A stretch of DNA of 64,000 nucleotides from an uncultured Acidobacteriota bacterium (GTDB lineage Bacteria; Acidobacteriota; Vicinamibacteria; Vicinamibacterales; UBA2999), in NCBI GenBank assembly GCA_902826065.1, contig CADEDM010000001.1:23340-87339 (forward strand), written 5' to 3'. The position numbers and the translations under genes are program-made. The notes under the pieces are model-generated. The model saw only the letters and a list, made by a program, of their open reading frames with translations, was not told the DNA's origin and did not search any database. This document shows positions 1 through 64,000 of this stretch, piece after piece. Each line of letters begins with the position of its first letter. Positions within the stretch are counted from its first letter, which is position 1.

Positions 1-992
1 GCCGCGGATCGGGCCGGGAAGACCCTCGCCGGCGTGTCCCGCACGACCTCACGCAGGCCGACGCAATCGCTGGCGATGAGTGGCGTGCCGGTGATCAGCA
101 CTTCCATGGGCAACAGCGGGCAGGCCTCCCAGCGCGACGGGATCGTGACGACGTCGAGGCCGCGCAGCGTGGGACCGACGTCGGACACGAACGGCATGAA
201 GCGGATGACCGACGAGAGTCCGCGCCGCTCGACGTTGGCGCGTTCCTCGCGGATGAATCCATCCTCTGGACTGAAGCACAGCACGACGAACCGACGCGGC
301 AGGTCGGGGTCGGCGCGCAGCTTCTCCACGGCCCCGACGAGCTCTACGAATCCCTTCTGGTTCATGAAGCGGCCGAGGAACCCAATCACGAAGGTGTCCG
401 GCGGGAGATCGAACTCGCGCGCCAAGTCGCGTCGTACCGGGCTGACGAACTGCCGCGAGAGGATGCCGTTCAGTACTACCGCGATCGAGGACGCGCGGCG
501 CAGCCGGAGCAGAGGGAAGAACTCGCGCAGGTTCACGGCGGCGTCGTGACTGACGCAGTGAATCGTTGAAGGCACGAATAGGCCGAGCGCGATGATGGCG
601 CGCCTGACGAGGCCGCGCAGGCCGACGAACTGCCCGGCGACGAACACGTCGTGCAGCGTGACCAGGGCCGGTGTGCCCATGAGGCGCGCGATCCAGGCGC
701 TGATCATGCTCGAGCCGAGCCCGTGTGCATGCAGCAGGACCACGTTCTCGGAGCGCAGCAGGGCAGCGGTGGCGCGCATCAGCGCCAGCGACGATGCCCC
801 CGACTCGAGTCCCACGACCCGCACGTTGGGCTGCGCCAGATCCTCTTTCAGCGCCTGCAGTTCGACCGAGCCGGCCGTCAGTACGACGAACTTGACCGAC
901 GGGACGTCGATCGACCGGTGGAAGTAGCGAAGGAAGGTGCGGATGCCACCGACCGGATGGCGCACCACGACCAGGACCGTCCTGTCTGTCAT
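1..992 (-). CDS. Glycosyltransferase family 4 (GT-B, group 1); 3' end runs off the left edge
   Basis: Absent from the ORF track because there is no stop inside the window. My own minus-strand translation from the ATG at 992 gives MTDRTVLVVVRHPVGGIRTF...FLGRFMNQKGF...IPSRWEACPLLPMEVLITGTPLIASDCVGLREVV, a typical GT4 C-terminal nucleotide-sugar region. The + ORFs 34-549, 592-927 and 651-1208 are Arg/Ser-rich wrong-frame artefacts. Confidence 0.8.
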   Translation of the reverse strand, partial: MTDRTVLVVVRHPVGGIRTFLRYFHRSIDVPSVKFVVLTAGSVELQALKEDLAQPNVRVVGLESGASSLALMRATAALLRSENVVLLHAHGLGSSMISAWIARLMGTPALVTLHDVFVAGQFVGLRGLVRRAIIALGLFVPSTIHCVSHDAAVNLREFFPLLRLRRASSIAVVLNGILSRQFVSPVRRDLAREFDLPPDTFVIGFLGRFMNQKGFVELVGAVEKLRADPDLPRRFVVLCFSPEDGFIREERANVERRGLSSVIRFMPFVSDVGPTLRGLDVVTIPSRWEACPLLPMEVLITGTPLIASDCVGLREVVRDTPARVFPARSA

Positions 993-1077
993 CTGTCTCC
1001 TGCGGGGTGTTCCAGCGCCAGCCCGCCGCAGTCTTGCTCGTGTCGGGCGGCGCGCGCCCACCGAAGGGCCGTCGCCG

Positions 1078-2628
1078 TCACTCGCTTGACGCGCCGCGTG
1101 GCACGACCAGCCAGACCCGCGCGCCCGGCGCTTCGAACGCGGAGCGGGTGTCGCCGATCGCACGAGCGTAGGCCTCGAGCACGGGACCGTCCTCTCGGGA
1201 ATGGCTGAGCAGCACCCAGATTCGCCTATGCCCCGACAGGCGCAGCAGCTGCCGCCGGTAGGTCTCGAGGTCGTCGTTGTCCGGCGCTTCCCCGCGTACT
1301 ACGGCGCCGGCCGGGAACGCCTGCTCGCGCGTGTAGTAATCGAAAGCTGGCAGTGAATAGGGAAAAACGTAGATCACGTCGCCGCTCTCGAAATGCGCGC
1401 GCAGGAACCCGAGTACGGGGGCCACCTGCTCGCGGTGCAGCGGACTGCGCGCGAGCTGGTAGGCCTCGAGCATCGGCCCGCCCAAGAGCACCGCCGTGAT
1501 GACGGCCGCGGCGACGCGGTACTCCCGGGCCGTCGCCCGCAGCACGATCCACGCACCATACGCGACGCCCAGCGCCATCAGCGGCACCATGTACAGCAGG
1601 AACCGGCCCACGAACGGATAAGCCCCCAGTGCCGATGCCGCCAGTGCCAGCAGCCAGGGCACCGCGATGGTCCACGCCAGGGGCCACCGTTCCTTCGCCA
1701 GCACCACCAGTCCGATGAGGAAGAACGCGGCGGCGAGCCCGCCGGCGTGGATGTCGCTGCCGCCCATGCCGCCCGGCATCGCGAACGCGCCGAAGAAGTG
1801 GTCGAAGAGCCAGGTGATGTCGCCGGGCGAGCGCGGTGGGAACGGCATGAAGTCGGGACTCCAGCCGACCTGCATCACGTCGCTGTCGCGCACCTGCTTC
1901 GCGAACGTGAAGTAGTTGACGACGAAGCTGCCCAGCCACGCCGCCGACATGGCGGCCGCGACCAGGAACCGCGGCACGTTGCGGCGCACCAGTGCGTCGA
2001 GGGCCAGCGCGGACCCGAGCCCGCCGAGCACGAAGGCCACGGGGAAAGAGCACCAGACCGCGCCGGCGCCGAGGACCGTCAGCAGAGCCCAGCGCCACCA
2101 CTCGTTCCGGCCCTCCAGCAGGGCCATCGCCGCCGCCAGCAGGCCGATGGTGATCGCGGCGTCGACCCCGTACGGCTTGAACTCGGCCGAGTAGACCACC
2201 ACGATCGACGAACAGGCATACAGCGCCACCGCGACGATGGCCGCCCACGACGGCAGCAGCCGCCATGCCACCCGCGCGAACAAGGGAAGGCTGAGCACCG
2301 ACGCCAGGAAGGGCAGGAATCGCAGGCCGATCTCGGTCGTGCCGAGCACGGTCGTGGCGGCCTTGGTCGCCAGCAGGAACCCCACCGGCGCCGCCTGGTC
2401 CCAGTCGAGCGGCTGCAGCAGCTCGGCGAAGCCGCGGCGGACGATGTTCAGCGCCAGCATTGCCTCGTCCACCCACAGGTTCCGGCCGCCCAGGTAGACC
2501 ACGACTCGGAAGGCGACGCCCAGGGCCACGAACCCCACGAGGCCCGCCACCCAGGCGGAGGTCCTAGGCGCCGCGCGCGAAGATTCTGATGGCAGCGGCT
2601 CGGTGTCGCTGGGCATGATGGAAGGCAT
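1078..2628 (-). CDS. Polytopic GT-C type glycosyltransferase (ArnT/PMT-like, GT39/GT83-like)
   Basis: 516 aa with about 10 or more hydrophobic helices. The first-loop motif GRNLWVDEAML is the DE motif of GT-C enzymes. It has a soluble C-terminal domain. The alternative frames 1226-2476(-) and 1393-2589(+) are Arg/Gly-rich artefacts. Confidence 0.7.
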   Translation of the reverse strand: MPSIMPSDTEPLPSESSRAAPRTSAWVAGLVGFVALGVAFRVVVYLGGRNLWVDEAMLALNIVRRGFAELLQPLDWDQAAPVGFLLATKAATTVLGTTEIGLRFLPFLASVLSLPLFARVAWRLLPSWAAIVAVALYACSSIVVVYSAEFKPYGVDAAITIGLLAAAMALLEGRNEWWRWALLTVLGAGAVWCSFPVAFVLGGLGSALALDALVRRNVPRFLVAAAMSAAWLGSFVVNYFTFAKQVRDSDVMQVGWSPDFMPFPPRSPGDITWLFDHFFGAFAMPGGMGGSDIHAGGLAAAFFLIGLVVLAKERWPLAWTIAVPWLLALAASALGAYPFVGRFLLYMVPLMALGVAYGAWIVLRATAREYRVAAAVITAVLLGGPMLEAYQLARSPLHREQVAPVLGFLRAHFESGDVIYVFPYSLPAFDYYTREQAFPAGAVVRGEAPDNDDLETYRRQLLRLSGHRRIWVLLSHSREDGPVLEAYARAIGDTRSAFEAPGARVWLVVPRGASSE

Positions 2629-2809
2629 ACGTTAGCGTGGAATCGGCACCGAACGCGACCGGCGGTTCCGACTTGTCGATAGCAAGCGGCATGCCGCGGA
2701 TACCTGCCAGCGCGCTAACTCCCAACCACCGGGCGACCGATATTGACTCCGGGGGCGTGGCCTGCCGTTACGGCCGGCCCGCCCAATCTGCACAAGAAAG
2801 CACGTTGTC

Positions 2810-4345
2810 GTGACCGAGCCCTCCGAGAGCAGCTTCACCAGTCGCATCCTCCGAAGCTCAGCGGCGAGACTCGCCGCCTCCGTCGCGACGCTCGGCGTCT
2901 CGTTCCTGATGATGCCGTTCGTCCTGCGAACGCTCGGAGACCACGACTACGGGCTCTGGGTGATCGTGGCTAGTTTCGAGGGCTACTACTATTTCCTCGA
3001 CCTGGGATTGAACATGGCGGCCAGCCGCTACGTCTCGGCGCGCCTGGGCACCCGTGACGAGCAGGGCGTGAACGAGGCCGTCAGCACCGCGTTCTACATT
3101 TTCCTCGGCCTCGGCGCCGCGGTCGCCGTCTGCACCGTCGCCGCGTCGATCCTCGCCTCCAGGTTCGTGTCGCCCGAAGACGCGGGCGTCGTGCGCGTGC
3201 TCCTCATGGTGGCCGGATTCACGGTCGCGCTGGGATTTCCGGTGCATGCCTACGCTGGCATCGTCTACGGGCACATGCGCCACGACCTGATCGAGATCAG
3301 CACCATCGTCAGGCAGCTGGTCTCCGGACTGCTCATCTACATCGCCTTGTCCCGGGGCTACGGCCTGATCGGCTACGCGGTGATCGTGTCCGCCTCCAAC
3401 CTGATCGGCACGGCATATTTCTACACCACCGCGATGCGACTCTGGCCCACCCTCAGAGTACGCCGCGCCAGCTTCAACCGAAAGCTCGCCGCGGAGCTGC
3501 TGGCGTACAGCACCTGGACCACGCTGTCGCATTTTGCCGACATGATCCGTCTGCGCGTCGACGCGCTGGTCATCGGCGCGACCCTCGGCGCGTCGTCCGT
3601 CGCCCGCTACAACGTCGGCTACCGTCTGGCGGAGATCAGTTGCGGCCTGGTGTATCGCGCGACGAACTTCATGATGCCCCTGTTCACGCGCTACTTCGCC
3701 AGCGGCGCTACCGACCTCGTGGTGCGGCGACTGCTGTTGTTGACGCGCGCCAACAGCTATCTGGCGTTGACGAGCTGCTTCGTCGTGATCCTGATCGGCA
3801 GGCGCTTCATCGAGATCTGGGTCGGCCCGGAGTACCTGGATGCCTATGCCGTCATGGTGGTGCTGCTGGCGGGCCAGCTCGTGGAAGCCGTGGCGACGCC
3901 ACTCGGCAACGTCGTCTTCGCGACCGCGAACCTGCGCTACTACGCGATCCTCAACCTGATCGAGGCGGCCGCGAACGCCGCCCTGAGCCTGATCCTCGTG
4001 CAGCGCATGGGCATCCTCGGTGTCGCCGTCGGCACGAGCGTGCCGATGATCATCAGCCGCATGATCATCCTGCCGTACTACGTGACCCGCATGCTGAACG
4101 TCCCGCTCACCACCTACTACGCCGCCACCGCGCCCTCCGCGGTCGTAACCGGCGTGGCGCTGGCCATGGCGACTGCGGCCGGCACGATCGTCCTCGGTAC
4201 CGCCGGCTACCTGGAGCTGGCAGCCATCGCCGTGGCTGCCGGCCTGATGAACACGATTGCGCACTATCTGCTGACGATGTCGCGCGACGAGCGCGCCTGG
4301 GTCAATGCGCTGGCGCGCCAGCGCCTCGGCGCGATGGCGAACTGA
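2810..4345 (+). CDS. Wzx-like oligosaccharide flippase (MOP/polysaccharide biosynthesis protein family)
   Basis: 511 aa with a GTG start and about 12-14 TM helices. The N-terminus (SAARLAASVATLGVSFLMMPFVLRTLGDHDYGLWV) is typical of the Polysacc_synt/Wzx family. It sits next to GT2 genes. Confidence 0.8.
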   Translation: MTEPSESSFTSRILRSSAARLAASVATLGVSFLMMPFVLRTLGDHDYGLWVIVASFEGYYYFLDLGLNMAASRYVSARLGTRDEQGVNEAVSTAFYIFLGLGAAVAVCTVAASILASRFVSPEDAGVVRVLLMVAGFTVALGFPVHAYAGIVYGHMRHDLIEISTIVRQLVSGLLIYIALSRGYGLIGYAVIVSASNLIGTAYFYTTAMRLWPTLRVRRASFNRKLAAELLAYSTWTTLSHFADMIRLRVDALVIGATLGASSVARYNVGYRLAEISCGLVYRATNFMMPLFTRYFASGATDLVVRRLLLLTRANSYLALTSCFVVILIGRRFIEIWVGPEYLDAYAVMVVLLAGQLVEAVATPLGNVVFATANLRYYAILNLIEAAANAALSLILVQRMGILGVAVGTSVPMIISRMIILPYYVTRMLNVPLTTYYAATAPSAVVTGVALAMATAAGTIVLGTAGYLELAAIAVAAGLMNTIAHYLLTMSRDERAWVNALARQRLGAMAN

Positions 4346-4349
4346 GCCC

Positions 4350-5354
4350 ATGCAGGCACCCACGACGGAGGTCACGCCAGCGCCAATCACGCCGGCTCAC
4401 CTGGCCGGCATGGTGTCGGTCGTCATCCCGGCGTTCAACGCCGCGGCGTGGATCCGCGAGACCCTCGACAGCATCCTGGCGCAGACTTATGGCCCGATCG
4501 AGATCGTCGTCGTTGACGACGGCTCGACCGACGAAACCGCGACCGTCATCGGCGAGTATGCGCCGCGCGTGCGCCTGGTCGGCCAACCCAACAGCGGCGG
4601 TTGCTCTTCGCCACGCAATCATGGCCTGCGCGCCGCCACCGGGGCGTTCGTCACGTTCTTCGATGCCGACGACGTGATGGTCCCCGACAAGATCGAACGC
4701 CAGGTGGCGTTCCTGCAGGCGCATCCGGACGTCGCCCTCGTGACGTCCGACTATCAGCCGTTCGACGAGCACGGGCCGCACGCGCGGACGCATTTCGCGG
4801 GCTGCCCGCGCCTGCAGGCCGCCTTGGGGTCGCCACGATTCGACGGCACGCTCGCGCCCGAACAGGCGACCGGCATCCTCGCCCACGAGAACTACTCGAT
4901 CGCCGGCTCGCCGCTGTACCGCCGCGCGCTCTTCGACGCGATCGAGGCCTTCGATGAAGGCCTGCTGGCGAGCGAGGACTTCGACCTGGCGTATCGCGCC
5001 GCCCGCCAAGGCCCGACCGGCGTGCTGACCCACGTCGGATTCCTGCGCCGCCTCCACGCCGACAACATGTCGCGGCAAACCACGAAGATCCTGCGCTACA
5101 AGCTCAAGAGTCGTGCGAAGCTGCTGGCCGGCGAAACGCGCCAGCCGCAACGCAAGCTGTTGACGCAAGCCGTGGCGACGTATCATCTCGACCTGGCGGA
5201 GCAGCTCGGCCGCGATCGCGGCCCCTGGCGCGACGTGGTGTCGCATGTGACCGCCGCTGTGCGTCTGGGCGGAATGGGTCCCGTCCGGGCCTTGAAGGCA
5301 CTGGTCCGCCCGGTCGCGAACGCTCTCGGCGTCGCACGGAGTCCGAGGTCATGA
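4350..5354 (+). CDS. Glycosyltransferase family 2
   Basis: VSVVIPAFNAAAWIRETLDSILAQTYGPIEIVVVDDGSTDET...FFDADD (GT-A DxD). I prefer the ATG at 4350, just after the Wzx stop at 4345, over the track start at 4305, which would overlap wzx. Confidence 0.85.
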   Translation: MQAPTTEVTPAPITPAHLAGMVSVVIPAFNAAAWIRETLDSILAQTYGPIEIVVVDDGSTDETATVIGEYAPRVRLVGQPNSGGCSSPRNHGLRAATGAFVTFFDADDVMVPDKIERQVAFLQAHPDVALVTSDYQPFDEHGPHARTHFAGCPRLQAALGSPRFDGTLAPEQATGILAHENYSIAGSPLYRRALFDAIEAFDEGLLASEDFDLAYRAARQGPTGVLTHVGFLRRLHADNMSRQTTKILRYKLKSRAKLLAGETRQPQRKLLTQAVATYHLDLAEQLGRDRGPWRDVVSHVTAAVRLGGMGPVRALKALVRPVANALGVARSPRS

Positions 5355-6295
5355 GCGGCGCGCCACTGGTATCGGTCGTCATCCCGACGCACAACTCGGC
5401 GAAGTACGTCCTGAAGACGGCGGAGAACATCCTCACGCAGCCGCTCGACGATCTCGAGCTGATCGTCGTCGATGACGGCTCCTCCGACAACACGCCCGAC
5501 GTCGTCGAGGAGCTGGTGAAGCGCGACCCGCGCGTGCACCTGGTGCGGCAGAAGCAGCAGGGCCTGGGCGGCGCGCGCAACTCCGGCATCGCGGTGGCGA
5601 AGGGGCGCTACTTCACGACGGTGGACGCCGACGACCTGTGGGCAGCCTCGAAGCTCGAACGTCAGGTCGCGGCGCTCGAGAGCAGCCCACCGCGGACGAT
5701 CTCGCTCACCGGGGTGAAGCGGTTCTCGGACGGACTCAACGGTGCGGAGCTCTGGTCATTCGGGACGCGCCCGCCGATGCTCGTGCCCGGTCCGGCCAAG
5801 ATGGCGCGCATCATCTCGCTGAGCCGCACCGAGATGGTCGTGTTCAACACCGCGGTGTTCCGCATCGAGGACATCGTCGAGCTGGGCGGCTGGAGCCGCG
5901 AGATGTGGACTGCGCACGACTGGGAGCTGTGGCTGCGCGCGGGGCGGAGCTTCGAGTTCACGACCATCGATGAGCCGCTGATGTTCTACCGCAAGCACCA
6001 CTCGAGCATGACGCGGCTCAGCGACCTCGACGAAGTGCTGGGTGCGCACGAAGCCCTGATCGAGCGGGAGATGTCGTTGGGTACGGTGTCGATGGAGGCG
6101 GCGCGCGCGGCGCTCGTGGAGCGCCGGCTCGATCGCGTGATGGACCTGCGCTACAGCGGGCAGCTCCTCGACGCGATGCAGCGGCTCCTGCGCCTGCTTT
6201 GGCATCGCGACACCTGGTCGAACCGGCGGTTCGGCTCAGAGGCCGTCGACATCATGCGTGCATGGACCGCCAAGGTCACGGGTCAGGCCGACTGA
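5351..6295 (+). CDS. Glycosyltransferase family 2
   Basis: VSVVIPTHNSAKYV...LIVVDDGSSDNT...GLGGARNSGIAVAKGRYFTTVDADDLW. ATGA start/stop overlap with the upstream GT2 at 5351-5354. Confidence 0.85.
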   Translation: MSGAPLVSVVIPTHNSAKYVLKTAENILTQPLDDLELIVVDDGSSDNTPDVVEELVKRDPRVHLVRQKQQGLGGARNSGIAVAKGRYFTTVDADDLWAASKLERQVAALESSPPRTISLTGVKRFSDGLNGAELWSFGTRPPMLVPGPAKMARIISLSRTEMVVFNTAVFRIEDIVELGGWSREMWTAHDWELWLRAGRSFEFTTIDEPLMFYRKHHSSMTRLSDLDEVLGAHEALIEREMSLGTVSMEAARAALVERRLDRVMDLRYSGQLLDAMQRLLRLLWHRDTWSNRRFGSEAVDIMRAWTAKVTGQAD

Positions 6296-7264
6296 ACCCA
6301 GGTAGAGCCGCTGCGGTCGCGGCGCCTGCCTGATGAACACCGCCAGCCTGCGCATCCGATCCCGTCGCAGGGGCGGCCCGCCAGGCGTCGTGAACGACGC
6401 AAGGGGAACGGCGACCGTGTGCATGCCCGGCGCCAGCTGCCACACCTGCTCCGGCCCCTGCCGGCCGAGGCGCGCCAGTCGCTCGTCCTGCAGCCGCAAC
6501 ACCAGCGGCACGCTGACCGCGTCGGCCGGCACGCCGACACATAGCGTGAGGTAGTCATACCCGGACCAGTCCGACACGACCTCCTGCACCTCGTAGCCGG
6601 CGAAGACGTCTGGATAGAACGTGACCGGGGTTGTGTCCACGCACCACCCTTCCGCCTGGGCGCGGGCCGCGCACGACGCCGGTTCGATCGCGCTTGTCAG
6701 CACGAACTGGCGGGCCCAGCCCAGGCGATCGAAGGTGAGCACCGTGGGGAACAGCCGGTCGCGTTCGCGGTACAGCCCGGCCGTGTTCGAGAGCGGCACG
6801 GCGCCGAGCGCCACGACGCCGACGGCCACCAGCGCCCAGGTGGCCGCGAGTCGTCGCCGGGTCACTCGAGCGGTAGCCACGAGCGCGCCGAGATACAGCC
6901 CGGCGCCGGCGAGGTCGCGCAGGACGTCGCCCACCGACGCGTGGCGCGCCGGGTCGGGAATCTGCCCCAGCTCCGACAGCACCGCGCATCCGGCGATGAC
7001 GGCGATCGTGACGCCGAGCGCCGCAGGCCCCGAGAGCCGAGGCGCCCAGCGCGCCACCATGTCGAGCACGAGCGCCGTCGCAACAGCGAAGAGGGCGACG
7101 TGCCCGACGTCGAAAACGGCGTCCCACCACACCGTGTGGTCGGGCGGGCGTCCGAACACGAGCCACGCGGCCAAGGCCACGACGCCGAGGAGCTGCGCAC
7201 ATGGGAACGTCGGCGCTGCGCCTGCCTCGGCCGCCTGTGTCGGTCCCTGCGCTCGATCGGTCAC
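6236..7264 (-). CDS. VanZ-like membrane protein with a C-terminal extracytoplasmic domain
   Basis: VanZ-type signature DVGHVALFAV...LSELGQIPDPARHASVGDVLRDLAGAGLYLGAL, then a ~170-aa soluble domain. The start is moved to the GTG at 7264, which forms a GTGA overlap with the upstream stop at 7261-7263. The track's N-terminal extension to 7453 is Arg/Pro-rich and overlaps the upstream gene. Confidence 0.55.
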   Translation of the reverse strand: MTDRAQGPTQAAEAGAAPTFPCAQLLGVVALAAWLVFGRPPDHTVWWDAVFDVGHVALFAVATALVLDMVARWAPRLSGPAALGVTIAVIAGCAVLSELGQIPDPARHASVGDVLRDLAGAGLYLGALVATARVTRRRLAATWALVAVGVVALGAVPLSNTAGLYRERDRLFPTVLTFDRLGWARQFVLTSAIEPASCAARAQAEGWCVDTTPVTFYPDVFAGYEVQEVVSDWSGYDYLTLCVGVPADAVSVPLVLRLQDERLARLGRQGPEQVWQLAPGMHTVAVPLASFTTPGGPPLRRDRMRRLAVFIRQAPRPQRLYLGSVGLTRDLGGPCTHDVDGL

Positions 7265-8124
7265 GCCGACGCGCTCGCGAGCGGCGCCGTCGTGCCGTTC
7301 CGCCGCGCGGTGCGCACCGCCCAGTCGACGGTCCGCTCGACGAACTCGCGCTGGGCGGCCTTGGTCACGAGCGTGTGGTCGAGTGCCGGCAGGTAGGCGT
7401 AGTCGACGTCGTCCAGGAACCGCGCACCGCGGAACGCGTGGTGCAGCTGCCACGAATAGCTGTGCCGCTCGAGCACGCTGCCCGAGTACATGATGTTCAC
7501 CGCGACACCGCGATCGACGAGCTGATCCAGCGCTGCGCGAAACTCGTCGCGCGAGGGCGCCGGGTGGACGAGCACCGTCGAGAGGCTCGCGGCGTCGCCT
7601 GCGTCGCCGTCCATGATCGCCTGTGTCACGCGGCGCGGCAGCGTCGCCACGCGCAGGCGTAGCAGCCGGCGGAAGCGGCAGATCGGCCGCGTGAGCGGGG
7701 TCGGGAACGCGAATCCGTCGAACATCAGGATGCCACGAACGCGCGCGTCCTCGAGCGCGAGTGCGTAGGCGTGTTCGGCGGCCGAGCAGATGCCGACCAC
7801 CACGAAGCGGTCCACGCCGCTGACCTCGTGCAAGCGCGACATGCCGGCCTGCAGGTCGGCGAGCGCCTGCGCGCGTGGCTCAAGCGTCGACTGCGCCGGC
7901 GCGCTGTCGCCGATGCCCGACAGATCCATGCGCAGCGTCGCAATGCCCTGCCGCGACAGCGCGCGGGCCGTCTGCACGTTGATGCGGTGCGGTCCGATCC
8001 GATGCACGACGCCGGCGTTGAAGAGCACGCAGCCCACCGGCTGCTGCGCGCCATGCGCCGGCGTCAGCACGCCGGCGAGGCGTCGCGACGGGCCGAAGCG
8101 CACGCCGAGTTCCCCGGGCTTCAT
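7261..8124 (-). CDS. Alpha/beta hydrolase, 'exosortase-system hydrolase 1'-like (copy A)
   Basis: MKPGELGVRFGPSRRLAGVLTP...CVLFNAGVVHRIGPHRINVQTARALSRQGIATLRMDLSGIGDS...FVVVGICSAAEHAY. Clear paralogue of 21841-22689. ATGA overlap at 8121-8124. The family name is recalled from TIGR03100 and not verified. Confidence 0.75.
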   Translation of the reverse strand: MKPGELGVRFGPSRRLAGVLTPAHGAQQPVGCVLFNAGVVHRIGPHRINVQTARALSRQGIATLRMDLSGIGDSAPAQSTLEPRAQALADLQAGMSRLHEVSGVDRFVVVGICSAAEHAYALALEDARVRGILMFDGFAFPTPLTRPICRFRRLLRLRVATLPRRVTQAIMDGDAGDAASLSTVLVHPAPSRDEFRAALDQLVDRGVAVNIMYSGSVLERHSYSWQLHHAFRGARFLDDVDYAYLPALDHTLVTKAAQREFVERTVDWAVRTARRNGTTAPLASASA

Positions 8125-8984
8125 GTCGCGCACAGCGAGAGGAGGGTCTTCAGTGCCGCGGTTGGCACCAGCGCGGCGCCGCGCAGCTCCTCGGCCGTCC
8201 ATTCGAAGTCGTTGGCCAGGGGCGTCACCTGGCGGACGCGCCCACCGAGGCGCGCGGCCCAGGCGCGCACCGGGGCATTCTCCGGATCGGCGACGACGTC
8301 GATGTCGCACGGCAGGTCCCGGCCCACGCCGTCCGGTTCGATGGCGTGGATCGCCTCGCGCAACGGCACCGGCACCGCGAACCCGACCGCTTCGGCGGTG
8401 AACGCGTCGGGACGCCTCGTCAGCGCCCGCCGCCACGACGGGTCCCACAAGCTGTACGAGGCCTCGAGCGTCTCGACGTGACGCTCACGCAGAGAGGCGA
8501 GATAGGCGCGTCCGTCGATGACTGGCTCCCACACCACCAGGCGCGCCGGGGGCGCGGCCACCCGCGCCGCGGCGCTCATCGCGATCGTCGCGCCGAGGCC
8601 GGCGCCGGCCCACAAGACCGGAACCACCGGACCGCGTTCCTGCAGTACGGCCTGCGCGGCATCCACGTCGGCCATCCAGCCCCCGTAGTCGCCGTCGGCG
8701 TCGCTGCCCTCCGAGTCGCCGGTGCCGAAATAGTCAAAGCGAAGCACCAACGCGCCTTGACGCGACAGGCGTTCCGCGAGGACGCGGAAGAAGCGATGCA
8801 GGCGCACCGCCTCCTGGCCGAACGGCGGACACAGCAACACGCGCTCGCGGGCGTCGCCACCTGAGGCCGGCTCGTGCAGCATGCCGAATAACCGCCGGTC
8901 GACCGGCCCGAAGTGCAGCGGCACGCCGACCGACCGCATCAACGCGCGGGCGTCGGGGGAGTCGATCACGGCGGTTGCCGTCAC
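8121..8984 (-). CDS. Alpha/beta hydrolase fold protein, 'exosortase-system hydrolase 2'-like (copy A)
   Basis: ...LHFGPVDRRLFGMLHEP...VLLCPPFGQEAVRLHRFFRVLAERLSRQGALVLRFDYFGTGDSEG...VVWEPVIDGRAYL. Paralogue of 21048-21833. GTG start in a GTGA overlap at 8981-8984. The family name is recalled from TIGR03101. Confidence 0.75.
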   Translation of the reverse strand: MTATAVIDSPDARALMRSVGVPLHFGPVDRRLFGMLHEPASGGDARERVLLCPPFGQEAVRLHRFFRVLAERLSRQGALVLRFDYFGTGDSEGSDADGDYGGWMADVDAAQAVLQERGPVVPVLWAGAGLGATIAMSAAARVAAPPARLVVWEPVIDGRAYLASLRERHVETLEASYSLWDPSWRRALTRRPDAFTAEAVGFAVPVPLREAIHAIEPDGVGRDLPCDIDVVADPENAPVRAWAARLGGRVRQVTPLANDFEWTAEELRGAALVPTAALKTLLSLCAT

Positions 8985-10360
8985 CGGACGCCGCCGAACC
9001 CGAGCAGGGTCGTCGACGTGAGCCCGTACGCCACGCCATCGGGCCGGACGGCGAGGGCGACGACGTCGCCGAACGGCGTCCGCCGCAGCCCCTCGATGGC
9101 AACGGCGTCGTTTCCGCCGCCCAGCCGCACGAGCCGCAACCAGCCGTCCTCCGAGGCTACGAGCACGACGTCGTCGGTCGCGACACCGGTGGAGGGAACC
9201 GCCACCGCCGCTCGCACCTGCCCCGGAAGGATCACGGTGGGCGTCGCACCGGCGCCACCCACGGGCGTCCGGCGCAGGACCGTCGTAAGGGCGTCCGACC
9301 GATCGAGGACCCACATGCCGTTCGCGGTGGTGACGACGGCTCGCGGCGCCTGAAGCCCCCAGGCCAGGACGACCGAGGTCTGCGCTCGCGGGGTCGTCCC
9401 GTCGGCGTTGAGCCCGAGCAGCTTGCCGGCGAGGTCGCCGAGGTCCCCGGCTCGCGCCGGCGCCATGGCATCGTCGACCGCCACGAGCAGTCGGCCGTCA
9501 TAATTTTGGCGCACGACCGCAGCGGGCTTGACGGCCCGGGTCGGGACGTCGCTGGCGACGATCAGCCTCTCGCCGAGCGCGCCGTCGAGCAGCCGGAAGC
9601 GCGCCAGATCCACTCCAGCGGCCGTGGAATACAGCACGAAGACGTGGCCGCTGCGTTCGAAGTCGCCCGCCACGGCCATCGATAGCAGGCCCCGCCCATC
9701 GCCGCGCACCATCTCCGGTGCCGGCACCGCCAGCGCCTGGGATCGGGCCGTTGGCAGGTCCACGAGGTGCACGATGCCGGCGCGGACGGCCACTAGCGCG
9801 GTGTGGCCGTCGGGCAGGAGAGCGAGGTCGACGGCATCGTCGAGGTCGCGCATCACGGTGGTCACGTCGCCACCCGAACCGTCGGGCGGCGGGTCGTCGG
9901 TTGGCGGAGGCGGTGGCGAGCCCAACCCGCCTTCGGGCTTGTCGCCGACGACCACGGTGAACGTGTCGGATTCGGCTCGTTGCTCGTGGAATTCGTCGGC
10001 CAGCGACGCGACCACGGCGATCGCGCGCAGGCCGGGTTCGAGCGTCGGCAGCACCGCCTCACAGGGGACGCTGTCCTCGTTCCGCTCGCCGCACACGACC
10101 TCGGTCAGCCGCTGCGGCTCGCCGTCGACCAGCAACCAGAATCCGAGCTGTCCGACCTCGACGTCGACCTCGCGCTGGGGCTGATCCCACGCCAGGCGGC
10201 TGCCCGGGCGGACCACGACGATGGTCGGGTCGGGGGTGTCGGGTTCGCCGTCAGCGGATGAGGGGGACAGTCCGCGACCGTCGCTCTGAACCGTCAGGGC
10301 CACCAAACCGATAACGAGAACAGCCAAGTAGGTGCGGCAGGTGTGCCTGAGGAGGCGCAT
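8981..10360 (-). CDS. Secreted protein: Ig/FN3-like domain, Pro-rich linker, then a beta-propeller resembling soluble glucose/sorbosone dehydrogenase (SGDH) folds
   Basis: Start chosen at the ATG at 10360 (MRLLRHTCRTYLAVLVIGLVALTV, signal/anchor). Linker GSPPPPPTDDPPPDGSGGD. Propeller-like stretches LLPDGHTALVAVRAGIVHLVD, GLLSMAVAGDFERSGHVFVLYS and GKLLGLNADGTTP. The function call is weak. Confidence 0.55.
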   Translation of the reverse strand: MRLLRHTCRTYLAVLVIGLVALTVQSDGRGLSPSSADGEPDTPDPTIVVVRPGSRLAWDQPQREVDVEVGQLGFWLLVDGEPQRLTEVVCGERNEDSVPCEAVLPTLEPGLRAIAVVASLADEFHEQRAESDTFTVVVGDKPEGGLGSPPPPPTDDPPPDGSGGDVTTVMRDLDDAVDLALLPDGHTALVAVRAGIVHLVDLPTARSQALAVPAPEMVRGDGRGLLSMAVAGDFERSGHVFVLYSTAAGVDLARFRLLDGALGERLIVASDVPTRAVKPAAVVRQNYDGRLLVAVDDAMAPARAGDLGDLAGKLLGLNADGTTPRAQTSVVLAWGLQAPRAVVTTANGMWVLDRSDALTTVLRRTPVGGAGATPTVILPGQVRAAVAVPSTGVATDDVVLVASEDGWLRLVRLGGGNDAVAIEGLRRTPFGDVVALAVRPDGVAYGLTSTTLLGFGGVR

Positions 10361-10587
10361 GACGTCACGTTCGGGAAGGCTTCCACACGATAGTCGAGAG
10401 GTTCGTGGTTCACAAGGCAGCGGATCGATGGTCGAGCGCGACCGACGAGCTGTATGCAAATTTGTTACCGTCTCGCGACTCCGGCGCTGACTTCCGGGCC
10501 GATTGCGACTAAAATCATTCCGGCGACGCTCGCGCTCTTCGACCCGGCGCGCACGCGGCGTCAACAGCGCCGCCCCGGAGTTCGCCC

Positions 10588-12180
10588 ATGCTTCCTGGCA
10601 AGAATCTCACCCCAACCGACGTCGCGGCCATCCTGAAGCGGAGGATCTGGCTCCTCGTCCTGCCTCCGCTCGTCATGGGCTTCGCCGCCCTGGTCTATTC
10701 GTCGGGCATCCGGAACGTCTACCAGGCCGACATGCTGATAGCCGTCGATCCCCAGCGCGTGCCGGGATCGATTGCCTCGACCATCGTCACCCTCGACGCC
10801 GAACAGCGGATGAACGCGATTTCGGTGCAGGTCCTGAGTCGCACCAACCTCGAACGCACCATCACCACGCTCGGGCTTTACGAGAAGGAACGCGAGACGG
10901 TGCCGATGGAAGACGTCGTCACGCGGATGCGCGACAACATCGCCGTCGAAGTCGAGAAGTCGAGCCGTGAGGGTCCCACCGCCTTTCACGTGAAGTTCAC
11001 GCATCCCGACCCCGATATTGCCACCAAGGTCACGCAGCAGCTCGGCGACCTCTTCGTGGAGCAGAACACCGAGGAACGGCGGTCACTGGCCGGCGCGGCC
11101 AACGACTTCCTCGACGAGCAGCTGGTCGAAGCCCGCAAGCGGCTCGAGGTCCAGGAGCGGAAGGTCGAAGAGTTCCGTCAGCGCTACGGCAAGGCGCTGC
11201 CGACGCAGATGCAGTCGAACCTGCAGGCGCTGCAGAGCCTGCAGATGCAGGTGCAGTCCACGGTCGAGAGCATCGCCCGCGACCGAGATCGCCGGGACGT
11301 CCTCGAGCGGCTCTATCGCGACTCGGCCTCGGAGCCCCAGAGCCTGCCGTCGACGCAGTCCTCGGGGCCGGGCGGCCCGGCCGCCGGCTCGGCGCAGCAG
11401 CAGCTGCAGACCGCGAAGGACCAGCTCGCCACCCTCGAACTGCGCTATACACCCGATCATCCGGACGTCAATCGTCTCAAGCGGCTCATCGCCGACCTGG
11501 CCCCGAAGGCGGCGGCGGAACAGGAAGCTGCGAAGCTCGCCACCGCGAAGAACTCTGCCGATCTGAGCACCGTGGTCGACCCGCGCGTGCGCCAGTCCCT
11601 GCGCCAGATGCAGCTCGAGATCGAGAGCCTCGACAAGCAGATCCGCTTCAAGGAGGCGACCGAGGCGCGGCTGCGCGGCGACATCACCGACTACCAGTCA
11701 CGCCTCGACGCCGTGCCCGGCCTCGAGTCGGAATGGGTGGCGCTGACCCGCGATTACGAGACGCAGCAACAGGAATACAAAGAGCTCCTGAGCAAGAGCG
11801 GCGCGGCCCGAGTGTCTAAGGCCCTCGAGGACCAGCGGATTGGCGAGACCTTCCGCATCGTCGACCCGGCGCGCGTACCGGTGAACCCGCTGCCGTCGAC
11901 ACGCGGCCGCATCAACGTCGCCGGGCTCATGATCGGTCTCCTGCTGGGCCTGCTGGTCGCCGCCGGCCTCGAGTTGCGCGATCGCTCGTTCCGCTCGCAG
12001 GAGGAGGTGGTGGAGATCCTGAGCCTGCCCGTCCTCGCCAGCGTGCCCCTGCTCGAATCCGTGACCGACCGCCAGCGCCGGCACCGTCGCACCAGCTGGG
12101 CGACCGGGGCCATGGTCGTCGCGTTCCTCGCCATGACGTACGTGACGTGGACGCTGAAGCTGTGGAACAGCCTGACGTAG
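10588..12180 (+). CDS. Polysaccharide chain-length determinant (Wzz/GumC-like; PEP-CTERM-locus subfamily type)
   Basis: 530 aa. N-terminal TM helix (RRIWLLVLPPLVMGFAALVY), a long coiled-coil periplasmic region and a C-terminal TM helix (GLMIGLLLGLLVAAGLE). It is followed by its cognate ATPase. Confidence 0.85.
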   Translation: MLPGKNLTPTDVAAILKRRIWLLVLPPLVMGFAALVYSSGIRNVYQADMLIAVDPQRVPGSIASTIVTLDAEQRMNAISVQVLSRTNLERTITTLGLYEKERETVPMEDVVTRMRDNIAVEVEKSSREGPTAFHVKFTHPDPDIATKVTQQLGDLFVEQNTEERRSLAGAANDFLDEQLVEARKRLEVQERKVEEFRQRYGKALPTQMQSNLQALQSLQMQVQSTVESIARDRDRRDVLERLYRDSASEPQSLPSTQSSGPGGPAAGSAQQQLQTAKDQLATLELRYTPDHPDVNRLKRLIADLAPKAAAEQEAAKLATAKNSADLSTVVDPRVRQSLRQMQLEIESLDKQIRFKEATEARLRGDITDYQSRLDAVPGLESEWVALTRDYETQQQEYKELLSKSGAARVSKALEDQRIGETFRIVDPARVPVNPLPSTRGRINVAGLMIGLLLGLLVAAGLELRDRSFRSQEEVVEILSLPVLASVPLLESVTDRQRRHRRTSWATGAMVVAFLAMTYVTWTLKLWNSLT

Positions 12181-12190
12181 GAGCCGACGC

Positions 12191-13096
12191 TTGAGCAGAA
12201 TCGATCAAGCCCTGGAGCGACACCTGCGCGGCGGCCGCGCGCCGCTCGCGCCGCCAGTGCAGAAGGAGTTCACGTCCGCGTGGTCGCCCGACGAAGTCGG
12301 CGTCGCCGCGGCGAACCAGCCCGCCGCCGCCGCCGACGCCGTCGCGGTCGCCCCGGAGCCGGCGCGCCCGCGCGCCAGCAACTTCGAGACGATGGGCCGG
12401 CGCGAGCCCAACGGCAACGCCATGGTCACGCTGTCATCGGCCTGGCGGGAACGCCTTGCCGACGGCCGCAACGCTGATCCGACCCTGCTCGAACAGTTCC
12501 GACAGCTGGCCGGCACGCTATTCCACCTGCAGCGCGCCAACAATCTCCGCAGCGTCATGGTGACTAGTGCGACCCCCGGCGACGGCAAGACGCTCGTCTC
12601 CGTCAACCTGGCGCTGGTGCTCGCCGAGTCGTACCGGGCGCGCGTGCTGCTGGTCGACGCCGACCTGCGCAAGCCGTCGATTCCGGCGGTGCTGCCGATA
12701 GCCGATGGGGTCGGCCTGAGCGATGCGCTGCGCGCGGAGAACGACGCGCCGCTGGCGCTGATTCAGCTGACGCCGACCCTCACGCTGCTGCCTGCCGGCC
12801 AGCCCATTCCCAACTCGCTCGAGGCCCTGACGTCGCCACGCATGCGCTCGATCATGAGCGAGGCCGTCGAGCGTTTCGACTGGGTGGTCCTGGACGCCGG
12901 CCCGATCGGCCCCACCACCGACCCCCGCGTGCTCACGACCCTGGTCGACGGCGCCGTCTTCGTCGTGCGCGCGGGCGTTACCCAGTTCGATGACGTGCAG
13001 AAGGGCATCGAGGCGCTGGGCCGCGATCACCTGCTGGGCATCGTGCTCAACGGGGTGGATGGCGCGAGCGCCACGCCCTACTACGGAACGCGATAG
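12191..13096 (+). CDS. BY-kinase-like P-loop ATPase (exopolysaccharide/PEP-CTERM-locus tyrosine autokinase type)
   Basis: TTG start. N-terminus SRIDQALER. Walker A VMVTSATPGDGKTLVSVNLA, A' LLVDADLRKP, Walker B DWVVLDAGP. The C-terminus contains YY. Confidence 0.8.
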   Translation: MSRIDQALERHLRGGRAPLAPPVQKEFTSAWSPDEVGVAAANQPAAAADAVAVAPEPARPRASNFETMGRREPNGNAMVTLSSAWRERLADGRNADPTLLEQFRQLAGTLFHLQRANNLRSVMVTSATPGDGKTLVSVNLALVLAESYRARVLLVDADLRKPSIPAVLPIADGVGLSDALRAENDAPLALIQLTPTLTLLPAGQPIPNSLEALTSPRMRSIMSEAVERFDWVVLDAGPIGPTTDPRVLTTLVDGAVFVVRAGVTQFDDVQKGIEALGRDHLLGIVLNGVDGASATPYYGTR

Positions 13097-13116
13097 CCCG
13101 CGGGGCTGGAACTCGC

Positions 13117-14490
13117 ATGAATCGCGTCGTCAGTGCTCGTCGGGCCATTCTTGTCGCCGTCGAGCACGCCCTCATCGTCGCCGCGCAGCTGGGCGCCGCC
13201 GCGCTGGCCGGCGTTGGCGAAGCGCCGCTGCAGACCATGGTTCCCCGTGCCGTGCTGGTGGCGGCGGTGCTGCAGGTCAGCCTGCACTACTTCGACCTGT
13301 ACGAGGTCCGCACGCTCACCGACCGTCGCAACGCGTTCGCCGGCGTGCTGAGCGCGCTGGGCGTGACGTCGGCGCTGCTCGCCATCGTCTACTGGTGGAT
13401 GCCGAGCCTGATCATCGGCCGCGCCGTCTTCGTCCTTGCGTCGGTGCCGATCATCGCCGCCGTCGTCGGCTGGCGGCTCGCCTTCCAGTGGCTCTCTACC
13501 AGGGGCGGCCCCACCGAGCGCCTGCTGATCGTCGGCACGAATCCGGCCGCGGTGAACCTGGCCCGCGAGCTGCTCGATCGCCGCAGCGAGCTCGGCATCG
13601 ACCCGATCGGCTTCGTCGACAGCGATCCGTCGACGGTGGGCCGGCAGCTGCTCGGCACCGGCGTCCTGGGCGTGGTCAGCGATATTCCGTCGATCGTCCG
13701 CTCGCGCCAGGTCGATCGCGTCGTCGTCAGCCTGGCCGACGCCCGCGGCAAGCTGAACATGGACGAACTGGTGTTCATGAAGCTGAACCAGGGCGTGCGG
13801 TTCGATCACCTGGCGTCGGTGTACGAGGAGTACACCGGGAAGATCGCCGTCGAGAACCTTCGACCGAGCTGGGTGATCTTCTCCGAGGGCTTCCGGAAGA
13901 CGCAGCTGCTGACGCTCTCGAAGCGCGCGTCCGACGTGCTGCTCTCGTCGGTGGCGCTGGCCCTGGCCGCGCCGATCATGGCCGTGGTGGCCATGGCCGT
14001 GCGCTACACGTCGCCAGGCCCGGTACTCTACCGTCAGTCGCGCGTCGGCAAGGACGGGCAGCTCTTCACCATCATGAAGTTCCGGTCGATGCGCGAGGAC
14101 GCCGAGGCCGCGACCGGCGCCGTGTGGGCAACGCTTCGCGACCCGCGCGTGACGCCGCTCGGACGCCTGCTCCGCCGCAGCCGTCTCGACGAGCTGCCGC
14201 AGCTGTTGAATGTGTTGCGCGGCGAGATGAGTTTCGTCGGTCCGCGTCCCGAGCGCCCGGAGTTCGTCGATGGGCTGACGCAGCAGATCAAGTTCTACGG
14301 CCAGCGCCACGTCGTGCGCCCCGGCCTGACGGGTTGGGCCCAGGTGCGGCATCGCTACGGCGCCTCGGTGGAAGACGCGCAGGAGAAGCTGCAGTACGAC
14401 CTGTTCTACATCAAGCACCTGTCGCTGTGGTTCGACGCGTTCATCCTCGCCGAGACGGTCAAAACCGTCCTCATGCGCCGCGGGTCGTAG
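13117..14490 (+). CDS. Priming undecaprenyl-phosphate sugar phosphotransferase (Bac_transf; TIGR03013/EpsB-like)
   Basis: 457 aa. Four N-terminal TM helices and a central Rossmann-like domain. C-terminal catalytic domain: SKRASDVLLSSVALALAAPIM...MKFRSMREDAE...LDELPQLLNVLRGEMSFVGPRPERPEF. Confidence 0.9.
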   Translation: MNRVVSARRAILVAVEHALIVAAQLGAAALAGVGEAPLQTMVPRAVLVAAVLQVSLHYFDLYEVRTLTDRRNAFAGVLSALGVTSALLAIVYWWMPSLIIGRAVFVLASVPIIAAVVGWRLAFQWLSTRGGPTERLLIVGTNPAAVNLARELLDRRSELGIDPIGFVDSDPSTVGRQLLGTGVLGVVSDIPSIVRSRQVDRVVVSLADARGKLNMDELVFMKLNQGVRFDHLASVYEEYTGKIAVENLRPSWVIFSEGFRKTQLLTLSKRASDVLLSSVALALAAPIMAVVAMAVRYTSPGPVLYRQSRVGKDGQLFTIMKFRSMREDAEAATGAVWATLRDPRVTPLGRLLRRSRLDELPQLLNVLRGEMSFVGPRPERPEFVDGLTQQIKFYGQRHVVRPGLTGWAQVRHRYGASVEDAQEKLQYDLFYIKHLSLWFDAFILAETVKTVLMRRGS

Positions 14491-14492
14491 TC

Positions 14493-15362
14493 ATGGCGAT
14501 CCTGAACGCTCTCACCGTCGACGTGGAGGACTACTTCCACGTCTCGGCCTTCGCCGCCGACGTCAAGCGCCACCATTGGGAGGCGCTCGAGAGCCGCGTC
14601 TGCGCGAACACCGATCGGTTGCTCGACATCTTCAGTGAGGCCGGCGTCACTGGCACGTTCTTCGTGCTGGGATGGGTGGCGGAACGCTTTCCCGCGCTGG
14701 TGCGGCGCATCCAGGCCGGCGGCCACGAGATCGCGTCGCACAGCTACGCCCACGAGCTGGTCTACGACTTGACCCCGGAGCAGTTTCGCGACGACCTGCG
14801 GCGGGCCGCACGCGTGCTCGAAGACGCCGCCGGAGTCGCCGTACGCGGCTATCGCGCGCCCAGCTACTCGATCACGGAGCCGTCGCTCTGGGCGTTCGAC
14901 GTGCTGGTGAGCGAGGGCTACACCTTCGACTCGAGCGTCTATCCGATTCGCCACGATCGCTACGGCATTCCCGACTTCGAACGGCTGCCGCACCGCCTCG
15001 AGCGGCACGGCGGCGAACTCTGGGAGTTGCCGGGGTCGACGGTGCGCCGTCTCGGGATGAACCTGCCGATCGGCGGCGGCGGGTACTTCCGCCAGTTTCC
15101 GTATGCGTGGACGCGCGCCGGGATCCGCGCGCTCAACGACGGCGAACAGCAGCCCGCCGTCTTCTACCTGCACCCCTGGGAGATCGACCCTGACCAGCCA
15201 CGCATGCACGGCAGCGCGTTGTCGCGGTTCCGGCACTATCGAAACCTCGACAAGACCGAAGCCCGTCTCCGGCGCCTGCTCGCGGATTTCGCCTTCGCCC
15301 CGATCGCCGACGTGCTGCGGACGCGGCAGGGCGCGGCGGCGCGGCGCGAGGCCGTGAACTGA
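14493..15362 (+). CDS. Polysaccharide deacetylase (CE4 + DUF3473; XrtA-locus subfamily type)
   Basis: MAILNALTVDVEDYFHVSAF...TFFVLGWVAERFPALVRRIQAGGHEIASHSYAHE...YRAPSYSI...FYLHPWEIDPDQP. This is only the last 289 codons of the 790-aa track ORF 12990-15362. The upstream part of that ORF is out of frame with the sugar transferase and Arg-rich. Confidence 0.9.
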   Translation: MAILNALTVDVEDYFHVSAFAADVKRHHWEALESRVCANTDRLLDIFSEAGVTGTFFVLGWVAERFPALVRRIQAGGHEIASHSYAHELVYDLTPEQFRDDLRRAARVLEDAAGVAVRGYRAPSYSITEPSLWAFDVLVSEGYTFDSSVYPIRHDRYGIPDFERLPHRLERHGGELWELPGSTVRRLGMNLPIGGGGYFRQFPYAWTRAGIRALNDGEQQPAVFYLHPWEIDPDQPRMHGSALSRFRHYRNLDKTEARLRRLLADFAFAPIADVLRTRQGAAARREAVN

Positions 15363-15372
15363 GGCCGGTCGC

Positions 15373-18300
15373 ATGTCACGCCACGTCGCATCCACAGATA
15401 TCGCCATCATCGGCATGGCGTGCCGCGTCCCTGGCGCGCCCAGCTACGGCGCTATGTGGCGCCTGCTGGCCGAGGGCCGCGAAGGCCGGACGACCCTCGA
15501 CGACGAGGCGCTGCGCCAGGCCGGTGAGCCCGAGGCGCTGTTCGCGGATCCGGCCTACGTCAAGGCCGGCATGTTCCTCGACGGCGTCCGCCTGTTCGAC
15601 CCCGGGTTCTTCGGCTTCAGTCCGCTCGACGCCCGCGTGCTCGACCCGCAGCACCGCCAGTTCCTCGAGTGCGCCTGGGAGGCCTTCGAGGATGCCGGCG
15701 TCGACCCGGGCCGCCAGCCGGGCACGATCGGCGTGTTCGCCGGTTCAGGACAGCACCTGTACTACGCGCAGCACCTGCTGACCAACGAGACGCTGGTCGA
15801 TCAGGTGGGCCGCTTCCTGCTGCGCCACACCGGCAACGACAAGGATTTCCTCGCCACCCGCGTCTCTTACTGCTTCGACCTGCGCGGGCCCAGCATCAAC
15901 CTGCAGACCGCATGCTCGACGTCGCTCGTCGCCGTGCACACGGCGATGCAGAGCCTGCTCAACGGCGAGTGCGACGTGGCGCTCGCCGGAGCGGTGACCA
16001 TCGAGCTGCCGGATCGCGTCGGCTACCTGTACCGGCCGAGTGAGATCCTCTCGCCCGACGGCCACTGCCGGCCGTTCGATGCCAGCGCCGGTGGCACGCT
16101 CTTCGGCAGCGGCGTCGCGATCGTCGTGCTGAAGAAGGCGGCGCAGGCGGTCGCGGACGGCGATCACATCCACGCGCTGATCAAGGGGTCGGCCGTCAAC
16201 AACGACGGGTCCGGCAAGGTGAGCTACCTCGCGCCGAGCGTGGACGGCCAGGCGGACGCCATCGCCGAGGCACTGGCGATGGCGGAGGTCGAGCCCGACA
16301 GCGTGAGCTACGTCGAGGCACACGGCACCGGCACCCAGCTCGGCGACCCCATCGAGGTGGCTGCGCTGTCGCAGGCTTACGGCCGCGATTCGGCCACTGC
16401 CGCGCCGTGCGGCCTCGGCTCGATCAAGTCGAACATCGGCCATCTCGACACGGCGGCTGGCACGGCCGGCCTCATCAAGCTGGCGCTTGCGCTGCAGCAC
16501 CGCACGCTGCCGCCGACGCTGCACTACACGGCGCTGAACCCGGCGATCGATCCCGCCCAGACCTCGTTCCGCGTGGTCGACCACCTGCGGCCATGGACCG
16601 GACCGTCGCCCCTGCGCGCCGGACTCAGTTCGCTTGGCGTCGGCGGCACCAACGCGCATCTCGTCGTCGAAGAGGCGCCGCCCACCGCGCCGGACGGCAC
16701 GGCGCGCGACCGGCAGCTCCTGGTGCTGTCGGCGCGCTCGAGGCCCTCGCTCGAACGTGCTCGCCAGGCCTTGGCCGCGCGCCTCGACGGTGTCGAGGCC
16801 TCGGCCCCGCGCCTGGCCGACATTGCCTACACGCTGGCCACCGGCCGGCGCGCGTTCAAGCACCGCGCGAGCCTGGTCGCTGCGGCGCCGCTCGAAGCCG
16901 CCGATCTGCTGTCGGCGCGCGAATCGGACCAGGTGGTCGTCGGCGAGACGGCAGAACAGGGACGCCGTGTGGCGTTCACGTTCGCCGGTGGCGGCGCGCA
17001 GCATCCCGGCATGGGCAAGGAGCTCTACGCCCACGAGCCGGCGTTCCGCGCCGCTCTCGACCGATGTCTGTCCGCACTCACGCGCCACACCGACTTCGAT
17101 CTCAAGCCGCTGCTCTTCCCGGCGACAGCGGAGGCCCGGCAGCACGCCGCGGCCGCGCTCGAACGTCCGAGCCGGGCGCTTCCGGCGCTGTTCTCGATGC
17201 AGTACGCCCAGGCGACCTTGTGGCGCGCGTGGGGCATCGAGCCCCACGCGTTCATCGGCCACAGCATGGGCGAGAACACGGCGGCCTGTCTCGCCGGCGT
17301 GATGGAGCTCGACGATGCGCTCGGCCTCGTGGCCTTGCGCGGCCGCCTCTTCGAACGTGTGGCGCCCGGAGCGATGCTGAGCGTGGAACTCGACGAAGCG
17401 GCCCTGGGGCCTTGGCTGGCGCCCGGGCTCGACGTCGCGGCCGTGAACGCGCCGGGCCTCACCGTCATCTCCGGTCCCGCGGCCGACGTCCGTCGTCTCC
17501 AGGAGCGGCTCGAAGCCGCGAACATCGGCTGCCAGCGCATCCGCATCGAAGTGGCCGCACACTCATCGATGCTCGAGCCGATTCTCGCCGACTTCCGCGC
17601 CTACCTGCGCTCCTTGCCGCTGTCGGCTCCCGCGACGCCCTTCATCTCCAACGTCACCGGCCGCTGGATTGAGCCGGGCGAAGCGACAGATCCCGAGTAC
17701 TGGGTGCGCCACCTCCGGCAGACCGTGCGTTTCGCCGACGGCGTCGGCCAGCTACTGCGCGACGGGCCGCCGGTGCTGCTGGAAGTAGGCCCGGGCCGTA
17801 CCCTCACGAGCCTGGCGTCACTGCATTCCGACAAGACCGCGCACCACGTGGTCCTGACGTCGATGCCGCGGGCTGACGAAGAGGCCAACGACCTGTCGCA
17901 CATGATGGGCGCGCTCGGCCGCCTGTGGGTCAATGGCGTCGATCCCGACTGGACGCGCTTCTACGAGGGCCAGCAGCGGAAGAAGCAGCCGCTGCCGACC
18001 TACTCGTTCGACCATGCCGAGTACTGGATCGACCGTAGCACCGCATCCACCGGCCGCGCGGGCGACGCGCGAGGCCAGGCCGGCGTCTACGAGCCGGTGT
18101 GGCGTCCGGCCGCGCCGCGCCCGTCGTTCGAAGCTCCTGGCGCCTGCGTCCTCGTCCTCGACGACGACCGCGACCGGCTGCGGAGCTTCGAGACGGCCCT
18201 CGTCCGCGCTGGCGCCGCGGTGCGTCTGGTCCTGGCGTCCGACCGGTGCCTCGTTGAGGGCACCGGCCCGTGCGAACTGCGCACCGGTGTGCCCGACGAC

Positions 18301-21051
18301 TATCTGCGCGTGCTCGACGCGTGCCGCGCGGCGGGCTCCACCCCCAGTCACGTGATTCACGCGCTGGGATTGGGTGCAGCGACCGGCATCGACGCCGGCC
18401 ATCACGTCGACGCGGTGCGGCGCTGCTTCGACAGCCAGTTCTTCCTGGCCCAGGCGATCGCGTCGGGCGATGCCACGCCCGTGCACTGGCTCGCGCTCTC
18501 CCACCGCGCCTGGCAGGTCGGCGGCGAGGCGCCGTGGTCGCCCTATGGCGCGCTGGCCGTGGGCATCACGAACACCTTGCCACGCGAGTTCCCCTCGTGG
18601 CTCGCCCGTGTCGTCGACGTCGAGAACCCGCGGCTCGCGGCCGAGTCGATCGACAAGATCCTGGCCGAGATGCCACAGGTGGCGGATGCCACGGTCGACG
18701 AGCCAGTGGTGGCGCACCGCGGACGGCAGCGATTCGTGCGCGACTGGCTGCGGCAGGATGCGCCCGCAGCGCTACCAAGCGTGTTGCTGCGGCCCCATGG
18801 CGTCTATCTCGTCACCGGCGGCACCGGCGGACTCGGTCTGGTGGCCGCCGGCGTGCTGGCGCAGGCAGCGCCCGCTACGCTGGTGCTGGTGTCGCGTCGC
18901 CCGTGGCCGCACCGCCAGCACTGGGACGAGCTGATTCGGCGCGGCGCGCCCGAGGCCGAGTCGCTCAACGCGCTGCTCGCGCTCGAACAGAAGGGTGCCC
19001 GTGTCGTCCTCGAAACTGCGGACATCGCCGACGCGACGTCGGTCGAGGCCGTCGTCTCCCGGACGCGACAGACCTGCGGCGCGCTGCACGGGGTCATCCA
19101 TGCCGCCGGCATCGTCGACGACGCGCCCCTGATCGCGAAGGACCTGGCGCACGCGCATCTGGTGCTGGCCCCCAAGGTCGCCGGCACGACCGCCCTCGCC
19201 AGGGCCCTGGCCTCCGCGTCGCTGGACTTCTTCGTCCTGTACTCTTCCTCGAGCGCATTCGCCGGGCTGCCGGGCCAGGCCGACTACGCCGCCGCCAACG
19301 CCTTCCTCGACGGTTTCGCCGCCTGGGCGCGCGAGCAGGGCCTGCCCTGCGTCGCCGTCGACTGGCCGGCGTGGCGTGGCACTGGACTCGCCGCCGCCAT
19401 CAGCCGTGGTGCCGCCGTGCGCCCGGCACCCGGGCGTCCCACCGACCACCCGATGCTCGGCCGATGCACGGTCGACGAGGCCGGACGTCGTGCCTTCCTG
19501 ACGCAGGTCAGCGCCGAGGACTCGTGGATGATTCGCGAGCATCGTCTCAAGGACGGCCCGGCGCTCATGCCGGGGTTCGGCTTCCTCGAGATGGCTCGGG
19601 CCGCATGGTTCGAAGGCCGTCCGGCGGGACCGTTCGAGCTGGCCGATACCTCGGTCGACTATCCGTTCATCGTCCAGGACCAGGCCCCGCGCTGGCTCGG
19701 CGTCGAGCTCTCGCCGGCATCGAACGCGTTCGTCGTGGTCAGCGAGGACGGCGACGGTCGCACGGAGCACGTCCGTGGCACTGTGCGGGACGCCTCGCCG
19801 CTCGCCGCGCGCCTCGATGTCGCTGCAATCCGGCAGCGCTGCGCGCGTGGCGTACAGCGTTTCGACGACGCCGACCACCACCCGTTCCTCCAGTTCGGCC
19901 CGCGCTGGGCGTCGCTGAAGACGGTGGCCTATGGCACGCACGAAGCGCTGATCGATCTGGATCTGGCGCCGGAGTTTCGCGCCGATCTCGACGCCTACGT
20001 GCTCCATCCGGCGCTGCTCGACATGGCCGCCGCCGGGGCCCAGGTGATCATCGAAGGCCATACGCCCACCGACGAAGTGTTCGTGCCGGTGGGCCTCGGC
20101 CGCCTGCGCGCCACCGCCGGATTCCCGTCGCGGTGTCTCAGCCACGTCACGTACAAGCCCGGCCCGGCTGGCGAGTCGCGAGAGGTAGCGCACTTCGACG
20201 TGCGCGTCGCCGACGCCGACGGTACCGTCTTCCTCGAGATCGACCACTTCGCCATGCGCCGCCTGCCCGGCACAGACGCGCTGCGGCGGCTGCCGGCGGC
20301 GGGGTCGCGCGCGATCGCCCCGACGCTCGAGCGCGCGCTCGAACTCGGCATCGACCCGGGGGAAGGGGCACGTGTGCTCGCGACGGTGCTGGCCGGCGTC
20401 ACGAGCGCGCAAGTCGCAGTGGCGCCGGTGGAGCCGCGCGTGCTCGTCCGCGAACTGCGGCAGGCGGCGGCCCCGCCGGCGCCAGCACGAGAGGTCATCG
20501 CGTTCGATCCCGACGACGATCCGGCGATTGCGCCGGCCGAGACCGTGCTCACCGCGTGCCCTGCTGTCGCGGCGGCGGTCGTCCGCTCGTTCCATGGCGA
20601 TGGCGCGACCCGGCGTCTCGTGGCCTTCTTCGTGCCCGACCACGACCACTTCGTGACGCAGGGCGAGGTGCGGCGCTACGCGCGCGAACATCTCCCCGCC
20701 GGCCAGGTCCTGACGCAACTCATCGAGCTCGACGAGCTGCCGCGCAACGGCACCGGCGTCGACCGCCGCGCGCTGCACGACCCGTCGGCGCCGGTGACCC
20801 GCATCGTCCCGCCCCGCACCACCGTCGAGAAAGCCGTCGCCCGGGTGTGGCAGGACGCGCTCGGAGTGGATGCCGTGGGCCTCACCGACAACTTCTTCGA
20901 CCTCGGGGGCCACTCGCTCCTGTCGGCGAGGATCATCGTGCAGCTCGATCGCAAGTTCGGGGTGCGCCTCAACCAGGCGACGATGGCGCTGGGCACGCTC
21001 GAGCAGATCGCGCGCGACATCGAGCGGCGCACCGAGGACAGCCCGAAGTGA
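15373..21051 (+). CDS. Type I polyketide synthase, KS-AT-KR-DH-(vestigial A-domain C-terminal subdomain)-PCP; no TE
   Basis: 1892 aa. See the domain features below. All catalytic motifs of KS, AT, KR and DH can be read directly from the translation. Confidence 0.95.
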   Translation: MSRHVASTDIAIIGMACRVPGAPSYGAMWRLLAEGREGRTTLDDEALRQAGEPEALFADPAYVKAGMFLDGVRLFDPGFFGFSPLDARVLDPQHRQFLECAWEAFEDAGVDPGRQPGTIGVFAGSGQHLYYAQHLLTNETLVDQVGRFLLRHTGNDKDFLATRVSYCFDLRGPSINLQTACSTSLVAVHTAMQSLLNGECDVALAGAVTIELPDRVGYLYRPSEILSPDGHCRPFDASAGGTLFGSGVAIVVLKKAAQAVADGDHIHALIKGSAVNNDGSGKVSYLAPSVDGQADAIAEALAMAEVEPDSVSYVEAHGTGTQLGDPIEVAALSQAYGRDSATAAPCGLGSIKSNIGHLDTAAGTAGLIKLALALQHRTLPPTLHYTALNPAIDPAQTSFRVVDHLRPWTGPSPLRAGLSSLGVGGTNAHLVVEEAPPTAPDGTARDRQLLVLSARSRPSLERARQALAARLDGVEASAPRLADIAYTLATGRRAFKHRASLVAAAPLEAADLLSARESDQVVVGETAEQGRRVAFTFAGGGAQHPGMGKELYAHEPAFRAALDRCLSALTRHTDFDLKPLLFPATAEARQHAAAALERPSRALPALFSMQYAQATLWRAWGIEPHAFIGHSMGENTAACLAGVMELDDALGLVALRGRLFERVAPGAMLSVELDEAALGPWLAPGLDVAAVNAPGLTVISGPAADVRRLQERLEAANIGCQRIRIEVAAHSSMLEPILADFRAYLRSLPLSAPATPFISNVTGRWIEPGEATDPEYWVRHLRQTVRFADGVGQLLRDGPPVLLEVGPGRTLTSLASLHSDKTAHHVVLTSMPRADEEANDLSHMMGALGRLWVNGVDPDWTRFYEGQQRKKQPLPTYSFDHAEYWIDRSTASTGRAGDARGQAGVYEPVWRPAAPRPSFEAPGACVLVLDDDRDRLRSFETALVRAGAAVRLVLASDRCLVEGTGPCELRTGVPDDYLRVLDACRAAGSTPSHVIHALGLGAATGIDAGHHVDAVRRCFDSQFFLAQAIASGDATPVHWLALSHRAWQVGGEAPWSPYGALAVGITNTLPREFPSWLARVVDVENPRLAAESIDKILAEMPQVADATVDEPVVAHRGRQRFVRDWLRQDAPAALPSVLLRPHGVYLVTGGTGGLGLVAAGVLAQAAPATLVLVSRRPWPHRQHWDELIRRGAPEAESLNALLALEQKGARVVLETADIADATSVEAVVSRTRQTCGALHGVIHAAGIVDDAPLIAKDLAHAHLVLAPKVAGTTALARALASASLDFFVLYSSSSAFAGLPGQADYAAANAFLDGFAAWAREQGLPCVAVDWPAWRGTGLAAAISRGAAVRPAPGRPTDHPMLGRCTVDEAGRRAFLTQVSAEDSWMIREHRLKDGPALMPGFGFLEMARAAWFEGRPAGPFELADTSVDYPFIVQDQAPRWLGVELSPASNAFVVVSEDGDGRTEHVRGTVRDASPLAARLDVAAIRQRCARGVQRFDDADHHPFLQFGPRWASLKTVAYGTHEALIDLDLAPEFRADLDAYVLHPALLDMAAAGAQVIIEGHTPTDEVFVPVGLGRLRATAGFPSRCLSHVTYKPGPAGESREVAHFDVRVADADGTVFLEIDHFAMRRLPGTDALRRLPAAGSRAIAPTLERALELGIDPGEGARVLATVLAGVTSAQVAVAPVEPRVLVRELRQAAAPPAPAREVIAFDPDDDPAIAPAETVLTACPAVAAAVVRSFHGDGATRRLVAFFVPDHDHFVTQGEVRRYAREHLPAGQVLTQLIELDELPRNGTGVDRRALHDPSAPVTRIVPPRTTVEKAVARVWQDALGVDAVGLTDNFFDLGGHSLLSARIIVQLDRKFGVRLNQATMALGTLEQIARDIERRTEDSPK
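15397..16675 (+). other. PKS ketosynthase domain
   Basis: DIAIIGMACRVPGA; active-site Cys in QTACSTSLVA (codon 15913-15915); EAHGTGTQLGDPIE; KSNIGHLDTAAG; ends GGTNAHLVVEE. Confidence 0.9.
16969..17818 (+). other. PKS acyltransferase domain
   Basis: VAFTFAGGGAQHPGMG; nucleophile elbow FIGHSMGE (Ser codon 17263-17265). The specificity motif reads VAAHS, neither a clear HAFH nor YASH, so the substrate is not called. Confidence 0.85.
18796..19380 (+). other. PKS ketoreductase catalytic subdomain (structural subdomain lies upstream from about 18130)
   Basis: HGVYLVTGGTGGLGLV Rossmann motif; SSSSAFAGLPGQADYAAANAFLD (catalytic Tyr). Confidence 0.85.
19447..20290 (+). other. PKS dehydratase (double hot-dog) domain located AFTER the KR
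   Basis: HPMLGRC...IREHRLKDGPALMPGFGFLEMA (catalytic His), LQFGPRWASL, LHPALLDMAAAGAQ (catalytic Asp motif). Confidence 0.8.
20491..20780 (+). other. Vestigial adenylation-domain C-terminal subdomain (A8-A10 region only)
   Basis: RRLVAFFVPDHDHFVTQGEVRRYAREHLPAGQVLTQLIELDELPRNGTGVDRRAL. The A10 Lys is replaced (NGTGVDRR versus NGKLDRR in the neighbouring NRPS). No A1-A7 core lies upstream of it. Confidence 0.65.
20812..21030 (+). other. NRPS-type carrier (PCP/thiolation) domain of the PKS
   Basis: VARVWQDALGVDAVGLTDNFFDLGGHSLLSARI; phosphopantetheinyl Ser codon 20914-20916. Confidence 0.85.
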
Positions 21052-21833
21052 ACCCCCTCTTCTTCGGACCCGCGGACTCGCCGCTCTACGGCGTGCACCA
21101 GCCGCCCCAGATCGCGGGCAACGGTGGCGGCGTCGTGCTGTGCTATCCGTTCGGCCAGGAGTACATGCGGGCCCACCGCGCCTGCCGGCAGCTCTCGCTG
21201 CTGCTGGCCCGGCGCGGCTTCCACGTGCTCCGCTTCGACTACCGCGGCACCGGCGACTCGAGTGGCGACATCGACGACGCCGGCGTCGAGCGCTGGGTCG
21301 ACGATGCGGGCGCGGCTATCGACGAGCTGCGCGAACTGAGCGGCCTGTCACAGGTCTCGGTGATCGGGCTCCGGCTCGGCGCGTGGTTCGCGGCCCGGGC
21401 CACCGAGCGGCGCACCGACGTCGACCGGCTCGTCGTCTGGGATCCGATCGTCGACGGCGCCGCCTACCTCGAGGAGATTCGCGGGGAAGTCGCCGCCGAG
21501 GTGCCGACCAGCTACAGCCCGCCGTCGGGCAGCCGGGTGTTCGCCGACGGCACGATCCACTACAACGGGTTCGAGATCCCCGCACGCCTGGCCGGTGAGC
21601 TGTCACGCCTGCGGCTGGACGCGACCGTGCCCGCGTCGGCGCGGCGCGTGCTGCAACTCGTCTCGCACGAGGTCCCGGCGTTCCTGCGGTTGCGCGATGC
21701 TTGGCGCGCGCATCCCGCCTACCGGTATCAGTTCACGCCGGCTCCGCACGACTGGAACTTCGTCGACGAGTTCGGCGGGATTCTGCTGCCGCAGCCGGCG
21801 ATTCAGGCGATCGTCGAGTGGATGAGCGAGTGA
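21048..21833 (+). CDS. Alpha/beta hydrolase fold protein, 'exosortase-system hydrolase 2'-like (copy B)
   Basis: GTG start in a GTGA overlap with the PKS stop (21048-21051). VNPLFFGPADSPLYGVHQPP...VVLCYPFGQEYMRAHRACRQLSLLLARRGFHVLRFDYRGTGDSSG...VVWDPIVDGAAYL. It appears in the track only as the tail of the artefactual 1187-aa ORF 18270-21833. Confidence 0.8.
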   Translation: MNPLFFGPADSPLYGVHQPPQIAGNGGGVVLCYPFGQEYMRAHRACRQLSLLLARRGFHVLRFDYRGTGDSSGDIDDAGVERWVDDAGAAIDELRELSGLSQVSVIGLRLGAWFAARATERRTDVDRLVVWDPIVDGAAYLEEIRGEVAAEVPTSYSPPSGSRVFADGTIHYNGFEIPARLAGELSRLRLDATVPASARRVLQLVSHEVPAFLRLRDAWRAHPAYRYQFTPAPHDWNFVDEFGGILLPQPAIQAIVEWMSE

Positions 21834-21840
21834 GCGAGCG

Positions 21841-22689
21841 ATGAGAGAACGCGTGCTTCGCATCGGGCGGCCGACGCCCCTGGCCAGCGTCGCCACCGAG
21901 CCCGACGCCTTCGACGCGTCGAAGCCGGCCGTGCTGATCCTGAACTCGGGAGTGCTGCACCACATCGGGTCGTGCCGGATGTCGGTACGGCTGGCGCGCC
22001 GGCTGGCGGAACGCGGCCTGCTCGCCGTGCGCTTCGACTTCTCGGGCCTCGGCGACAGCGAGCCGCGCCTGGCGACGCCGAGCTTCGAAGAAGTGTCGGT
22101 GACCGAGTCCACGGAGGTGATGGACCTGCTGCAGCGCACACGCGGCGTGCAGTCGTTCATCCTCTACGGCCTCTGCTCCGGCGCCGACGGCTCGTACAAC
22201 ACCGCGCTGCGCGATCCACGCGTCGTGGGGATCAGCCAGTTCGACCCGTACTGCTACGTGACCCCCCGTTACTACCTGCGGTACTACCTGCAGGCGGCGC
22301 GTGATCCGCGCCGGTGGCGCAGCGTGGCGACGCGCGCACTGAAGACCCTGTTCGGCCGAGAGACCGCGCCGCAGACGACGGTCGAGTCGGAGTTCGTGGA
22401 GTTGCCCAGCTACGTCCGCGTCTTCCCATCGCGGGAGTCGATTGCCGCCGGCCTGGCGGCGCTCGTGCAGCGCGGCGTGCACGTGCAGGCGAACTTCCCG
22501 CGCGGACCGCTGTACAACCACCGGTCGCAGTTCGTCGACAGCTTTCGCGACGTCGACTTCCGCGGCCTGGTCGAGGTCAACTACTACGGTGACGCGAATC
22601 ACATCGTGACGCAGCCCGTCCTGCAGGGCCGCATCATCGACGGCGTCGCCGACTGGGCCGCGCGCGTGGCCATGGGCGGTGCGCGATGA
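21841..22689 (+). CDS. Alpha/beta hydrolase, 'exosortase-system hydrolase 1'-like (copy B)
   Basis: PAVLILNSGVLHHIGSCRMSVRLARRLAERGLLAVRFDFSGLGDSEP...FILYGLCSGADGSY (Cys codon 22174-22176 at the nucleophile elbow). Confidence 0.8.
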   Translation: MRERVLRIGRPTPLASVATEPDAFDASKPAVLILNSGVLHHIGSCRMSVRLARRLAERGLLAVRFDFSGLGDSEPRLATPSFEEVSVTESTEVMDLLQRTRGVQSFILYGLCSGADGSYNTALRDPRVVGISQFDPYCYVTPRYYLRYYLQAARDPRRWRSVATRALKTLFGRETAPQTTVESEFVELPSYVRVFPSRESIAAGLAALVQRGVHVQANFPRGPLYNHRSQFVDSFRDVDFRGLVEVNYYGDANHIVTQPVLQGRIIDGVADWAARVAMGGAR

Positions 22690-25600
22690 CGTCCGAGACA
22701 CCGCCGATGTCCTCTGCGCTCACGGTCCTGGTCGTTGGCGATCAATCGCTGACGATCGAATGCAGCGAGATCCTGCGCGCTGCCGGGCACACCATCACCG
22801 CGGTCGTGACCGGTGACGCCCGCGTCCGCCGCTGGTCCGAGGAGCGCGGCGTGGCGGCCCTGCCCGACGCGCAGACCGCCCTCGACAGCCCATCCGCCGC
22901 GGCGTTCGACTACCTGCTGTCGATCGCCAACCTGAAGCTGCTGCCGCCGGCGCTGGTCAGCCGTGCGCGGTTCGGCGCCGTCAACTTCCACGACGGCCCG
23001 CTGCCGCGCTACGCCGGTCTCAACGCGCCGGCGTGGGCGCTCATGGCCGGTGAGCAGCAGCACGGCATCACCTGGCACGTGATGACCGACGAGGTCGATG
23101 CCGGCGACGTGCTGCTCGAGCGCGCCGTGGCCGTCGACGACGATGACACCTCGTTCACGCTGAATGCGCGCTGCTACGAGGTCGGCATCCAGTCGTTCGC
23201 GGAGCTCGTGCCCCGCCTGGCCTCACGGTCGGCCGCCGGCGCGCCGCAGGACCTGTCGCTGCGCACGTATTTCGCCCGGGCGGAGCGGCCGCGCGGCCTG
23301 GCCACCCTCGACTGGCGGCAGCCCGCCGCGCATCTCGACCGGGTCGTGCGTGCGCTCGACTTCGGGCCGTATCGCAATCCACTGGCCGTGCCCAAGGTGT
23401 GGGTCGGCTCGCGGCTCCTGGTGGCACGCCGGAGCCAGGTACTCGAAACGGGCGACGCGGCTACGCCAGGGACGATCAAAGAAGTTGGCGAACGGCGTCT
23501 CGTCGTGGCCTGCGCGCAGGGCGCCCTGGCGTTGAGCGACCTCACCGACATGAGCGGCGCCGCCGTGGACGTCCGCGCGGTGGCCGCGGCGGAAGGGCTG
23601 CGTGTGGGCAGTCGCCTGCCGGTGTCCGACGACGCACGCCTCGACGCGGTCGACCGCCTCGCCGCTCAGATTGCGCCGCACGACGGCCGGTTCCGGGCGC
23701 TCATGCGGCGCTTCACGCCCACCGAGGCGCCGGCGGCCGGCGCCGAATCGACCGTGCGCACCTGGCACGAGTGGGACGGCCGCACCGCCAGACCGGACAC
23801 GTTGCTCGCCGCGATCGTCCTGGTGCTGGCGCGCATCACTCAGTCGCCGGCGCTGGCGTTCGGCTTCGTACCGTCGTCGCGCGCAGTGCTGGACGGACAC
23901 CTGCGCGCCTACGTGCACGACGTCGTGCCCGTCGAGATCGCGTGCGCCGATGCAGACGCGGTGGCGGAGCTCGCCGCGCGCGTGGCGGCGGCCGCCGCCC
24001 ACGCCGAGACCGCGGTGGGCATGTCGCGCGACCTGTTGCTTCGTGAAGGCGCGGCCGCGGCGCTCGAGTCGCCCGACCGCGCGCCGATCCGCGTCGTGCG
24101 CGCCACGGGGCTCCTCCCCGATACGGCGCGTGCCGCCGCCGGCGCGGCCGTGATGACGTTCCAGGTGACCGACGACGGGCGCATGGGCTTGCTGGTGGAT
24201 GCGGGGCTGGTGTCCCCAGACATCGCCCGCGAGATTCTCGCGTCGATCGGCCAGGTCGTACCGGTGGTCGAGGACGGCCTCGGACGCGTCGCCGACGTCG
24301 ACCTGCTCACGCGCGATCAGCGCGAGCGCCTGATGGAGTGGGCGAGGGGTGACGCGCCCGACGGCGTCGCGCCGCTTCCCGACGTCTGCGTCCACGAGCT
24401 GTTCGAGGCCCAGGTCGCCCGCTCGCCCGGCCATGTGGCCTGCGTCTGCCGCGGCCAGGAGCTGACCTACGCGGATCTGAACCAGGCGGCCAACCGCCTC
24501 GCCCGCCACCTGCGCACCTCGGGCGTCGGCACCGGTGACCGCGTCGGCGTCATGGTCGACCGGTCGCTGGAGATGGTGGTCGTGCTCTACGCGGTGCACA
24601 AGGCCGGCGCGGCCTACGTGCCGCTCGACCCGAAGTACCCGTCGGAGCGTCTCGGGTTGGTGCTCGCCGGCGCCGACGTCCGTTGTCTCGTCGTGCGTGT
24701 GGCCACTTCCGGCGTCGACGCCGCCATCCCGCAGGTCGTCCTCGAGGACGTGTGGCCGCGGCTCGCCGAACTGGCGCCAGACAACCTTGGCGCCCTGGCC
24801 ACGCCCGACGATCTCGCCTACGTCATTTACACCTCCGGCTCGTCGGGCACTCCGAAGGGCGTGATGGTCGAGCACCGCAACGTGGTGAACTTCTTCGCTG
24901 GAATGGACCGGCGGATCGACCGCACGCCAGGCACGTGGCTCGCCGTGACCAGCATCTCGTTCGACATCTCGGTGCTCGAGCTGTTCTGGACGCTGGCCAG
25001 GGGCTTCACCGTCGTCCTGCATGCCGATGGGCCCGCGAGCGCCTCGCTCGTCGTGCCGCAGGCGGCGCGCGCCAAGGGCATCGAGTTCGGGCTGTTCTAC
25101 TGGAACGTCGCCTCACCCGACAGCGACCACGCGCAGGAGAAATACCGGCTGCTGCTCGAGAGCGCGAAATACGCCGACGCGAACGGCTTCACCGCCGTGT
25201 GGACGCCGGAGCGCCACTTCGCGTCATTCGGCGGTCTCTACCCGAATCCGGCTGTCACGTCAGCGGCGCTCGCCATGGTCACGAGCCGCGTGGCCCTGCG
25301 CGCCGGCAGTTGCGTCGTGCCGCTGCATCACCCGATCCGGATCGCCGAGGAATGGGCGGTCGTCGACAACCTCTCGGGCGGCCGCGTCGGCATGTCGGTG
25401 GCGTCGGGCTGGGCCACGCCAGATTTCGCGATTCGCCCCGAGGCCTTCGAAGGGTCGAAGCGCCTGCTGTTCGAGAACACGGCGATCGTGAAGCGGCTCT
25501 GGCGCGGCGAGACCGTGGAGTTCCCGGGACCGAAGGGGCCGGTGCAGGTGCGCACCCTGCCGCGGCCGCTCCAGAAAGAGCTCCCCGTCTGGGTGACGAC

Positions 25601-27356
25601 CGCGGGCAACGTCGAGACCTTCGTGTCGGCAGGCCGCATGGGCGCCAACCTGCTGACCCACCTGCTCGGCCAGACCGTCGAGGAAGTGGCGGAGAAGGTC
25701 GCCGCCTACCGCGCGGCTTGGCGCGACGCCGGGCACGCGGGGCGTGGCATCGTGACGCTGATGCTCCACACGTTCGTGGGCCCCGACCCTGACGAGGTCG
25801 AGCGCATCGTGCGCGGACCGATGAAGGAGTATCTGCGCAGCGCCGCCAACCTGGTCAAGGCCGCCGCCTGGCAGTTCCCGACGTTCAAGCGCCTGTCGGA
25901 CGAACAGGGCAAGACCCTCGACGATTTCTTCAACACGATCGCCGAGGACGACATGGATGCCCTGCTGGAGTTCGCATTCCAGCGCTACTTCCGCACGAGC
26001 GGTCTGTTCGGCACCGTCGAGGAGTGCCAGGCGATGGTGGGGCGCGTCGACGGGGCCGACATCGACGAGATCGCGTGCCTGATCGACTACGGCATCGACA
26101 CCGACGTCGTGCTCGAGCATCTGCCGTACCTGAACGCTCTGCGCGAGTCGGTGCAGGCGCGTGGCGACGATCGCCGCCACTCCCTCGCCGGCCTGCTCGG
26201 CAGCGGCGTCATCACACACTTCCAGTGCACGCCGTCGATGGCGCGGATGGTGCTCGCAGAGCCGGCCGCGACCGTGGCTCTTGGCGAGCTCCGCGAGGTC
26301 CTAGTCGGAGGGGAAGCGTTGCCCCCCGACGTCGCCGACGCCCTCGCGACGGCGGCGCCGGGGCGCGTGACCAACGTCTATGGCCCGACCGAGACGACCG
26401 TCTGGTCGGCGGCCAGCCGCGTCAGTCCTGGCGGCGGCGCGGTGCCGATCGGCACGCCGTTGCTGAACCAGCAGCTCTACGTGCTCGATAGCGTGGGCCG
26501 GCCGCTGCCGCCTGGCGTACCTGGCGAGCTCGTCATCGGCGGCATGGGAGTCACGCGCGGCTACTGGAACCTCGACGCCAGCACGCGTGAGCGTTTCGTG
26601 GCGGACACTCTGTCGCCACGTCCCGCAGCGCGGATGTATCGCACCGGCGATCGTGGGCGCGTGCGGCCGGATGGGCAGTTCGAGTGTCTCGGGCGGCTCG
26701 ACCAGCAGGTCAAGATCCGCGGCTACCGCGTCGAGCCCGGCGAGATCGAGGCGCGGCTGTGCGAACATGCCGGCATCGCCGAAGCGGCCGTGATGCTGCG
26801 CGAGGATCGTCCGGGCGACCAGCGTCTGGTCGCCTACGTGCGCCCGGCCCCGAGCCAGCGACCGGCACCTGACGACGTTCGCCGCCATGCCGCCGAGCGC
26901 CTGCCCGAGTACATGGTGCCGTCGATGGTCGTCGTGCTCGACCAGATGCCGCGGACACCGAACGGCAAGCTCGACCGTCGCGCGTTGCCCGCACCGGACT
27001 CGGTGACGGCGCCCGCGGCGCCCGCGGCGTCCGCGAGCGCTGCGACGCTGTCGACGGGCGTCTCGGAGCCGCTCGTGACCGAAGTCTGGGAACACGCGCT
27101 CGGTGTGCCGGTGCGTGGCCGCCAGGACAACTTCTTCGATCTCGGCGGGCACTCGCTGCTCGTCGTCCAGGTTCTGGCTGAGCTCCGCAAGCGAGTCAAG
27201 AAGCCGCTTGCGCTGACCGATCTCTTCAAGTACACCACGGTGGAGAGTTTGGCCGCGTTCATCGACGGTCAGCAGGTGTCGACGCGAACTCAGGCCGGAG
27301 CCCGGGCGAGTCGACGGCGCGACGCGCTCGCGCGGAGGGAACGCGCGTTCGAATGA
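22686..27356 (+). CDS. NRPS-like initiation protein: N-formyltransferase, C-domain-like remnant, adenylation domain interrupted by a luciferase-like monooxygenase, then PCP; no TE
   Basis: 1556 aa. ATGA overlap with the upstream hydrolase (22686-22689). See the domain features below. Confidence 0.95.
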   Translation: MTSETPPMSSALTVLVVGDQSLTIECSEILRAAGHTITAVVTGDARVRRWSEERGVAALPDAQTALDSPSAAAFDYLLSIANLKLLPPALVSRARFGAVNFHDGPLPRYAGLNAPAWALMAGEQQHGITWHVMTDEVDAGDVLLERAVAVDDDDTSFTLNARCYEVGIQSFAELVPRLASRSAAGAPQDLSLRTYFARAERPRGLATLDWRQPAAHLDRVVRALDFGPYRNPLAVPKVWVGSRLLVARRSQVLETGDAATPGTIKEVGERRLVVACAQGALALSDLTDMSGAAVDVRAVAAAEGLRVGSRLPVSDDARLDAVDRLAAQIAPHDGRFRALMRRFTPTEAPAAGAESTVRTWHEWDGRTARPDTLLAAIVLVLARITQSPALAFGFVPSSRAVLDGHLRAYVHDVVPVEIACADADAVAELAARVAAAAAHAETAVGMSRDLLLREGAAAALESPDRAPIRVVRATGLLPDTARAAAGAAVMTFQVTDDGRMGLLVDAGLVSPDIAREILASIGQVVPVVEDGLGRVADVDLLTRDQRERLMEWARGDAPDGVAPLPDVCVHELFEAQVARSPGHVACVCRGQELTYADLNQAANRLARHLRTSGVGTGDRVGVMVDRSLEMVVVLYAVHKAGAAYVPLDPKYPSERLGLVLAGADVRCLVVRVATSGVDAAIPQVVLEDVWPRLAELAPDNLGALATPDDLAYVIYTSGSSGTPKGVMVEHRNVVNFFAGMDRRIDRTPGTWLAVTSISFDISVLELFWTLARGFTVVLHADGPASASLVVPQAARAKGIEFGLFYWNVASPDSDHAQEKYRLLLESAKYADANGFTAVWTPERHFASFGGLYPNPAVTSAALAMVTSRVALRAGSCVVPLHHPIRIAEEWAVVDNLSGGRVGMSVASGWATPDFAIRPEAFEGSKRLLFENTAIVKRLWRGETVEFPGPKGPVQVRTLPRPLQKELPVWVTTAGNVETFVSAGRMGANLLTHLLGQTVEEVAEKVAAYRAAWRDAGHAGRGIVTLMLHTFVGPDPDEVERIVRGPMKEYLRSAANLVKAAAWQFPTFKRLSDEQGKTLDDFFNTIAEDDMDALLEFAFQRYFRTSGLFGTVEECQAMVGRVDGADIDEIACLIDYGIDTDVVLEHLPYLNALRESVQARGDDRRHSLAGLLGSGVITHFQCTPSMARMVLAEPAATVALGELREVLVGGEALPPDVADALATAAPGRVTNVYGPTETTVWSAASRVSPGGGAVPIGTPLLNQQLYVLDSVGRPLPPGVPGELVIGGMGVTRGYWNLDASTRERFVADTLSPRPAARMYRTGDRGRVRPDGQFECLGRLDQQVKIRGYRVEPGEIEARLCEHAGIAEAAVMLREDRPGDQRLVAYVRPAPSQRPAPDDVRRHAAERLPEYMVPSMVVVLDQMPRTPNGKLDRRALPAPDSVTAPAAPAASASAATLSTGVSEPLVTEVWEHALGVPVRGRQDNFFDLGGHSLLVVQVLAELRKRVKKPLALTDLFKYTTVESLAAFIDGQQVSTRTQAGARASRRRDALARRERAFE
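22719..23560 (+). other. Formyltransferase domain (Fmt/ArnA/LgrA-F-like; N- and C-subdomains)
   Basis: LTVLVVGDQSL...; catalytic Asn/His in AVNFHDGPLPRYAGLNA; Asp in HVMTDEVDAGDVLL; followed by a Formyl_trans_C-like beta-barrel (PKVWVGSRLLV...). Confidence 0.8.
24384..25035 (+). other. Adenylation domain, N-terminal portion (A1-A4)
   Basis: LTYADLNQAANRLARHL (A1), AVHKAGAAYVPLDP (A2), LAYVIYTSGSSGTPKGV (A3), SISFDISVLELF (A4; Asp235-equivalent present). Confidence 0.9.
25077..26160 (+). other. Luciferase-like monooxygenase (LLM/MOx) domain inserted between A4 and A5
   Basis: GIEFGLFYWN...YADANGFTAVWTPERHF...VVPLHHPIRIAEEWAVVDNLSGGRVGMSVASGW...VWVTTAGN.... Resembles the 'natural product biosynthesis LLM domain' (recalled as TIGR04020/MupA type). 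Confidence 0.8.
26217..26995 (+). other. Adenylation domain, C-terminal portion (A5-A10)
   Basis: NVYGPTETTVW (A5), GELVIGGMGVTRGYW (A6), YRTGDRGR (A7), KIRGYRVEPGEIE (A8), LPEYMVPS (A9), PRTPNGKLDRRAL (A10, Lys intact). Confidence 0.9.
27061..27270 (+). other. PCP/thiolation domain of the NRPS-like protein
   Basis: VTEVWEHALGVPVRGRQDNFFDLGGHSLLVVQV; Ser codon 27153-27155. Confidence 0.85.
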
Positions 27357-27384
27357 GGCGATCCGCTCCGCGAGGTCCGAGGCC

Positions 27385-28281
27385 GTGATGTCTCCCCCCC
27401 TGACCGTGTCCGTGGTCGTGCCGTGCTACAACTACGGCGCGTACCTGCCGGCGTGCCTCGATTCGGTGCTGGCGCAGACGCGGCCGGCGTTCGAGATCGT
27501 GGTCGTCGACGACGGCTCAACGGACGACACGGCAGCGGTGGTCGCGCCGTACCTGGGCGACGGCCGGGTGCACTTCCATCAGCAGGCGAACAGCGGCCAG
27601 GCGACCGCCAAGAACCTCGGCATCCGGCATTCGCGCGGCGACATCGTGGCGTTCCTCGACGCCGACGATCTATGGATGCCCGAGAAGCTCGCGCGACAGG
27701 TGCCGCTGTTCGATGATCCGGCGGTGGGCGTGACGTTCACCGGCCAGCGATCGATCGACGCCGAGGGGCGTCCGCTCGCGACGTTCGGGCGTCGCGGTTA
27801 CCTGACGTTCAGGCGCGGGCGGATCACGCCGTGGCTCGGCTTCGAGAACATCGTGCCCTTCTCGTCGTCGGCGGTGCGGCGGGCGCTGCTCGTGGAGAAC
27901 CGCGGCTTCGACACGACGCTGGGAATGGGGATCGACTGGGACCTGTGGCTGCGGCTGTCGCTGGTCACGGACTTCGACTTCGTGCCCGATCCGCTGTTCG
28001 CCTATCGCGTGCACGGCCACCAGATGTCGCGCAACCTCAGTGGCCGCATCGACGCGTCGGAGCACATCTTCCGCACGTTCGTATCGCGGCACCCCGGCGC
28101 CTTCTCAACGCAGGAACTGCAGGCCGTGGAGTTCTACAACGCGTGCTCGCGCGGCCGTGCGTTGCGCGGCGTCGACCGCTCGCGCTCCGACGCTTATTTC
28201 CGGATGGCGCTTCGGATGAAGCCGTGGTCGCCCAGACCGTACCTGGGACTGCTGAAGAACGCCGTGGCGGGCCGGCGCTAG
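27385..28281 (+). CDS. Glycosyltransferase family 2 (last gene of the + operon)
   Basis: LTVSVVVPCYNYGAYLPACLDSVLAQTRPAFEIVVVDDGSTDDT...QATAKNLGIRHSRGDIVAFLDADDLW. The start is the GTG at 27385 or the ATG at 27388. Confidence 0.85.
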   Translation: MMSPPLTVSVVVPCYNYGAYLPACLDSVLAQTRPAFEIVVVDDGSTDDTAAVVAPYLGDGRVHFHQQANSGQATAKNLGIRHSRGDIVAFLDADDLWMPEKLARQVPLFDDPAVGVTFTGQRSIDAEGRPLATFGRRGYLTFRRGRITPWLGFENIVPFSSSAVRRALLVENRGFDTTLGMGIDWDLWLRLSLVTDFDFVPDPLFAYRVHGHQMSRNLSGRIDASEHIFRTFVSRHPGAFSTQELQAVEFYNACSRGRALRGVDRSRSDAYFRMALRMKPWSPRPYLGLLKNAVAGRR

Positions 28282-28298
28282 GCCGGCCCCACCAGTCC

Positions 28299-29381
28299 TT
28301 ACTCGCCGGGAAGGACGCGCAGGTTGCGCGGCGTCGCCGGTGTCGTCGTCGAGGCTGCTCCCAGCGCGTAGCCGGGGCTCACGTTGCCCTGGTCGTCGAT
28401 CACGAAGAGGTAGAGACCGTTGGTCGACGTGAACGTGCCAGGGTTGTAGACGATGGACACGCTGTTGTTCGACCAGCTCTGGATGTTCTGGATCTCGCGG
28501 TGACGGGCGCCGTTGTACGAGCTGCTGTCGCCAATCTCCACGCGAGCGCGCGAGGTGTCGACGTAGACGTCGTCCCAGTAGGTGTAGGCATCGCCGTAGG
28601 TGGAGGGGCAGCTGCCGTCGGCCTCGTGGCTGAAGTAGTTGCCGAGCCACAGCGTGTCCCACAGCCCCTGGCCGCTCTCACGCGTGCGGAACGACCCGCG
28701 CATGTCCACGACCTTCTCGCCGTCGATCCACATCTCGCTCGTGCCGTCATCGACACCGGCGCTCGACGCCTTGAAGTAGGCCTGGATGTGCGACCACTTG
28801 CGGCTGAACGTCTGCGCCGTCTGGCCGAGCCACGTGTGGAAGTTGCCGTTGACGCCGTCCTGCGACAAGTGGCTCGATCCGATGCCCGCACAATAGAGGT
28901 TGTAGTACAGGTTCGGCGACAGGTCGATGTTGGCGTGCAGCCGGAAGATCTTGTGGTTGCGCGAGAACGGCGCCGCTGCGTCGAGGTAGTACCACGCGTC
29001 AAGGTAGATCTGCGACAGCGGCGTGCCGGAGACGCCGAAGCTCGAGCCGTAGGCACCGCCGTCGAATCGCGCGCGAACGCTCATCTGCGAATTCGATCGG
29101 CGGACCGTCGATGAATAGCGCGGCTTGTTCCCGCCACTCGTCGACCACCCGTTGCCGATGTCGACGTTGTTGGCGCCGGTCTCGAACGAGTCGAATTTGA
29201 GCGGCGCGGCCACCGGCTTGGTCCCGAAGCCGTTGCCGGAAATGTTCAGGATTTCACCGCGGTTGGGCGAGCCGCTGAGGCCCGAAACCGCCAATCCGGG
29301 AGCCGCCTGAGGTTGAGCCAGGGACAGGAGCGCGAGAGCAGCTCCGAGCGTGCAAACAAAGCGAAGGTTCCGTGCCAGCAT
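28299..29381 (-). CDS. Secreted jelly-roll (ConA/LamG-like) protein flanked by IPT/TIG-like beta-sandwich segments; possible glycan-binding or glycan-cleaving protein
   Basis: Signal peptide MLARNLRFVCTLGAALALLSLAQPQAAPG. GEILNISGNGFG is IPT-like. The core (KIFRLHANIDL...SEMWIDGEKVVDMRG...WDDVYVD) resembles lectin/lyase jelly-rolls. Codon usage is visibly less GC-biased than in the neighbouring genes. The function is a guess. Confidence 0.55.
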   Translation of the reverse strand: MLARNLRFVCTLGAALALLSLAQPQAAPGLAVSGLSGSPNRGEILNISGNGFGTKPVAAPLKFDSFETGANNVDIGNGWSTSGGNKPRYSSTVRRSNSQMSVRARFDGGAYGSSFGVSGTPLSQIYLDAWYYLDAAAPFSRNHKIFRLHANIDLSPNLYYNLYCAGIGSSHLSQDGVNGNFHTWLGQTAQTFSRKWSHIQAYFKASSAGVDDGTSEMWIDGEKVVDMRGSFRTRESGQGLWDTLWLGNYFSHEADGSCPSTYGDAYTYWDDVYVDTSRARVEIGDSSSYNGARHREIQNIQSWSNNSVSIVYNPGTFTSTNGLYLFVIDDQGNVSPGYALGAASTTTPATPRNLRVLPGE

Positions 29382-29403
29382 TCAAAACTCTCCGCGCTTC
29401 CGT

Positions 29404-29420
29404 AAGCAACTTTTGAGCCG
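29404..29420 (-). promoter_or_regulatory. Candidate sigma-54 (-24/-12) promoter for 28299-29381
   Basis: The minus strand reads cGGCtcAAAAGTTGCTt. GG-N10-GC spacing is exact and the -12 element TTGCT is perfect. The -24 element is GGCTC instead of GGCAC. It lies ~25 nt upstream of the ATG with GGAGAG between. The match is by eye only. Confidence 0.35.
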
Positions 29421-29606
29421 AATCGGGTAGGCCGCGACTTGACTGGAAACTCCAAGCGTAAGTCGCTGATTCCATGATACTTAGACCAGACGTCCAGCGA
29501 CCGATGGTGCCCCGGGGCGAGGATCGGCCGTGCTGGGTCGCGGTGGAGCTGTGAACAAACTTCGTCGCCGCGTTTCGATTCTGATCGCGCGTGACGAACC
29601 GGTGCT

Positions 29607-30986
29607 TCAGCGTCTGCGGCGCGCTCCCCACACCTGCCAGGACGTCGACAGGCCGAAGCGAACGGAATCGCGACGATAGCGCCCCGGGACACCGGCGGCG
29701 ACGATGCCGGAACCCACCAGCTTGTGCTCGTAGATTGCATAGCTGCCGAACAGCGATAGCGCCCGGAACACGTTCACCTCGATTCGCCCCGAGGCCGTGG
29801 TGGTCTCGAAGGAATTTGATTGAAGCAGCTTGGGGCTGCCGTCGGCCCGCGATGCGCTCAGCAGGACCTGGCATCGCCGGAGCGGGTTGCCCGAGAGGCC
29901 GAGGTCGGTCGCAGTCGACAGGAACGGATCGGTCGTGATGCCCGGAAGGACCACGACTGTGCGGCCGATGCCGGCATTCGCCGACCATGATCGGCCCAGG
30001 TCGATGTGACCCGTGACGCGGCCCGACGGCTCGGTGAACTCGCTCACGCCGTCGAACCCGCTGGTGTCGCCGCGGGTGATGCCGCCGCCCACTTCGATGC
30101 CCACGTTCCGGCGCGCCGACAGCGCGCGCTCGTAGCGCAGCACGAGACGCCCGGTGTGTGTCCTGACCACCTGATCGAGAGTCGTGGACACATCCTGTGT
30201 CGTGTCGTTGAAGTCGTAGGTCACGTTCGTCGTGAGGCGTCGCGACGTCCGCCAGGCGTGATTGAGCGAGAACCCGTACGCCTGTGATTCAAGCCCGCTT
30301 CCCGTTTGCGGCTTCTGCCGGAACAGCGATCCGTTGGCGCTGGTCGAGTGCCGCAATGACCACTGATAGGTCATCGACGCTGTGGGGCCGCCCGAGATCA
30401 TGCGCTGCGACGTCAACCCCTGCATCGGGCCGGGCGACAGGGCGGCGCCGTCGGCGGAGACGGCCATCGGATTGAAGAATACCGTGGGCTGCGACAGGAC
30501 GTTGCCGCCCACGGAGGCGTTGAGGCGGCGGCCGAGGCTGGTGCCGGCCTGGAGGTTTGCGGCCAGTGTGGTCAGGTTGTCGTCGATCGCGCTCGACTGG
30601 CTCGTGAACGCCAACGCCGAGGCTTCAACCGACTTCCGGCCCTTCGTCGCCGCGAAATTGGCGCCGGCGTTGACCGATGTGATGGTGCCGCTGTCGAGCG
30701 GGCCGAACGGGCCTATCGGATCTCCACCGGGCGCGGCGTCCGGCACGGAGTTGTCGTCGCGGCCGCGTGCGACGTCGAAACTGAGCGACAGTGACTTCGT
30801 CCCCCGGCCGCTCCCCGTCTGCGGCTGCTGGCGCGCCGGCGGGCGGGGCGTCGGTGCAGGAGGAGTGGTCTGGGGCGGCGTGGTCTGTGGAGGCGTCGCC
30901 TGAGCAGGCGTGGTCGTTTGCGCGGAACCGCGCACGCTGCCAGCGACGCAAGCCAGTACCGCCGAACACAGCAGGAATCGGCGCAC
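29607..30986 (-). CDS. Predicted outer-membrane beta-barrel protein of the EPS export operon
   Basis: Signal peptide MRRFLLCSAVLACVAGSVRGSAQ, then a Pro/Thr-rich tract (TTPPQTTPPQTTPP). After that come ~400 aa of alternating-polarity short strands rich in G/S/T/N, and an aromatic-rich C-terminus (FGLSTSWQVW). Its position between the Wza-like gene and the locus end matches XrtA-locus OM proteins. Confidence 0.6.
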   Translation of the reverse strand: MRRFLLCSAVLACVAGSVRGSAQTTTPAQATPPQTTPPQTTPPAPTPRPPARQQPQTGSGRGTKSLSLSFDVARGRDDNSVPDAAPGGDPIGPFGPLDSGTITSVNAGANFAATKGRKSVEASALAFTSQSSAIDDNLTTLAANLQAGTSLGRRLNASVGGNVLSQPTVFFNPMAVSADGAALSPGPMQGLTSQRMISGGPTASMTYQWSLRHSTSANGSLFRQKPQTGSGLESQAYGFSLNHAWRTSRRLTTNVTYDFNDTTQDVSTTLDQVVRTHTGRLVLRYERALSARRNVGIEVGGGITRGDTSGFDGVSEFTEPSGRVTGHIDLGRSWSANAGIGRTVVVLPGITTDPFLSTATDLGLSGNPLRRCQVLLSASRADGSPKLLQSNSFETTTASGRIEVNVFRALSLFGSYAIYEHKLVGSGIVAAGVPGRYRRDSVRFGLSTSWQVWGARRRR

Positions 30987-30997
30987 GGGTGAGGTCC

Positions 30998-31609
30998 TCA
31001 GGGAACGACGATGGTGTCGCCCGGACGCAGCACGATGTTCTGTTCGAGCTTCTTGCCGCGGCGGACGTCGTTGTAGTTGAAGCGCAGCGTCGACGTGCGA
31101 TCGCCCTCGATGCGAAGAATCGTGATGTTCTTCGCGTCCGCGAACTCGCTCAGCCCGCCGGCGAGTGCCAGCGCCTGCAACACGGTGAGCGGGCCGACCA
31201 GCGGCTGCGCTCCCGGCGCCAGCACTGCGCCGGTGACAAACACCCGGCGGCTGTTGATCGATCGCACCACGACCGCGACGTTCGGATCGGTGATGTATTT
31301 CGTGGCGGCCTTCTGCAACATCTGCTGCAGTTCCTCGGGCCGCTTGCCGGCGGCGTCCATCGGTCCGATCACCGGCAGCGAGATCTTGCCGTCGGGCCGC
31401 ACGGTCACGTCGCCGCTCAGTTCCGGCTCCCTCCAGAACACCACGCCCAGGACGTCCTGCGGGCCGATTACGTAGTCGTCGGGCACCGCGGCCGCCGGTT
31501 GCGCGGCCGCCGGCGGCGTCTTGGGTGGCGGGGCAGGCGGCGGCGCCTGCGGCTTCGCTTGCGGCGCCAGGAGAAGGGACACGAATCCAGCGAGGAGTAT
31601 GGACGTCAT
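30998..31609 (-). CDS. Polysaccharide export protein (Wza/Poly_export + SLBB; short PEP-CTERM-locus type)
   Basis: DYVIGPQDVLGVVFWREPELSGDVTVRPDGKISLPVIGPMDAAGKRPEELQ...INSRRVFVTGAV..PG...GPLTVLQALALAGGL...RPGDTIVVP. Confidence 0.85.
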   Translation of the reverse strand: MTSILLAGFVSLLLAPQAKPQAPPPAPPPKTPPAAAQPAAAVPDDYVIGPQDVLGVVFWREPELSGDVTVRPDGKISLPVIGPMDAAGKRPEELQQMLQKAATKYITDPNVAVVVRSINSRRVFVTGAVLAPGAQPLVGPLTVLQALALAGGLSEFADAKNITILRIEGDRTSTLRFNYNDVRRGKKLEQNIVLRPGDTIVVP

Positions 31610-31616
31610 GGGAGCT

Positions 31617-32663
31617 TCAGGTGAAGAAGGTAAATCGTCGCTTCCGGGCCGTGGGCACCTCGGTCGTACTCGGCCGCGGTTCGTCGCTCGACGGCGCGTT
31701 GCCGGCGGGCGCGGCGCGCCGCAGCTTCAGATCGAAATCGGCACAGACGTCGGCGACGATCGCTGCAGTCACCGGCTTGACCTGGGCGGCGAAGCCGCCG
31801 ATGAGCGAGTTGTCGCACACGACGTTGATCGTGCGCGGGATGCCGGTCGAGGCTTCGAAGATGGTCGCCACTGCGTGCGGCTCGAAGATCTCCGCCGGCA
31901 CGCCGCCCGCGATGCGCAGGCGTCCTGCGATGTACGACGCGGTCTCGGAGAGCGAGAGCGGACCGAGCTCGCAGCGCAGGGACACGCGCTGCTTGAGCTG
32001 ACGCAGCGACGGGTCGTTCAGGCGATCGGCGAGTTCCGGTTGTCCCGAGAGCACCACGCTCAGCAGTTTCGTCGTCGGCGTCTCGATGTTCCCGAGCAGG
32101 CGGATTTCCTCGAGCAGCTCGTGGGGGAGGCTCTGTGCCTCGTCGACGATCAGCCCGGTGATGCCGCCGGCGCGATGCCGGGTCTCGACGTCGTTCTGGA
32201 GCTCAGCGAGGAAGCGGGTCTTCGAGCGCGCCGCCTCGGCCGAGAGGTTGAATGCACTCGCCAGGAACTCGTAGAACTCGACGCGATTCAGCGTGGGATT
32301 GGCCAGCAGCACATACCGGCTGGGCGTGTCGGTCAGGCTGGCGAGCGCCGTGCGCACCAGGGTGGTCTTGCCGGTGCCGGCTTCTCCCAGGATCAGGGTG
32401 AAGCCCTTCGACGAGACCAGCGCGTACTTGAGATTGCTCAGCGCCTCGCGTTGCCGGCCGGTCAGGAAGACGTATCGCGGGTTGGGCGTGAGGTCAAACG
32501 GCGCTGCTGAGAGTCCGTAGTACGCGCCGTAGAGGGGCTGGCGCAGCGGGCCGCCGTCCTGAGCCACCGGCGGTTCGATCTCCGTCCGGCGCACCTCGCG
32601 CGGCGTGTCGGCGTCGTGCGCGCGCGACGCGGCCACAGGCGCCCGCACCGACTTTGACTCCAC
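31617..32663 (-). CDS. ExeA-like AAA ATPase (XrtA/PEP-CTERM system-associated ATPase type)
   Basis: YGAYYGLSAAPFDLTPNPRYVFLTGRQREALSNLKYAL; Walker A ILGEAGTGKTTL; Walker B GLIVDEAQSL; SVVLSGQPEL. Confidence 0.85.
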   Translation of the reverse strand: MESKSVRAPVAASRAHDADTPREVRRTEIEPPVAQDGGPLRQPLYGAYYGLSAAPFDLTPNPRYVFLTGRQREALSNLKYALVSSKGFTLILGEAGTGKTTLVRTALASLTDTPSRYVLLANPTLNRVEFYEFLASAFNLSAEAARSKTRFLAELQNDVETRHRAGGITGLIVDEAQSLPHELLEEIRLLGNIETPTTKLLSVVLSGQPELADRLNDPSLRQLKQRVSLRCELGPLSLSETASYIAGRLRIAGGVPAEIFEPHAVATIFEASTGIPRTINVVCDNSLIGGFAAQVKPVTAAIVADVCADFDLKLRRAAPAGNAPSSDEPRPSTTEVPTARKRRFTFFT

Positions 32664-32842
32664 AGTCTCTTATCGCATACACGGTTGTCGAAGACAAGCG
32701 TGGGCGCGATCGGGAATGCGCGCTCAACCGGTTGATCCGATTGCACTTCTTGGCACCGACCGGATGCGAGAAGAGGACCGGCAGAGGTGCCTCAGGGCAC
32801 TGCCAGCCCACGACCCCGCAGTCGGACGCGGGTGCCCGCAGC

Positions 32843-33670
32843 TCAGCGAATGGTCAGTTCGTTGGAGGGGTCGGAGAGACCTGCGGCGCCGACCGCGCGC
32901 ACTCGCACGTAGTAGGTGCCCGGCGGCACATCGATCGTGAACGAGGTCACGTTGCCGACGTTGAACGCGCCGATGTTCGAGATGCCAGCCGCCGTGCCGG
33001 CCTCGATCACGTACGAGGCCGCGCCTCCGCCGGATGGCGCCGCCCACGTGAAGCGGGCGCGACGGCCGGTCCAGGTGACGCGCAGCGAGGTCGGTCGTCC
33101 CACCGGCGCCGGCCCGGCGACCTGGAACATCACTTCGTTCGACGATGGCCCGATGCCGACGACGTTGGCCGCGTAGACCCGGGCGTAATAAGTGCCCGGC
33201 GGGAGCGCGCCGCCCGCAGACGTCGCCAAGCCGATCGGCAGGCCGTTGAGCAGGTTGGCCGCGCCCGGCGCGGTGCCAGCCGAGATCAGGTAGCCCACAG
33301 GGACGCCGCCGGAGTTCGGCGGGGCCCAGGCGAGCGCGACGTTCGCGCCGGAAACCGACGCCGAGAGGCTCTCGGGACGGCCCGGTGGCGTAGCAAGGTC
33401 GATCTCCAGTTCGATCGACCCCGGCCCGAGCAGCCGACTCGCCGAGTAGCCGTTGACCGCGACGTAGTAGCGGCCGCCGACGGGCAGCGGCAGCGCCACT
33501 TGGGTGACGCCGCCGACGTCGAATGCGGCCAGGGGCGCTCCAGGTGTCAGGCCCACCGTGACGTAGTAGCCCACGGTGACGCCGTCGTTGCTGGGATCCC
33601 ACGCCACGGTCAGCGCCTGAGCGGCGGCCGGCCACAGCGTGCCGACCAGCGCTATCGTCAACGCGATCAT
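32843..33670 (-). CDS. Secreted protein of three FN3-like modules
   Basis: Start moved to the ATG at 33670 (MIALTIALVGTLWPAAAQA signal peptide); the track start at 33760 is a TTG. The modules end in ...PPGTYYARVYAANVVGIGPSSNEV and ...PPGTYYVRVRAVGAAGLSDPSNELTIR. There is no PEP-CTERM tail. Confidence 0.75.
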   Translation of the reverse strand: MIALTIALVGTLWPAAAQALTVAWDPSNDGVTVGYYVTVGLTPGAPLAAFDVGGVTQVALPLPVGGRYYVAVNGYSASRLLGPGSIELEIDLATPPGRPESLSASVSGANVALAWAPPNSGGVPVGYLISAGTAPGAANLLNGLPIGLATSAGGALPPGTYYARVYAANVVGIGPSSNEVMFQVAGPAPVGRPTSLRVTWTGRRARFTWAAPSGGGAASYVIEAGTAAGISNIGAFNVGNVTSFTIDVPPGTYYVRVRAVGAAGLSDPSNELTIR

Positions 33671-33755
33671 CCCGGAGCGAAGGTTGGAAACCCGGGGAAG
33701 GGCGCGAGACGGCAGCGTAGTCGAGGTTAGGAAGAACACGTCGGGGCCGCGCCGA

Positions 33756-33773
33756 TACAAAAGTCGAGCCAGA
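33756..33773 (-). promoter_or_regulatory. Weak sigma-54-like element upstream of 32843-33670
   Basis: The minus strand reads TCTGGCTCGACTTTTGTA (TGGCTC-N5-TTGTA). The spacing is correct, but the -12 GC is GT. Confidence 0.2.
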
Positions 33774-33914
33774 ACCTGAACTGTCGGCGATTTCTCACAC
33801 TCTCACGTATTTCCACATGTCGGCCGGCCCGACTGTGTCTGGATATTGAACACGACGGACCAAGCCTGAGTGTAAGAACGTAAGTCGCCGCACAAAGCTG
33901 TCGGCGAGGACCGT

Positions 33915-36038
33915 CTACTGCAGAACCGCTTCGTTCGATGGGGCGCTGATGCCAGACGCGTTCTTGGCGCGCACTCGCACGTAGAAGGGCCCAGGGGGCG
34001 CAGGGGCGGAGAACTGGGTGACGTTGCCAACCTCGAAGGCGCCGATGTTCATGACGCCTGGCGCGGTGCCCACCTCGATGACGTAACTCGTCGCCGCGGG
34101 ACCCGCCGGCGCATCCCAGCGCAGCACGGCGTTGCCGCCCGCGCGGCTCACCTGGAATCCGGTCGGGGCGCGGAGACCGCCGCCAGCGACGCTCAGCATC
34201 AGGTCCGCTGTCGGCTCCGAGTCGCCGTAGTCGTTGGCCGCGCGGACCCGCACGAAGTAGGTGCCCGGCGGAATCGGGACGCTGAACGAGGTCACGTTGC
34301 CCAGGTTCACCGTGCCGATGTCCGAGAGGCCCGCGCCGGTGCCCGCCTCGAGGAGGAACGTCGTGGGCACGTCTTCCACGCCGCCGTCAGCCGCCCCTGG
34401 GCTCCACGACAGCACCGCCGTCGAGCCTACCCAGCGCACCTTGAAGCCCTGCGGCGTCGTGAGGCTCCGGCCGACCGTGAACGTCGCCAGGTTGGAGTAG
34501 CCGCTGACCCCGATGGCGTTTTCGGCGCGGATCCGGGTCCAGTAGCGGCCACGCGGCAGGTCGGCGGCGATGCTGAGCACGTTGCCCACCGGGTAGCCGC
34601 TGACCAGCGTCTGCGTCGAGCCGTTGTAGCCGACGTCGATCAGGTAGCGCGTGGGCGCGGCACCTGAGGGCGCGCGCCACGAGAAGGTGACGCGGGCCCC
34701 GGAAACCGACGCCATCATGCCCGAGGGCGCTCCGGGCGCAGTCGGCGCCGGGGTCGACGCCGGGCTCACGGTGGCCGTCTTCGTCACCGACACGCCCGCG
34801 GAGTTCGTCGCGACGATCGTGAAGGTCGTCGTCGAGTTGACCGTGTCGGTGACCGAGCCGTTCACCGACGACATCGGCTCGCCATCGAGCGTCACGCGCA
34901 CGGCATTGGTGGTCTGCCATGACACCAGCGCGCGGTTGGAACTCTGCATCACCGCCGTGACCGTGGCCGTCGGCGCAGCCGCCGGCGCCGTCACCGTGAC
35001 GGTCGCGCTCTTCGTGACCGACGCGCCGGCCGCGTTGGTAGCCACGAGCGTGAACGTCGTCGTCGCCGAGATCGCGACGGTAGCCGAGCCGCTCGCGGCC
35101 ACCGTGGCGCCGTTGATCTTCACGCTGGTGGCGTTGGTCGTCGACCATGTCACCACGGCGTTGTTGCCGCTGCGCGTCGCGGTGAGCGTTGCCGTGGGCG
35201 CCGGCGGCGCATTGATGGTGACGGTGGCGCTCTTCGTGACCGACGCGCCGGCCGCGTTGGTAGCCACGAGCGTGAACGTCGTCGTCGCCGAGATCGCGAC
35301 GGTAGCCGAGCCGCTCGCGGCCACCGTGGCGCCGTTGATCTTCACGCTGGTGGCGTTGGCCGTCGACCACGTCACTACGGCGTTGCTGCCGCTACGCGAG
35401 GCCGAAATCGTGGCCGTCGGCGCCGGTGGCGCGCTGATGGAGACCGTGGCGCTCTTCGTCGTCGTGAGGCCGCTGGCGCCGGTCGCGACCAGGGTGAAGG
35501 TGGTCGTGGCCGAAATAGCGACCGTCGCACTGCCGCTGGTCGCCACGGCCGCGCCGTTGATGACGACGCTCGTCGCGCTGCTGGTCGACCACGTCACGAT
35601 CGCGTTGCTGCCACTCAACGTGGCGGTGATGCTGGCCGTGGGCGCGGAGTCGCCGGGCAGCGTGATCGTCGCTTCGTTCGACGCCGCTCCCAGTTGCGCC
35701 GAGGCGTTGTAGGCGCGTACCGTGAAGTAGTACGTGGCACCGCGGTTCAGCGAGAGCTGATCGCTCGTTTGATTGCCGGCGTCGTGACTCCACTGATACG
35801 ACCCGGACGACGTGCCGTAGTAGACGATGTAGCCCGTCGTCATGCCGTCGCTATTGGCGTCCCACGCCGCAGTGACCGTCGACGTCTGGGCGTGTGCCGC
35901 CGGCGCGAAGCCGAGCACCAGCGCCAGCGCCGTGAACGTCCCCACCAGCCACTGACCAAGAGTGCGCACGGCGCTGCCGCCGCGACCGAACGAACGAGCG
36001 AACACGGAAATCCCCACGAGCGTCACCACTGCCTCCAT
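33915..36038 (-). CDS. Large secreted repeat protein: FN3, four 72-77-aa Ig-like repeats, then three FN3-like modules
   Basis: 707 aa. The signal peptide ends ...ALVLGFAPAAHAQ. An alternative GTG start at 35969 would give a cleaner signal peptide. The C-terminal modules are paralogous to 32843-33670. The protein ends ...SAPSNEAVLQ, with no PEP-CTERM tail. Confidence 0.8.
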   Translation of the reverse strand: MEAVVTLVGISVFARSFGRGGSAVRTLGQWLVGTFTALALVLGFAPAAHAQTSTVTAAWDANSDGMTTGYIVYYGTSSGSYQWSHDAGNQTSDQLSLNRGATYYFTVRAYNASAQLGAASNEATITLPGDSAPTASITATLSGSNAIVTWSTSSATSVVINGAAVATSGSATVAISATTTFTLVATGASGLTTTKSATVSISAPPAPTATISASRSGSNAVVTWSTANATSVKINGATVAASGSATVAISATTTFTLVATNAAGASVTKSATVTINAPPAPTATLTATRSGNNAVVTWSTTNATSVKINGATVAASGSATVAISATTTFTLVATNAAGASVTKSATVTVTAPAAAPTATVTAVMQSSNRALVSWQTTNAVRVTLDGEPMSSVNGSVTDTVNSTTTFTIVATNSAGVSVTKTATVSPASTPAPTAPGAPSGMMASVSGARVTFSWRAPSGAAPTRYLIDVGYNGSTQTLVSGYPVGNVLSIAADLPRGRYWTRIRAENAIGVSGYSNLATFTVGRSLTTPQGFKVRWVGSTAVLSWSPGAADGGVEDVPTTFLLEAGTGAGLSDIGTVNLGNVTSFSVPIPPGTYFVRVRAANDYGDSEPTADLMLSVAGGGLRAPTGFQVSRAGGNAVLRWDAPAGPAATSYVIEVGTAPGVMNIGAFEVGNVTQFSAPAPPGPFYVRVRAKNASGISAPSNEAVLQ
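34758..35648 (-). repeat. Four in-frame tandem repeats (period 222 nt / 74 aa for the central pair) inside 33915-36038
   Basis: R2 (35432-35211) and R3 (35210-34989) share long identical DNA runs. For example, gcgctcttcgtgaccgacgcgccggccgcgttggtagccacgagcgtgaacgtcgtcgtcgccgagatcgcgacggtagccgagccgctcgcggccaccgtggcgccgttgatcttcacgctggtggcgttgg occurs at ~35005 and ~35227. R1 and R4 are diverged. Confidence 0.9.
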
Positions 36039-36195
36039 CCGCGGAGGCGTTTATCCGAGAGCGTTGGTTCGAAGCCCTGGGGGTGGTGGGCAGCGCGGGT
36101 GGGGAGGAAACCCGCGACGCCGCGAACCAAGATTCGAGCCAGCCTCGTGGCCCGGGCTCGGTTCGTGCGCTTCGACATCATCGGGAAGGCCCTAT

Positions 36196-36213
36196 ATCGA
36201 GAACCGTGCCACT
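36196..36213 (-). promoter_or_regulatory. Weak sigma-54-like element upstream of 33915-36038
   Basis: The minus strand reads AGTGGCACGGTTCTCGATA. The -24 element TGGCACG is perfect and the spacing is correct, but the -12 element is poor (TCGAT instead of TTGCW). Confidence 0.2.
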
Positions 36214-36682
36214 CACGTGGCGCGATCACGTCGATGCGGCTAACTCGCTGCGATGCCTCGCACTTAAAGCGATGCGCGACGATCGCGTACGACCCCGGTC
36301 GCCGACCCCGGCGCGCGCTGGCATTTCACTTCTGGTACGGGGGACCGAAATTCGTGTCCATCGCGCGAATCACAGCGAAATGCAGTGGTCGTGATGAACT
36401 TTTGACCGGGCTCGAGACGCCGATCGATACACGCGCAGTGCCAGAACGTGCTGCACGCGCCGGCCTGCGGCCGCTGTTCCGAGCGCGCCCATCAGACAAA
36501 CACTGAGTCGTGTCCGAGCGGTGTTTCAGCCACTGCGCCAAAATCGTGTGTTGCCGGATCGGCAACGGCGCGAGGCACGCAGGTGTGCACGATCTGACGC
36601 GCGTCCCGGGTGTTCCGTCGTCGCGGTGCGTGACCGGGCGATGCGGATCGCAGTCGCGTGCAGAGCGGTGTAAGGTATCGCG

Positions 36683-38215
36683 ATGTCGCTGAGCCGCCGC
36701 GCGTTTGCCACCTCGCTCGTCGCCACCACCGTCGTCGGTCGGCCACGCCTGCGCGCCGTCTCACGCCAGGGCGCGGCACGGCCAGCCACGCCCACCGACC
36801 TCGCCTGGCTGTCGCTCACGGAGGCTGCGGACCTGGTGAAGGCACGGAAGGTGTCGTCGGCTGAACTCGTCGCCGCGTGCCTCGATCGCATCCGGATCTA
36901 CAACCCCAAGGTGAACGCGTTCATCACCGTCACCGGCGAGGCGGCACTGGCCCGTGCCAAGGCGCTCGACGCCATGCCGGCCAGCGCCCCGCGCGGCCCG
37001 TTGCACGGCGTCCCGATCGCGCTGAAGGACAACATCGACACCGCCGGCGTGAGAACCACGGCGGCGAGCAGCGTCTACGACGACCGCGTGCCGGCCGAGG
37101 ACGCCGAGGTCGTGCGCCGGCTCACCGCGGCCGGCGCCGTGGTAGTGGGGAAGCTCAACCTCCACGAGTTCGCCAACGGCGGCACGTCGGCCACCAGCTA
37201 CTTCGGCCCGGTGCGCAATCCGTGGGCGCTGGATCGCAATCCCGGCGGGTCGTCCGGCGGATCCGCGGCCGCGGTGTCGGCCGCGCTCTGCTACGGCGCC
37301 CTCGGCACCGATACCGGAGGGTCGATTCGCACGCCGGCGTCGTTCTGCAGTGTCGTCGGCCTGAAGCCGACCTACGGGCTGGTGTCGATTCGCGGCATCA
37401 TCCCGCTGGTCGTCTCGCTCGATCATTGCGGCCCGCTCACGCGCACCGTGTCGGATGCCGCGCTGATGCTGCAGGCGATGGCCGGCTACGACCGTCTCGA
37501 CATCGCCAGCGTCGAGCACGCGCCGGAGAACTACGTCGGCGCCCTGGCACAACCGGTGAAAGGCCTGCGCGTGGGCATCGCCCGCGTGCCGTTCGTCGAT
37601 CACCTCGACGACGACGTCGCCAGCACGTTCGAGGCGGCGCTCCGGACCCTCGCCTCGCTCACCGCGAGCCAGCGCGACGTGGTGCTGCCGTCGACGAATG
37701 ACATCAGCCTCGGCGGCGAGATGTACGCCTACCACGAGGCGCTCTTCGCGAAGATGTCCGGCCGCTACCAGATCCCGACGCGGCGCAACCTGCAGAACGG
37801 CGCCAACGCCAAGGCCGCCGACTACGTGCGCGGCCGCTGGGCCCTCGAGCTGATGCGCCGCACCATCGACGACGCCTTCAAGGACGTCGACGTCGTGGTG
37901 CTGCCGACCCGCCGGCACACGCCGCGCACCGTCGACGCCGCGCTGCAGCGCGAGGAGACCGATGTGCCGCGCAATCCCGAGCTCGAGAACACCGGGCAGT
38001 TCAACGTCTATGGCGTGCCGGCGATCTCGGTGCCGTGCGGCTTCACGTCAACCGGGATGCCCGTGGGTCTGATGATCGCCGGCCCGCGCTTCAGTGAGGG
38101 CCGGGTGCTGGCGCTGGCGAAGGCGTTCGAGCAGGCCACGGAGTGGCACACCAAACGGCCGCCGATCACCCCCGACACAGCGGTGCCGCCGCTCGCGAAG
38201 ACCAACGGCGACTGA
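36683..38215 (+). CDS. Amidase (amidase-signature family), probable Tat-exported
   Basis: MSLSRRAFATSLVATTVVG (S-R-R-x-F Tat-like motif); KDNIDTAG; GGSSGGSAAAVSA; GTDTGGSIRTPA. Confidence 0.9.
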   Translation: MSLSRRAFATSLVATTVVGRPRLRAVSRQGAARPATPTDLAWLSLTEAADLVKARKVSSAELVAACLDRIRIYNPKVNAFITVTGEAALARAKALDAMPASAPRGPLHGVPIALKDNIDTAGVRTTAASSVYDDRVPAEDAEVVRRLTAAGAVVVGKLNLHEFANGGTSATSYFGPVRNPWALDRNPGGSSGGSAAAVSAALCYGALGTDTGGSIRTPASFCSVVGLKPTYGLVSIRGIIPLVVSLDHCGPLTRTVSDAALMLQAMAGYDRLDIASVEHAPENYVGALAQPVKGLRVGIARVPFVDHLDDDVASTFEAALRTLASLTASQRDVVLPSTNDISLGGEMYAYHEALFAKMSGRYQIPTRRNLQNGANAKAADYVRGRWALELMRRTIDDAFKDVDVVVLPTRRHTPRTVDAALQREETDVPRNPELENTGQFNVYGVPAISVPCGFTSTGMPVGLMIAGPRFSEGRVLALAKAFEQATEWHTKRPPITPDTAVPPLAKTNGD

Positions 38216-38252
38216 GAGCTGTGACGCTCGCCGGCCGGCCGCTGGCGCCTGG

Positions 38253-38834
38253 CTAGCGCGCCATCCGCCGGCGCATCACGAACGCGCCGAGGGCCGCGCC
38301 GACGACGAGGGCGATGGCGCCGACGACATAGAGGTTGCGCGTGGCGGCGTTCAGCAGCGGGTTGTCGAGCGCGTTCCACGACACGTGGTAGCTGGTGAGC
38401 AGCCAGCGGCCGTCCTGCTTCACCATCGTCGCCGTCCAGCGGTTCTCGAACTCGAACGAGGCGCCCAGCACGTTGAACTGGCCCACCGAGCGGCCGAACG
38501 ACACGCCGCTCGTGCCGCCGTTGTAGAGGAGGGTGAGGTCGTCGGGCGTGGGCGGCACCTTGTAGCCACCGAACGACTGCCGGCCCATGCGCTCGAAGAA
38601 GGTCCGCACGCCCTCGCGGCCGCGGTTCACCTCGCCGTTCTGCCAGGTCACGACGACGTCCGGGTGCAGGGCCGGGAGCACCTTCTCGATGTCCTGCGCG
38701 GTGATGGCGGCGAGCAGCTCCTGCCGCAACGCGCGCAGTTCCGCGTGGGCCGGATCTTCGGCCTGAGCGAAGGCGGGCACGGTCAGGGACAGTGTCAGAA
38801 TGCACGCGAATGCGGCCGCACGTGACAGGCTCAT
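38253..38834 (-). CDS. SnoaL/NTF2-like (DUF4440-like) secreted protein with a C-terminal TM anchor
   Basis: Start moved to the ATG at 38834 (MSLSRAAAFACILTLSLTVPAFAQ). The core (HPDVVVTWQNGEVNRGREGVRTFF...RWTATMVKQDGRWLLTSYHVS) is NTF2-like. The C-terminus LYVVGAIALVVGAALGAFVMRRR is a TM helix. Confidence 0.55.
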   Translation of the reverse strand: MSLSRAAAFACILTLSLTVPAFAQAEDPAHAELRALRQELLAAITAQDIEKVLPALHPDVVVTWQNGEVNRGREGVRTFFERMGRQSFGGYKVPPTPDDLTLLYNGGTSGVSFGRSVGQFNVLGASFEFENRWTATMVKQDGRWLLTSYHVSWNALDNPLLNAATRNLYVVGAIALVVGAALGAFVMRRRMAR

Positions 38835-38889
38835 GGGGTCTCCGATGATGGCGCGCGACGCGGCGACGCGCCTCGCAGCGGAGTAAGCA

Positions 38890-40014
38890 TTGCCGACCTC
38901 GGGCATCCAACTCAAGCATCGCTGGAGCGTCGGGCACAATTACCTCGCCGGCATCACCCTCGGCGACTGGTGGCGGCTGCTCGCGGCGAACCGCTTCGAC
39001 GTCGACGCGCCGTACTGGCATCGCGCGGCAGTGGTCACGGCCCTGAGCCTCGTGAACTCGGTCCACCGGTGGCGCGAGCGTCGCTGGGATGCCGACATCG
39101 CCGCGACGGCCCTGGCCGGCCCGCCGCTGTTCGTGCTGGGCCACTGGCGCAGCGGCACGACGCACCTGCACAACCTGTTCGCACAGGACGTCGACCAGTT
39201 CGCGTACGCCAACACCTATCAGGTCATCAACCCGCACACGTTCCTCGCCACTGAGGACCTCAACTCGCGACTGTTCGCGGGCCTCGTTCCGAAGACGCGG
39301 CCCATGGACAACATGGCGCTGAGCTTCCGGACCCCGCAGGAGGACGAGTTCGCGCCCTGCCTGATGACCGGCCTGTCACCGTACATGGGCGTGACCTTCC
39401 CCCGGCACGACGCCGCCTATGAACGCTTCCTGACCTTCCACGACGCCTCGCCCGAAGAAGTGGCGGCATGGAAAGCGGCGTTCCTGTGGTTCGTGAAGAA
39501 GCTGACGTTGAAGCATGGCCGTGCCATCGTGCTGAAGTCGCCCACGCACACTGCCCGCGTGCGCCTGCTGCTCGAGCTGTTTCCCGATGCGCGGTTCGTC
39601 CACGTGCACCGCCATCCGTACGAGGTCTTCCAGTCGTTCCGCCACTACTACGACACGGCCATGTGGTACACCTACCTGCAGCGGCCGGATCTCGAGGTCA
39701 TCGACGCGCGCATCCTCGCGCGCTACACCGAGATGCACGACGCTCTCTTCGCCGACCGCGCGCTCGTGCCCGAGGGCCGCTTCCACGAGCTGCGCTACGA
39801 GGACCTCGAGCGCGACCCGCTCGGCCAGATGCGCGAGACGTATGCGCGCCTCGGCCTCGCCGGCTTCGACCGGGCCGCCCCGCGGCTCACGGCGTACCTG
39901 GCGACCTTGCGCGACTACGAGAAGAACGCGTTCGCCCCGTTGGCGCCCGACGACCGGGCGCGCGTCGCCCAAGAGTGGCGACGCAGCTTCGAGGTCTGGG
40001 GCTACCGTGCCTGA
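38890..40014 (+). CDS. Sulfotransferase family protein
   Basis: PAPS 5'-phosphosulfate-binding loop LFVLGHWRSGTTHLHNL; 3'-PB-like IVLKSPTHTARVRLLLELFPDARFVHVHRHP. TTG start as in the track; the exact start is uncertain. Confidence 0.8.
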   Translation: MPTSGIQLKHRWSVGHNYLAGITLGDWWRLLAANRFDVDAPYWHRAAVVTALSLVNSVHRWRERRWDADIAATALAGPPLFVLGHWRSGTTHLHNLFAQDVDQFAYANTYQVINPHTFLATEDLNSRLFAGLVPKTRPMDNMALSFRTPQEDEFAPCLMTGLSPYMGVTFPRHDAAYERFLTFHDASPEEVAAWKAAFLWFVKKLTLKHGRAIVLKSPTHTARVRLLLELFPDARFVHVHRHPYEVFQSFRHYYDTAMWYTYLQRPDLEVIDARILARYTEMHDALFADRALVPEGRFHELRYEDLERDPLGQMRETYARLGLAGFDRAAPRLTAYLATLRDYEKNAFAPLAPDDRARVAQEWRRSFEVWGYRA

Positions 40015-41326
40015 TCGCGCGCCTGGCCCGCCAGGGGATCGGTGGTTCGGCCACTTGCGGGCGTTCCGCCACGACGTCCTCGGGTTGCTGACAGGCGCCG
40101 CGCGCGACCACGGCGACATCGTCCGTTTCCGCGTCGGCCCGCTCGTCACGCATCTGGTGAACCACCCGGAGCACGTGAGCCACGTCCTGCAGGCGCGGGC
40201 GCGCGTCTACGACAAGCAGACGCGCAGCACCGCCGCGATCGCGGCAATCTGTGCCGAGAGCCTGCTCACCGCCACCGGTCCCGCGTGGGAATCGCGTCGG
40301 CGGCTGATCCAGCCGTCGTTCCATCGCGCCCGCCTCGCTCATCTGGCCGGCACGATGACCGACTGCATCGACGCGCGGCTGGCCCGCTGGCGTCCGGGCA
40401 CCGTGCTCGACGTGGCCTCCGAGATGATGGGCGTGACGTTCGCCATCGTCGGGCGCACGGTGCTGGGAGCGGACGTCAGCGGCGACGCGCCGGCGGTCGA
40501 GTCCGAGGTCGGCCGTCTGCTGGCGCATGTCTTCGAGCGCTGGGGGCAGCCGCTGCCGGTGCCGCGCTGGCTGCCCACCCCGTCGAACCGGCGGTTCGCC
40601 CGCGACCTCGCCGCCGTCGACCGGGTGGTTGCGCGGATCATCGCGGAGCACCGCGCCGACGCCTCCCGCGACTCCCTGCTGTCGATGCTGATGGCCGCGC
40701 GCGACGCCGAGACCGGCGCCGCGTTCACCGACGCCGAGCTGCGCCACGAGACGCTCACCATGCTGCTGGCCGGCCACGAGACGACGGCGTCGGCCGTGGC
40801 GTGGACATTCGCCTTGCTGGCGCAGCATCCGGATGCAGAAGCGCGCGTCAGCGCCGAGGTGCGGTCGGTGCTCGGTGGACGGCGGCCCGCACTCGACGAC
40901 CTGGTGAAGCTCACCGCGACGACGTCAGCGATCCAGGAGGCGATGCGGCTCTACCCGCCGATCTGGGCGATCGAGCGGCGGGCCGTGCACGACGACGAGA
41001 TCGGCGGCTTCGCGATTCCGGCGGGCTCGAGCGTGATCGTCAGCCCGTTCGTGCTGCACCGCCATCCGGCGTTCTGGCGCGAGGCCGACCGCTTCGATCC
41101 AGCGCGATTCGACGGCGTGAAGGCGCCGCCGGCCTACCTGCCGTTCGGCGCCGGGCCGCGCTACTGCATCGGACACGAGTTCGCGATGCTCGAGGCGCGC
41201 CTGATCGTGGCGAGGGTGCTGCAGCGGTTCCGCCTGGAACTGGCGCCAGGGCACGTCGTGGCGCCGCTGCCCAGCCTGACGCTGCGCCTGCGCCACGGCC
41301 TGCGGATGGCGCCGCACGCCCACTAG
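40007..41326 (+). CDS. Cytochrome P450
   Basis: GTG at 40007, 8 nt before the sulfotransferase stop. AGHETTA (I-helix), EAMRLYPP (ExxR), FGAGPRYCIGHEFA (heme Cys loop). The first 140 codons of track ORF 39587-41326 are out of frame inside the sulfotransferase. Confidence 0.9.
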   Translation: MPDRAPGPPGDRWFGHLRAFRHDVLGLLTGAARDHGDIVRFRVGPLVTHLVNHPEHVSHVLQARARVYDKQTRSTAAIAAICAESLLTATGPAWESRRRLIQPSFHRARLAHLAGTMTDCIDARLARWRPGTVLDVASEMMGVTFAIVGRTVLGADVSGDAPAVESEVGRLLAHVFERWGQPLPVPRWLPTPSNRRFARDLAAVDRVVARIIAEHRADASRDSLLSMLMAARDAETGAAFTDAELRHETLTMLLAGHETTASAVAWTFALLAQHPDAEARVSAEVRSVLGGRRPALDDLVKLTATTSAIQEAMRLYPPIWAIERRAVHDDEIGGFAIPAGSSVIVSPFVLHRHPAFWREADRFDPARFDGVKAPPAYLPFGAGPRYCIGHEFAMLEARLIVARVLQRFRLELAPGHVVAPLPSLTLRLRHGLRMAPHAH

Positions 41327-41336
41327 CCCGTGCGCG

Positions 41337-42698
41337 TCACCACGCGAGCAGCGGGGCGACGACGAGCGACGCCGCCAACGCCCAGCGCGCCTGCCGATCC
41401 CATTGCGGCTCGAGGTGCAGATCCGCGGCGACGCGGGCCCGGCCGCGATTGATGGCCACGCCGGCCATCGTCGCGCCCGCGAGGGACGCGACACAGGCGA
41501 TGGGGACGAGCGCCCACGGGCGGACCAGCATCACCACCGGCAGCATCACCAGCGCGCCGCCCAGCACCAGCGGCAGCAGCGGCCGGCCCACGGCCGGCGC
41601 GCCCGGGCGGCTGGCGTGCACCACGCCGATCATCGCCATCTGCGCGACGAACGTCGCCACGTAGGGCACGAAGGTGTCGCGTTCGGCGATCTGACCGAGG
41701 AACAGCCACGCCAGCGCCGGCAGCGTCACGCCGGCGACCGCGTGGATGTCGTGTTCGCGATCGGCACCCTCGCTCGAGCGTGGGAACAGCCATGTGTAGA
41801 CAGCGAACAGGGCCACCGGCGGCACGAGCCACCACCAGCCGCGCAAGGCCCACACCAGATACCCGACCAGCGCTGCGCCAGCCAGCGCCGCATCACTCAG
41901 CGTCGTGCGCGATCGCGCCAGCGCCACGACCGCGACGCAGCTCACCGCGACCGCCAGGCGGCAGGTCAGCGCTGCGACGTCGAGATCGAGACTCTCGCGC
42001 AGGACGAGGAACGCGCCCACCGGCACCAGGACGTTGTCGAGGCCGTGCCATGCCACCGCCTCCAGCAGCGTGACCAGCAGCGCCATCGTGGTCGCGATGA
42101 GCACCGCGGCGGCCAGCGGCTGACGATGTGACAGCACCAGCGGCGCGAGCACGCTGAGGAAGGCGACGACGAAGAGCGCGCTGGATCCCTCCAGCGTCTT
42201 GCCGCCGCGGCGATCGTCGAAGAACGTCCGGCCGTACTGCTTGCCGACGAGCGCGGCCATGGCGTCGCCGAGCGTGAGCACGAGCGCCGGCACGAGGAAC
42301 AGCAGGCGATCGCCGGCGGCCAGCAGCCACAGGACGGCGACGCTCAAGGCAAAGTAGAAGTCGCCGCCCGACGCGCGGCCGACGTCGTGCATCGCGGCGC
42401 CGAGTTCCGTCCGGCGGGCGAAGAGGCGCAGGCCGACCAGGCCCGCAGTCATGCCGCCCGAGAGCGCCAGCACCGGCCAGGCGCGGTCGAACGTCCATGG
42501 CAGGATGCACGCCAGCAGGCCCATGCCGATGTGCACGGCCTTCCGCGTGTGCTCCGGGTCGGGCTTCGCTGCCAGCCGCCACGCCCACACGCCGGCGACC
42601 AGCACGCCCGTGAGCGCGGCCACCACCGCCACGCCGGTCCAGGGGCCGAACGGCACCGGCGCCGACAGCCAGGCCGGCGCTGTCGCTGCCGGCCTCAC
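41337..42698 (-). CDS. Polytopic membrane protein with a dolichol/phytol-kinase-like (CTP_transf_1 superfamily) N-terminal half
   Basis: GTG start in a GTGA overlap (42695-42698). The motif LGDAMAALVGKQYGR is typical of polyprenol kinases/CdsA relatives. About 12 TM helices. The extra C-terminal polytopic half has no family I recognise. Confidence 0.55.
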   Translation of the reverse strand: MRPAATAPAWLSAPVPFGPWTGVAVVAALTGVLVAGVWAWRLAAKPDPEHTRKAVHIGMGLLACILPWTFDRAWPVLALSGGMTAGLVGLRLFARRTELGAAMHDVGRASGGDFYFALSVAVLWLLAAGDRLLFLVPALVLTLGDAMAALVGKQYGRTFFDDRRGGKTLEGSSALFVVAFLSVLAPLVLSHRQPLAAAVLIATTMALLVTLLEAVAWHGLDNVLVPVGAFLVLRESLDLDVAALTCRLAVAVSCVAVVALARSRTTLSDAALAGAALVGYLVWALRGWWWLVPPVALFAVYTWLFPRSSEGADREHDIHAVAGVTLPALAWLFLGQIAERDTFVPYVATFVAQMAMIGVVHASRPGAPAVGRPLLPLVLGGALVMLPVVMLVRPWALVPIACVASLAGATMAGVAINRGRARVAADLHLEPQWDRQARWALAASLVVAPLLAW

Positions 42699-43816
42699 CG
42701 TCGCTCCTCGACGACGAACGCGCTGTAGAAGAACGCCTTGTCGGCGGCGTGCAGCCGCGCGGCCAGGTCCGTGAGCGGATGGAGGCGGTCGGCCATGTCG
42801 TCGGGGCGGCGGCGCGGCGCCAGCATGTTCCAGTAGGCCAGACGTCCGCCCGGCGCGAGCACGCGACTGAGGTGTTCGAGGCTGCGACGGGTCTCGTCGA
42901 GCGACATGTACTCGAAGATGTCGCTCAGGTTGGCGCCGTGCACCGTGCCGGCCTCGAGCGTGTCGAGCGCGCCGTGCAGATCGGCACGTCGCCACTCCAC
43001 GCGATCGACGTGGTCACGAATCGTCTCGAAGTGATCAGGGCGCAGCGCCAGCGGCAGTGCGGCGCCGTGGCGGCCGGTGAGGATCCAGTGCATGTAGGGA
43101 TTGGCGGCCGGGTCCAGCGCCGTCATCGCGTGACGCGCGCGCACGAGGATCCGGTCGGCCACCGACCCTTCGACGTGCGCGAAGAACTCGGGGTCGCGCC
43201 CCAGCCGCCCCATCACCGCGCGCGAAAAGAACACGCGGAACATGAGCCGCCACGCTGCCGTGTCCCAGGAGCGCGCGTAGAACGCCTCGCGCGACTCCGG
43301 TGGCCCGCCGGCCAACAGGCGCTCGACGGTCCTGCGCCCGTGCACGAGCGGCAGGACCCAGCGGCGGAACGTCGCGAAGTAGCGCTCGAACTTGCCGGCG
43401 CTGCCGATGCCGGCGTCGATGTCGGCACCGTGGCCGTCCCAGAACGTCCGCGCGTCGGCTGAGAGCTGGTTGCGGCAACGGGCGTAGAGCGCGCGCCGGT
43501 CGGCCGACGGCCGCGAGCCCACGAGCTGCAGCAGTTCCTCGTGGGTGAGCGCGCGATACGCGGCCAACCGCAGCTCGAGACACGCCAGCTGCGCCGGCGA
43601 CAGGTCCACGGCGACGACTCGTGCCGGGCGTCCGGTGAGCAGGGCCAGAGTGTTGTCGCCCGCAGATGCGATCGACACCAGCGTCTGACCCGGCTGCGGC
43701 GCCAGGGCCTCGACCAGGACATCGGCGTCCTCCCAGCACTGCGCGTAGCGAATGCCCGTGAAGTCGGCGCGGTCGGCCACTGGCGGCCGGGCCGTGCCTG
43801 CGACCTGCGAACTCAC
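42695..43816 (-). CDS. DUF3419 / BtaA-like protein (SAM-dependent 3-amino-3-carboxypropyl transferase family)
   Basis: GTG start in a GTGA overlap (43813-43816). IRYAQCWEDADVLVEALAPQPGQTLVSIASAGDNTLALL matches my recollection of the DUF3419 N-terminus and SAM-binding fold. C-terminus ...GGRLAYWNMLAPR. Confidence 0.65.
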   Translation of the reverse strand: MSSQVAGTARPPVADRADFTGIRYAQCWEDADVLVEALAPQPGQTLVSIASAGDNTLALLTGRPARVVAVDLSPAQLACLELRLAAYRALTHEELLQLVGSRPSADRRALYARCRNQLSADARTFWDGHGADIDAGIGSAGKFERYFATFRRWVLPLVHGRRTVERLLAGGPPESREAFYARSWDTAAWRLMFRVFFSRAVMGRLGRDPEFFAHVEGSVADRILVRARHAMTALDPAANPYMHWILTGRHGAALPLALRPDHFETIRDHVDRVEWRRADLHGALDTLEAGTVHGANLSDIFEYMSLDETRRSLEHLSRVLAPGGRLAYWNMLAPRRRPDDMADRLHPLTDLAARLHAADKAFFYSAFVVEERR

Positions 43817-46359
43817 GCCGCGCCGCCCGCGTCGAGCCGGCGCACGACGCCCGTCGAGCCATCGACGCGCAGAGAGTCGCCATCCTGCACCCACGCCATC
43901 AGCCCAGGCACCGACACGACGGCGGGCAGTCCGAGCTCGCGCGACACGATGGCGGTGTGCGACAGCACGCTGCCGCGCTCGACCACGACCGCAGACGCGG
44001 CGGGGAACAGCAGGATCCAGCCAGGATCGGTGCGCTCGGCGACGAGGATGTCGCCGGGCGTCAACGTGGCCTGCCGGGGATCACGAATGACGCGGGCGCG
44101 CCCCTCCACTATGCCCGGGCAACAGCCGATGCCCTGGCGCGTGTCGCCCGTCGTGTCGACGGGCGCGGCTGTCGCGGCCTGGAAGGTGTTGCCGATCCAC
44201 ACCGCGCCCCTGGTCTCGAACCGATCGGCCGGGGCGGGCGTCGCGCGATACGTGTCGTACTCGCGACGTCGTACCGCGGCGAGGTCAGCCAGGTTGCCGG
44301 TCGTGACCGTGCCCTCGACCACGCCCAGGACTTCGTCGACCTGCAGGTAGAACACGTCGTCGGCGGCCGCGAGCCGGCCCTCGGCGGCAAGGCGCCTCCC
44401 CGCCTCGACGACGATGCGGCGGACACGGCCGAAGACGCGCGTCCGCTCGAAGCGCAGGTTCTCGCGATGGCGGACGCGGGCGCGAGCCTGGCGCACCACC
44501 CAGCCAGCGATCACGCGGCGCAGCGGACGCCATCGCACGGCGGCGGTGAGGCGCTGTTCGGCCGCCACGCGCGACGCGCTTCCGCCCTGCATGCCGGCTG
44601 GCGGCGTGTTCGCCGGGTCGGGCTGTCCCAGGCCTCGTGCACGTTCGCGGTGCGCGAGGCCGCCGATGGCGCGGAACAACACCAGCGGATCGTCGGCAAG
44701 CGTCGGCGTCTCGAGCTTCAACTCGTCGAGGCAGCGATCGCTGAACTTCTCCAGGAACGCATGGTATTCCCGGGTGAACTCGTCGCCGCCGGTCGCGAGC
44801 GCCCGCCGGATCTCGTCGACCGTGCCGTGCTGCAGCACGGCGACGAGCGCCTCGTGCCCGGCGGCCAACCGGGCCAGCCGCTGCACACGCAGCGCCGGTT
44901 CGGCGCTGACGATGCCGCCCTCGGCGGCAATCAGGTCGTTCTGCAGCGTGCCGTCGGTGTCGCCGGCCCAGCGCGTGCAGATGGTGCGCAGCACGCCGTA
45001 GAAGATCATCGCGAAGAAGTCGTTGACGAGGGGCGCGTCCCAACGCGTCAGGAGCTGTCGCTCGAGCGCGCGGTAGTGGGCGACCAGCTCGTCGAGGCGC
45101 TGCGACGTCAGGTCGGTCCGCGTGCCGAGCGCGGCGTCGAGCCGGACGTAGAAGCGCTCGATCTGGCGCGGCAGGCGGACCAGGGCGGCGACGAGACCCG
45201 CGAGCGACCGCGCGAAGCGCAGGCCATCGAGCCAGCGTTCGCCACGCGTGGGCGGCGCCTCGCCGGCCAGCACCTCGTCGGGCATCGGCTCGCGGACGCC
45301 CATCATCTGCTCCATGAACCGGCGGTTCACGGAGAAGCCCGGGAGCATGGCGAGCACGCGATACCAGGAGATCAGGTTGTAGTACACGCGGCCGCGCACC
45401 GATCCGAGCATGTTGTCGAACGTGCTGCGACGGTCGTCGACGAGCGTACGCGGCACGGCGAGCAGCACGCAGAACTGGCGGTAGACCTCGGCGTAGACGC
45501 CGCGGGCGAACGAGAACGTCAGCGGCGTGGTGATGCCGCCGTAGCTCTCGGCGATGTTGCTGTTGTCCCAGATGCGGCGCGCGCCATCGGGATCGGGCAG
45601 CGCCGCGAGCGTCGTGATCGGCCGCGCCTGCAGCAGGTGCAGCCGTCCGCGTTCGATCGCCCACTCGATGTCCTGCGGACGCCCGGCGAACGTCGCGACC
45701 CGCTGGGCCAGGTCGGCGACGGCCGCTACCTGCGCGTCGGTCAGCGCTCGCGAGGTGCCGCCCTGACGAAGCGCCCGCACCTGCACGGCGCCGTCGCGGT
45801 CCACGGTGTAGCTGTCGGCATCCGCCTCGCCCGAGACGAGCGCGTCGCCCAGGCCCGGCACCGCGGCCACGACGGCCAGTGCGCGGCGGCCGCTCACCGG
45901 GTCTGACGAGAACGCCACGCCCGCCGCGTCGGGCGCGAGCATCCGCTGCACGATGACCGCCGGCGCCGGCGCCTCACCCCAGAAGCCGCGTTCGCGGCGG
46001 TAGGCCGCCACGCGCGGCGCCTCGACCGACCGCCACACGTCGGCGATGCGCGCCAGCACGTCGGCGGGCGCGACGTCGAGGTAGGTCTCGAACTGGCCGG
46101 CGAAGGAATGCCCGGCGCCGTCCTCTTCGGCAGCCGACGAACGGACGGCGACCCGGCTGCCCTCGGGCGTCAACCGTGCGAGCGCGGCGTCGACGTCCTT
46201 CGCGATGGCCGCGGTCCCTGCGGCAGCCGCGCCTGACGTCACGACGAACCACGCCGGCACATCGAAGCCGGCGGCCGCGAGTCGAGCCAGGGCCGCGGCC
46301 TTGCCGCCCACCTCCGACACCGCTGCGGCATCGCCTGGCCAGCGCAGGGCGTCGCTCAC
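43813..46359 (-). CDS. PEP-utilising enzyme: PPDK_N ATP-grasp + central domain + swivelling phospho-His domain (PEP synthase / rifampin-phosphotransferase-like)
   Basis: GTG start in a GTGA overlap (46356-46359). EVGGKAAALARLAAAGFDVPAWFVV...VAVRSSAAEEDGAGHSFAGQFETYL...PQDIEWAIERGRLHLLQARPIT. C-terminus TDPGWILLFPAASAVVVERGSVLSHTAIVSRELGLPAVV (catalytic His). 848 aa. Confidence 0.85.
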   Translation of the reverse strand: MSDALRWPGDAAAVSEVGGKAAALARLAAAGFDVPAWFVVTSGAAAAGTAAIAKDVDAALARLTPEGSRVAVRSSAAEEDGAGHSFAGQFETYLDVAPADVLARIADVWRSVEAPRVAAYRRERGFWGEAPAPAVIVQRMLAPDAAGVAFSSDPVSGRRALAVVAAVPGLGDALVSGEADADSYTVDRDGAVQVRALRQGGTSRALTDAQVAAVADLAQRVATFAGRPQDIEWAIERGRLHLLQARPITTLAALPDPDGARRIWDNSNIAESYGGITTPLTFSFARGVYAEVYRQFCVLLAVPRTLVDDRRSTFDNMLGSVRGRVYYNLISWYRVLAMLPGFSVNRRFMEQMMGVREPMPDEVLAGEAPPTRGERWLDGLRFARSLAGLVAALVRLPRQIERFYVRLDAALGTRTDLTSQRLDELVAHYRALERQLLTRWDAPLVNDFFAMIFYGVLRTICTRWAGDTDGTLQNDLIAAEGGIVSAEPALRVQRLARLAAGHEALVAVLQHGTVDEIRRALATGGDEFTREYHAFLEKFSDRCLDELKLETPTLADDPLVLFRAIGGLAHRERARGLGQPDPANTPPAGMQGGSASRVAAEQRLTAAVRWRPLRRVIAGWVVRQARARVRHRENLRFERTRVFGRVRRIVVEAGRRLAAEGRLAAADDVFYLQVDEVLGVVEGTVTTGNLADLAAVRRREYDTYRATPAPADRFETRGAVWIGNTFQAATAAPVDTTGDTRQGIGCCPGIVEGRARVIRDPRQATLTPGDILVAERTDPGWILLFPAASAVVVERGSVLSHTAIVSRELGLPAVVSVPGLMAWVQDGDSLRVDGSTGVVRRLDAGGAA

Positions 46360-47267
46360 CCGCGCCTCCACCAGGCCAGCGCCAGCGGCAGGATGCCGAC
46401 CGAGAGATACATCACCAGCGTCCAGACGCCGGCCATCACCTCGAACGTCTTCCCCGCGCCGGCCATGGGCCGGGCCACGAACCGCCGGCCCACGACGATG
46501 GCCACGGCGATAGTGACGGCGCCAAGCGCGGCCACCGTCGCGCCCACGCCGACGAGGCGTCCGGCCAGCGCGGCGCTGCCGGCGGCCAGGACCAGCGCGA
46601 CGACCCAGCTCGCGATCGCGCGCGGACGCCCCCAGGCCGCGGAGTAGGTCTCGACGCCGTGCTCCTCGTCCTCGGGCGCGCGCAGCTTGCGTCCCACCTC
46701 GACGACGACGCCGTTGAAGAAGCTCGCCGCCAGGAACCAGCCCAGGCCCTGCGGCGGCGTCGCTCCGGCCGGCACCCAGTCGCACGCGGTGGCGTAGAGG
46801 TCGATGAGCGGCACGACCAGCATGTGGGTCCACAGGTAGGTGAACGGCCGCGCCTTGAGCCAGTCGGCGACGAAGAACTCCTGCGAGAGCAGCGCCATGT
46901 AGGCCCACACCAGGGCCAGCACGACGAGCAGCCGCGCATCGAGCCACCAGGCCAGCGCGACCTGCACGGCCATCGCGGCCACGCCGAGACGCGCGAGTTC
47001 ACCGAGTGTGACGAGTCCACGCGGCACCGGGCGATAGGGCCGGAACTGCCGATCCTCGTCCGCGTCCTTGAACTCGTCGCTCACACGGAGCTGGAAGAAG
47101 AAGAGCAGTGCGCTCACGAACGCCACCACGGCGCCGCGCATCGACGGCCACGAGCCTCGCAGCAGCGCCGACAGCGCCACCGCCGAGGCGCTGAACGCGA
47201 GGATCAGCGGGCCGTGGCCGGCCAGCGGGAAGCGCTCGCGTTGGTAGGTCCACCAGCGCGTGGACAT
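46356..47267 (-). CDS. UbiA-family prenyltransferase
   Basis: 303 aa with about 8 TM helices. First Asp-rich motif RVSDEFKDADEDR. The second half contains the YxxxxxGRKLRAPEDE region. Confidence 0.8.
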   Translation of the reverse strand: MSTRWWTYQRERFPLAGHGPLILAFSASAVALSALLRGSWPSMRGAVVAFVSALLFFFQLRVSDEFKDADEDRQFRPYRPVPRGLVTLGELARLGVAAMAVQVALAWWLDARLLVVLALVWAYMALLSQEFFVADWLKARPFTYLWTHMLVVPLIDLYATACDWVPAGATPPQGLGWFLAASFFNGVVVEVGRKLRAPEDEEHGVETYSAAWGRPRAIASWVVALVLAAGSAALAGRLVGVGATVAALGAVTIAVAIVVGRRFVARPMAGAGKTFEVMAGVWTLVMYLSVGILPLALAWWRRG

Positions 47268-47269
47268 CG

Positions 47270-48559
47270 TCAGCGTGTCGTCGGCATCGGCGCGGTGCCG
47301 CGGGCCAGCGCCTCGTGCGCCTGCGCGAAGTGGCCGGCGATGAGGGCTGCGGTGATCGACAGCTCACCGGCGAGGGCCATCGCGCCCGCCACCTCCGCCA
47401 GCGCGTTTGCGTGTCCCGGGCCTGCCAGGCCCAGCCAGTCGAGGCACGCGCGCTGACTGGGTAGCGCGGTGCCGCCGCCCACGGTGCCGACGATGACATT
47501 GGGCAGCGTGACCGAGGCGTAGAGGTCGTCGCCGCGCACTTCGAATCGCGTCGTGCCGATGGCCGACTCGGCCACGCACGCCGCGTCCTGCCCGCAGGCG
47601 ATGTAGAGCGCGGCGAGGCAGTTGGCGAAGTGGCCCTGCACCCCGATGGTGCCGCTGAGCACGCCGCCCATGGCGCCCATCTGCCAGTAGCGCGCGAAGC
47701 CCTCCGGCGTCGTGTGCAGGCGCGCGGCCACGAGTGCGCCAGGAATCAGCGCCTCGGCCGTGACCTTGCGTCCGCGCACGTGCAGGAACGACTGGTGGCT
47801 GGCTTTCTTGTCGCCCGACATGTTGGCTTCGAGGAAGAAGTAGCGTGGCGACACCGGCGCGTGCGCGATCACGTGGCGGCAGACGGCGTCGGTGGCGAGC
47901 GTCACCATGTTCTGACCGGCGGCGTCGCCAGTAGTGAACTCGAGCACCATGTAGACCGAGCTGCCTTCGATGGTGCACTGCACGTCGGTCAGCTTGCCGT
48001 GACGGGTCGTCGACTCCGCGACCGCCCGCAGCGTGTCGACGTTCGACATCACCCAGCCCACGAAATGTCCGGCCTCGGCGATGGTGTGGAACGCGAACCC
48101 CGGCGCGCGCGACACGCCCGTGTTCAACACGGCCGCGGCACAACCGCCGGCTTCGGTGAGCGTGAGGGCGCCGCGGCTGTACGACGCCACCAGCGCGGCT
48201 TCCGTCGTCGCCAGCGGCACGTAGTAGTCGCCCCGGGCATGCACGCCGTTGACGCGCAGCGGCCCGGCCACGCCCACCGGCACCTTCACCGTGCCGACGA
48301 AGTGCTCGATGTGGTGGCGATAGCGCGAGGGGTCGTCGCTGGCGGCGCCGTCGAGCAGCGCCGCCCGGGCCGGTGCGGCGTCGCCGGGGAACAGGGCCCA
48401 GCGGGCGTCGATGGCCTCGGCATCGAGGGCGTCCCGGCCAGGCACCCGCTTCACCTCGCCGCCCGGCCGTGGGGCCAGGCGGGCCTTGAGCGCGTCGGGC
48501 GAGGCCTCGGTCAGCAGGGTCTTGAGCCAGTGGAGTGAGCGTCCCAGGTCGTAGGCCAC
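47270..48559 (-). CDS. Class I HMG-CoA reductase (soluble catalytic domain only)
   Basis: Start set at the GTG at 48559, 50 nt after the upstream stop. ATTEAALVASYSRG (Glu), DAAGQNM (Asp), GDKKASHQSF..VRGRKV (Lys), GTVGGGT, ALAGELSITAALIAGHFAQAH (His). All four catalytic residues are present. Confidence 0.85.
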   Translation of the reverse strand: MAYDLGRSLHWLKTLLTEASPDALKARLAPRPGGEVKRVPGRDALDAEAIDARWALFPGDAAPARAALLDGAASDDPSRYRHHIEHFVGTVKVPVGVAGPLRVNGVHARGDYYVPLATTEAALVASYSRGALTLTEAGGCAAAVLNTGVSRAPGFAFHTIAEAGHFVGWVMSNVDTLRAVAESTTRHGKLTDVQCTIEGSSVYMVLEFTTGDAAGQNMVTLATDAVCRHVIAHAPVSPRYFFLEANMSGDKKASHQSFLHVRGRKVTAEALIPGALVAARLHTTPEGFARYWQMGAMGGVLSGTIGVQGHFANCLAALYIACGQDAACVAESAIGTTRFEVRGDDLYASVTLPNVIVGTVGGGTALPSQRACLDWLGLAGPGHANALAEVAGAMALAGELSITAALIAGHFAQAHEALARGTAPMPTTR

Positions 48560-48609
48560 GCCGTGATCGTAACAGTCGCGTTGGCCGGCCGACGGCCGCC
48601 GCCGTGCGA

Positions 48610-50214
48610 TCAGGGGTGAGAAACGATGAATCGGCGCGTCGGCGCCGATGCCACGAGGCCGGGAAGGGCCGTGTAGTCGACCTTGGCGTTGTGACGGCGA
48701 TCCACCGGGATGGCCGGATACTCGCGCAGCTCGTGCAGGCGCGCCCACGCCAGCGTGGCCGCGACCGCCGCCAGATCCGGAGCGGCTCCGGGCGACGGTT
48801 GTACCAGCAGCAGACGCCGCCCGTCGTGCTGCGTGCATGCGGCCCGGGCGACCCCCGGCACATGCACGGCCGCGCATTCCACGGCGAAGGGATGGAGCAC
48901 GCCGGCGCCGTCGTCGATCACGGCGTTGCAGCGGCCGAGCAGCCACAGGCGGCCATCGAGGTCGAGCCGGCCGGCATCGCCGGTCCGATGCCAGACCGCG
49001 CTGTCGACCCGGAACTTGGTCTCCTCGTCGCCGCGTCCGCCCAGATAGCCGCGCAGGACGTGACCGCCGTGGACGACGATCTCGCCAGGTGTCCCGGCAC
49101 CGGCGCACCGCGCGGCGAAGGCCGCGCCAGACAAGGCGCCGATCGAGTCCGGGCGCCACGGGCCGGCCAGAATCCGCACCGCGATCTCGGGCACCGGCGT
49201 GCCGGTGACCAGCCCGCCGCCGGCCCGCATCCGCTCGCGATCCGCCGCCGAGATCGCCCGCCGCTCGATTTCGGCGATCGGCTCGGCCTCGGTCGAGCCG
49301 TAGACCGAGACGACCTCGGCGCCCGGGGCCGCCGCCGCGAGCCGATCGAGGAACGGCGGGAAGACCGGCGCGCCGCCGACGTGGATGGTGCGGAACGGCA
49401 GATGCGTCCGGGTCCGCTCGCTCTCGTCGACGAGGCGCCCGAGCAGCCCCGGCGAAGCGGCGGTCCGCATGACGTGATGCCGGCGAGCCTGCTCGACGAC
49501 GGGCGCCGGGGCGATCTGGCCGGGCGCGCGCAGGTCGGCGTCGGGAATCACGCTGGTGACCCCGGAGGCGAGGTTGGCGAGCACGAACACCGGCAGGGTC
49601 GAGAGATCGACGTCGCCCGGGCGCAGCTGCAGGCTGCGTTCGAGCACGTCGTGCTGGGCCAGCAGGAAGCCGTGGCTGCGCACGGCCACTTTCGGCACGC
49701 CGGTGCTGCCGCTGGTGAACGTCACGAGCGCCGGCGTGTCCGTGGTCACCGGCGCGAGCGTCTCGAGCGGCGTGACACGAGCGGCGCGTTGCCAGGAGGT
49801 CGCGCCCGGCAGCCAGCCATCGAGGCTCACCGCCCAGCGCGCGCGCCGGAACCCCGGGTGCAGCAGCCGCAGCAGGTGCGCCCTGCGGCTGCCGATGAAG
49901 CCGGCGATCGGCAGCGGCCCAAGCGCCGCGGCGACGTGCCCGCGGCTGGCCGAGGGCTCGGGCACGACGGCCGTCAGTCCCAGCCGGAACACCGCGATGA
50001 GCGCCGCGTACAACTCCAGCGACATCGGGTGCAGCACCACCGCCGCATCGCCGGCCCGTGCACCCAGCGACTGCAGCAGGGCCGCGCCGCGGGCCGACGC
50101 ACGGTCCAGTTCGGCGAACGTCGTGACGCGTGGCACGCCGCGCACGGTGTCGATGATGGCCGGCGCCTCCCCCTGACGGACGGCGCGATCGGCCAGGCGG
50201 GCCGCGATGTTCAC
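48610..50214 (-). CDS. AMP-dependent synthetase/ligase (acyl-CoA synthetase-like)
   Basis: ALVTFTSGSTGVPKVAV (P-loop), VYGSTEAEP, WHRTGDAG, PVDRRHNAKVDY (A10 Lys). Confidence 0.9.
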   Translation of the reverse strand: MNIAARLADRAVRQGEAPAIIDTVRGVPRVTTFAELDRASARGAALLQSLGARAGDAAVVLHPMSLELYAALIAVFRLGLTAVVPEPSASRGHVAAALGPLPIAGFIGSRRAHLLRLLHPGFRRARWAVSLDGWLPGATSWQRAARVTPLETLAPVTTDTPALVTFTSGSTGVPKVAVRSHGFLLAQHDVLERSLQLRPGDVDLSTLPVFVLANLASGVTSVIPDADLRAPGQIAPAPVVEQARRHHVMRTAASPGLLGRLVDESERTRTHLPFRTIHVGGAPVFPPFLDRLAAAAPGAEVVSVYGSTEAEPIAEIERRAISAADRERMRAGGGLVTGTPVPEIAVRILAGPWRPDSIGALSGAAFAARCAGAGTPGEIVVHGGHVLRGYLGGRGDEETKFRVDSAVWHRTGDAGRLDLDGRLWLLGRCNAVIDDGAGVLHPFAVECAAVHVPGVARAACTQHDGRRLLLVQPSPGAAPDLAAVAATLAWARLHELREYPAIPVDRRHNAKVDYTALPGLVASAPTRRFIVSHP

Positions 50215-50242
50215 GTGAAGTTCATTCTCGTCAATCCCCCGG

Positions 50243-50261
50243 TCTGAGCGAAACTCTCAGA
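50243..50261. promoter_or_regulatory. Perfect 6-bp inverted repeat TCTGAG-N7-CTCAGA in the 53-bp divergent intergenic region
   Basis: Read directly: ggTCTGAGcgaaactCTCAGAgcacacATG. It ends 6 nt before the carbamoyltransferase ATG at 50268. It could be an operator or a 5'-UTR hairpin. Confidence 0.3.
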
Positions 50262-50267
50262 GCACAC

Positions 50268-51755
50268 ATGATCGCGACACTGGGAACGGGCAACACGAAC
50301 GCGTCGGCCGCACTCGTCAGCGGTCCTGACGACCTCCGGGTCTGCGGCCAGGATCGGGCGACGCGCGTGAGGCGGGCCGGCGGCGGCAGCAGCGGCCTGC
50401 CCGACGACGCGCTGGATCTGCTGCTCGAGCGCGCCGGGCAGTCACGTGCCGCCATCAGCCGGTACGTCGTGGCCGAGGGCGACGGGACGCCGCTGGATGC
50501 GTCGCTCGAACGCGTCACCGACCATTTCGCCCACGCCTGCACCGCCTACCTGACGTCGCCCTCGACCAGTGCCGTCATCGTGGTGTGCGATCACGACGCG
50601 CCGGAGGTCAGTGTCTGGACCGGCGATGGCACCGCCGTGCGACCCGTGGAATGGCAGTGGCGCGGCACGGGCTTCGCGCGTGCCTACTCGCGCTGCGCCG
50701 CGGCCCTCGGGTTCACGGTGGCCGCCGCCGCCCAGGCCGAAGCGCTGGCGCGGCTGGCGCCCGACGCACGCGACGACGCCATCGAGCGCCTGCTGTGGCT
50801 GGAGGCCGATGGCCTGGTGATCGACCCGCAGCTCGAGGCGATCGTCGCGGATCGGGCCGGCGCGGGACGAGACATCGGCGCCTGGTCGGCGTGCGCGGCG
50901 GCGTTGCAGGCGCGCATGGGCGACGTGCTGCTCGACTTCCTGCGCCAGGTGCGCGCCGCCGTCGGACGCTCCGACCTCTGCCTCGGGGGCAGCCTGTTCC
51001 GGAATTCGTCGTTCAACACCCGGGTCCGCCAGTCGATGACGTTCTCCAGCGTCTTCGTGCCCGTCGATCCCGGCAACGCGGGACGGCCGGTTGGCGTGGC
51101 GCTGCAGGTCATCGGGGAGAGTCCGCGCCTGCGGTCACCGTTCCTCGGTCCGTCGTACTCACGCGAAGAGACCAAGCAGACCCTCGACAACTGCAAGCTC
51201 CACTACAGCCTCGAGTCGAGTGACGACGCGATCATGATCGCGGTGGATGCACTCCGGGACGGACGCCTGGTCGGCTGGTTCGACGGCGGCATGGAATGGG
51301 GCCCGCGTGCGCTCGGCGCCCGCTGCATCCTGGCCAATCCGCAGGCGCCGTACGTGCTCGACAACCTGAACCACTTCCTCAAGCGACGCGCCGCCTGGCG
51401 CGGCTATTCCCTCAGCGGTCTCGAAGAGACCGTCGCCGCCCACTTCGCGGGCCCGTCGTCATCGCCGTACATGGACAACGACTACCGGCCGCGCGAACCC
51501 GAGCGGCTGCGGGAGGTGCTGCCGTCACCGGCCGCCGCGGTCCGCGTCCAGACGGTCGGCCGCGACGCCGATCTGCCGCAGTTCCGGACGCTCCTCGAGG
51601 CGTTTGCCACCGTGTCCGGCCAGCCCTTCGTCGTCAACACGTCCTTCAACGGCTGGCACGAGCCCATCGTCTGCAGCCCGCGCGACGCCGTGCGCGTGTT
51701 CTACGGCACCGGCCTCGACGTGCTCGTGATCAACCAGTTCGTGCTGCGCAAGTGA
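50268..51755 (+). CDS. Carbamoyltransferase (NodU/CmcH family), short form with a degenerate N-terminal motif
   Basis: C-terminal half: GRLVGWFDGGMEWGPRALGARCILANP...PFVVNTSFNGWHEPIVCSPRDA. The N-terminus reads MIATLGTGNTNASAALV where the family usually has ..G....HDS.AAL. Confidence 0.75.
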   Translation: MIATLGTGNTNASAALVSGPDDLRVCGQDRATRVRRAGGGSSGLPDDALDLLLERAGQSRAAISRYVVAEGDGTPLDASLERVTDHFAHACTAYLTSPSTSAVIVVCDHDAPEVSVWTGDGTAVRPVEWQWRGTGFARAYSRCAAALGFTVAAAAQAEALARLAPDARDDAIERLLWLEADGLVIDPQLEAIVADRAGAGRDIGAWSACAAALQARMGDVLLDFLRQVRAAVGRSDLCLGGSLFRNSSFNTRVRQSMTFSSVFVPVDPGNAGRPVGVALQVIGESPRLRSPFLGPSYSREETKQTLDNCKLHYSLESSDDAIMIAVDALRDGRLVGWFDGGMEWGPRALGARCILANPQAPYVLDNLNHFLKRRAAWRGYSLSGLEETVAAHFAGPSSSPYMDNDYRPREPERLREVLPSPAAAVRVQTVGRDADLPQFRTLLEAFATVSGQPFVVNTSFNGWHEPIVCSPRDAVRVFYGTGLDVLVINQFVLRK

Positions 51756-51799
51756 CGCCGGGCGCGGATCGCGGTCGCCGCGGCGCCACCGTCATGGGG

Positions 51800-52795
51800 T
51801 CAGGGCAGCTGGCGTGAGAACACGGCGTAGCGACGGAACGTCGTGCCGTAGTGGCGGCTGATCTTCTGCGACAGGTTGGTGTCGAGCATCAGCGCGTGGA
51901 TCACCTGGCTCAGGCCGACGGCCTCGGCCGCGCGCTGGCCGCGCTCCACCAGCAGTCCGCCCAGGCCGACGCCGCCGTGCGCCGGATGCACCGCCAGCGT
52001 CTTCAGGATCGCCGTCACGGCGCGCCCGGTGCGGCGCATCTCCAGCAGGTCCGGCATCACGAACACGTAGCCCACCACCACGCCGCCGTTCTCGGCCAGC
52101 AACACCAGGCGAGGGTCGACGTGCGGCAGGACGGCGCCGTACTGCGCGTGGAAGTCGTCGCGCGCGATGGGCGTGTAGAGGAAGTTCTCGGCGAAGGCCG
52201 CGATCGAGACGTCGTAGAGCGCGTCGAGTTCGGCCTCGACGCGGCTCACGTCGATCGGGCGGACGCGGTAGCCGGCCGCGGCCAGCCGCTGGGCGCGCGC
52301 ATCCATCTCCGTCGACGGCGGAGGGATGGCCTCGACGAGGGCCGAGGTGTAGCTGGCGAGTGTCGCGAAGCCGGCCGTGCGGAAGTGGTCCGGCCAGTCG
52401 TCGGGCGTGTCGGGCTCGAGGAAGAACGGCGGCCGCGGGCCGCGCTCGACCACGAGCCGGTAGTCGTGCCACGTGCTGCCGTCGATCGGGCCGACGGCGG
52501 TCGACATGCCGTGCGCCGCCAGCTCATCGCACGCGTGCCGCAGTAAAGCCGCACCGGCCTCGACATCGGCGGCGGCATAGTGCCCGACCAGCCCGGCCGT
52601 CTGCCCTGGAAGTGCCGGCCCGTGCCGCCACCAGATCGACGCCCGCGCCACCGCCACGGCGTCGCGCACCACCAGCCAGTGATCGTCGGCCGCATCGCGC
52701 CGCCAGCGCCGATCGTCGAGCGGGCGCGAGGCGAGCGCAGGATGCACGGCGATGCCTTCGGGTGCACGGCCGTGGTTCGCACGGACTAGCTGCAT
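51800..52795 (-). CDS. GNAT-family N-acyltransferase (two-lobed)
   Basis: C-terminal lobe AILKTLAVHPAHGGVGLGGLLVERGQRAAEAVGL is the acetyl-CoA motif A (Q/RxxGxG/A-like). Confidence 0.6.
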   Translation of the reverse strand: MQLVRANHGRAPEGIAVHPALASRPLDDRRWRRDAADDHWLVVRDAVAVARASIWWRHGPALPGQTAGLVGHYAAADVEAGAALLRHACDELAAHGMSTAVGPIDGSTWHDYRLVVERGPRPPFFLEPDTPDDWPDHFRTAGFATLASYTSALVEAIPPPSTEMDARAQRLAAAGYRVRPIDVSRVEAELDALYDVSIAAFAENFLYTPIARDDFHAQYGAVLPHVDPRLVLLAENGGVVVGYVFVMPDLLEMRRTGRAVTAILKTLAVHPAHGGVGLGGLLVERGQRAAEAVGLSQVIHALMLDTNLSQKISRHYGTTFRRYAVFSRQLP

Positions 52796-52882
52796 GATGC
52801 GCTAGTGTCCCGGGTCGGGGGAGGCGGAGACAAGCCCCGCGCCGCCGACGCGCGATTGCCCGTCACGCGCCGCCGTGGTCTG

Positions 52883-54418
52883 ATGGTGCGGATGCGGCGG
52901 TGTCCGACGGCCCGACTGACGACTGCCGCGCTCGCGGCCGTGCTGGCCGCCGGCGCGGCGGCCTGCGCCTCGCCTGAAGCACTGGGCGCCATCGATCGCC
53001 TGCACGAGTGCCGCATCGACGAAGGGCCCGCCAACGCCTACTGCGGCACGCTCTCGGTCTTCGAGAACCGCGCCACCAAGCAGGGACGCCAGATCGCGTT
53101 GAAGATCGTCGTCGCGCCGGCGCTGCGGCGCACGGCCGCGCGCGATCCGCTGTTCATCCTCGAGGGCGGGCCCGGCGCCGGCGCCGCCACGCTGGCGTCG
53201 GCGCGCCTGCCGATGTTCCGCCGCTTCCGCACGGACCGCGACCTGGTCTTCGTCGATCAGCGCGGCACCGGCGAGTCGAACCGCCTGGGCTGCGATCCGT
53301 CGCCCGAGGAACTCGACGACGTTCGCACCGACGACGATCGCATCACGGCCCGCCTGAAGGCGTGCCTGGCGGCGCTCGACGCTGATCCCCGGCTCTACAC
53401 GACGCCGATCGCGATGGACGATCTCGACGACGTCCGCGCCTTCCTCGGCTACGACCGGATCAACCTGTGGGGCGGGTCGTATGGCACCCGGGCGGCGCTG
53501 GTTTACCTGCGCCAGCACGACGCGCACGTGCGCAGCATCGTCCTCGACGGCGTGGCCCCGCAGGACATGCAGTTGCCGCTGCACACGACCCGCGATGCCC
53601 AACGCGCGCTCGACCGGATGTTCGCCGACTGCGCCGCCGAGTCCGCCTGCGCCGCCGCGTTCCCGACGTTGAAGGCCGACACCGAGGCGCTGTTCTCGCG
53701 GCTCGAACGCGATCGGCCCACCGTGCGCGGCGTCCATCCGCGAACGGGGGCGCCGCTCGAGCTGCCGCTCACCCGACGTGACGTGGCGCTGGTGATCTTC
53801 CGTGCGCTCTACATCCCGGAGGCCGTGTCGCTGCTGCCGCGCGTCCTCACCGAGGCGTCGGCCGGCGAGTACCAGGGGCTCCTGGCGCTGGCCTTCTCGT
53901 CGCCGCCCGAGGGCGACAAGCGCGACATCGCCATGGGCATGCACCTGTCGGTCGTGTGTGCCGAGGATTTTCCGCGCATCACGCCCGCGGCCCGGGCGCG
54001 TGTGGGCGGCACCGGCTTCCTGGGCGCCGCGATGTTCGACGCGCAGTACGGCGGCTGCGCCTTCTGGCCCCGCGGCGACGTGCCCGAAAGCTACTACGCG
54101 CCGGTGGTCTCCGATCGGCCGGTGCTGATCCTCTCGGGCGCCGACGACCCGGTGACGCCGCCGGTATGGGGTGAGCACGTCAAGCCGACGCTCAGCCGCT
54201 CGCGGCACATCGTCGTGCCGGGCGCCGGCCACATCACGCTGACCCGCGGCTGCGTGCCGCAGCTCGTCGGCCGCTTCCTCGACGCGGCGAGCGTCGACGG
54301 CCTCGACCCGGCGTGCACCACCACGCTGACGCGCCCGCCGTTCTTCGTCACGCCCACGGGCCCGGCCGCGGGTCCGCCGCGGGCCACCAGCGGCGCCGGC
54401 GCCGAGGCGAAGCGATGA
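52883..54418 (+). CDS. Lipoprotein alpha/beta hydrolase (tripeptidyl-aminopeptidase/TAP-like)
   Basis: The start at the ATG at 52883 gives MVRMRRCPTARLTTAALAAVLAAGAAAC (lipobox). LFILEGGPGAG, VFVDQRGTGES, NLWGGSYGTRAAL (nucleophile Ser), VVPGAGH. Confidence 0.75.
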   Translation: MVRMRRCPTARLTTAALAAVLAAGAAACASPEALGAIDRLHECRIDEGPANAYCGTLSVFENRATKQGRQIALKIVVAPALRRTAARDPLFILEGGPGAGAATLASARLPMFRRFRTDRDLVFVDQRGTGESNRLGCDPSPEELDDVRTDDDRITARLKACLAALDADPRLYTTPIAMDDLDDVRAFLGYDRINLWGGSYGTRAALVYLRQHDAHVRSIVLDGVAPQDMQLPLHTTRDAQRALDRMFADCAAESACAAAFPTLKADTEALFSRLERDRPTVRGVHPRTGAPLELPLTRRDVALVIFRALYIPEAVSLLPRVLTEASAGEYQGLLALAFSSPPEGDKRDIAMGMHLSVVCAEDFPRITPAARARVGGTGFLGAAMFDAQYGGCAFWPRGDVPESYYAPVVSDRPVLILSGADDPVTPPVWGEHVKPTLSRSRHIVVPGAGHITLTRGCVPQLVGRFLDAASVDGLDPACTTTLTRPPFFVTPTGPAAGPPRATSGAGAEAKR

Positions 54419-55149
54419 TCGCCATCGACGGCCTGCACAAGCGCTTCGGCGACGTCCACGCCGTCCGCGGGGTCACCTTCACGGCGGTGGACGGCACGGT
54501 GACCGGGCTGCTCGGCCCGAACGGCGCCGGCAAGACCACGACGCTGCGGATGCTCTCCGGGCTGATGCGTCCCGACGCCGGCTCGATCCGCGTCGACGAC
54601 GCCGACGTGGTCGCCGACCCGGTCGGGGCCCAGCGGGTGATGGGCCAGCTTCCCGATTCGCGTGGTCTCTATCCGCGGCTGACGGCCCGCGAACACGTCG
54701 AGTACTTCGCCCAGTTGCACGGTCTCGATCGCGCCGCCACCAGGGCCCGCGTGTCGGCGCTGCTGGCGCGCCTGGGGCTCGAGCCGCTGGCCGACCGTCG
54801 CGTCGCCGGCTTCTCGCAGGGCGAGCGCACGAAGGTGGCGCTGGCCCGCGCTCTGGTGCACGCGCCCAGGAACGTCATCCTCGACGAGCCCACCAACGGC
54901 CTCGACGTCATGAGCACGCGGGCCGTGCGCGAGGTCATTCGCGGCCTGCGCGAGGAGGGCTGCTGCGTGGTGTTCTCGAGTCACATCATGCAGGAGGTGT
55001 CGGCGCTCTGCGACCGCATCGTGGTGATCGCCGCCGGCACCGTCGTGGCTGAGGGCACGGCCGACGAACTCCGGGCGAAGTCGGGCCGCGACAACCTCGA
55101 AGACGCCTTCGTGTCGCTGGTCGGACTCGACGTGGAGATGCCGGCGTGA
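54415..55149 (+). CDS. ABC transporter ATP-binding protein (NatA-like)
   Basis: ATGA overlap at 54415-54418. GLLGPNGAGKTTT (Walker A), FSQGERTKVALARAL (signature), VILDEPTNGLD (Walker B). Confidence 0.9.
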   Translation: MIAIDGLHKRFGDVHAVRGVTFTAVDGTVTGLLGPNGAGKTTTLRMLSGLMRPDAGSIRVDDADVVADPVGAQRVMGQLPDSRGLYPRLTAREHVEYFAQLHGLDRAATRARVSALLARLGLEPLADRRVAGFSQGERTKVALARALVHAPRNVILDEPTNGLDVMSTRAVREVIRGLREEGCCVVFSSHIMQEVSALCDRIVVIAAGTVVAEGTADELRAKSGRDNLEDAFVSLVGLDVEMPA

Positions 55150-56324
55150 GCGCGTTCCGTCTGCTCGGCGCGGTGACGCGCAAGGAGCTTCTCGACGGGC
55201 TGCGTGATCGTCGATCGCTCGTGACGCTCGTGTTCTCCACGGTGCTGACGCCGGTGCTGCTGGGCGTGTTGCTGTCGACCACGGCCGGCAGCCAGCGCGG
55301 CGCCGAGGACCTCGCGTTGCCGGTGGTGGGCGCCGAACACGCGCCGGCATTCGTGCACTGGCTGGGCCAGCAGACCGGCGTGCGCGTGGTGCCCGGCCCC
55401 GCGGACGCCGAGAAGGCCGTGCTCGATCGCGTCGAGGACGTGGTGCTCATCATCGAGCCCGACTTCATGGAGCGCATGAGCCGCGCCCAGACCGCGGAAG
55501 TGAAGCTGGTCGCCGAAAGCTCGCGCGACCGCGCCCGGCCGAAGATCTCGCGGGTGCGGGCGCTGGTCGGCGGCTACGCCGGTCAGCTGGCCAGCCTGCG
55601 GCTCATCGCCCGCGGCGTCGCGCCGGGCATCGCCTCGCCGATCCGCATCGAGGACGTCGAGGTGTCGAGCAGCCAGGCGCGGCTCGCGGCGCTGCTGTCG
55701 TTCCTGCCGCTGCTGCTCGTGATCGCCGGCCTCGTCGGCGGGATGCAGATCGCCATCGACTCCACCGCCGGCGAACGCGAGCGCGGCTCGCTCGAGCCGC
55801 TGCTGCTGAACCCGGTGCCGCGCTGGGTGATCGCCGGGGGGAAGTGGCTGGCGGCGTCGGCGCTCGGCTGCGCCTCGGTGCTGTTCTCGCTGGTCATCAC
55901 CGTCAGCGTGCTCAGGCGCATCCCGTGGCACGACATGGGCATCCGCTTCCGGGTCACCGACGGCGAGCTCTTCAGCCTGCTGCTGCTCCTGCTGCCGCTG
56001 GCGATGCTGCTGGCGGCGGTGGTGCTGTTCGCGTCGACCTTCGCGCGCAGCTTCAAGGAAGCACAGGGCTACATGGGCATGCTGATGCTGGTGCCGATGC
56101 TGCCCGGCATGCTGGCCACGATGTATCCCCTGTCGCGACGGCCGTGGCTGGCGCCGGTGCCGATCCTCGGGCAATACGCGCTCGCGTCCGACGTGCTGGG
56201 CGGACAGCCGCCCGGGGCCGCCGGCTACCTCATCTCCGGCGTCGCCGCATTGATCTGCGCGGTTGCCCTGGTGGCCCTCACTGCCCGCGCGATGACGCGC
56301 GAGCACATCGTCTTCGGGCGATAG
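55146..56324 (+). CDS. ABC-2 type permease (NatB-like)
   Basis: GTGA overlap at 55146-55149. N-terminus KELLDGLRDRRSLV, a large periplasmic loop, then 5 C-terminal TM helices. Confidence 0.8.
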   Translation: MSAFRLLGAVTRKELLDGLRDRRSLVTLVFSTVLTPVLLGVLLSTTAGSQRGAEDLALPVVGAEHAPAFVHWLGQQTGVRVVPGPADAEKAVLDRVEDVVLIIEPDFMERMSRAQTAEVKLVAESSRDRARPKISRVRALVGGYAGQLASLRLIARGVAPGIASPIRIEDVEVSSSQARLAALLSFLPLLLVIAGLVGGMQIAIDSTAGERERGSLEPLLLNPVPRWVIAGGKWLAASALGCASVLFSLVITVSVLRRIPWHDMGIRFRVTDGELFSLLLLLLPLAMLLAAVVLFASTFARSFKEAQGYMGMLMLVPMLPGMLATMYPLSRRPWLAPVPILGQYALASDVLGGQPPGAAGYLISGVAALICAVALVALTARAMTREHIVFGR

Positions 56325-56327
56325 CCG

Positions 56328-56738
56328 ATGTCGCGGAAGACGCTGGTCGTCGTGGGTCTGCTCGTCGTCTCGACCACCATGGTCTACGGCACGTGGCTGG
56401 CGGCCGACGACATGCGCGCCAAGCCGCTGGTCGCGCGGGTGACGATGCAGGACGGGTTCGTGCGGCTCGTGAACACGGGTGACTACGCGTGGCAGAACCT
56501 GCGCCTGACCATCAACGGCGAGTTCGCCTGCGACCCGCGCGCCCGGCCGGCCTCCGACGCGATGCCCCCTGGCTCCACGACGGCGGTGAACGTCGCCGCA
56601 TGCCTGAATGCGGCCGGCCAACGGCTCGACTGGCCGCGAGTGCGCGCCCGTGACGTCGCCGTCACGGTGTCGCGGGTGCCGCGCTTCCCGCTGATGAACC
56701 GCGCCCGCACGGCCAGCGGCACCTTCGCGCTCGAGTAG
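56328..56738 (+). CDS. Small membrane-anchored hypothetical protein
   Basis: N-terminal TM helix (TLVVVGLLVVSTTMVYGTWL). Sits 4 nt after the permease. No recognisable family. Confidence 0.45.
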   Translation: MSRKTLVVVGLLVVSTTMVYGTWLAADDMRAKPLVARVTMQDGFVRLVNTGDYAWQNLRLTINGEFACDPRARPASDAMPPGSTTAVNVAACLNAAGQRLDWPRVRARDVAVTVSRVPRFPLMNRARTASGTFALE

Positions 56739-56770
56739 CGGCGGCCTGCGGTCCGCGGCTGTACACACGA

Positions 56771-56798
56771 AAGGGCCGGCGGTTGCCCGCCGGCCCTT
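56771..56798. terminator. Bidirectional intrinsic-terminator-like hairpin between convergent genes
   Basis: AAGGGCCGGCGG-ttgc-CCGCCGGCCCTT: a perfect 12-bp GC-rich stem with a 4-nt loop. The U-tract is poor on the + side and tcgtgtgt on the - side. Confidence 0.6.
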
Positions 56799-56820
56799 CG
56801 CAATCAACCCGTGCCCGCGC

Positions 56821-58002
56821 TTAGCGCTGGCCCGCCGCCGTCGACGTGACCGGCGCGCGCTTCGGGAAGATCTCCTTGAACGCCACGAGGAACTTCTGCA
56901 TGTCCTCGTCGCGGCCGATCGACACGCGCAGGTGGTTCAGCATCGGCGGGAACGGACGGCCGACGAGGATGTTCTTCTCGCGGAACGCCTGAATCGTCGG
57001 CTGCACCGTCTTGTCGTGCAGGCTGACCATGAAGAAGTTGGTCTGCGACGGGATCACCGGGTAGCCCCACGCCTCGAGTTCCTTCGAGGTGCTGGTGCGC
57101 AGCGCGATGACCTTGCGGCGCACTTCGGCCTGACCCGCGGTGTCCTTCAGCGACGCCGCGGCGCCGAACTTGGCGGCCACGTTCACGCTGTTGATCGAGT
57201 AGGCGCGCATGCGCTGGACGATCTCGGCCGGCGCGATGGCGTAGCCGATGCGCATCGCCGCCAGGGCCGCGATCTTCGAGAACGTGCGGGCCACGATGAC
57301 CGGACGGCCCTCGAGCACGTAGGGCACCGCGGTGCCGTAGGCCGGGTCATCCACGAAGTGGTGGTAGGCCTCGTCGATCAGGATGGGCATGTCCTTCGGG
57401 AGCCCTTCGACGACCTGCCGGACTTCCTTGGCCGAGACGACGACGCCCGTCGGGTTGTTGGGGTTGCAGAGATAGAAGAAGCCGATGTCGCGCGCGTTGC
57501 GGTTCGCGGTGGCGATCATGGCCGGGATGTCCTGACGGAAGTCCTTCAGGAGCGGCAGCTTGATCGCGTCGGACTTGATCGTGGTGGCGTGCTGGTAGAC
57601 CGAACCGTAGGACGGGTCGGCGCCGAGCACGACCTTGCCGTTCTGCAGGTAGGTGGTGCCGACGACGTCCAGCACTTCGCCCGAGCCGGCCGTGAGCAGG
57701 ACGTTCTCGCGCTTCACGCCGTGGTGCTCGGCGATCGCCTGCATGATGTTGCCGTCAGGGTTGCCGTAGCGGTTGGCGTACTTGAACCCGTGGGTCATCG
57801 CGTCCATCACGGACTGCGGCGGGCCCCAGTTGTTCTCGTTGCTGGCCAGCTTGATGTAGTTGTCGTACTGCTCTTCGCCGCCGGTGAACTGCTCCGTGCG
57901 GACCTGCCCGAACGAGACGGTCGGCTTCAGGCCGAGCGTGCCCACGGCAGCCGCCACTCCTCCGAAGAATCGACGACGAGAAAACGGGTGCCTGGCGTCC
58001 AT
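56821..58002 (-). CDS. Class I/II PLP aminotransferase (histidinol-phosphate aminotransferase family) with a twin-arginine signal
   Basis: Start at the ATG at 58002: MDARHPFSRRRFFGGVAAAVGTLGL (Tat motif). LASNENNWGPP, YLCNPNNPTG, RTFSKIAALAAMRIGY (PLP Lys). Confidence 0.85.
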   Translation of the reverse strand: MDARHPFSRRRFFGGVAAAVGTLGLKPTVSFGQVRTEQFTGGEEQYDNYIKLASNENNWGPPQSVMDAMTHGFKYANRYGNPDGNIMQAIAEHHGVKRENVLLTAGSGEVLDVVGTTYLQNGKVVLGADPSYGSVYQHATTIKSDAIKLPLLKDFRQDIPAMIATANRNARDIGFFYLCNPNNPTGVVVSAKEVRQVVEGLPKDMPILIDEAYHHFVDDPAYGTAVPYVLEGRPVIVARTFSKIAALAAMRIGYAIAPAEIVQRMRAYSINSVNVAAKFGAAASLKDTAGQAEVRRKVIALRTSTSKELEAWGYPVIPSQTNFFMVSLHDKTVQPTIQAFREKNILVGRPFPPMLNHLRVSIGRDEDMQKFLVAFKEIFPKRAPVTSTAAGQR

Positions 58003-58223
58003 TGATGAAGTCCTCCGCGGCAAATCGGCCGAATCCAGAGAAGTTAACCGATCCCGGGGGCTGGCGCATCGGTTATTTTGCGGCCATGCCCGGGGCGCAT
58101 CTGTCGGGCGTGACAGGGGATACGCCGAATTCCCTGGCGCCGTTGCACACCACGGCGAGGCCCGTAGACGGGCGGCACGATAGAATCCCGGCCGGCCCCG
58201 TGGCGCGGGGCCCCGGAGGCAGC

Positions 58224-59021
58224 ATGAAGCGTCGCGAGTTCCTCTCGTCGTCGGTGGCCGGAGCGGTAGGGGCGGGGCTGGTGGCCGCTCCAAAGGCAGA
58301 GCTGGATGCCGCAGCCGGGCAGGCCCCGGCCTCCGCCCGCAAGATCCTGATCGCCGGCGGCGGGTTCGGCACCGCCTTCATCCGCTACCTGGCGCAACTC
58401 ACCGGCAAGCCGCGGCCCAGGCTGCTCTACCTGCCCACCGCCAATGGCGACTCGGCCCAGGGCATCATCAGCTGGTATCGCGCCTGCGCCCCCCTGAACG
58501 TCGAGGCCGGCCATCAGATCAGCTTCATCGCCAGCACCCAGCAGTCGCGCGGCTGGGACGAGGTGCTGCTGGCCGTCGACGGCATCGTCTGCTCGGGTGG
58601 CAACACCCTGAACCAGCAGGTTATCTGGAAGGCGCACGGCATCGACGCCATCCTCCGCCAGGCGTGGGACCGCGGCATCGTGCTGGGCGGGGCCTCGGCC
58701 GGCTCACTGTGCTGGTTCGAGGAAGGCACCACCGACTCGCGGCCCAAGGAGCTGTCCACGGTGCAGTGCCTCGGCTTGCTGAAGGGCAGCCATTGCCCGC
58801 ACTACGACGCGGAGCCGGGCCGCCGTCCGCTGTACCACAAGCTGATCGGCTCGGGGCAGATGAAGCCCGGCTACGCGTGCGACAACGACGCCGGCATCTA
58901 CTTCGAGGACAACACCGTCAAGCGCGTGGTGGCGACGCGGGCCGATGCCGACGTCTTCCACGTGAGCGTCGTCGACGGCAAGGTGGTGGAGAAGCAGCTG
59001 CCGGCCGACCGCATCGAGTGA
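58224..59021 (+). CDS. Peptidase S51 family (dipeptidase E/cyanophycinase-like) with a Tat-like signal
   Basis: MKRREFLSSSVAGAVGAGLVAAP; ...IVCSGGNTLNQ...VLGGASAGSLCWFE (nucleophile Ser), GSHCPHYD (His). Confidence 0.7.
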   Translation: MKRREFLSSSVAGAVGAGLVAAPKAELDAAAGQAPASARKILIAGGGFGTAFIRYLAQLTGKPRPRLLYLPTANGDSAQGIISWYRACAPLNVEAGHQISFIASTQQSRGWDEVLLAVDGIVCSGGNTLNQQVIWKAHGIDAILRQAWDRGIVLGGASAGSLCWFEEGTTDSRPKELSTVQCLGLLKGSHCPHYDAEPGRRPLYHKLIGSGQMKPGYACDNDAGIYFEDNTVKRVVATRADADVFHVSVVDGKVVEKQLPADRIE

Positions 59022-59053
59022 CCGTTCAGCGGCTGGGATAGACTGCAGGACAG

Positions 59054-59680
59054 GTGTCGAGCCCAGGTCCGCCGCTCAGAGCGCAGTCGCTCGCGAACGA
59101 CCCCGAGGCCGCCGCAGATCGCCAGGCCGTCGATCGCATGGCGGGCGGCGACCAGTCGGCGCTGGCCGCGCTCTACGACCGTCACGCCACCCCCGTCTAT
59201 TCCCTGGCGCTGCGCATCGTGCGCCGCCCGGAAGATGCCGAGGACGTGACCCAGCAGGTGTTCACGCAGGCCTGGCAGTCGTCGGCACGCTACGACGCGT
59301 CGCGCGGTGTGGTGGCGGCCTGGCTGCTGATGATCGCCCGCAGCCGCGCCCTCGATTTCCTGCGCCGTCGCAACCCGGCGCGCGCCGGCACCTCCGACGA
59401 CGACGTGCTCAGCGCAATCCCCGACACCGACCCGAGCGTAGAGTACGTAGTGGCGACGCGCGAGCAGGTGGACCGGGTGCGGGCCGCGATCGAGGCGTTG
59501 CCGGAGGATCAACGGGTCGCCGTGGAACTGGCCTACTACGACGGGCTGACGCAGACCGAGATCGCGGCACGGATCAGCACGCCGCTGGGCACGGTGAAGA
59601 CACGGGTGCGTACGGCGCTACAGACGTTGCGCGCGGCCGTCGCCGGCCAGGCGCTGCAACCGGGGACCAGCCATGAGTGA
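59054..59680 (+). CDS. ECF RNA polymerase sigma factor (SigK-like by context)
   Basis: Region 2: ALYDRHATPVYSLALRIVRRPEDAEDVTQQVFTQAW. Region 4: LPEDQRVAVELAYYDGLTQTEIAARISTPLGTVKTRVRTAL. Confidence 0.85.
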   Translation: MSSPGPPLRAQSLANDPEAAADRQAVDRMAGGDQSALAALYDRHATPVYSLALRIVRRPEDAEDVTQQVFTQAWQSSARYDASRGVVAAWLLMIARSRALDFLRRRNPARAGTSDDDVLSAIPDTDPSVEYVVATREQVDRVRAAIEALPEDQRVAVELAYYDGLTQTEIAARISTPLGTVKTRVRTALQTLRAAVAGQALQPGTSHE

Positions 59681-60431
59681 GCACCGCGACGATCCGCAGG
59701 TGCTCGACGCCCTCGGGCGCGCGGTGCCGCAGGTGGCGCCGCCGGCGAGCCTGCGCGCGCGCGTCCTCGACGCCGCCACGCGCGAGCCGATTCTCCCGCG
59801 CGACGCCGACGCCGCTCCGCCCGCGTCCGCGGCGCCATCGCGCACGGTGCCGTTCCCTGATCGTTCACAGGCGACGCTGCCGGTGCGTCAGCCCGCGAGC
59901 CGCTGGCCGTGGCTGGTCGCGGCCGCCGCCGCGCTGATTGCCGTGGTCACGTCGCTCGGCTGGATGTCGGCGCGCGGCGAGATCGGCCGGCTGCAGGCCA
60001 CGATTGCCGGCCTGCAGGCCAATGCCGCGGCGCTGCTGAACGTGCGCGCGGAGTTCGATCGCGAGCGCACCGAGCGTGAGCGGGCCGTCGCGATTCTCAA
60101 CGCCAGCGACGTCCACTCGGCGCCGCTCGCCGGCGTGGCGCCGGCCACGGCCGCACGTGGCCGCGTCTACGTGAGCGCCTCACGCGGCGTGTTCTTCGCC
60201 GCCGAAGGCCTGCCGCCGCTGCCCGCGGGTCGCACCTACCAGCTGTGGACGATCGTCGCCGGTCAGCCGGTGAGTCACGGCGTGTTCGGTCTCGAGGCCG
60301 ACGGCCGCGCCCAAGTGCTCGGCCAGGCGCCGCCCGGGCCGGTCGATGCCATCGCCGTCACCATCGAGCCCGCCGGCGGCGTGCCCGCGCCCACCGGCGA
60401 CAAGGTGCTGCTCGGCGTGCCGGCCAACTAG
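59673..60431 (+). CDS. Anti-sigma-K factor RskA-like (single TM helix; C-terminal RskA domain)
   Basis: 8-nt overlap with the sigma gene. TM helix WPWLVAAAAALIAVVTSLGW. C-terminus TYQLWTIVAGQPVSHGVFG...AIAVTIEPAGGVPAPTGDKVLLG, the RskA domain as I recall it. No obvious N-terminal zinc-finger (HxxxCxxC). Confidence 0.75.
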   Translation: MSEHRDDPQVLDALGRAVPQVAPPASLRARVLDAATREPILPRDADAAPPASAAPSRTVPFPDRSQATLPVRQPASRWPWLVAAAAALIAVVTSLGWMSARGEIGRLQATIAGLQANAAALLNVRAEFDRERTERERAVAILNASDVHSAPLAGVAPATAARGRVYVSASRGVFFAAEGLPPLPAGRTYQLWTIVAGQPVSHGVFGLEADGRAQVLGQAPPGPVDAIAVTIEPAGGVPAPTGDKVLLGVPAN

Positions 60432-60534
60432 GGACTCGTCACTAGCTCGGCCGCGGCGCCGGCGCCGCACATCCGTCCACCCGCCCTCTGCGTAGTCCCG
60501 ATGAGCGCTCGCCACGAGCGCGCAGGAGGACAGC

Positions 60535-61095
60535 ATGTTGCGATTCATGACCCGCGCCGCGATGGCGTGTGTACTCTCGGCGGCCGCCATCTCGACGGCC
60601 GTCGCCCAGGACAAGACCGTGATGGTCGGCGGTGCCGCGATGTACCCGTCGAAGGACATCATCGACAACGCCGTCAATTCGAAGGATCACACCACTCTCG
60701 TGGCCGCGGTGAAGGCCGCCGGCCTCGTCGACACGCTGAAGGGGCCAGGCCCGTTCACCGTCTTCGCTCCGACCAACGCGGCGTTTGCCAAGCTGCCCGC
60801 CGGCACGGTGGAGACGCTGCTCAAGCCCGAGAACAAGGCCACGCTCACGAAGATCCTCACCTATCACGTGGTCGCCGGGAAGCACGACGCCAAGTCGCTC
60901 ATGGAGATGGCGAAGATGCACGGCGGCATGCACACGCTGAAGACCGTGAGCGGCGGCACGCTCACCGTATCGATGCAGGGCATGGCGCTGGCGCTGAAGG
61001 ACGAGAAGGGCGGCATGTCGACGATCACGATCGCCGACGTGTTCCAGTCGAACGGCGTGATCCACGTGATCGACGCCGTGGCGATGCCGAAGTAG
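60535..61095 (+). CDS. Secreted fasciclin (FAS1) domain protein (MPT70/MPT83-like)
   Basis: Signal peptide ...AAAISTAVAQ. DIIDNAVNSKDHTTLVAAVKAAGLVDTLKGPGPFTVFAPTNAAFAKLP...LTYHVV...NGVIHVIDAVAMP. Confidence 0.9.
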   Translation: MLRFMTRAAMACVLSAAAISTAVAQDKTVMVGGAAMYPSKDIIDNAVNSKDHTTLVAAVKAAGLVDTLKGPGPFTVFAPTNAAFAKLPAGTVETLLKPENKATLTKILTYHVVAGKHDAKSLMEMAKMHGGMHTLKTVSGGTLTVSMQGMALALKDEKGGMSTITIADVFQSNGVIHVIDAVAMPK

Positions 61096-61099
61096 GTCT

Positions 61100-61939
61100 G
61101 TGATGCGATCAGACATCACGCGCGGACTCGCGACGGGGGCGCTCGCCCTCGCCCTGGCGGCGCCGGCCGCCGCCCAGACCACCTGGACCGGTCCCTACGT
61201 CGGCGTGCACATCGGCGCCGGCCTGCAGCGTGACGATGCCGACGAGACGGTGACGTTCGACACCGACCTCGACGGCACGTTCACCGACACCGTGCGCACG
61301 GCCGCCGGCGCCAACGCCTTCTCACCCGGCTTCTGCGGCGGCATCGCGATGGGCGCCGTGCCGTCCGCGGGTTGCACCGAGGACGAGAACGGCATCGACA
61401 TCGGCGGCCGCGTGGGCTACGACTGGTCGAGCGGCATGCTGGTCGTCGGCGCGCTCGTCGACGTCTCGGGCACCGACGTCACCGACGGCGCCTCGGCGTT
61501 CAGCACGACGCCGGCGTTCTACGCCTTCTCGCGCCAGTTGAAGGCGATGGGCGGCCTGCGTGGCCGGGTCGGCGCGGGTACCTCGCGCGCGCTCGTCTAC
61601 GGCACCGGCGGCCTCGCCTGGGGCCGCATCGAGCACGTGTTCACGAGCAGCAACGCCGTCAACACGTTCGTGCCGGGGAAGGATGCGGTGCGGACCGAGA
61701 ACGCCTGGGGCTACCAGGCGGGCGGCGGACTCGAGGTGCGGCTGGCGTCGCAGTGGACGCTCGGCGGCGAGTACCTCTACTCGCGCTTCGACGACGAGGA
61801 GGACGGCACCGTGCGCTCGCAGGGCCCGGCGCCGGCCACCAATCCGTTCGTCCTGGTGAACGCTGCCGGCACCGACCTGCGTCGCAGCGGCCGGTTCGAC
61901 GTCCACTCGGTGCGGCTCGCCCTCAACTACCGCTTCTAA
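61100..61939 (+). CDS. Outer-membrane beta-barrel protein (Omp25/Omp31/OmpA_membrane-like porin family)
   Basis: Signal ...ALALAAPAAAQ. TWTGPYVGVHIGAG... ends ...VHSVRLALNYRF (C-terminal Phe). Confidence 0.8.
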   Translation: MMRSDITRGLATGALALALAAPAAAQTTWTGPYVGVHIGAGLQRDDADETVTFDTDLDGTFTDTVRTAAGANAFSPGFCGGIAMGAVPSAGCTEDENGIDIGGRVGYDWSSGMLVVGALVDVSGTDVTDGASAFSTTPAFYAFSRQLKAMGGLRGRVGAGTSRALVYGTGGLAWGRIEHVFTSSNAVNTFVPGKDAVRTENAWGYQAGGGLEVRLASQWTLGGEYLYSRFDDEEDGTVRSQGPAPATNPFVLVNAAGTDLRRSGRFDVHSVRLALNYRF

Positions 61940-61950
61940 CCGTTCCTGCC

Positions 61951-61972
61951 GTCCCGGCCCCCCCGCCGGGAC
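61951..61972. terminator. GC-rich hairpin between convergent genes
   Basis: GTCCCGGC-cccccc-GCCGGGAC (8-bp stem) in the 45-bp gap between 61939 (+) and 61985 (-). No clear U-tract. Confidence 0.45.
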
Positions 61973-61984
61973 GCAGTGTTCGAC

Positions 61985-63262
61985 TCAGAGCGTGGCGTCC
62001 TTGGTCTCGCGGCTCACGGCCAGTCCTGCCAGCGACAACAACGCGGCCCCCGCCAGGTAGTAGCCGACGGCCGCGAGCCCATAGCGCTCCGCCAGCCACT
62101 GCGCCGCATACGGCGCGAGCGACGCACCCACGATGCCCGCGAAGTTGTAGGTCAGCGAACTGCCCGTGTAGCGCACTTCGGCGGGAAAGAGTTCCGCGAG
62201 CACCGTGCCGATCGGCCCGTAGGTGAGGCCGACGAACAGGAACCCGATCGCCATCGCCGCGAGTACGCCTATCGTGCCGGCCTCGAACAGCGGCGCCATC
62301 GCCAGCGCGTAGAGCGCCATGCCGACGTTGGCCCACATCAGCATCTTGCGCCGTCCGCCTTCGGCCATCTTCGCCGACCACGGAACCCCGATGGCGAAGA
62401 ACAGCACCCCGAACAACTGGATGAAGAGGAACTGCTCGCGCGTGTAGCCGAGCTGCGTCGTGCCCCACGACAGCGAGAACACCGTGGTCAGGTAGAAGTC
62501 GACGAACACCGACGTCGCGATCACCGTGCCGACGACCAGCGCGACCACATGGCGCGTGAAGACCGTGAACGCCGGCACCTGCACGCGCTGGTGCAGGTCG
62601 AGCACTTTCTGGAACGCCGGCGTCTCGCTCAGCGTGAGCCGCACGTAGAGCCCGACGCCCACGAGCACCGCGCTCGAGAGGAACGGCACGCGCCAGCCCC
62701 ACGCGAAGAATTGCTCGTCGGTGAGCAGACGCGAGATCAGCAGGAAGATCCCGCCCGAGCAGAAGAAGCCAATCGGCGCGCCGAGCTGCGGGAACATCCC
62801 GTACCACGCGCGCTTGCCCGGCGGTGCGTTCTCGGTCGCGAGCAGGATCGCCCCGCCCCACTCGCCGCCGAGCCCCAGCCCCTGGCCGAAGCGACAGAGC
62901 GCGAGCAGCACCGGCGCCGCGAGGCCGATCGACTCGTAGGTGGGCACGAGGCCGATGGCCACGGTGGAGAGGCCCATCGTCAGGAGCGCGGCGACGAGCG
63001 TGGTCTTGCGGCCCACGCGATCGCCGAAGTGGCCGAAGAGGGCCGAGCCCACCGGACGGGCCAGGAACGCGATCGCGAACGTCGCGAGGGACGCGAGCCG
63101 GGCCGTTGACGGATCCGACGCCGGGAAGAACAGCCGCGGGAACACGAGCACGGCTGCCGTGGCGTAGATGTAGAAGTCGAAGAACTCGATGGCCGTGCCC
63201 ATCAGGCTCGCCACCAGGATCTGTCGCGGCGAGTTCACGGGCCGGGCCGGCGGGACGTGCAT
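61985..63262 (-). CDS. MFS transporter, metabolite:H+ symporter (MHS) family
   Basis: GTAIEFFDFYIYATAAVLVFPRLFF, GHFGDRVGRK and 12 TM helices are typical of ProP/KgtP/ShiA relatives. Confidence 0.9.
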   Translation of the reverse strand: MHVPPARPVNSPRQILVASLMGTAIEFFDFYIYATAAVLVFPRLFFPASDPSTARLASLATFAIAFLARPVGSALFGHFGDRVGRKTTLVAALLTMGLSTVAIGLVPTYESIGLAAPVLLALCRFGQGLGLGGEWGGAILLATENAPPGKRAWYGMFPQLGAPIGFFCSGGIFLLISRLLTDEQFFAWGWRVPFLSSAVLVGVGLYVRLTLSETPAFQKVLDLHQRVQVPAFTVFTRHVVALVVGTVIATSVFVDFYLTTVFSLSWGTTQLGYTREQFLFIQLFGVLFFAIGVPWSAKMAEGGRRKMLMWANVGMALYALAMAPLFEAGTIGVLAAMAIGFLFVGLTYGPIGTVLAELFPAEVRYTGSSLTYNFAGIVGASLAPYAAQWLAERYGLAAVGYYLAGAALLSLAGLAVSRETKDATL

Positions 63263-63290
63263 CGACCCGCCACTATACTGGAGCGGATCG

Positions 63291-64000
63291 ATGACGCACG
63301 AGCCTTCCTCGCTGGCAGCGGCGCACGAGGGCCGCGCCGCGGCGGCCTGGGACCTGGTGCGGGCGCTGTCCGATCACGCCGCCACGCTGACCGCCGCCGC
63401 TCCTCAGGCGTTCGCGTTGAACGACGCCGGCGCCCTGATCCCCGTGGCGCCCGGCGACGCGACCGCCGTGGCCGAATGGCAGCAGGGTGGCGGATGGCGG
63501 TTGACGGCAGGCGTCGATCCCGCGCTGGCGTCGCTCGTCGATCTGTACCTGCCGATCTGCAGTGCCACGCCGACGCGCCCGATCACGCTGGGGCACCTCG
63601 GGCAGAGCCTCGACGGCTTCATCGCCACGCACTCCGGTGATTCGCAGTTCGTCACCGGCGAAGAGAACCTGCGCCACATGCACCGCCTGCGGGCGTTGTG
63701 CGACGCGGTGATCGTCGGCGCCGGCACGGTGGCGGCCGATGATCCGCGCCTCACCACGCGCCACGTGCCCGGGCCGAATCCGCTGCGCGTGGTCATCGAT
63801 CCGATGGCGCGGCTGGCCGGCGACTACCACGTGTTCCAGGACGGCGAGGCGCCGACACTCTACGTCTACGTGCGGCGCTACGTGACGGGTCACGCGCCGG
63901 CACCCGGCCGGGCCGAGGTGCTCGCCGTCGGCGACGGCCCGAATGGCGTCGATCTCGCGGCTCTCGTCACGCACCTGCGCGACCGCGGCTGCGCGCGCAT
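63291..64000 (+). CDS. RibD C-terminal domain (dihydrofolate-reductase-like) reductase with an N-terminal extension; 3' end beyond the window
   Basis: Not in the track because there is no stop in the window. My translation from the ATG at 63291: MTHEPSSLAAAHEG...ITLGHLGQSLDGFIATHSGDSQFVTGEENLRHMHRLRALCDAVIVGAGTVAADDPRLTTRHVPGPNPLRVVIDP. Confidence 0.75.
   Translation, partial: MTHEPSSLAAAHEGRAAAAWDLVRALSDHAATLTAAAPQAFALNDAGALIPVAPGDATAVAEWQQGGGWRLTAGVDPALASLVDLYLPICSATPTRPITLGHLGQSLDGFIATHSGDSQFVTGEENLRHMHRLRALCDAVIVGAGTVAADDPRLTTRHVPGPNPLRVVIDPMARLAGDYHVFQDGEAPTLYVYVRRYVTGHAPAPGRAEVLAVGDGPNGVDLAALVTHLRDRGCAR

Follow-up and report, generated by a model that had tools for sequence, protein, structure and literature searches.

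The window, a 64,000-nucleotide stretch of DNA from an uncultured Acidobacteriota bacterium, carries a block of polysaccharide, polyketide synthase (PKS) and nonribosomal peptide synthetase (NRPS) genes on its forward strand. The upstream polysaccharide genes (10588..15362; NCBIfam assignments, gene limits by GC3) encode a chain-length determinant, a tyrosine autokinase, a TIGR03013 priming glycosyltransferase (13117-14490) and a TIGR03006 deacetylase (~14427-15362). They are followed on the same strand by a one-module PKS, two alpha/beta-fold proteins, a gene here called F-NRPS (22686..27356) and, after a 28-nt gap, a GT2 glycosyltransferase (27385..28281; PF00535, 6e-37); the GT2 found with the TE-type cassette is not its ortholog. 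An initial annotation had placed F-NRPS in an EPS operon, and Pfam and NCBIfam assignments of the window genes confirmed this setting. A search of the window turned up neither an exosortase gene nor a PEP-CTERM protein, and several XrtA-family matches fell below curated cut-offs.

The PKS (15373..21051) has the Pfam domain order KS-AT-KR-DH, an AMP-binding_C remnant and an NRPS-type carrier, with motifs in the KS (Cys181/His317/His357), AT (GHSMG), KR (YAAAN), DH and carrier (GGHSL). The AT has an atypical specificity motif, VAAH, and the KS-AT-KR-DH order resembles that of iterative PUFA or enediyne-type synthases, so that one round of extension or more may take place. The first alpha/beta-fold protein (21048..21833) is hydr2_PEP-like (TIGR03101, 1e-27, below cut-off; Pfam Hydrolase_4) and has Arg at the nucleophile position (GLRLGA), the elbow being placed by motif rather than by structure; GLR(L/M)GA is kept in six orthologs, and the protein is probably a non-catalytic partner. 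The second (21841..22689) is hydr1_PEP-like (TIGR03100, 3.5e-18, below cut-off) and carries a G-x-C-x-G box, GLCSGAD, conserved in all six orthologs. A Cys 'lipase box' is used for acyl transfer in enzymes such as PHA synthases, and this protein is probably an off-loading transacylase acting in place of a TE. The initial annotation had described F-NRPS as a stand-alone module, which does not hold, as the PKS and both alpha/beta-fold proteins (21048-22689) share its operon.

F-NRPS is a real open reading frame of 1556 amino acids, and its start codon overlaps the stop of the upstream gene (ATGA). Its domains are, in order, an Fmt/ArnA-type formyltransferase, the C-terminal half of a condensation (C) domain, an adenylation (A) domain with a luciferase-like monooxygenase (LLM) between motifs A4 and A5, and a peptidyl carrier protein (PCP). 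Pfam and NCBIfam scans bore out all four domain calls of the initial annotation, and the strings that it had quoted were located at residues 99-111 (VNFHDGPLPRYAG), 136-144 (EVDAGDVLL) and 372-399 (TLLAAIVLVLARITQSPALAFGFVPSSR). Past the PCP lies an Arg-rich tail, RAxARR...RR (27264..27353); R1540 and R1544 are invariant and A1541 and R1551 at least 90% conserved, and the tail is possibly a docking or association element.

The formyltransferase consists of a catalytic lobe (residues ~12-180; 22719..23225; Formyl_trans_N, PF00551, 69-171, 3e-20) containing Asn100/His102/Asp138 and a beta-barrel lobe of Fmt/ArnA type (residues ~200-300; 23283..23585; Formyl_trans_C, PF02911, 207-300, 1e-9). The intact Asn/His/Asp triad had been noted before, and N100, H102 and D138, the folate-loop residues and the PCP serine S1490 were invariant in 120/120 homologs. 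The N-terminal domain had been correctly recognized as a formyltransferase, but it is the full two-lobe fold rather than the catalytic lobe alone. Sequence matches in the PDB included ArnA-FT (5e-22) and Fmt (2e-21), with alignments extending to residues ~290-311. An AF2 model of residues 1-575 (pLDDT 93.7) gave Foldseek TM-scores, normalized to the target, of 0.80-0.85 against Fmt and ArnA-FT over ~310 columns.

The region that follows (residues ~301-572; 23586..24401) was examined with a family profile of 24 sequences, covering residues 296-572, searched against the PDB. This profile matched only condensation domains, and of these only the C-terminal subdomain and C-A linker (McyB, 4e-19; Txo1, 2e-16). 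It aligned at chain positions ~177-477, with query 13-250 on 177-434 of 7c1k, 31-249 on 266-520 of TycC and 66-269 on 238-455 of EntF. Ten of the 24 family members matched PF00668, the strongest at 9e-9, and F-NRPS itself reached only E = 0.058. No HHxxxDG or HHxxxD was found by motif search anywhere in the 1556 residues, so that profile and motif search agree with the earlier description of half a C domain lacking this motif. Conservation of the region is low (0.37-0.46), and it is predicted to be confidently folded and packed against the formyltransferase (pTM 0.89). Without a functional C domain, F-NRPS can only initiate.

The A domain is divided into a first part bearing A1-A4 (residues 573-790; 24402..25055; AMP-binding, PF00501, 573-784, 1e-85, the first of two stretches) and a second bearing A5-A10 and the small C-terminal subdomain (residues ~1165-1445; 26178..27020; AMP-binding_C, PF13193, 1353-1428); TIGR01733, the amino acid adenylation domain of NCBIfam, was likewise split over two stretches. 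Pattern search located A3 (715), A6 (1280), A7 (1318), A8 (1336), A9 (1406) and A10 (1426). A1 lies at 593, A4 (FDIS) at 759-762 and A5 (NVYGPTE) at 1230-1236; the A2 pattern gave no match, and an A2-like VHKAGAAYVPLDP at ~638-650 was found by eye only. The FMN-dependent LLM (MOx) insert (residues ~797-1161; 25074..26168; Bac_luciferase, PF00296, 800-1063, 5e-47) therefore sits between A4 and A5, as initially annotated. It matched TIGR04020, the MupA/Atu3671 LLM family of NCBIfam, at 801-1153 with 480 bits (cut-off 244), and among solved structures it is closest to the PuwE Ox domain (6ket), aligned over query 797-1161 at 1e-102. The PCP (PP-binding, PF00550, residues 1464-1526; 27075..27263) has its phosphopantetheine serine, Ser1490, in GGHSL (1487-1491).

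Read at residues D760, I761, L764, Q1180, L1206, G1208, V1231, V1239, W1240 and K1428, the specificity code is DILQLGVVWK, and DILQxG(M/V)(I/V)WK was present in 120/120 homologs. Judged by this code, the A domain is of the glycine type. MOX-bearing glycine A domains are reported to share DILQLGMIWK (PMC12283262), and the parallel with MtaG/MelG drawn in the initial annotation holds in that the code is of the same glycine type, with VV here in place of MI.

As the surroundings of F-NRPS are those of polysaccharide synthesis, we considered whether the Fmt-like domain might, like ArnA and WbkC, formylate a polysaccharide amino sugar rather than PCP-bound glycine, or whether it, the LLM or both are inactive relics. 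Sugar N-formyltransferases were among the structural matches, and the domain is closer to ArnA-FT and Fmt (~1e-22) than to the F domain of LgrA (1e-7). However, at least 594 genomes keep it fused to A-PCP, and the same Fmt and half-C unit also heads ordinary multimodular NRPSs, where loading is its obvious role. The LLM is the best-conserved part of F-NRPS across the family, and the invariant triad and folate loop argue against a relic. We consider this explanation very unlikely.

The initial annotation had not seen this combination of domains described. The architecture is nevertheless common, being present in at least 594 species genomes of at least nine phyla, usually inside polysaccharide loci, and in more than 120 clusters at 90% identity. 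No report of a characterized product was found in the literature. RefSeq names these relatives 'MupA/Atu3671 family FMN-dependent luciferase-like monooxygenase'. Carriers that can be grown in culture include Shimia, Leisingera, Ramlibacter, Sandaracinus amylolyticus and Novosphingobium BL-8A.

Linkage to the PKS is conserved. Of 84 related loci, 58 have an orthologous PKS directly beside F-NRPS, in most cases starting tens to a few hundred nucleotides past the end of the NRPS match, and one locus (L018) is colinear, with F-NRPS, a 3-nt gap, the PKS and then C-A-PCP. In the other 26 loci no PKS was found within 10 kb; several of these contigs are truncated, but L001 (Sandaracinus), L002 and L013 are among the full-length loci that have none, so the NRPS can function or release its product independently of this PKS. 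Of the 70 loci that span 15 kb or more, 48 had a TE fused to the end of the PKS, five had the hydr2/hydr1 pair and none had both, which supports an off-loading role for the pair; a sixth locus with the pair (L017) is shorter than 15 kb.

These arrangements bear on the direction of synthesis. In the window the PKS gene precedes the NRPS gene, and the PKS might accordingly supply an acyl chain to the glycine nitrogen, yielding an N-acyl-glycine lipid, an arrangement reminiscent of the N-acyl amino acid synthases with reported links to PEP-CTERM/exosortase systems. We find this hardly credible, as the NRPS has only half a C domain without HHxxxDG and an intact formyltransferase would occupy the same nitrogen; moreover, the NRPS directly precedes the PKS in most loci and the terminal TE is on the PKS. 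The KS with its Cys-His-His, the PKS adjacency, the colinear locus and the position of the TE support an NRPS-then-PKS order.

The polysaccharide setting likewise recurs: a narrow tblastn panel found one polysaccharide gene or more in 50 of the 70 loci that reach 15 kb. In Shimia abyssi the row is GT2, Wzx, PKS-TE, GT2, NRPS, Wzz, Bac_transf, Wzy and AT3, and in Sandaracinus, in L002 and in a Steroidobacteraceae genome (L013) the NRPS is flanked by export genes and chain-length genes. Such adjacency is no proof that the product is bound covalently to the polymer. The Rhodobacteraceae order PKS, GT, NRPS matches the "conserved roseobacter PKS/NRPS cluster", which was reportedly described in 2007 by Martens. 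In 2016 its product was still called unidentified, and the cluster was treated as one for secondary metabolism (PMC5014874). A small diffusible metabolite, such as a signal, surfactant or antibiotic, released by hydrolysis from an NRPS-PKS pair merely co-located or co-regulated with polysaccharide genes, would also suit the ordinary type I TE that ends most relatives and the variants that continue with a C-A-PCP module as in a normal natural-product line. We regard it as possible but doubtful, since in unrelated phyla the gene lies within Wzx/Wzy- or XrtA-type loci, between genes for export, chain-length control and glycosyl transfer, ~40 loci have a dedicated GT2 inserted between PKS and NRPS or next to them, and in the window the place of the TE is taken by two proteins related to the XrtA-associated hydrolase pair, one with a Cys 'lipase box'.

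We favor, with a probability of about one half, a two-enzyme NRPS-PKS line set within an exopolysaccharide locus of XrtA type, with F-NRPS as its initiation module. F domains use N10- or N5-formyl-THF on PCP-tethered amino acids. The chemistry set out below is inferred throughout, down to whether formylation precedes hydroxylation, how long the chain grows and what accepts it. The A domain would activate glycine and load it onto Ser1490, and the formyltransferase would formylate the tethered amine with formyl-tetrahydrofolate; we propose that the half-C remnant holds it on the A domain, at the usual place of the C-domain active site. The MOx insert would then hydroxylate the alpha-carbon of the N-formylglycyl thioester. 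The initially proposed tethered N-formyl, alpha-oxidized residue is kept as the best chemical reading, within a line of two enzymes rather than a stand-alone module. In conglobatin, oxazolomycin and rhizopodin, formylglycine serves as the PKS starter (PMC4504003). The MOx of MtaG/MelG is proposed to hydroxylate the glycine alpha-carbon of N-acylglycyl-S-PCP (PMC11411415; PMC9396620), and the PuwE Ox domain to take part in converting an acyl chain on its carrier to a 2-hydroxy-3-amino acyl group (PMC4219810).

N-formylation followed by alpha-hydroxylation could destroy the residue as formamide and glyoxylyl, which looks wasteful. The same domain activities might instead serve to generate a glyoxylyl thioester, with formylation only making glycine a MOx substrate; the N-formyl-alpha-hydroxyglycyl thioester would collapse, formamide acting as a traceless handle, and prime the PKS with a 2-oxoacetyl unit that extension, reduction and dehydration would turn into a reactive 4-oxobut-2-enoyl group. 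This follows the exact MtaG/MelG logic, in which N-acyl-alpha-hydroxyglycine gives an amide and a glyoxylyl thioester, and the half-C, MOx-split glycine A domain and PCP look like an MtaG-type module in which Fmt has taken the place of the C-domain N-lobe; it also fits the 'traceless handle' of the initial annotation. Formyl-THF would, however, be spent on making formamide, a free glycyl thioester once hydroxylated would lose ammonia without formylation, and N-acyl-alpha-hydroxyglycines are fairly stable at neutral pH, as in peptidyl-alpha-hydroxyglycine chemistry. The sequence favors neither collapse nor retention of the formamide, and we judge a dedicated glyoxylyl generator unlikely.

In the favored initiation-module reading, the KS of the adjacent PKS would accept the N-formyl-alpha-hydroxyglycyl unit, or the glyoxylyl thioester if formamide is lost, and the PKS would extend it by at least one malonyl unit, with keto-reduction and dehydration to follow. 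The hydr1-like Cys enzyme and its hydr2-like partner would take the chain off the carrier, a step left to the fused TE in most relatives. The F-NRPS described here is one more instance of a widespread family, and its released chain would most probably be joined to the polysaccharide that the neighboring genes make, or serve as a building block for it.

The ORF at 22686-27356 (+) encodes a nonribosomal peptide synthetase (NRPS) protein of 1556 aa, the start ATG of which overlaps the upstream stop codon as ATGA. Pfam placed Formyl_trans_N (PF00551) at residues 69-171, Formyl_trans_C (PF02911) at 207-300, AMP-binding in two stretches (the first at 573-784, another later), Bac_luciferase at 800-1063, AMP-binding_C at 1353-1428 and PP-binding at 1464-1526, and the scan found no thioesterase (TE) in the protein. 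Among the NCBIfam models, the adenylation model TIGR01733 scored 422 bits, and the luciferase-like monooxygenase insert (LLM, or MOx) was assigned over residues 801-1153 to TIGR04020, the MupA/Atu3671 natural-product LLM family, with 480 bits against a cut-off of 244 and a match spanning the full-length model (1-341). Pattern searches located the formyltransferase motifs VNFHDGPLPRYAG (99-111) and EVDAGDVLL (136-144), the adenylation (A) domain motifs A1 (593), A3 (715), A4 (FDIS, 759-762), A5 (NVYGPTE, 1230-1236) and A6-A10 in order, and the phosphopantetheine site GGHSL at 1487-1491 with Ser1490 in the peptidyl carrier (PCP); an A2-like string was recognised by eye only. As A4 ends at 762, the LLM region covers 797-1161 and A5 begins at 1230, the MOx lies between A4 and A5; in terms of specificity positions, it interrupts the domain between 239 and 278. 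The domains and LLM position described in the initial annotation were thus confirmed by Pfam, NCBIfam and motif positions.

Residues N100, H102, D138 and carrier Ser1490 were invariant in 120/120 homologs among the matches listed, and the LLM was the most conserved part of the protein. From this conservation of formyltransferase, LLM and carrier residues, all three catalytic parts appear to be under selection. An Arg-rich tail follows the PCP (27264-27353 (+), residues 1527-1556) and carries arginines that are invariant across the family (RAxARR...RR); its role may be in docking or in association with the membrane or polymer.

The formyltransferase part is an entire two-lobe Fmt/ArnA fold. Residues ~47-311 matched the ArnA formyltransferase (5e-22) and E. 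coli Fmt (2e-21) in the PDB, and the formyltransferase (F) domain of the linear gramicidin synthetase LgrA only at 1e-7. An AlphaFold2 model of residues 1-575, built from 42 sequences, had a mean pLDDT of 93.7 and a pTM of 0.89, and over its first ~310 residues it gave TM-scores (normalised to the target) of 0.80-0.85 when superposed on Fmt and ArnA-FT. The segment that follows (296-572) was weakly conserved, with a mean column conservation of 0.37-0.46; PF00668 was matched by 10 of 24 family members, the window copy reaching only E = 0.058. When a profile of this segment was built from 24 family members, its PDB matches were NRPS condensation (C) domains only, and it always landed on their C-terminal subdomain and C-A linker: McyB (4e-19), Txo1 (2e-16), 7c1k (query 13-250 to chain 177-434), TycC (31-249 to 266-520) and EntF (66-269 to 238-455). 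Confinement of the matches to these C-terminal parts bears out the earlier description as half a C domain without HHxxxDG, and a pattern search of the whole 1556-aa protein found no HHxxxD(G) anywhere. A fold search with the 1-575 model returned formyltransferases for all of its best 50 matches and did not pick up the half C domain structurally, so the half-C assignment rests on the sequence profile.

We infer that the half C domain was retained as a scaffold, its usual role being to pack against the A domain, and that the formyltransferase occupies the place of the C-domain catalytic lobe, from where it could reach the PCP. From the high pTM, the two are predicted as a single rigid unit. The same unit also heads ordinary multimodular NRPSs among the representative proteins (P0185, P0250, P0196), which argues for a general loading device; in P0185, F-A-PCP-C-A(LLM+methyltransferase)-PCP, the LLM-split A domain lies one module further down. 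The first 572 residues were matched at E <= 1e-30 by 1494 representatives (50% identity), and ordinary multimodular NRPSs are among them.

The specificity code of the A domain, read by anchoring on its core motifs, was D760 I761 L764 Q1180 L1206 G1208 V1231 V1239 W1240 K1428, that is, DILQLGVVWK. According to a 2025 survey, DILQLGMIWK is common to all glycine A domains that carry a MOX, and the positions at which glycine codes differ are 299, 322 and 330 (PMC12283262). The window code matches at 8/10 positions, its differences confined to those described there as variable, and this agreement makes glycine the predicted substrate. The pattern DILQxG(M/V)(I/V)WK was present in 120/120 homologs among the matches listed, with exact DILQLGMIWK in four. 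Module 2 of LgrA was considered as a glycine reference and dropped, as its code differs (~DIANLCIIYK in our own reading); both LgrA A domains scored about alike (313 and 331 bits) and so give no information on specificity.

In MtaG and MelG, the C-A(MOx)-PCP-TE modules of myxothiazol and melithiazol, an LLM likewise splits a glycine A domain, with the code DILQLGMIWK compared with DILQLGVVWK here. The reaction proposed for their MOx is hydroxylation at the alpha-carbon of an N-acylated glycyl thioester; the amide then departs, and the carrier keeps the 2-oxo acid (PMC11411415, PMC9396620). By analogy, the substrate in the window protein would again be an N-acylated glycyl thioester. However, MtaG and MelG terminate their lines, have a complete C domain and a TE, and yield the released amide as product, with glyoxylate as waste, whereas the window module starts a line, has its C domain halved with a formyltransferase in place of the missing part, and has no TE. 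With half a C domain and no TE, the window protein is like MtaG/MelG just in its A(MOx) part and falls outside that module type. The closest solved LLM relative was the Ox domain of the puwainaphycin synthetase PuwE (PDB 6KET; 1e-102, residues 797-1161). That domain is proposed to act with an aminotransferase domain in converting an acyl chain held on a carrier to a 2-hydroxy-3-amino acyl unit (PMC4219810), but it sits between PKS and NRPS modules, outside any A domain, and acts on a fatty beta-amino acyl chain.

The initial annotation had named F-A-PCP initiation modules as a known system, and a formyltransferase fold with its triad and folate loop, followed by a complete A domain and PCP, agrees with a module of that type. 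LgrA (PDB 5ES5, 6MFZ), in which a formyltransferase is fused to A-PCP, was the top overall PDB sequence match, and its F domain is reported in PMC4504003 to formylate a PCP-tethered residue. The window protein differs from LgrA in the distance of that F domain from its own, in the full two-lobe Fmt fold and half C domain that precede its A domain, and in having a glycine code and a MOx, whereas LgrA loads valine and lacks a MOx. Closer in substrate are the formylglycine loading modules of conglobatin (CongA), oxazolomycin (OzmO) and rhizopodin (RizA), F-A(Gly)-PCP units that feed a KS; F domains use formyl-THF to formylate residues tethered to a PCP, and these three PKSs take formylglycine as their primer (PMC4504003). 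In these modules, as here, an N-terminal formyltransferase, a glycine A domain and a PCP open an NRPS-PKS hybrid in which malonate extension by a KS comes next. Their A domain is nevertheless uninterrupted and free of a monooxygenase, in contrast to the MOx-split A domain of the window, and they belong to long antibiotic lines with an oxazole-making cyclodehydratase, unlike the one-module PKS and polysaccharide context found here. Oxazole formation as in conglobatin and oxazolomycin was considered for the window and rejected: no cyclodehydratase-like gene was found among the scanned neighbours, and such a product would leave the MOx unexplained.

The partner PKS (15373-21051 (+), 1892 aa) consists of KS-AT-KR-DH, an AMP-binding_C remnant and an NRPS-type carrier, with KS Cys181/His317/His357, AT GHSMG, KR YAAAN and the DH motifs present. 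An ortholog with a KS 52-68% identical directly adjoined the NRPS in 58 of the 84 loci fetched around relatives, mostly immediately downstream of it, and immediately upstream in Rhodobacteraceae. The module had been described as stand-alone; this was wrong, since the PKS and two alpha/beta-fold protein genes share its operon and a PKS adjoins it so often. The interpretation in the initial annotation is thus partly supported, its idea of a tethered N-formyl, alpha-oxidised residue staying the best hypothesis for the chemistry. Having no functional upstream C domain and being followed in the line by a KS-containing PKS, the NRPS opens an assembly line. The order NRPS to PKS is well supported by the missing upstream condensation together with a terminal TE on the PKS in 48 loci. 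No natural NRPS-PKS fusion was found, there being no ORF longer than 2400 aa in the 84 loci, and very long representatives sharing the NRPS N-terminus, tried as "Rosetta stone" fusions, proved to be ordinary multimodular NRPSs.

In one Polyangiaceae locus (L018), F-halfC-A(LLM)-PCP (9938-14701) is followed by the PKS (14705-20281) and a full C-A-PCP module (20295-23642), and a second locus (L003, 1096-14809) likewise has a complete C-A-PCP after the PKS; a second amino acid is thus added in some lineages. The end of the window PKS (residues ~1640-1892) contains no PKS-type ACP, its sole carrier being an NRPS-type PCP (GGHSL) preceded by an AMP-binding_C remnant, the C-terminal subdomain of an A domain, at residues 1723-1795. 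This has the look of a C-A-PCP module, downstream as in L018, having collapsed onto the PKS.

Between the PKS and the NRPS, the operon encodes two alpha/beta-fold proteins resembling XrtA-associated hydrolases 2 and 1 (hydr2, 21048-21833 (+); hydr1, 21841-22689 (+)). In the 70 loci of at least 15 kb, a PKS-fused TE was present in 48, a free hydr2/hydr1 pair in 5 (L004, L005, L009, L036 and L044) and both in none; the window and one shorter locus (L017) also have the pair. The motif GLCSGAD, of the G-x-C-x-G form and with Cys at the alpha/beta-hydrolase nucleophile position, was present in all six hydr1 orthologs, and GLR(L/M)GA, with Arg at that position, in all six hydr2 orthologs, the nucleophile elbow being placed by motif only in both. 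If this placement is right, hydr1 would be a thioester-forming transacylase and hydr2 its non-catalytic partner, an arrangement that fits transfer to an acceptor better than simple hydrolysis. Together, the mutual exclusion of TE and pair and the motifs hint that XrtA-associated hydrolases 1 and 2 may off-load carrier-protein thioesters.

In the TIGRFAMs genome property, the XrtA hydrolase 1/2 pair (TIGR03100/TIGR03101) goes together with three other proteins, namely an acyl-CoA ligase, an ACP and a PLP decarboxylase. The window resembles that system in having two unrelated alpha/beta-fold proteins side by side, near a carrier system and in an XrtA-type EPS locus, but here the carrier system is an NRPS-PKS rather than a ligase with an ACP. 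TIGR03101 and TIGR03100 were the best matches of the window pair, both far under their cut-offs (97 vs 203 and 66 vs 168 bits). A second hydr2-like/hydr1-like pair (7306-8921 (-) with 8981-10015 (-)), 34% and 31% identical to that at 21048-22689, likewise has Cys-box (GICSA) and no-Ser features; it adjoins a GSDH-like beta-propeller ORF, with no evident carrier-protein partner beside it.

The surrounding locus encodes an XrtA-type chain-length determinant, a tyrosine autokinase, GT2 enzymes, a flippase-like protein, an export protein and an ATPase. The priming transferase TIGR03013 (436 vs 393) and the deacetylase TIGR03006 (392 vs 276) scored above the curated NCBIfam cut-offs, and the chain-length (267 vs 279), tyrosine kinase (148 vs 231), export (146 vs 180) and ATPase (222 vs 324) models scored under them. 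The 790-aa ORF at 12990-15362 (+) is a composite by third-position GC and family matches, the true genes being 13117-14490 (TIGR03013, in a different frame) and ~14427-15362 (TIGR03006). No PEP-CTERM-like tail motif was present in window ORFs of at least 60 aa, and no exosortase gene among the window ORFs scanned; both may be encoded beyond its limits. The polysaccharide genes appear to stop around 33-36 kb. Two overlapping candidate ORFs on opposite strands, 33915-36038 (-) with fn3/Ig-like matches and 34651-35712 (+) with no family match, both have coding-like GC3. After the polysaccharide genes, 36683-41326 encodes an amidase (GatA/AtzE-like), a SnoaL-like protein, an ORF without assignment and a cytochrome P450.

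Polysaccharide genes were also found around relatives, with at least one in 50 of the 70 loci of at least 15 kb when a deliberately narrow tblastn panel was used. The Luteitalea locus has glycosyltransferases followed by NRPS, PKS and two hydrolases; that of Sandaracinus amylolyticus has Poly_export, NRPS and a chain-length-determinant-like protein; a further 4.4-Mb genome has export, chain length, kinase and outer-membrane protein genes and then the NRPS; and Shimia abyssi has GT2, Wzx, PKS-TE, GT2, NRPS, Wzz, Bac_transf, Wzy-like and AT3-SGNH. A special GT2 stood beside the PKS-TE in ~40 loci of several phyla (e.g. 11110-12132 in L046), always in that position in TE-type cassettes and with weak Glyco_transf_21 and rhamnosyltransferase-like matches. 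Its ortholog is absent from the window, where a different GT2 follows the NRPS.

The full architecture occurred in more than 120 clusters (90% identity), 42-58% identical to the window protein, and a relative was encoded in at least 594 species-representative genomes of at least nine phyla. The matches listed included alpha-, beta- and gamma-proteobacteria, Myxococcota, Acidobacteriota, Gemmatimonadota, Planctomycetota, Cyanobacteria, Chloroflexota, Actinomycetota and Salinivenus, under generic database names such as "MupA/Atu3671 family ... monooxygenase". A hybrid PKS/NRPS cluster conserved in roseobacters was described by Martens et al. in 2007, and a 2016 paper refers to its product as not identified (PMC5014874). 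The same two core proteins, clear orthologs of the window NRPS and PKS, are found there, in the order PKS, GT, NRPS within a Wzx/Wzy locus. The window NRPS was 42-45% identical (best tblastn segment), and the KS of its PKS 56-60% identical, to the copies in Shimia, Leisingera sp. JC11 (L077), Sulfitobacter and Roseovarius. In contrast to the window, which uses the hydr2/hydr1 pair and sits in an XrtA-type locus, the roseobacter cluster has a PKS-fused TE and a dedicated GT2 between the genes. The literature searched yielded no characterised product for the family and no paper on a protein that has both formylation and monooxygenase domains, although journals beyond those searched could hold one. 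The initial annotation's statement that this combination is undescribed therefore stands as regards characterised systems, but the architecture itself is widespread. The window copy adds one member to an orphan family of very wide distribution and is not a singular object, and that family joins two known NRPS tricks in a way that no characterised system does.

The most economical reading of the NRPS-PKS chemistry is a sequence of loading, formylation, hydroxylation and hand-over to the KS. Glycine would be loaded and N-formylated from formyl-THF and, by analogy with MtaG, the N-formylglycyl-S-PCP alpha-hydroxylated by the MOx, the formyl group standing in for the upstream acyl chain seen by the MOx of MtaG. 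The alpha-hydroxylated unit would then be handed to the KS for at least one malonyl extension, reduction and dehydration before leaving the carrier. The formamide may be kept, giving an N,O-acetal-type unit, or lost, giving a glyoxylyl starter. Iterative use of the PKS may also occur; its domain order (KS-AT-KR-DH) and an unusual AT motif (VAAH) would allow it.

We put at roughly one in four the probability that the cassette is a cross-phylum polysaccharide-modifying line, in which a short acyl unit derived from N-formyl-alpha-hydroxyglycine passes from the carrier protein to an exopolysaccharide or lipid-linked repeat unit, or serves as primer or aglycone for sugars. The acyl unit of such a line may be an N,O-acetal-bearing chain of C4 or longer. 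If this tentative reading is true, relatives of XrtA hydrolases 1 and 2 would be carrier off-loading acyltransferases, a Cys-nucleophile enzyme with a pseudo-enzyme partner; the long-unexplained hydrolase pair would gain a suggested function, and the orphan roseobacter cluster a suggested product class.

Formylating loading modules and MOx-split glycine A domains are each known, and here the half C domain is the joint between them. The resulting initiation module is among the more widespread NRPS architectures, and its usual ties to a one-module PKS and polysaccharide genes point to a common, unrecognised EPS decoration or building block. The window copy is of moderate interest; the whole family merits experimental work. 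Solving the cassette would give a product to the roseobacter cluster described in 2007, would test the purpose of N-formylation and alpha-hydroxylation of a tethered glycine, and would possibly give the XrtA-associated hydrolase pair a role.

Follow-up and report, generated by a model that had tools for sequence, protein, structure and literature searches.

Described systems with which the gene cluster considered here can be compared include canonical BtaA, which is encoded beside a BtaB-like methyltransferase and shares 22% identity with the corresponding cluster protein. The solved structures nearest to the phosphotransferase of the cluster, 5fbs and 5hv1, were deposited as 'phosphoenolpyruvate synthase', and we take them to be the Listeria rifampin phosphotransferase. 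The PDB entry nearest to its HMG-CoA reductase (HMGR)-like enzyme, 6hr7, is an archaeal HMGR with 40% identity. No described pathway matching the gene combination was found in open-access papers and bioRxiv, as the original prediction had anticipated, nor was a curated protein model explaining the cluster found among the models that could be searched.

The window is a stretch of 64,000 nucleotides from an uncultured Acidobacteriota bacterium. Its open reading frames include six translationally coupled minus-strand genes at 41337-50214, and their boundaries and junctions (50, 2, -4, -4 and -4 nt) agree exactly with those first noted. The ligase stop codon TGA (48610-48612) is separated by 50 nt from the GTG start of the HMGR gene (48559), 2 nt lie between the HMGR TGA and the UbiA ATG, and GTGA start/stop overlaps are found at 46356-46359, 43813-43816 and 42695-42698. 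A seventh core member, conserved with the other six genes, encodes a tandem GNAT and is split from the ligase gene in this lineage by an opposite-strand carbamoyltransferase gene. The core genes are the following:

51800-52795, minus strand: tandem-repeat GNAT acyltransferase, 331 aa (Pfam Acetyltransf_1, residues 226-309)
48610-50214, minus strand: ANL-family adenylating ligase, acyl-CoA synthetase-like, 534 aa (PF00501, AMP-binding, 142.7 bits)
47270-48559, minus strand: soluble class-I HMG-CoA-reductase-family enzyme, 429 aa (PF00368, HMG-CoA_red, 353.1 bits)
46356-47267, minus strand: UbiA-superfamily membrane prenyl/alkyl transferase, 303 aa, about six hydrophobic segments (PF01040, 41.2 bits, above the gathering cut-off of 34.2 bits)
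43813-46359, minus strand: RPH/PigC-type, PEP-synthase-like phosphotransferase, 848 aa (PPDK_N, 170.1 bits; PEP-utilizers, 77.7 bits)
42695-43816, minus strand: DUF3419 (BtaA-superfamily) SAM-dependent transferase, 373 aa (PF11899, 242.5 bits)
41337-42698, minus strand: polytopic membrane protein, 453 aa, with polyprenol-kinase/CdsA-like motifs in an N-terminal domain of about 235 aa

Five Pfam assignments made earlier for this set were confirmed; the kinase-like membrane protein had no HMM match. Family membership and conservation suggest, at about even probability, that the cluster is a dedicated, horizontally spread route to a hitherto undescribed, prenylated amphiphile (a membrane lipid or else a lipid-like metabolite), whose structure probably includes an amino-acid-type group from S-adenosylmethionine.

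Conservation and spread of the cluster

The gene set had been regarded as an orphan, a view that can no longer be held. The DUF3419 subfamily of the cluster is encoded in at least 588 species-representative genomes, and the same genes recur around it: 28 of the 44 well-flanked loci contain all seven, with two gene orders represented and medians of -4 nt at the junctions. Across about 80 loci, these seven families are the only ones widely conserved around the DUF3419 gene. The cluster is conserved in bacteria of more than 12 phyla; its hosts belong to Acidobacteriota, Planctomycetota, Verrucomicrobiota, Cyanobacteria, Chloroflexota, Proteobacteria and Bacillota, and include the Firmicute Brevibacillus laterosporus B9 (41% GC). 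One copy, HMGR included, resides on a 137-kb Roseinatronobacter plasmid. An arrangement that recurs in dozens of genomes of many phyla, mostly with -4 nt junctions, is far beyond chance. Since the neighbours are co-conserved across phyla they are not chance neighbours, in line with the earlier proposal of one functional unit.

The UbiA and RPH-like genes occur together in each of the 38 loci that carry them (38/38), and the GNAT is accompanied by the ligase in 33 of 35 GNAT-bearing loci, the other two having the GNAT without a ligase. Some genomes have the DUF3419 and membrane-protein genes as a pair by themselves. The core comprises GNAT-ligase, HMGR-UbiA-RPH-like kinase, and DUF3419 with the membrane kinase-like protein. 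The cluster contains no carrier protein, which fits CoA thioesters.

In a verrucomicrobial variant, HMGR is replaced by a PigE-like fusion of a thioester reductase (AAR-like) and an aminotransferase, and the membrane protein by a second RPH-like kinase. HMGR and the fusion, whose PigE scores are far under the family cut-offs, are mutually exclusive (32 and 5 loci, respectively, and none with both). The membrane protein and the second RPH-like enzyme are nearly so (35 and 5 loci, with both in one).

The GNAT-ligase pair and the membrane protein

The best NCBIfam match of the ligase is PRK09274, at 323 bits against a cut-off of 478, and it scores 184 bits with an OleC-like model. Its motifs TSGSTGVPK (167-175), YGSTEA (305-310) and K511 were located, and the A3 and A10 motifs are conserved among homologues. 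The adjacency of ligase and HMGR, read earlier as 'activate, then reduce', turns out to belong to a minority gene order. The constant partner of the ligase is the GNAT, which the original prediction had missed and whose gene is elsewhere normally translationally coupled to that of the ligase. In several HMGR-bearing cyanobacterial loci the ligase is missing from the surrounding 10 kb, and some loci possess a ligase but neither HMGR nor the PigE-like fusion, so the coupling of the two is not obligatory or the partners lie elsewhere in the genome. The AF2 model of the GNAT (pLDDT 91) has a tandem-GNAT fold resembling small-molecule amine acetyltransferases. Its top Foldseek matches, all with probability 1.0, were MAB_4324, a GlcN N-acetyltransferase, MshD and the clavulanate tandem GNAT.

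The polytopic membrane protein gave no Pfam, NCBIfam or PDB sequence match even at E = 10, and a weak match to DUF92 (E 0.01) was found in 3 of 24 homologues. The motif GDAMAALVGKQYGR, on which the earlier polyprenol-kinase-like call was founded, is indeed present at residues 144-157; an HMM match is not, and the call relies on motifs and on the KO-derived name 'phytol kinase' that JGI attaches to the homologues. Invariant residues are E49, R52, K53, H56, D145, G152, G156, K167, E170, G171, S172, E213, D221 and N222. The motifs can be aligned without a shift to the signature of E. coli CdsA, at a P of only 0.06, and the kinase call has no statistical backing. The AF2 model (pLDDT 89) retrieved nothing significant from the PDB with Foldseek. 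Chloroflexota homologues consist of the N-terminal domain only, and the C-terminal membrane domain of about 200 aa is dispensable.

UbiA, the RPH-like enzyme and the accessory genes

The UbiA protein reached no NCBIfam equivalog and carries the conserved motifs DEFKDxxxD (64-72), RPYRPVPRG (76-84) and PxDEExGVxTY (198-208). The RPH-like protein consists of an ATP-grasp domain, a central substrate domain and a swivelling phospho-His domain, in which His801 of SH(T/S)AIV is invariant. Rph_4th is recorded among its homologues, and it falls under the cut-offs of the Rph, PigC, RedH and PEP synthase models. The core is accompanied here by four accessory genes:

38253-38939, minus strand: SnoaL-like/DUF4440 (NTF2-fold) protein, recurrent (DUF4440 and SnoaL_2 matches)
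38890-40014, plus strand: sulfotransferase, translationally coupled to the P450 (Sulfotransfer_3, 3.9e-37)
40007-41326, plus strand: cytochrome P450, recurrent (PF00067, 283 bits), likely starting with GTG at 40007
50268-51755, plus strand: NodU-like carbamoyltransferase (Carbam_trans_C, 1.2e-41, and partial Carbam_trans_N; NodU match, 1.6e-18)

The P450 gene is convergent with the membrane-protein gene at a distance of 10 nt. P450 genes lie beside or inside the cluster in seven other loci (L004, L021, L034, L037, L047, L059 and L071) and one planctomycete contig. The sulfotransferase-P450 pair also adjoins the cluster in L004 (Acidobacteriota), L037 (Gammaproteobacteria) and L059 (Verrucomicrobiota). 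A SnoaL-like homologue with 78% identity is placed in L004 as in the window, and in eight loci from Verrucomicrobiota others (55-61% identity) immediately precede DUF3419. The carbamoyltransferase is a lineage-specific insertion: none of the 80 related loci contains it, and independently assembled contigs repeat the GNAT/carbamoyltransferase/ligase order. It is possibly a tailoring enzyme.

These genes bear on the strongest alternative, that the product is a soluble or secreted specialised metabolite, a terpenoid or a prodiginine-style condensation product, and not a membrane lipid. UbiA would then work on a small molecule, as a membrane terpene cyclase or a prenyltransferase, the RPH-like enzyme would phosphorylate a carbonyl for condensation as a PigC-like protein, and the tailoring would fall to the P450, sulfotransferase and carbamoyltransferase, as is common for natural products. 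Two sesquiterpene oxygenases, albaflavenone monooxygenase and pentalenene oxygenase, are the best NCBIfam matches of the P450, both under cut-off. With the PigC/RedH models the RPH-like protein reaches 287-327 bits, the variant has its PigE-like fusion, a PKS and an NRPS-like gene are located elsewhere in the window, and the tailoring genes, the patchy distribution and the presence on a plasmid are what one expects of secondary metabolism. Nevertheless, the PigC, RedH and PigE scores are all far under the family cut-offs, and pyrrole-forming genes are not conserved nearby in the 80 loci. The core contains two polytopic membrane proteins among its seven and is unusually conserved for secondary metabolism, DUF3419 keeping 57-68% identity between phyla. 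We regard this explanation as unlikely, with perhaps one chance in five.

The DUF3419 protein

On comparison of its homologues, the DUF3419 protein appears as a highly conserved, distinct subfamily and the universal core of the cluster family, with 57-88% identity across phyla and a conserved SAM motif, IASAGDN (49-55). The description 'BtaA-like' is correct at the level of the Pfam family and does not extend further, as the identity to canonical BtaA is just 22-28% (28% for rhizobial homologues) and no BtaB methyltransferase gene is found at any of the roughly 80 cluster loci.

The same observations make it improbable that DUF3419 is a true BtaA converting diacylglycerol to diacylglyceryl-homoserine under phosphate limitation, the other enzymes supplying or modifying the lipid. 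Pfam membership at 242 bits, the JGI/KO names of the homologues and the lone DUF3419-membrane protein pairs are consistent with such remodelling, as is one cyanobacterial locus, L035, where a gene for the alkaline phosphatase PhoX immediately precedes the cluster. PhoX adjacency is however seen in one of about 80 loci, and a diacylglycerol-based lipid leaves the constant UbiA, RPH-like and HMGR partners unexplained.

The HMGR-family enzyme

The HMGR-family protein groups as a distinct, cluster-linked class-I clade in which the catalytic tetrad is kept and the substrate loop altered. Each of the catalytic residues E85, K251, D325 and H416 is shared by 45-46 of the 46 sequences, and R590 is retained alongside them. 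Two changes that mark the clade, S684->E and DAMGMN->DA(A/S)GQN, are present in 46/46 sequences, and NAH->QGH is nearly invariant (Q in 43, G in 46 and H in 44 of 46). With TIGR00533 the protein scores 308.6 bits, under the cut-off of 441.8. We infer that it is the thioester reductase of the pathway.

A housekeeping role in the mevalonate pathway had been named as the case that would undo the earlier reading. No other mevalonate-pathway gene is conserved beside HMGR in the 80 loci, and the HMG-CoA synthase, GHMP kinase, decarboxylase and isomerase families are neither conserved near it there nor found among the scanned ORFs of the window. The gene occurs in clusters of cyanobacteria and on a plasmid, and the exclusion between HMGR and the PigE-like reductase likewise speaks against housekeeping. 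To our knowledge, cyanobacteria use the MEP pathway only. Plain reduction of HMG-CoA to mevalonate is still conceivable because every catalytic residue and R590 are kept. An ordinary mevalonate HMGR, or isoprenoid-alcohol salvage by phytol kinase and UbiA to a known prenylquinone/chlorophyll-type product among unrelated neighbours, is nonetheless highly improbable: the intact tetrad with R590, the bona fide archaeal HMGR as nearest structure and the phytol-kinase-like motifs beside UbiA are outweighed by the missing mevalonate genes, the cyanobacterial and plasmid copies, the sub-cut-off TIGR00533 score, the invariant or nearly invariant pocket changes, the replacement by a PigE-like reductase and the cross-phylum co-conservation.

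Proposed pathway

Returning to the prenylated amphiphile, the chemistry first envisaged, in which an acid is reduced to an alcohol, prenylated and phosphorylated, and given an aminocarboxypropyl head group, is a plausible proposal. Starting from gene content, conservation, conserved catalytic motifs and mutually exclusive replacements, all of which are seen directly, we infer every substrate, the product and the order of steps, the last derived solely from the chemistry of the families and the pairing of genes. First, the DUF3419 enzyme would transfer the 3-amino-3-carboxypropyl group of SAM to an acceptor oxygen by BtaA-type chemistry. The new alpha-amino group would then be N-acylated by the tandem GNAT, comparable to MshD-type tandem GNATs. 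Third, the ANL ligase would convert a carboxylate, most economically that of the same moiety, to a CoA thioester. In the fourth step, the HMGR-clade enzyme would carry out a four-electron reduction of the thioester to a primary alcohol. The PigE-like fusion of the verrucomicrobial variant would instead reduce the thioester to an aldehyde and then transaminate it. The amine that would result fits poorly with a simple order of alcohol, phosphate, diphosphate and UbiA. Fifth, one or more hydroxyls would be phosphorylated by the RPH-like enzyme, using ATP and its phospho-His, and by the polyprenol-kinase-like membrane protein, for which the second RPH-like enzyme would substitute in the variant. 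UbiA, coupled to the RPH-like gene, would perform prenyl or alkyl transfer as the sixth step and yield a membrane-bound product. Finally, the P450, sulfotransferase and carbamoyltransferase may decorate the product in this lineage. A PAP2_3 gene accompanies the cluster in one contig, and together with the terpenoid-type P450, the sulfotransferase and the SnoaL-like protein it points to a tailored hydrophobic product.

Gene Organization and Conservation of the Cluster

The six ORFs at 41337-50214, in a window of ~70% G+C, all lie on the minus strand, and with a GNAT gene they make up the seven core genes of the cluster.

Core genes of the cluster and the gene inserted among them (window coordinates)
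51800-52795, minus strand: GNAT, the seventh core gene, parted from the ligase gene by the carbamoyltransferase gene
50268-51755, plus strand: NodU-like carbamoyltransferase, an opposite-strand insertion between GNAT and ligase
48610-50214, minus strand: ligase
47270-48559, minus strand: HMG-CoA reductase (HMGR) homologue
46356-47267, minus strand: UbiA
43813-46359, minus strand: RPH-like protein (rifampin phosphotransferase/PigC-type, PEP-synthase-like)
42695-43816, minus strand: DUF3419 protein
41337-42698, minus strand: membrane protein

The tight packing described in the original prediction was confirmed by direct reading: 50 nt part the ligase TGA (48610-48612) from the HMGR GTG (48559), and 2 nt part the HMGR TGA from the UbiA ATG. 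The GTGA overlaps are likewise present at 46356-46359, 43813-43816 and 42695-42698. Pfam searches bore out the family assignments of the ligase (AMP-binding, 142.7 bits), HMGR (HMG-CoA_red, PF00368, 353.1 bits against a cut-off of 27), UbiA (41.2 bits against 34.2), the RPH-like protein (PPDK_N, 170.1 bits, and PEP-utilizers, 77.7 bits) and the DUF3419 protein (PF11899, 242.5 bits over the full length). A promoter and terminator scan gave nothing above the shuffled expectation.

The genes had been called an orphan operon, a label that does not survive comparison with other genomes. The window DUF3419 protein has thousands of relatives, the best 120 of which are 63-88% identical to it, and with one genome counted per species at least 588 loci encode such relatives. 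For neighbourhood comparison, 80 of these loci were taken with 10-kb flanks. Two approaches, a tblastn search that used the proteins of the window and an unbiased clustering of all ORFs of the 80 loci against one another, agreed that exactly seven families are widely conserved around DUF3419, namely the six genes and a ~330-aa GNAT; the co-occurrence proposed for the six genes thus holds across phyla and extends to the GNAT. All seven genes were found in 28 of the 44 loci with enough flanking sequence, and on the conservation over these loci chance adjacency is rejected. UbiA and the RPH-like gene occur together in 38/38 loci, GNAT and the ligase in 33 (GNAT stands without the ligase in two of the 44), and the median junction in related loci is -4 nt. 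The majority gene order is hmgr-ubiA-rph-duf3419-tm-gnat-lig, and the window has the second, minority order, gnat-lig-hmgr-ubiA-rph-duf3419-tm. Ligase and HMGR adjoin only in the latter, so the adjacency on which the original prediction relied is confined to the minority order; the constant neighbour of the ligase is GNAT.

Hosts were found in Acidobacteriota, Planctomycetota, Verrucomicrobiota, Cyanobacteria, Chloroflexota, Alpha-, Beta- and Gammaproteobacteria, Desulfobacterota, Nitrospirota, Bacteroidota, Lentisphaerota, Armatimonadota and Gemmatimonadota. The closest genome among the loci listed is a Vicinamibacterales MAG (L004), with the seven core proteins 67-79% identical. Among cultured strains, the full cluster is carried by the Firmicute Brevibacillus laterosporus B9 (41% G+C), by Roseinatronobacter sp. 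S2, where a 137-kb plasmid holds it, and by Alkalilimnicola ehrlichii AK92 and Desulfobulbus rhabdoformis DSM 8777. Partial clusters of five genes were observed in the cultured cyanobacteria Microcoleus sp. FACHB-1515, without ligase and GNAT, and Phormidium tenue FACHB-886, without ligase and HMGR. In the PLSDB gene table of the Roseinatronobacter plasmid, four of the proteins are named by family or domain only and two as 'hypothetical protein', while the HMGR gene, which crosses the record origin, is missing.

In a planctomycete contig (L084), extra genes at 3763-4287 and 7071-9906 (two ORFs without Pfam match, one AAA_21 gene and one DUF4276 gene) separate UbiA, the RPH-like gene and DUF3419 from each other, which shows that insertions into the cluster are tolerated. 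In the Phormidium tenue FACHB-886 locus (L035), a PhoX alkaline phosphatase gene (4041-6272) that immediately precedes the cluster in the same orientation hints at phosphate-starvation control; the link was dropped as general evidence because PhoX was found in this locus only.

The HMGR-Family Enzyme

The HMGR homologue of the window is a soluble catalytic domain, and its closest solved structure is the archaeal class-I enzyme 6hr7, at 40% identity. The catalytic residues E85, K251, D325 and H416 (E559, K691, D767 and H866 in human numbering) have their aligned counterparts in 6hr7 and 8ecg. In the 46 cluster-linked sequences each of the four is kept in 45-46, and R590 (human numbering; 45-46/46) is likewise invariant or nearly so. 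Thus the fold family and the four catalytic residues are those of the class-I HMGRs of mevalonate metabolism. The cluster enzymes differ from them in forming a separate clade, and in residues that have a role in HMG binding in the human enzyme. The cis-loop serine S684 is replaced by glutamate and DAMGMN by DA(A/S)GQN in 46/46 cluster-linked HMGRs, while NAH has become a nearly invariant QGH (Q in 43, G in 46 and H in 44 of the 46). The window protein also misses the TIGR00533 equivalog cut-off (308.6 against 441.8 bits).

One alternative is that this gene encodes the housekeeping enzyme of the mevalonate pathway. The shared fold and catalytic residues would suit it, but the cluster enzyme has no mevalonate-pathway neighbours: no other family of that pathway is conserved within ±10 kb of the cluster in the 80 loci, and no other gene of it was found among the scanned ORFs of the window. 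HMGR is also found inside the cluster in cyanobacteria, which make their isoprenoids via the MEP pathway, and on the Roseinatronobacter plasmid. The missing neighbours, the altered substrate loop, the plasmid copy and the replacement of HMGR by another reductase in a variant cluster led us to reject the housekeeping role as the main explanation. Judged from the cluster neighbourhoods, we infer that the enzyme works outside that role.

The Verrucomicrobial Variant

The replacement was found in six loci (L008, L017, L029, L039, L040 and L044; for example L017:1080-13710). The variant order is UbiA - RPH-like - X - Y - SnoaL - DUF3419 - GNAT - ligase, with HMGR and the membrane protein absent; L040 and L044 are reduced to X, Y, the SnoaL-like gene and DUF3419. 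In X (838 aa), an N-terminal class-III aminotransferase is fused to a C-terminal reductase-like domain. The latter matches the long-chain acyl-ACP reductase 6jzu (6e-11) and 4ppm (9e-14), an 861-aa 'aminotransferase' which we take to be PigE. The best NCBIfam match of the whole protein is also PigE, far below the cut-off, and the domain order of X is the reverse of that in PigE. Y is a second RPH-like phosphotransferase.

Among the 44 well-flanked loci, HMGR (32 loci) and X (five loci) are mutually exclusive, with no locus holding both, and the membrane protein (35 loci) and Y (five loci) are nearly so, with one locus holding both. The simplest reading of this exclusion is functional replacement, in which HMGR and X act on an acyl thioester, and the membrane protein and Y in phosphorylation. 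The cluster HMGR would then be interchangeable with an AAR/PigE-like reductase, unlike mevalonate HMGRs. On this simplest reading, the variant is the strongest evidence here that the HMGR homologue serves as a thioester reductase dedicated to this pathway, and also the strongest evidence here that the membrane protein is a phosphotransferase.

The Membrane Protein

The sixth protein has ~10 hydrophobic segments, and its core is an N-terminal domain of ~235 aa. In the Chloroflexota loci L013, L043, L064, L067 and L079 the protein has only 235-272 aa; this short form retains the motif-bearing N-terminal domain without the C-terminal membrane domain of ~200 aa that is present elsewhere. The motifs RKxxH, (A/G)DxxAAxxGxxxG, K(S/T)xEGS and E...G(L/F/Q)DN are invariant in 24 homologues, and we take them to be the signature of CTP-dependent polyprenol kinases and CdsA. 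JGI names the homologues (P0123-P0157) 'phytol kinase' on the basis of KO. The kinase-like call of the original prediction therefore stood in part. The motif on which it was based is present at residues 144-157, but the window protein has no match in Pfam (E up to 10) or NCBIfam (E up to 0.01), and phmmer and profile searches of the PDB, or tblastn against plasmids, brought no significant link. DUF92 is matched weakly by three of the 24 homologues (E 0.01). Alignment by hhalign puts the motifs in register with the signature of E. coli CdsA (P=0.06), and Foldseek of the two-domain AF2 model (pLDDT 89) gave no PDB match at E<0.1. With the motifs present and no significant HMM or profile match, the kinase assignment is a reasonable lead and not a demonstrated membership.

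Phytol salvage in plants and cyanobacteria employs the phytol kinase VTE5, the phytyl-phosphate kinase VTE6 and the UbiA-family transferases HPT and ChlG. The cluster has polyprenol-kinase-type motifs, a second phosphotransferase and a UbiA-family transferase in common with it, a likeness that suggests the sequence alcohol, phosphate, diphosphate and alkyl transfer. It differs in that its membrane protein matches no kinase HMM and its second kinase is a soluble RPH/PEP-synthase-type enzyme rather than a DUF92 protein; moreover, HMGR, DUF3419, GNAT and the ligase have no counterpart in phytol salvage.

RPH-Like Protein, UbiA, GNAT and Ligase

The RPH-like protein consists of a PPDK_N ATP-grasp domain, a central domain and a swivel phospho-His domain, with Rph_4th recorded on homologues. 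His801, which carries the phosphoryl group, is invariant, and conservation is strong in the central domain. The closest structures, 5fbs and 5hv1, were deposited as 'phosphoenolpyruvate synthase' and are presumably the rifampin phosphotransferase (RPH) of Listeria. The protein shares the three-domain architecture of ATP-grasp, substrate and swivel-His domains with RPH and PigC/RedH. Nevertheless, it falls below all equivalog cut-offs: NF004881 comes best (732 against 883), followed far below by Rph (278 against 999 bits), PigC (287 against 1300) and RedH (327 against 1350), and PEP synthase is likewise missed. Besides these low scores, the absence of pyrrole pathway genes and the UbiA/DUF3419 context set the cluster apart from the prodigiosin enzymes PigC/RedH/PigE.

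The two acidic Mg/diphosphate-binding motifs of UbiA, DEFKDxxxD with RPxRPxPxG and PxDEExGVxTY, are conserved in 53 sequences, and no characterised UbiA subfamily is reached in NCBIfam. In the case of GNAT, the AF2 model (pLDDT 91) has two GNAT folds in one chain, of which Pfam finds Acetyltransf_1 at residues 226-309 only. Foldseek gave a probability of 1.0 to 7q3a, 5kf1, 2c27/1ozp and 2wpw, with TM-scores of 0.46-0.61. The protein thus fits the MshD-like tandem N-acyltransferases, whose acyl-CoA site is in the C-terminal fold. The most similar folds, MAB_4324, glucosamine N-acetyltransferase, mycothiol synthase MshD and the clavulanate tandem GNAT, acylate small-molecule amines.

In the fungal siderophore route, SidI is a mevalonyl-CoA ligase and SidF a GNAT transacylase. 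The cluster likewise brings the product of an HMGR together with an acyl-CoA ligase and an N-acyltransferase of the GNAT type, a likeness in gene combination that is offered as a lead. Unlike SidF, the cluster GNAT is a tandem protein with Acetyltransf_1 and not of the siderophore acyltransferase family, and the cluster has no hydroxyornithine or NRPS genes.

The DUF3419 Protein and BtaA

The DUF3419 protein is 57-68% identical between phyla. The original prediction had called it BtaA-like, which holds for the family. DUF3419/PF11899 membership and the N-terminal WED and SAM-binding motifs are common to it and BtaA of DGTS synthesis, and the chemistry is probably that of BtaA, a SAM-dependent 3-amino-3-carboxypropyl transfer to an oxygen. 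In other respects the two differ. Identity is 22% over 279 aa to the canonical BtaA of Chondrinema, whose gene itself adjoins a BtaB-like class I methyltransferase, and 28% to the Shinella/Rhizobium homologues; no methyltransferase family that could stand for the BtaB N-methyltransferase is conserved in the 80 loci, and DGTS synthesis involves none of the constant partners UbiA, RPH-like kinase, HMGR, tandem GNAT and ligase. An exact-sequence look-up of the window protein gave no match, and NCBIfam cannot separate it from BtaA because canonical BtaA matches no NCBIfam model either.

The homologues (P0011-P0120) are named 'S-adenosylmethionine-diacylglycerol 3-amino-3-carboxypropyl transferase' by JGI/KO and 'DUF3419 family protein' by NCBI, which names the membrane-protein homologues 'hypothetical protein'. 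The corresponding entry, K13622, is reportedly cited in environmental studies, and metagenome counts of btaA probably include this non-BtaA subfamily.

Proposed Pathway and Significance

The gene pairings suggest modules. DUF3419 would put the SAM-derived 3-amino-3-carboxypropyl group onto an oxygen. GNAT and the ligase, a pair contiguous with DUF3419 in the variant, would work on an amine and on a carboxylate, respectively; N-acylation ahead of carboxyl activation is a classic guard against amino-acid cyclisation, as in arginine biosynthesis. The HMGR-clade enzyme would reduce a CoA thioester to a primary alcohol, and the PigE-like fusion would give an amine instead; the cluster holds no carrier protein, in keeping with CoA esters. 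Hydroxyls may be phosphorylated by the RPH-like enzyme and by the membrane kinase, and UbiA would make the prenyl or alkyl link.

An alternative order was contained in the original prediction, in which an acid is converted to its CoA ester, then to the alcohol, the phosphate and the diphosphate, which serves as UbiA donor. This order fits the HMGR version of the cluster equally well, but the amine-forming variant less well. The order of steps built on the modules is itself offered as a rather doubtful one. The pairing of ligase and reductase is broken in some of the 44 well-flanked loci; the partners may be encoded at other places of the genome, or they may be less tightly coupled than the scheme assumes. 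That the genes form a dedicated, conserved pathway with a repurposed HMGR we consider quite likely. As for the product, our most far-reaching reading, and a distinctly improbable one, would be a polar lipid of a new class that lacks glycerol, a sphingoid-like 'homoserinol' lipid produced by bacteria of many phyla that abound in soil and water. The four-carbon aminocarboxypropyl backbone from SAM would be O-linked to a prenyl or alkyl chain and N-acylated, with its carboxylate reduced to a (phospho)alcohol by the repurposed HMGR homologue.

As the original prediction had it, no described pathway with this gene combination, nor any paper on it, was found among open-access papers and bioRxiv; the lipocone and chlorosphaerolactylate papers concern single components in unrelated contexts. 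All membership tests at the level of equivalogs or orthologues were negative, and none of the seven proteins has a model of its own in NCBIfam (release of June 2026). At most two or three of the seven components recur in any described pathway; with BtaAB, VTE5/VTE6/HPT, PigC/PigE and the mevalonate pathway the cluster has, in each case, between one and three families in common. On the literature covered, we rate the cluster as outside known pathways, though each enzyme family is known.

Should the proposed pathway hold, hundreds of bacterial species would possess a seven-enzyme route to an undescribed compound class. Among the hosts are groups that dominate soil and fresh water (Acidobacteriota, Planctomycetota, Verrucomicrobiota, Chloroflexota and filamentous cyanobacteria). 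The pathway would provide the first known HMG-CoA-reductase homologue used outside mevalonate metabolism. For these genomes, the KO-based 'BtaA' naming of this DUF3419 subfamily would be wrong, as would the scoring of HMGR as evidence of a mevalonate pathway. The complete clusters in cultured strains make the question directly testable.

Accessory Genes and Surroundings

Further genes adjoin the core on the side of the membrane-protein gene.

Accessory genes next to the core (window coordinates)
40007-41326, plus strand: P450, likely GTG start at 40007, stop 10 nt from the convergent membrane-protein gene
38890-40014, plus strand: sulfotransferase, overlapping the P450 start
38253-38939, minus strand: SnoaL/DUF4440 gene, with homologues directly upstream of DUF3419 in eight verrucomicrobial loci

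P450 homologues adjoin the cluster or lie within it in seven further loci, which come from three phyla, as well as in a planctomycete contig, and the best NCBIfam matches of the P450 are sesquiterpene oxygenases, both below cut-off. The sulfotransferase-P450 pair adjoins the cluster also in Acidobacteriota, Gammaproteobacteria and Verrucomicrobiota. Because accessory genes recur at the cluster, the functional unit in the window may be taken as ~38253-52795, in which P450, sulfotransferase and carbamoyltransferase would tailor the product. The carbamoyltransferase start is 53 nt from that of the ligase, at a place where GNAT and ligase normally overlap, and the first ~208 residues of the protein have no Pfam match. 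The insertion is present also in independently assembled metagenome contigs and absent from all related loci, the closest MAG included. In the planctomycete contig with P0057, the run of seven core genes continues without a break, and in the same orientation, into a PAP2_3 gene (lipid phosphate phosphatase/phosphotransferase-like) and a P450 gene.

On the other side, at 52805-56324 (plus strand), an alpha/beta hydrolase gene divergent from GNAT is followed by an ABC-2 transporter pair, a synteny common to the window and L004 and not to other phyla. Two fibronectin-III ORFs lie on the minus strand, one of 707 aa (33915-36038) with weak 'tip attachment protein J' Ig-like matches and one of 305 aa (32843-33760) with a weak PPC match. 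A plus-strand ORF with good codon statistics and no Pfam match (34651-35712) overlaps the former, so gene calls in 32843-36038 are uncertain. Farther off, the plus strand encodes a type-I PKS of 1892 aa (15373-21051; KS-AT-KR-DH-...-ACP) and a 1556-aa NRPS-like protein (22686-27356). The latter has a formyltransferase at its N-terminus, an adenylation domain into which a luciferase-like monooxygenase is set, and a carrier domain; the two genes flank one for an alpha/beta hydrolase (21841-22689). The region 1078-14490 holds an exopolysaccharide-type set with a PMT_2-like glycosyltransferase, a Wzx-like flippase, two GT2 genes, a Wzz/GNVR chain-length protein, a ParA-like ATPase and an initiating sugar transferase (Bac_transf).
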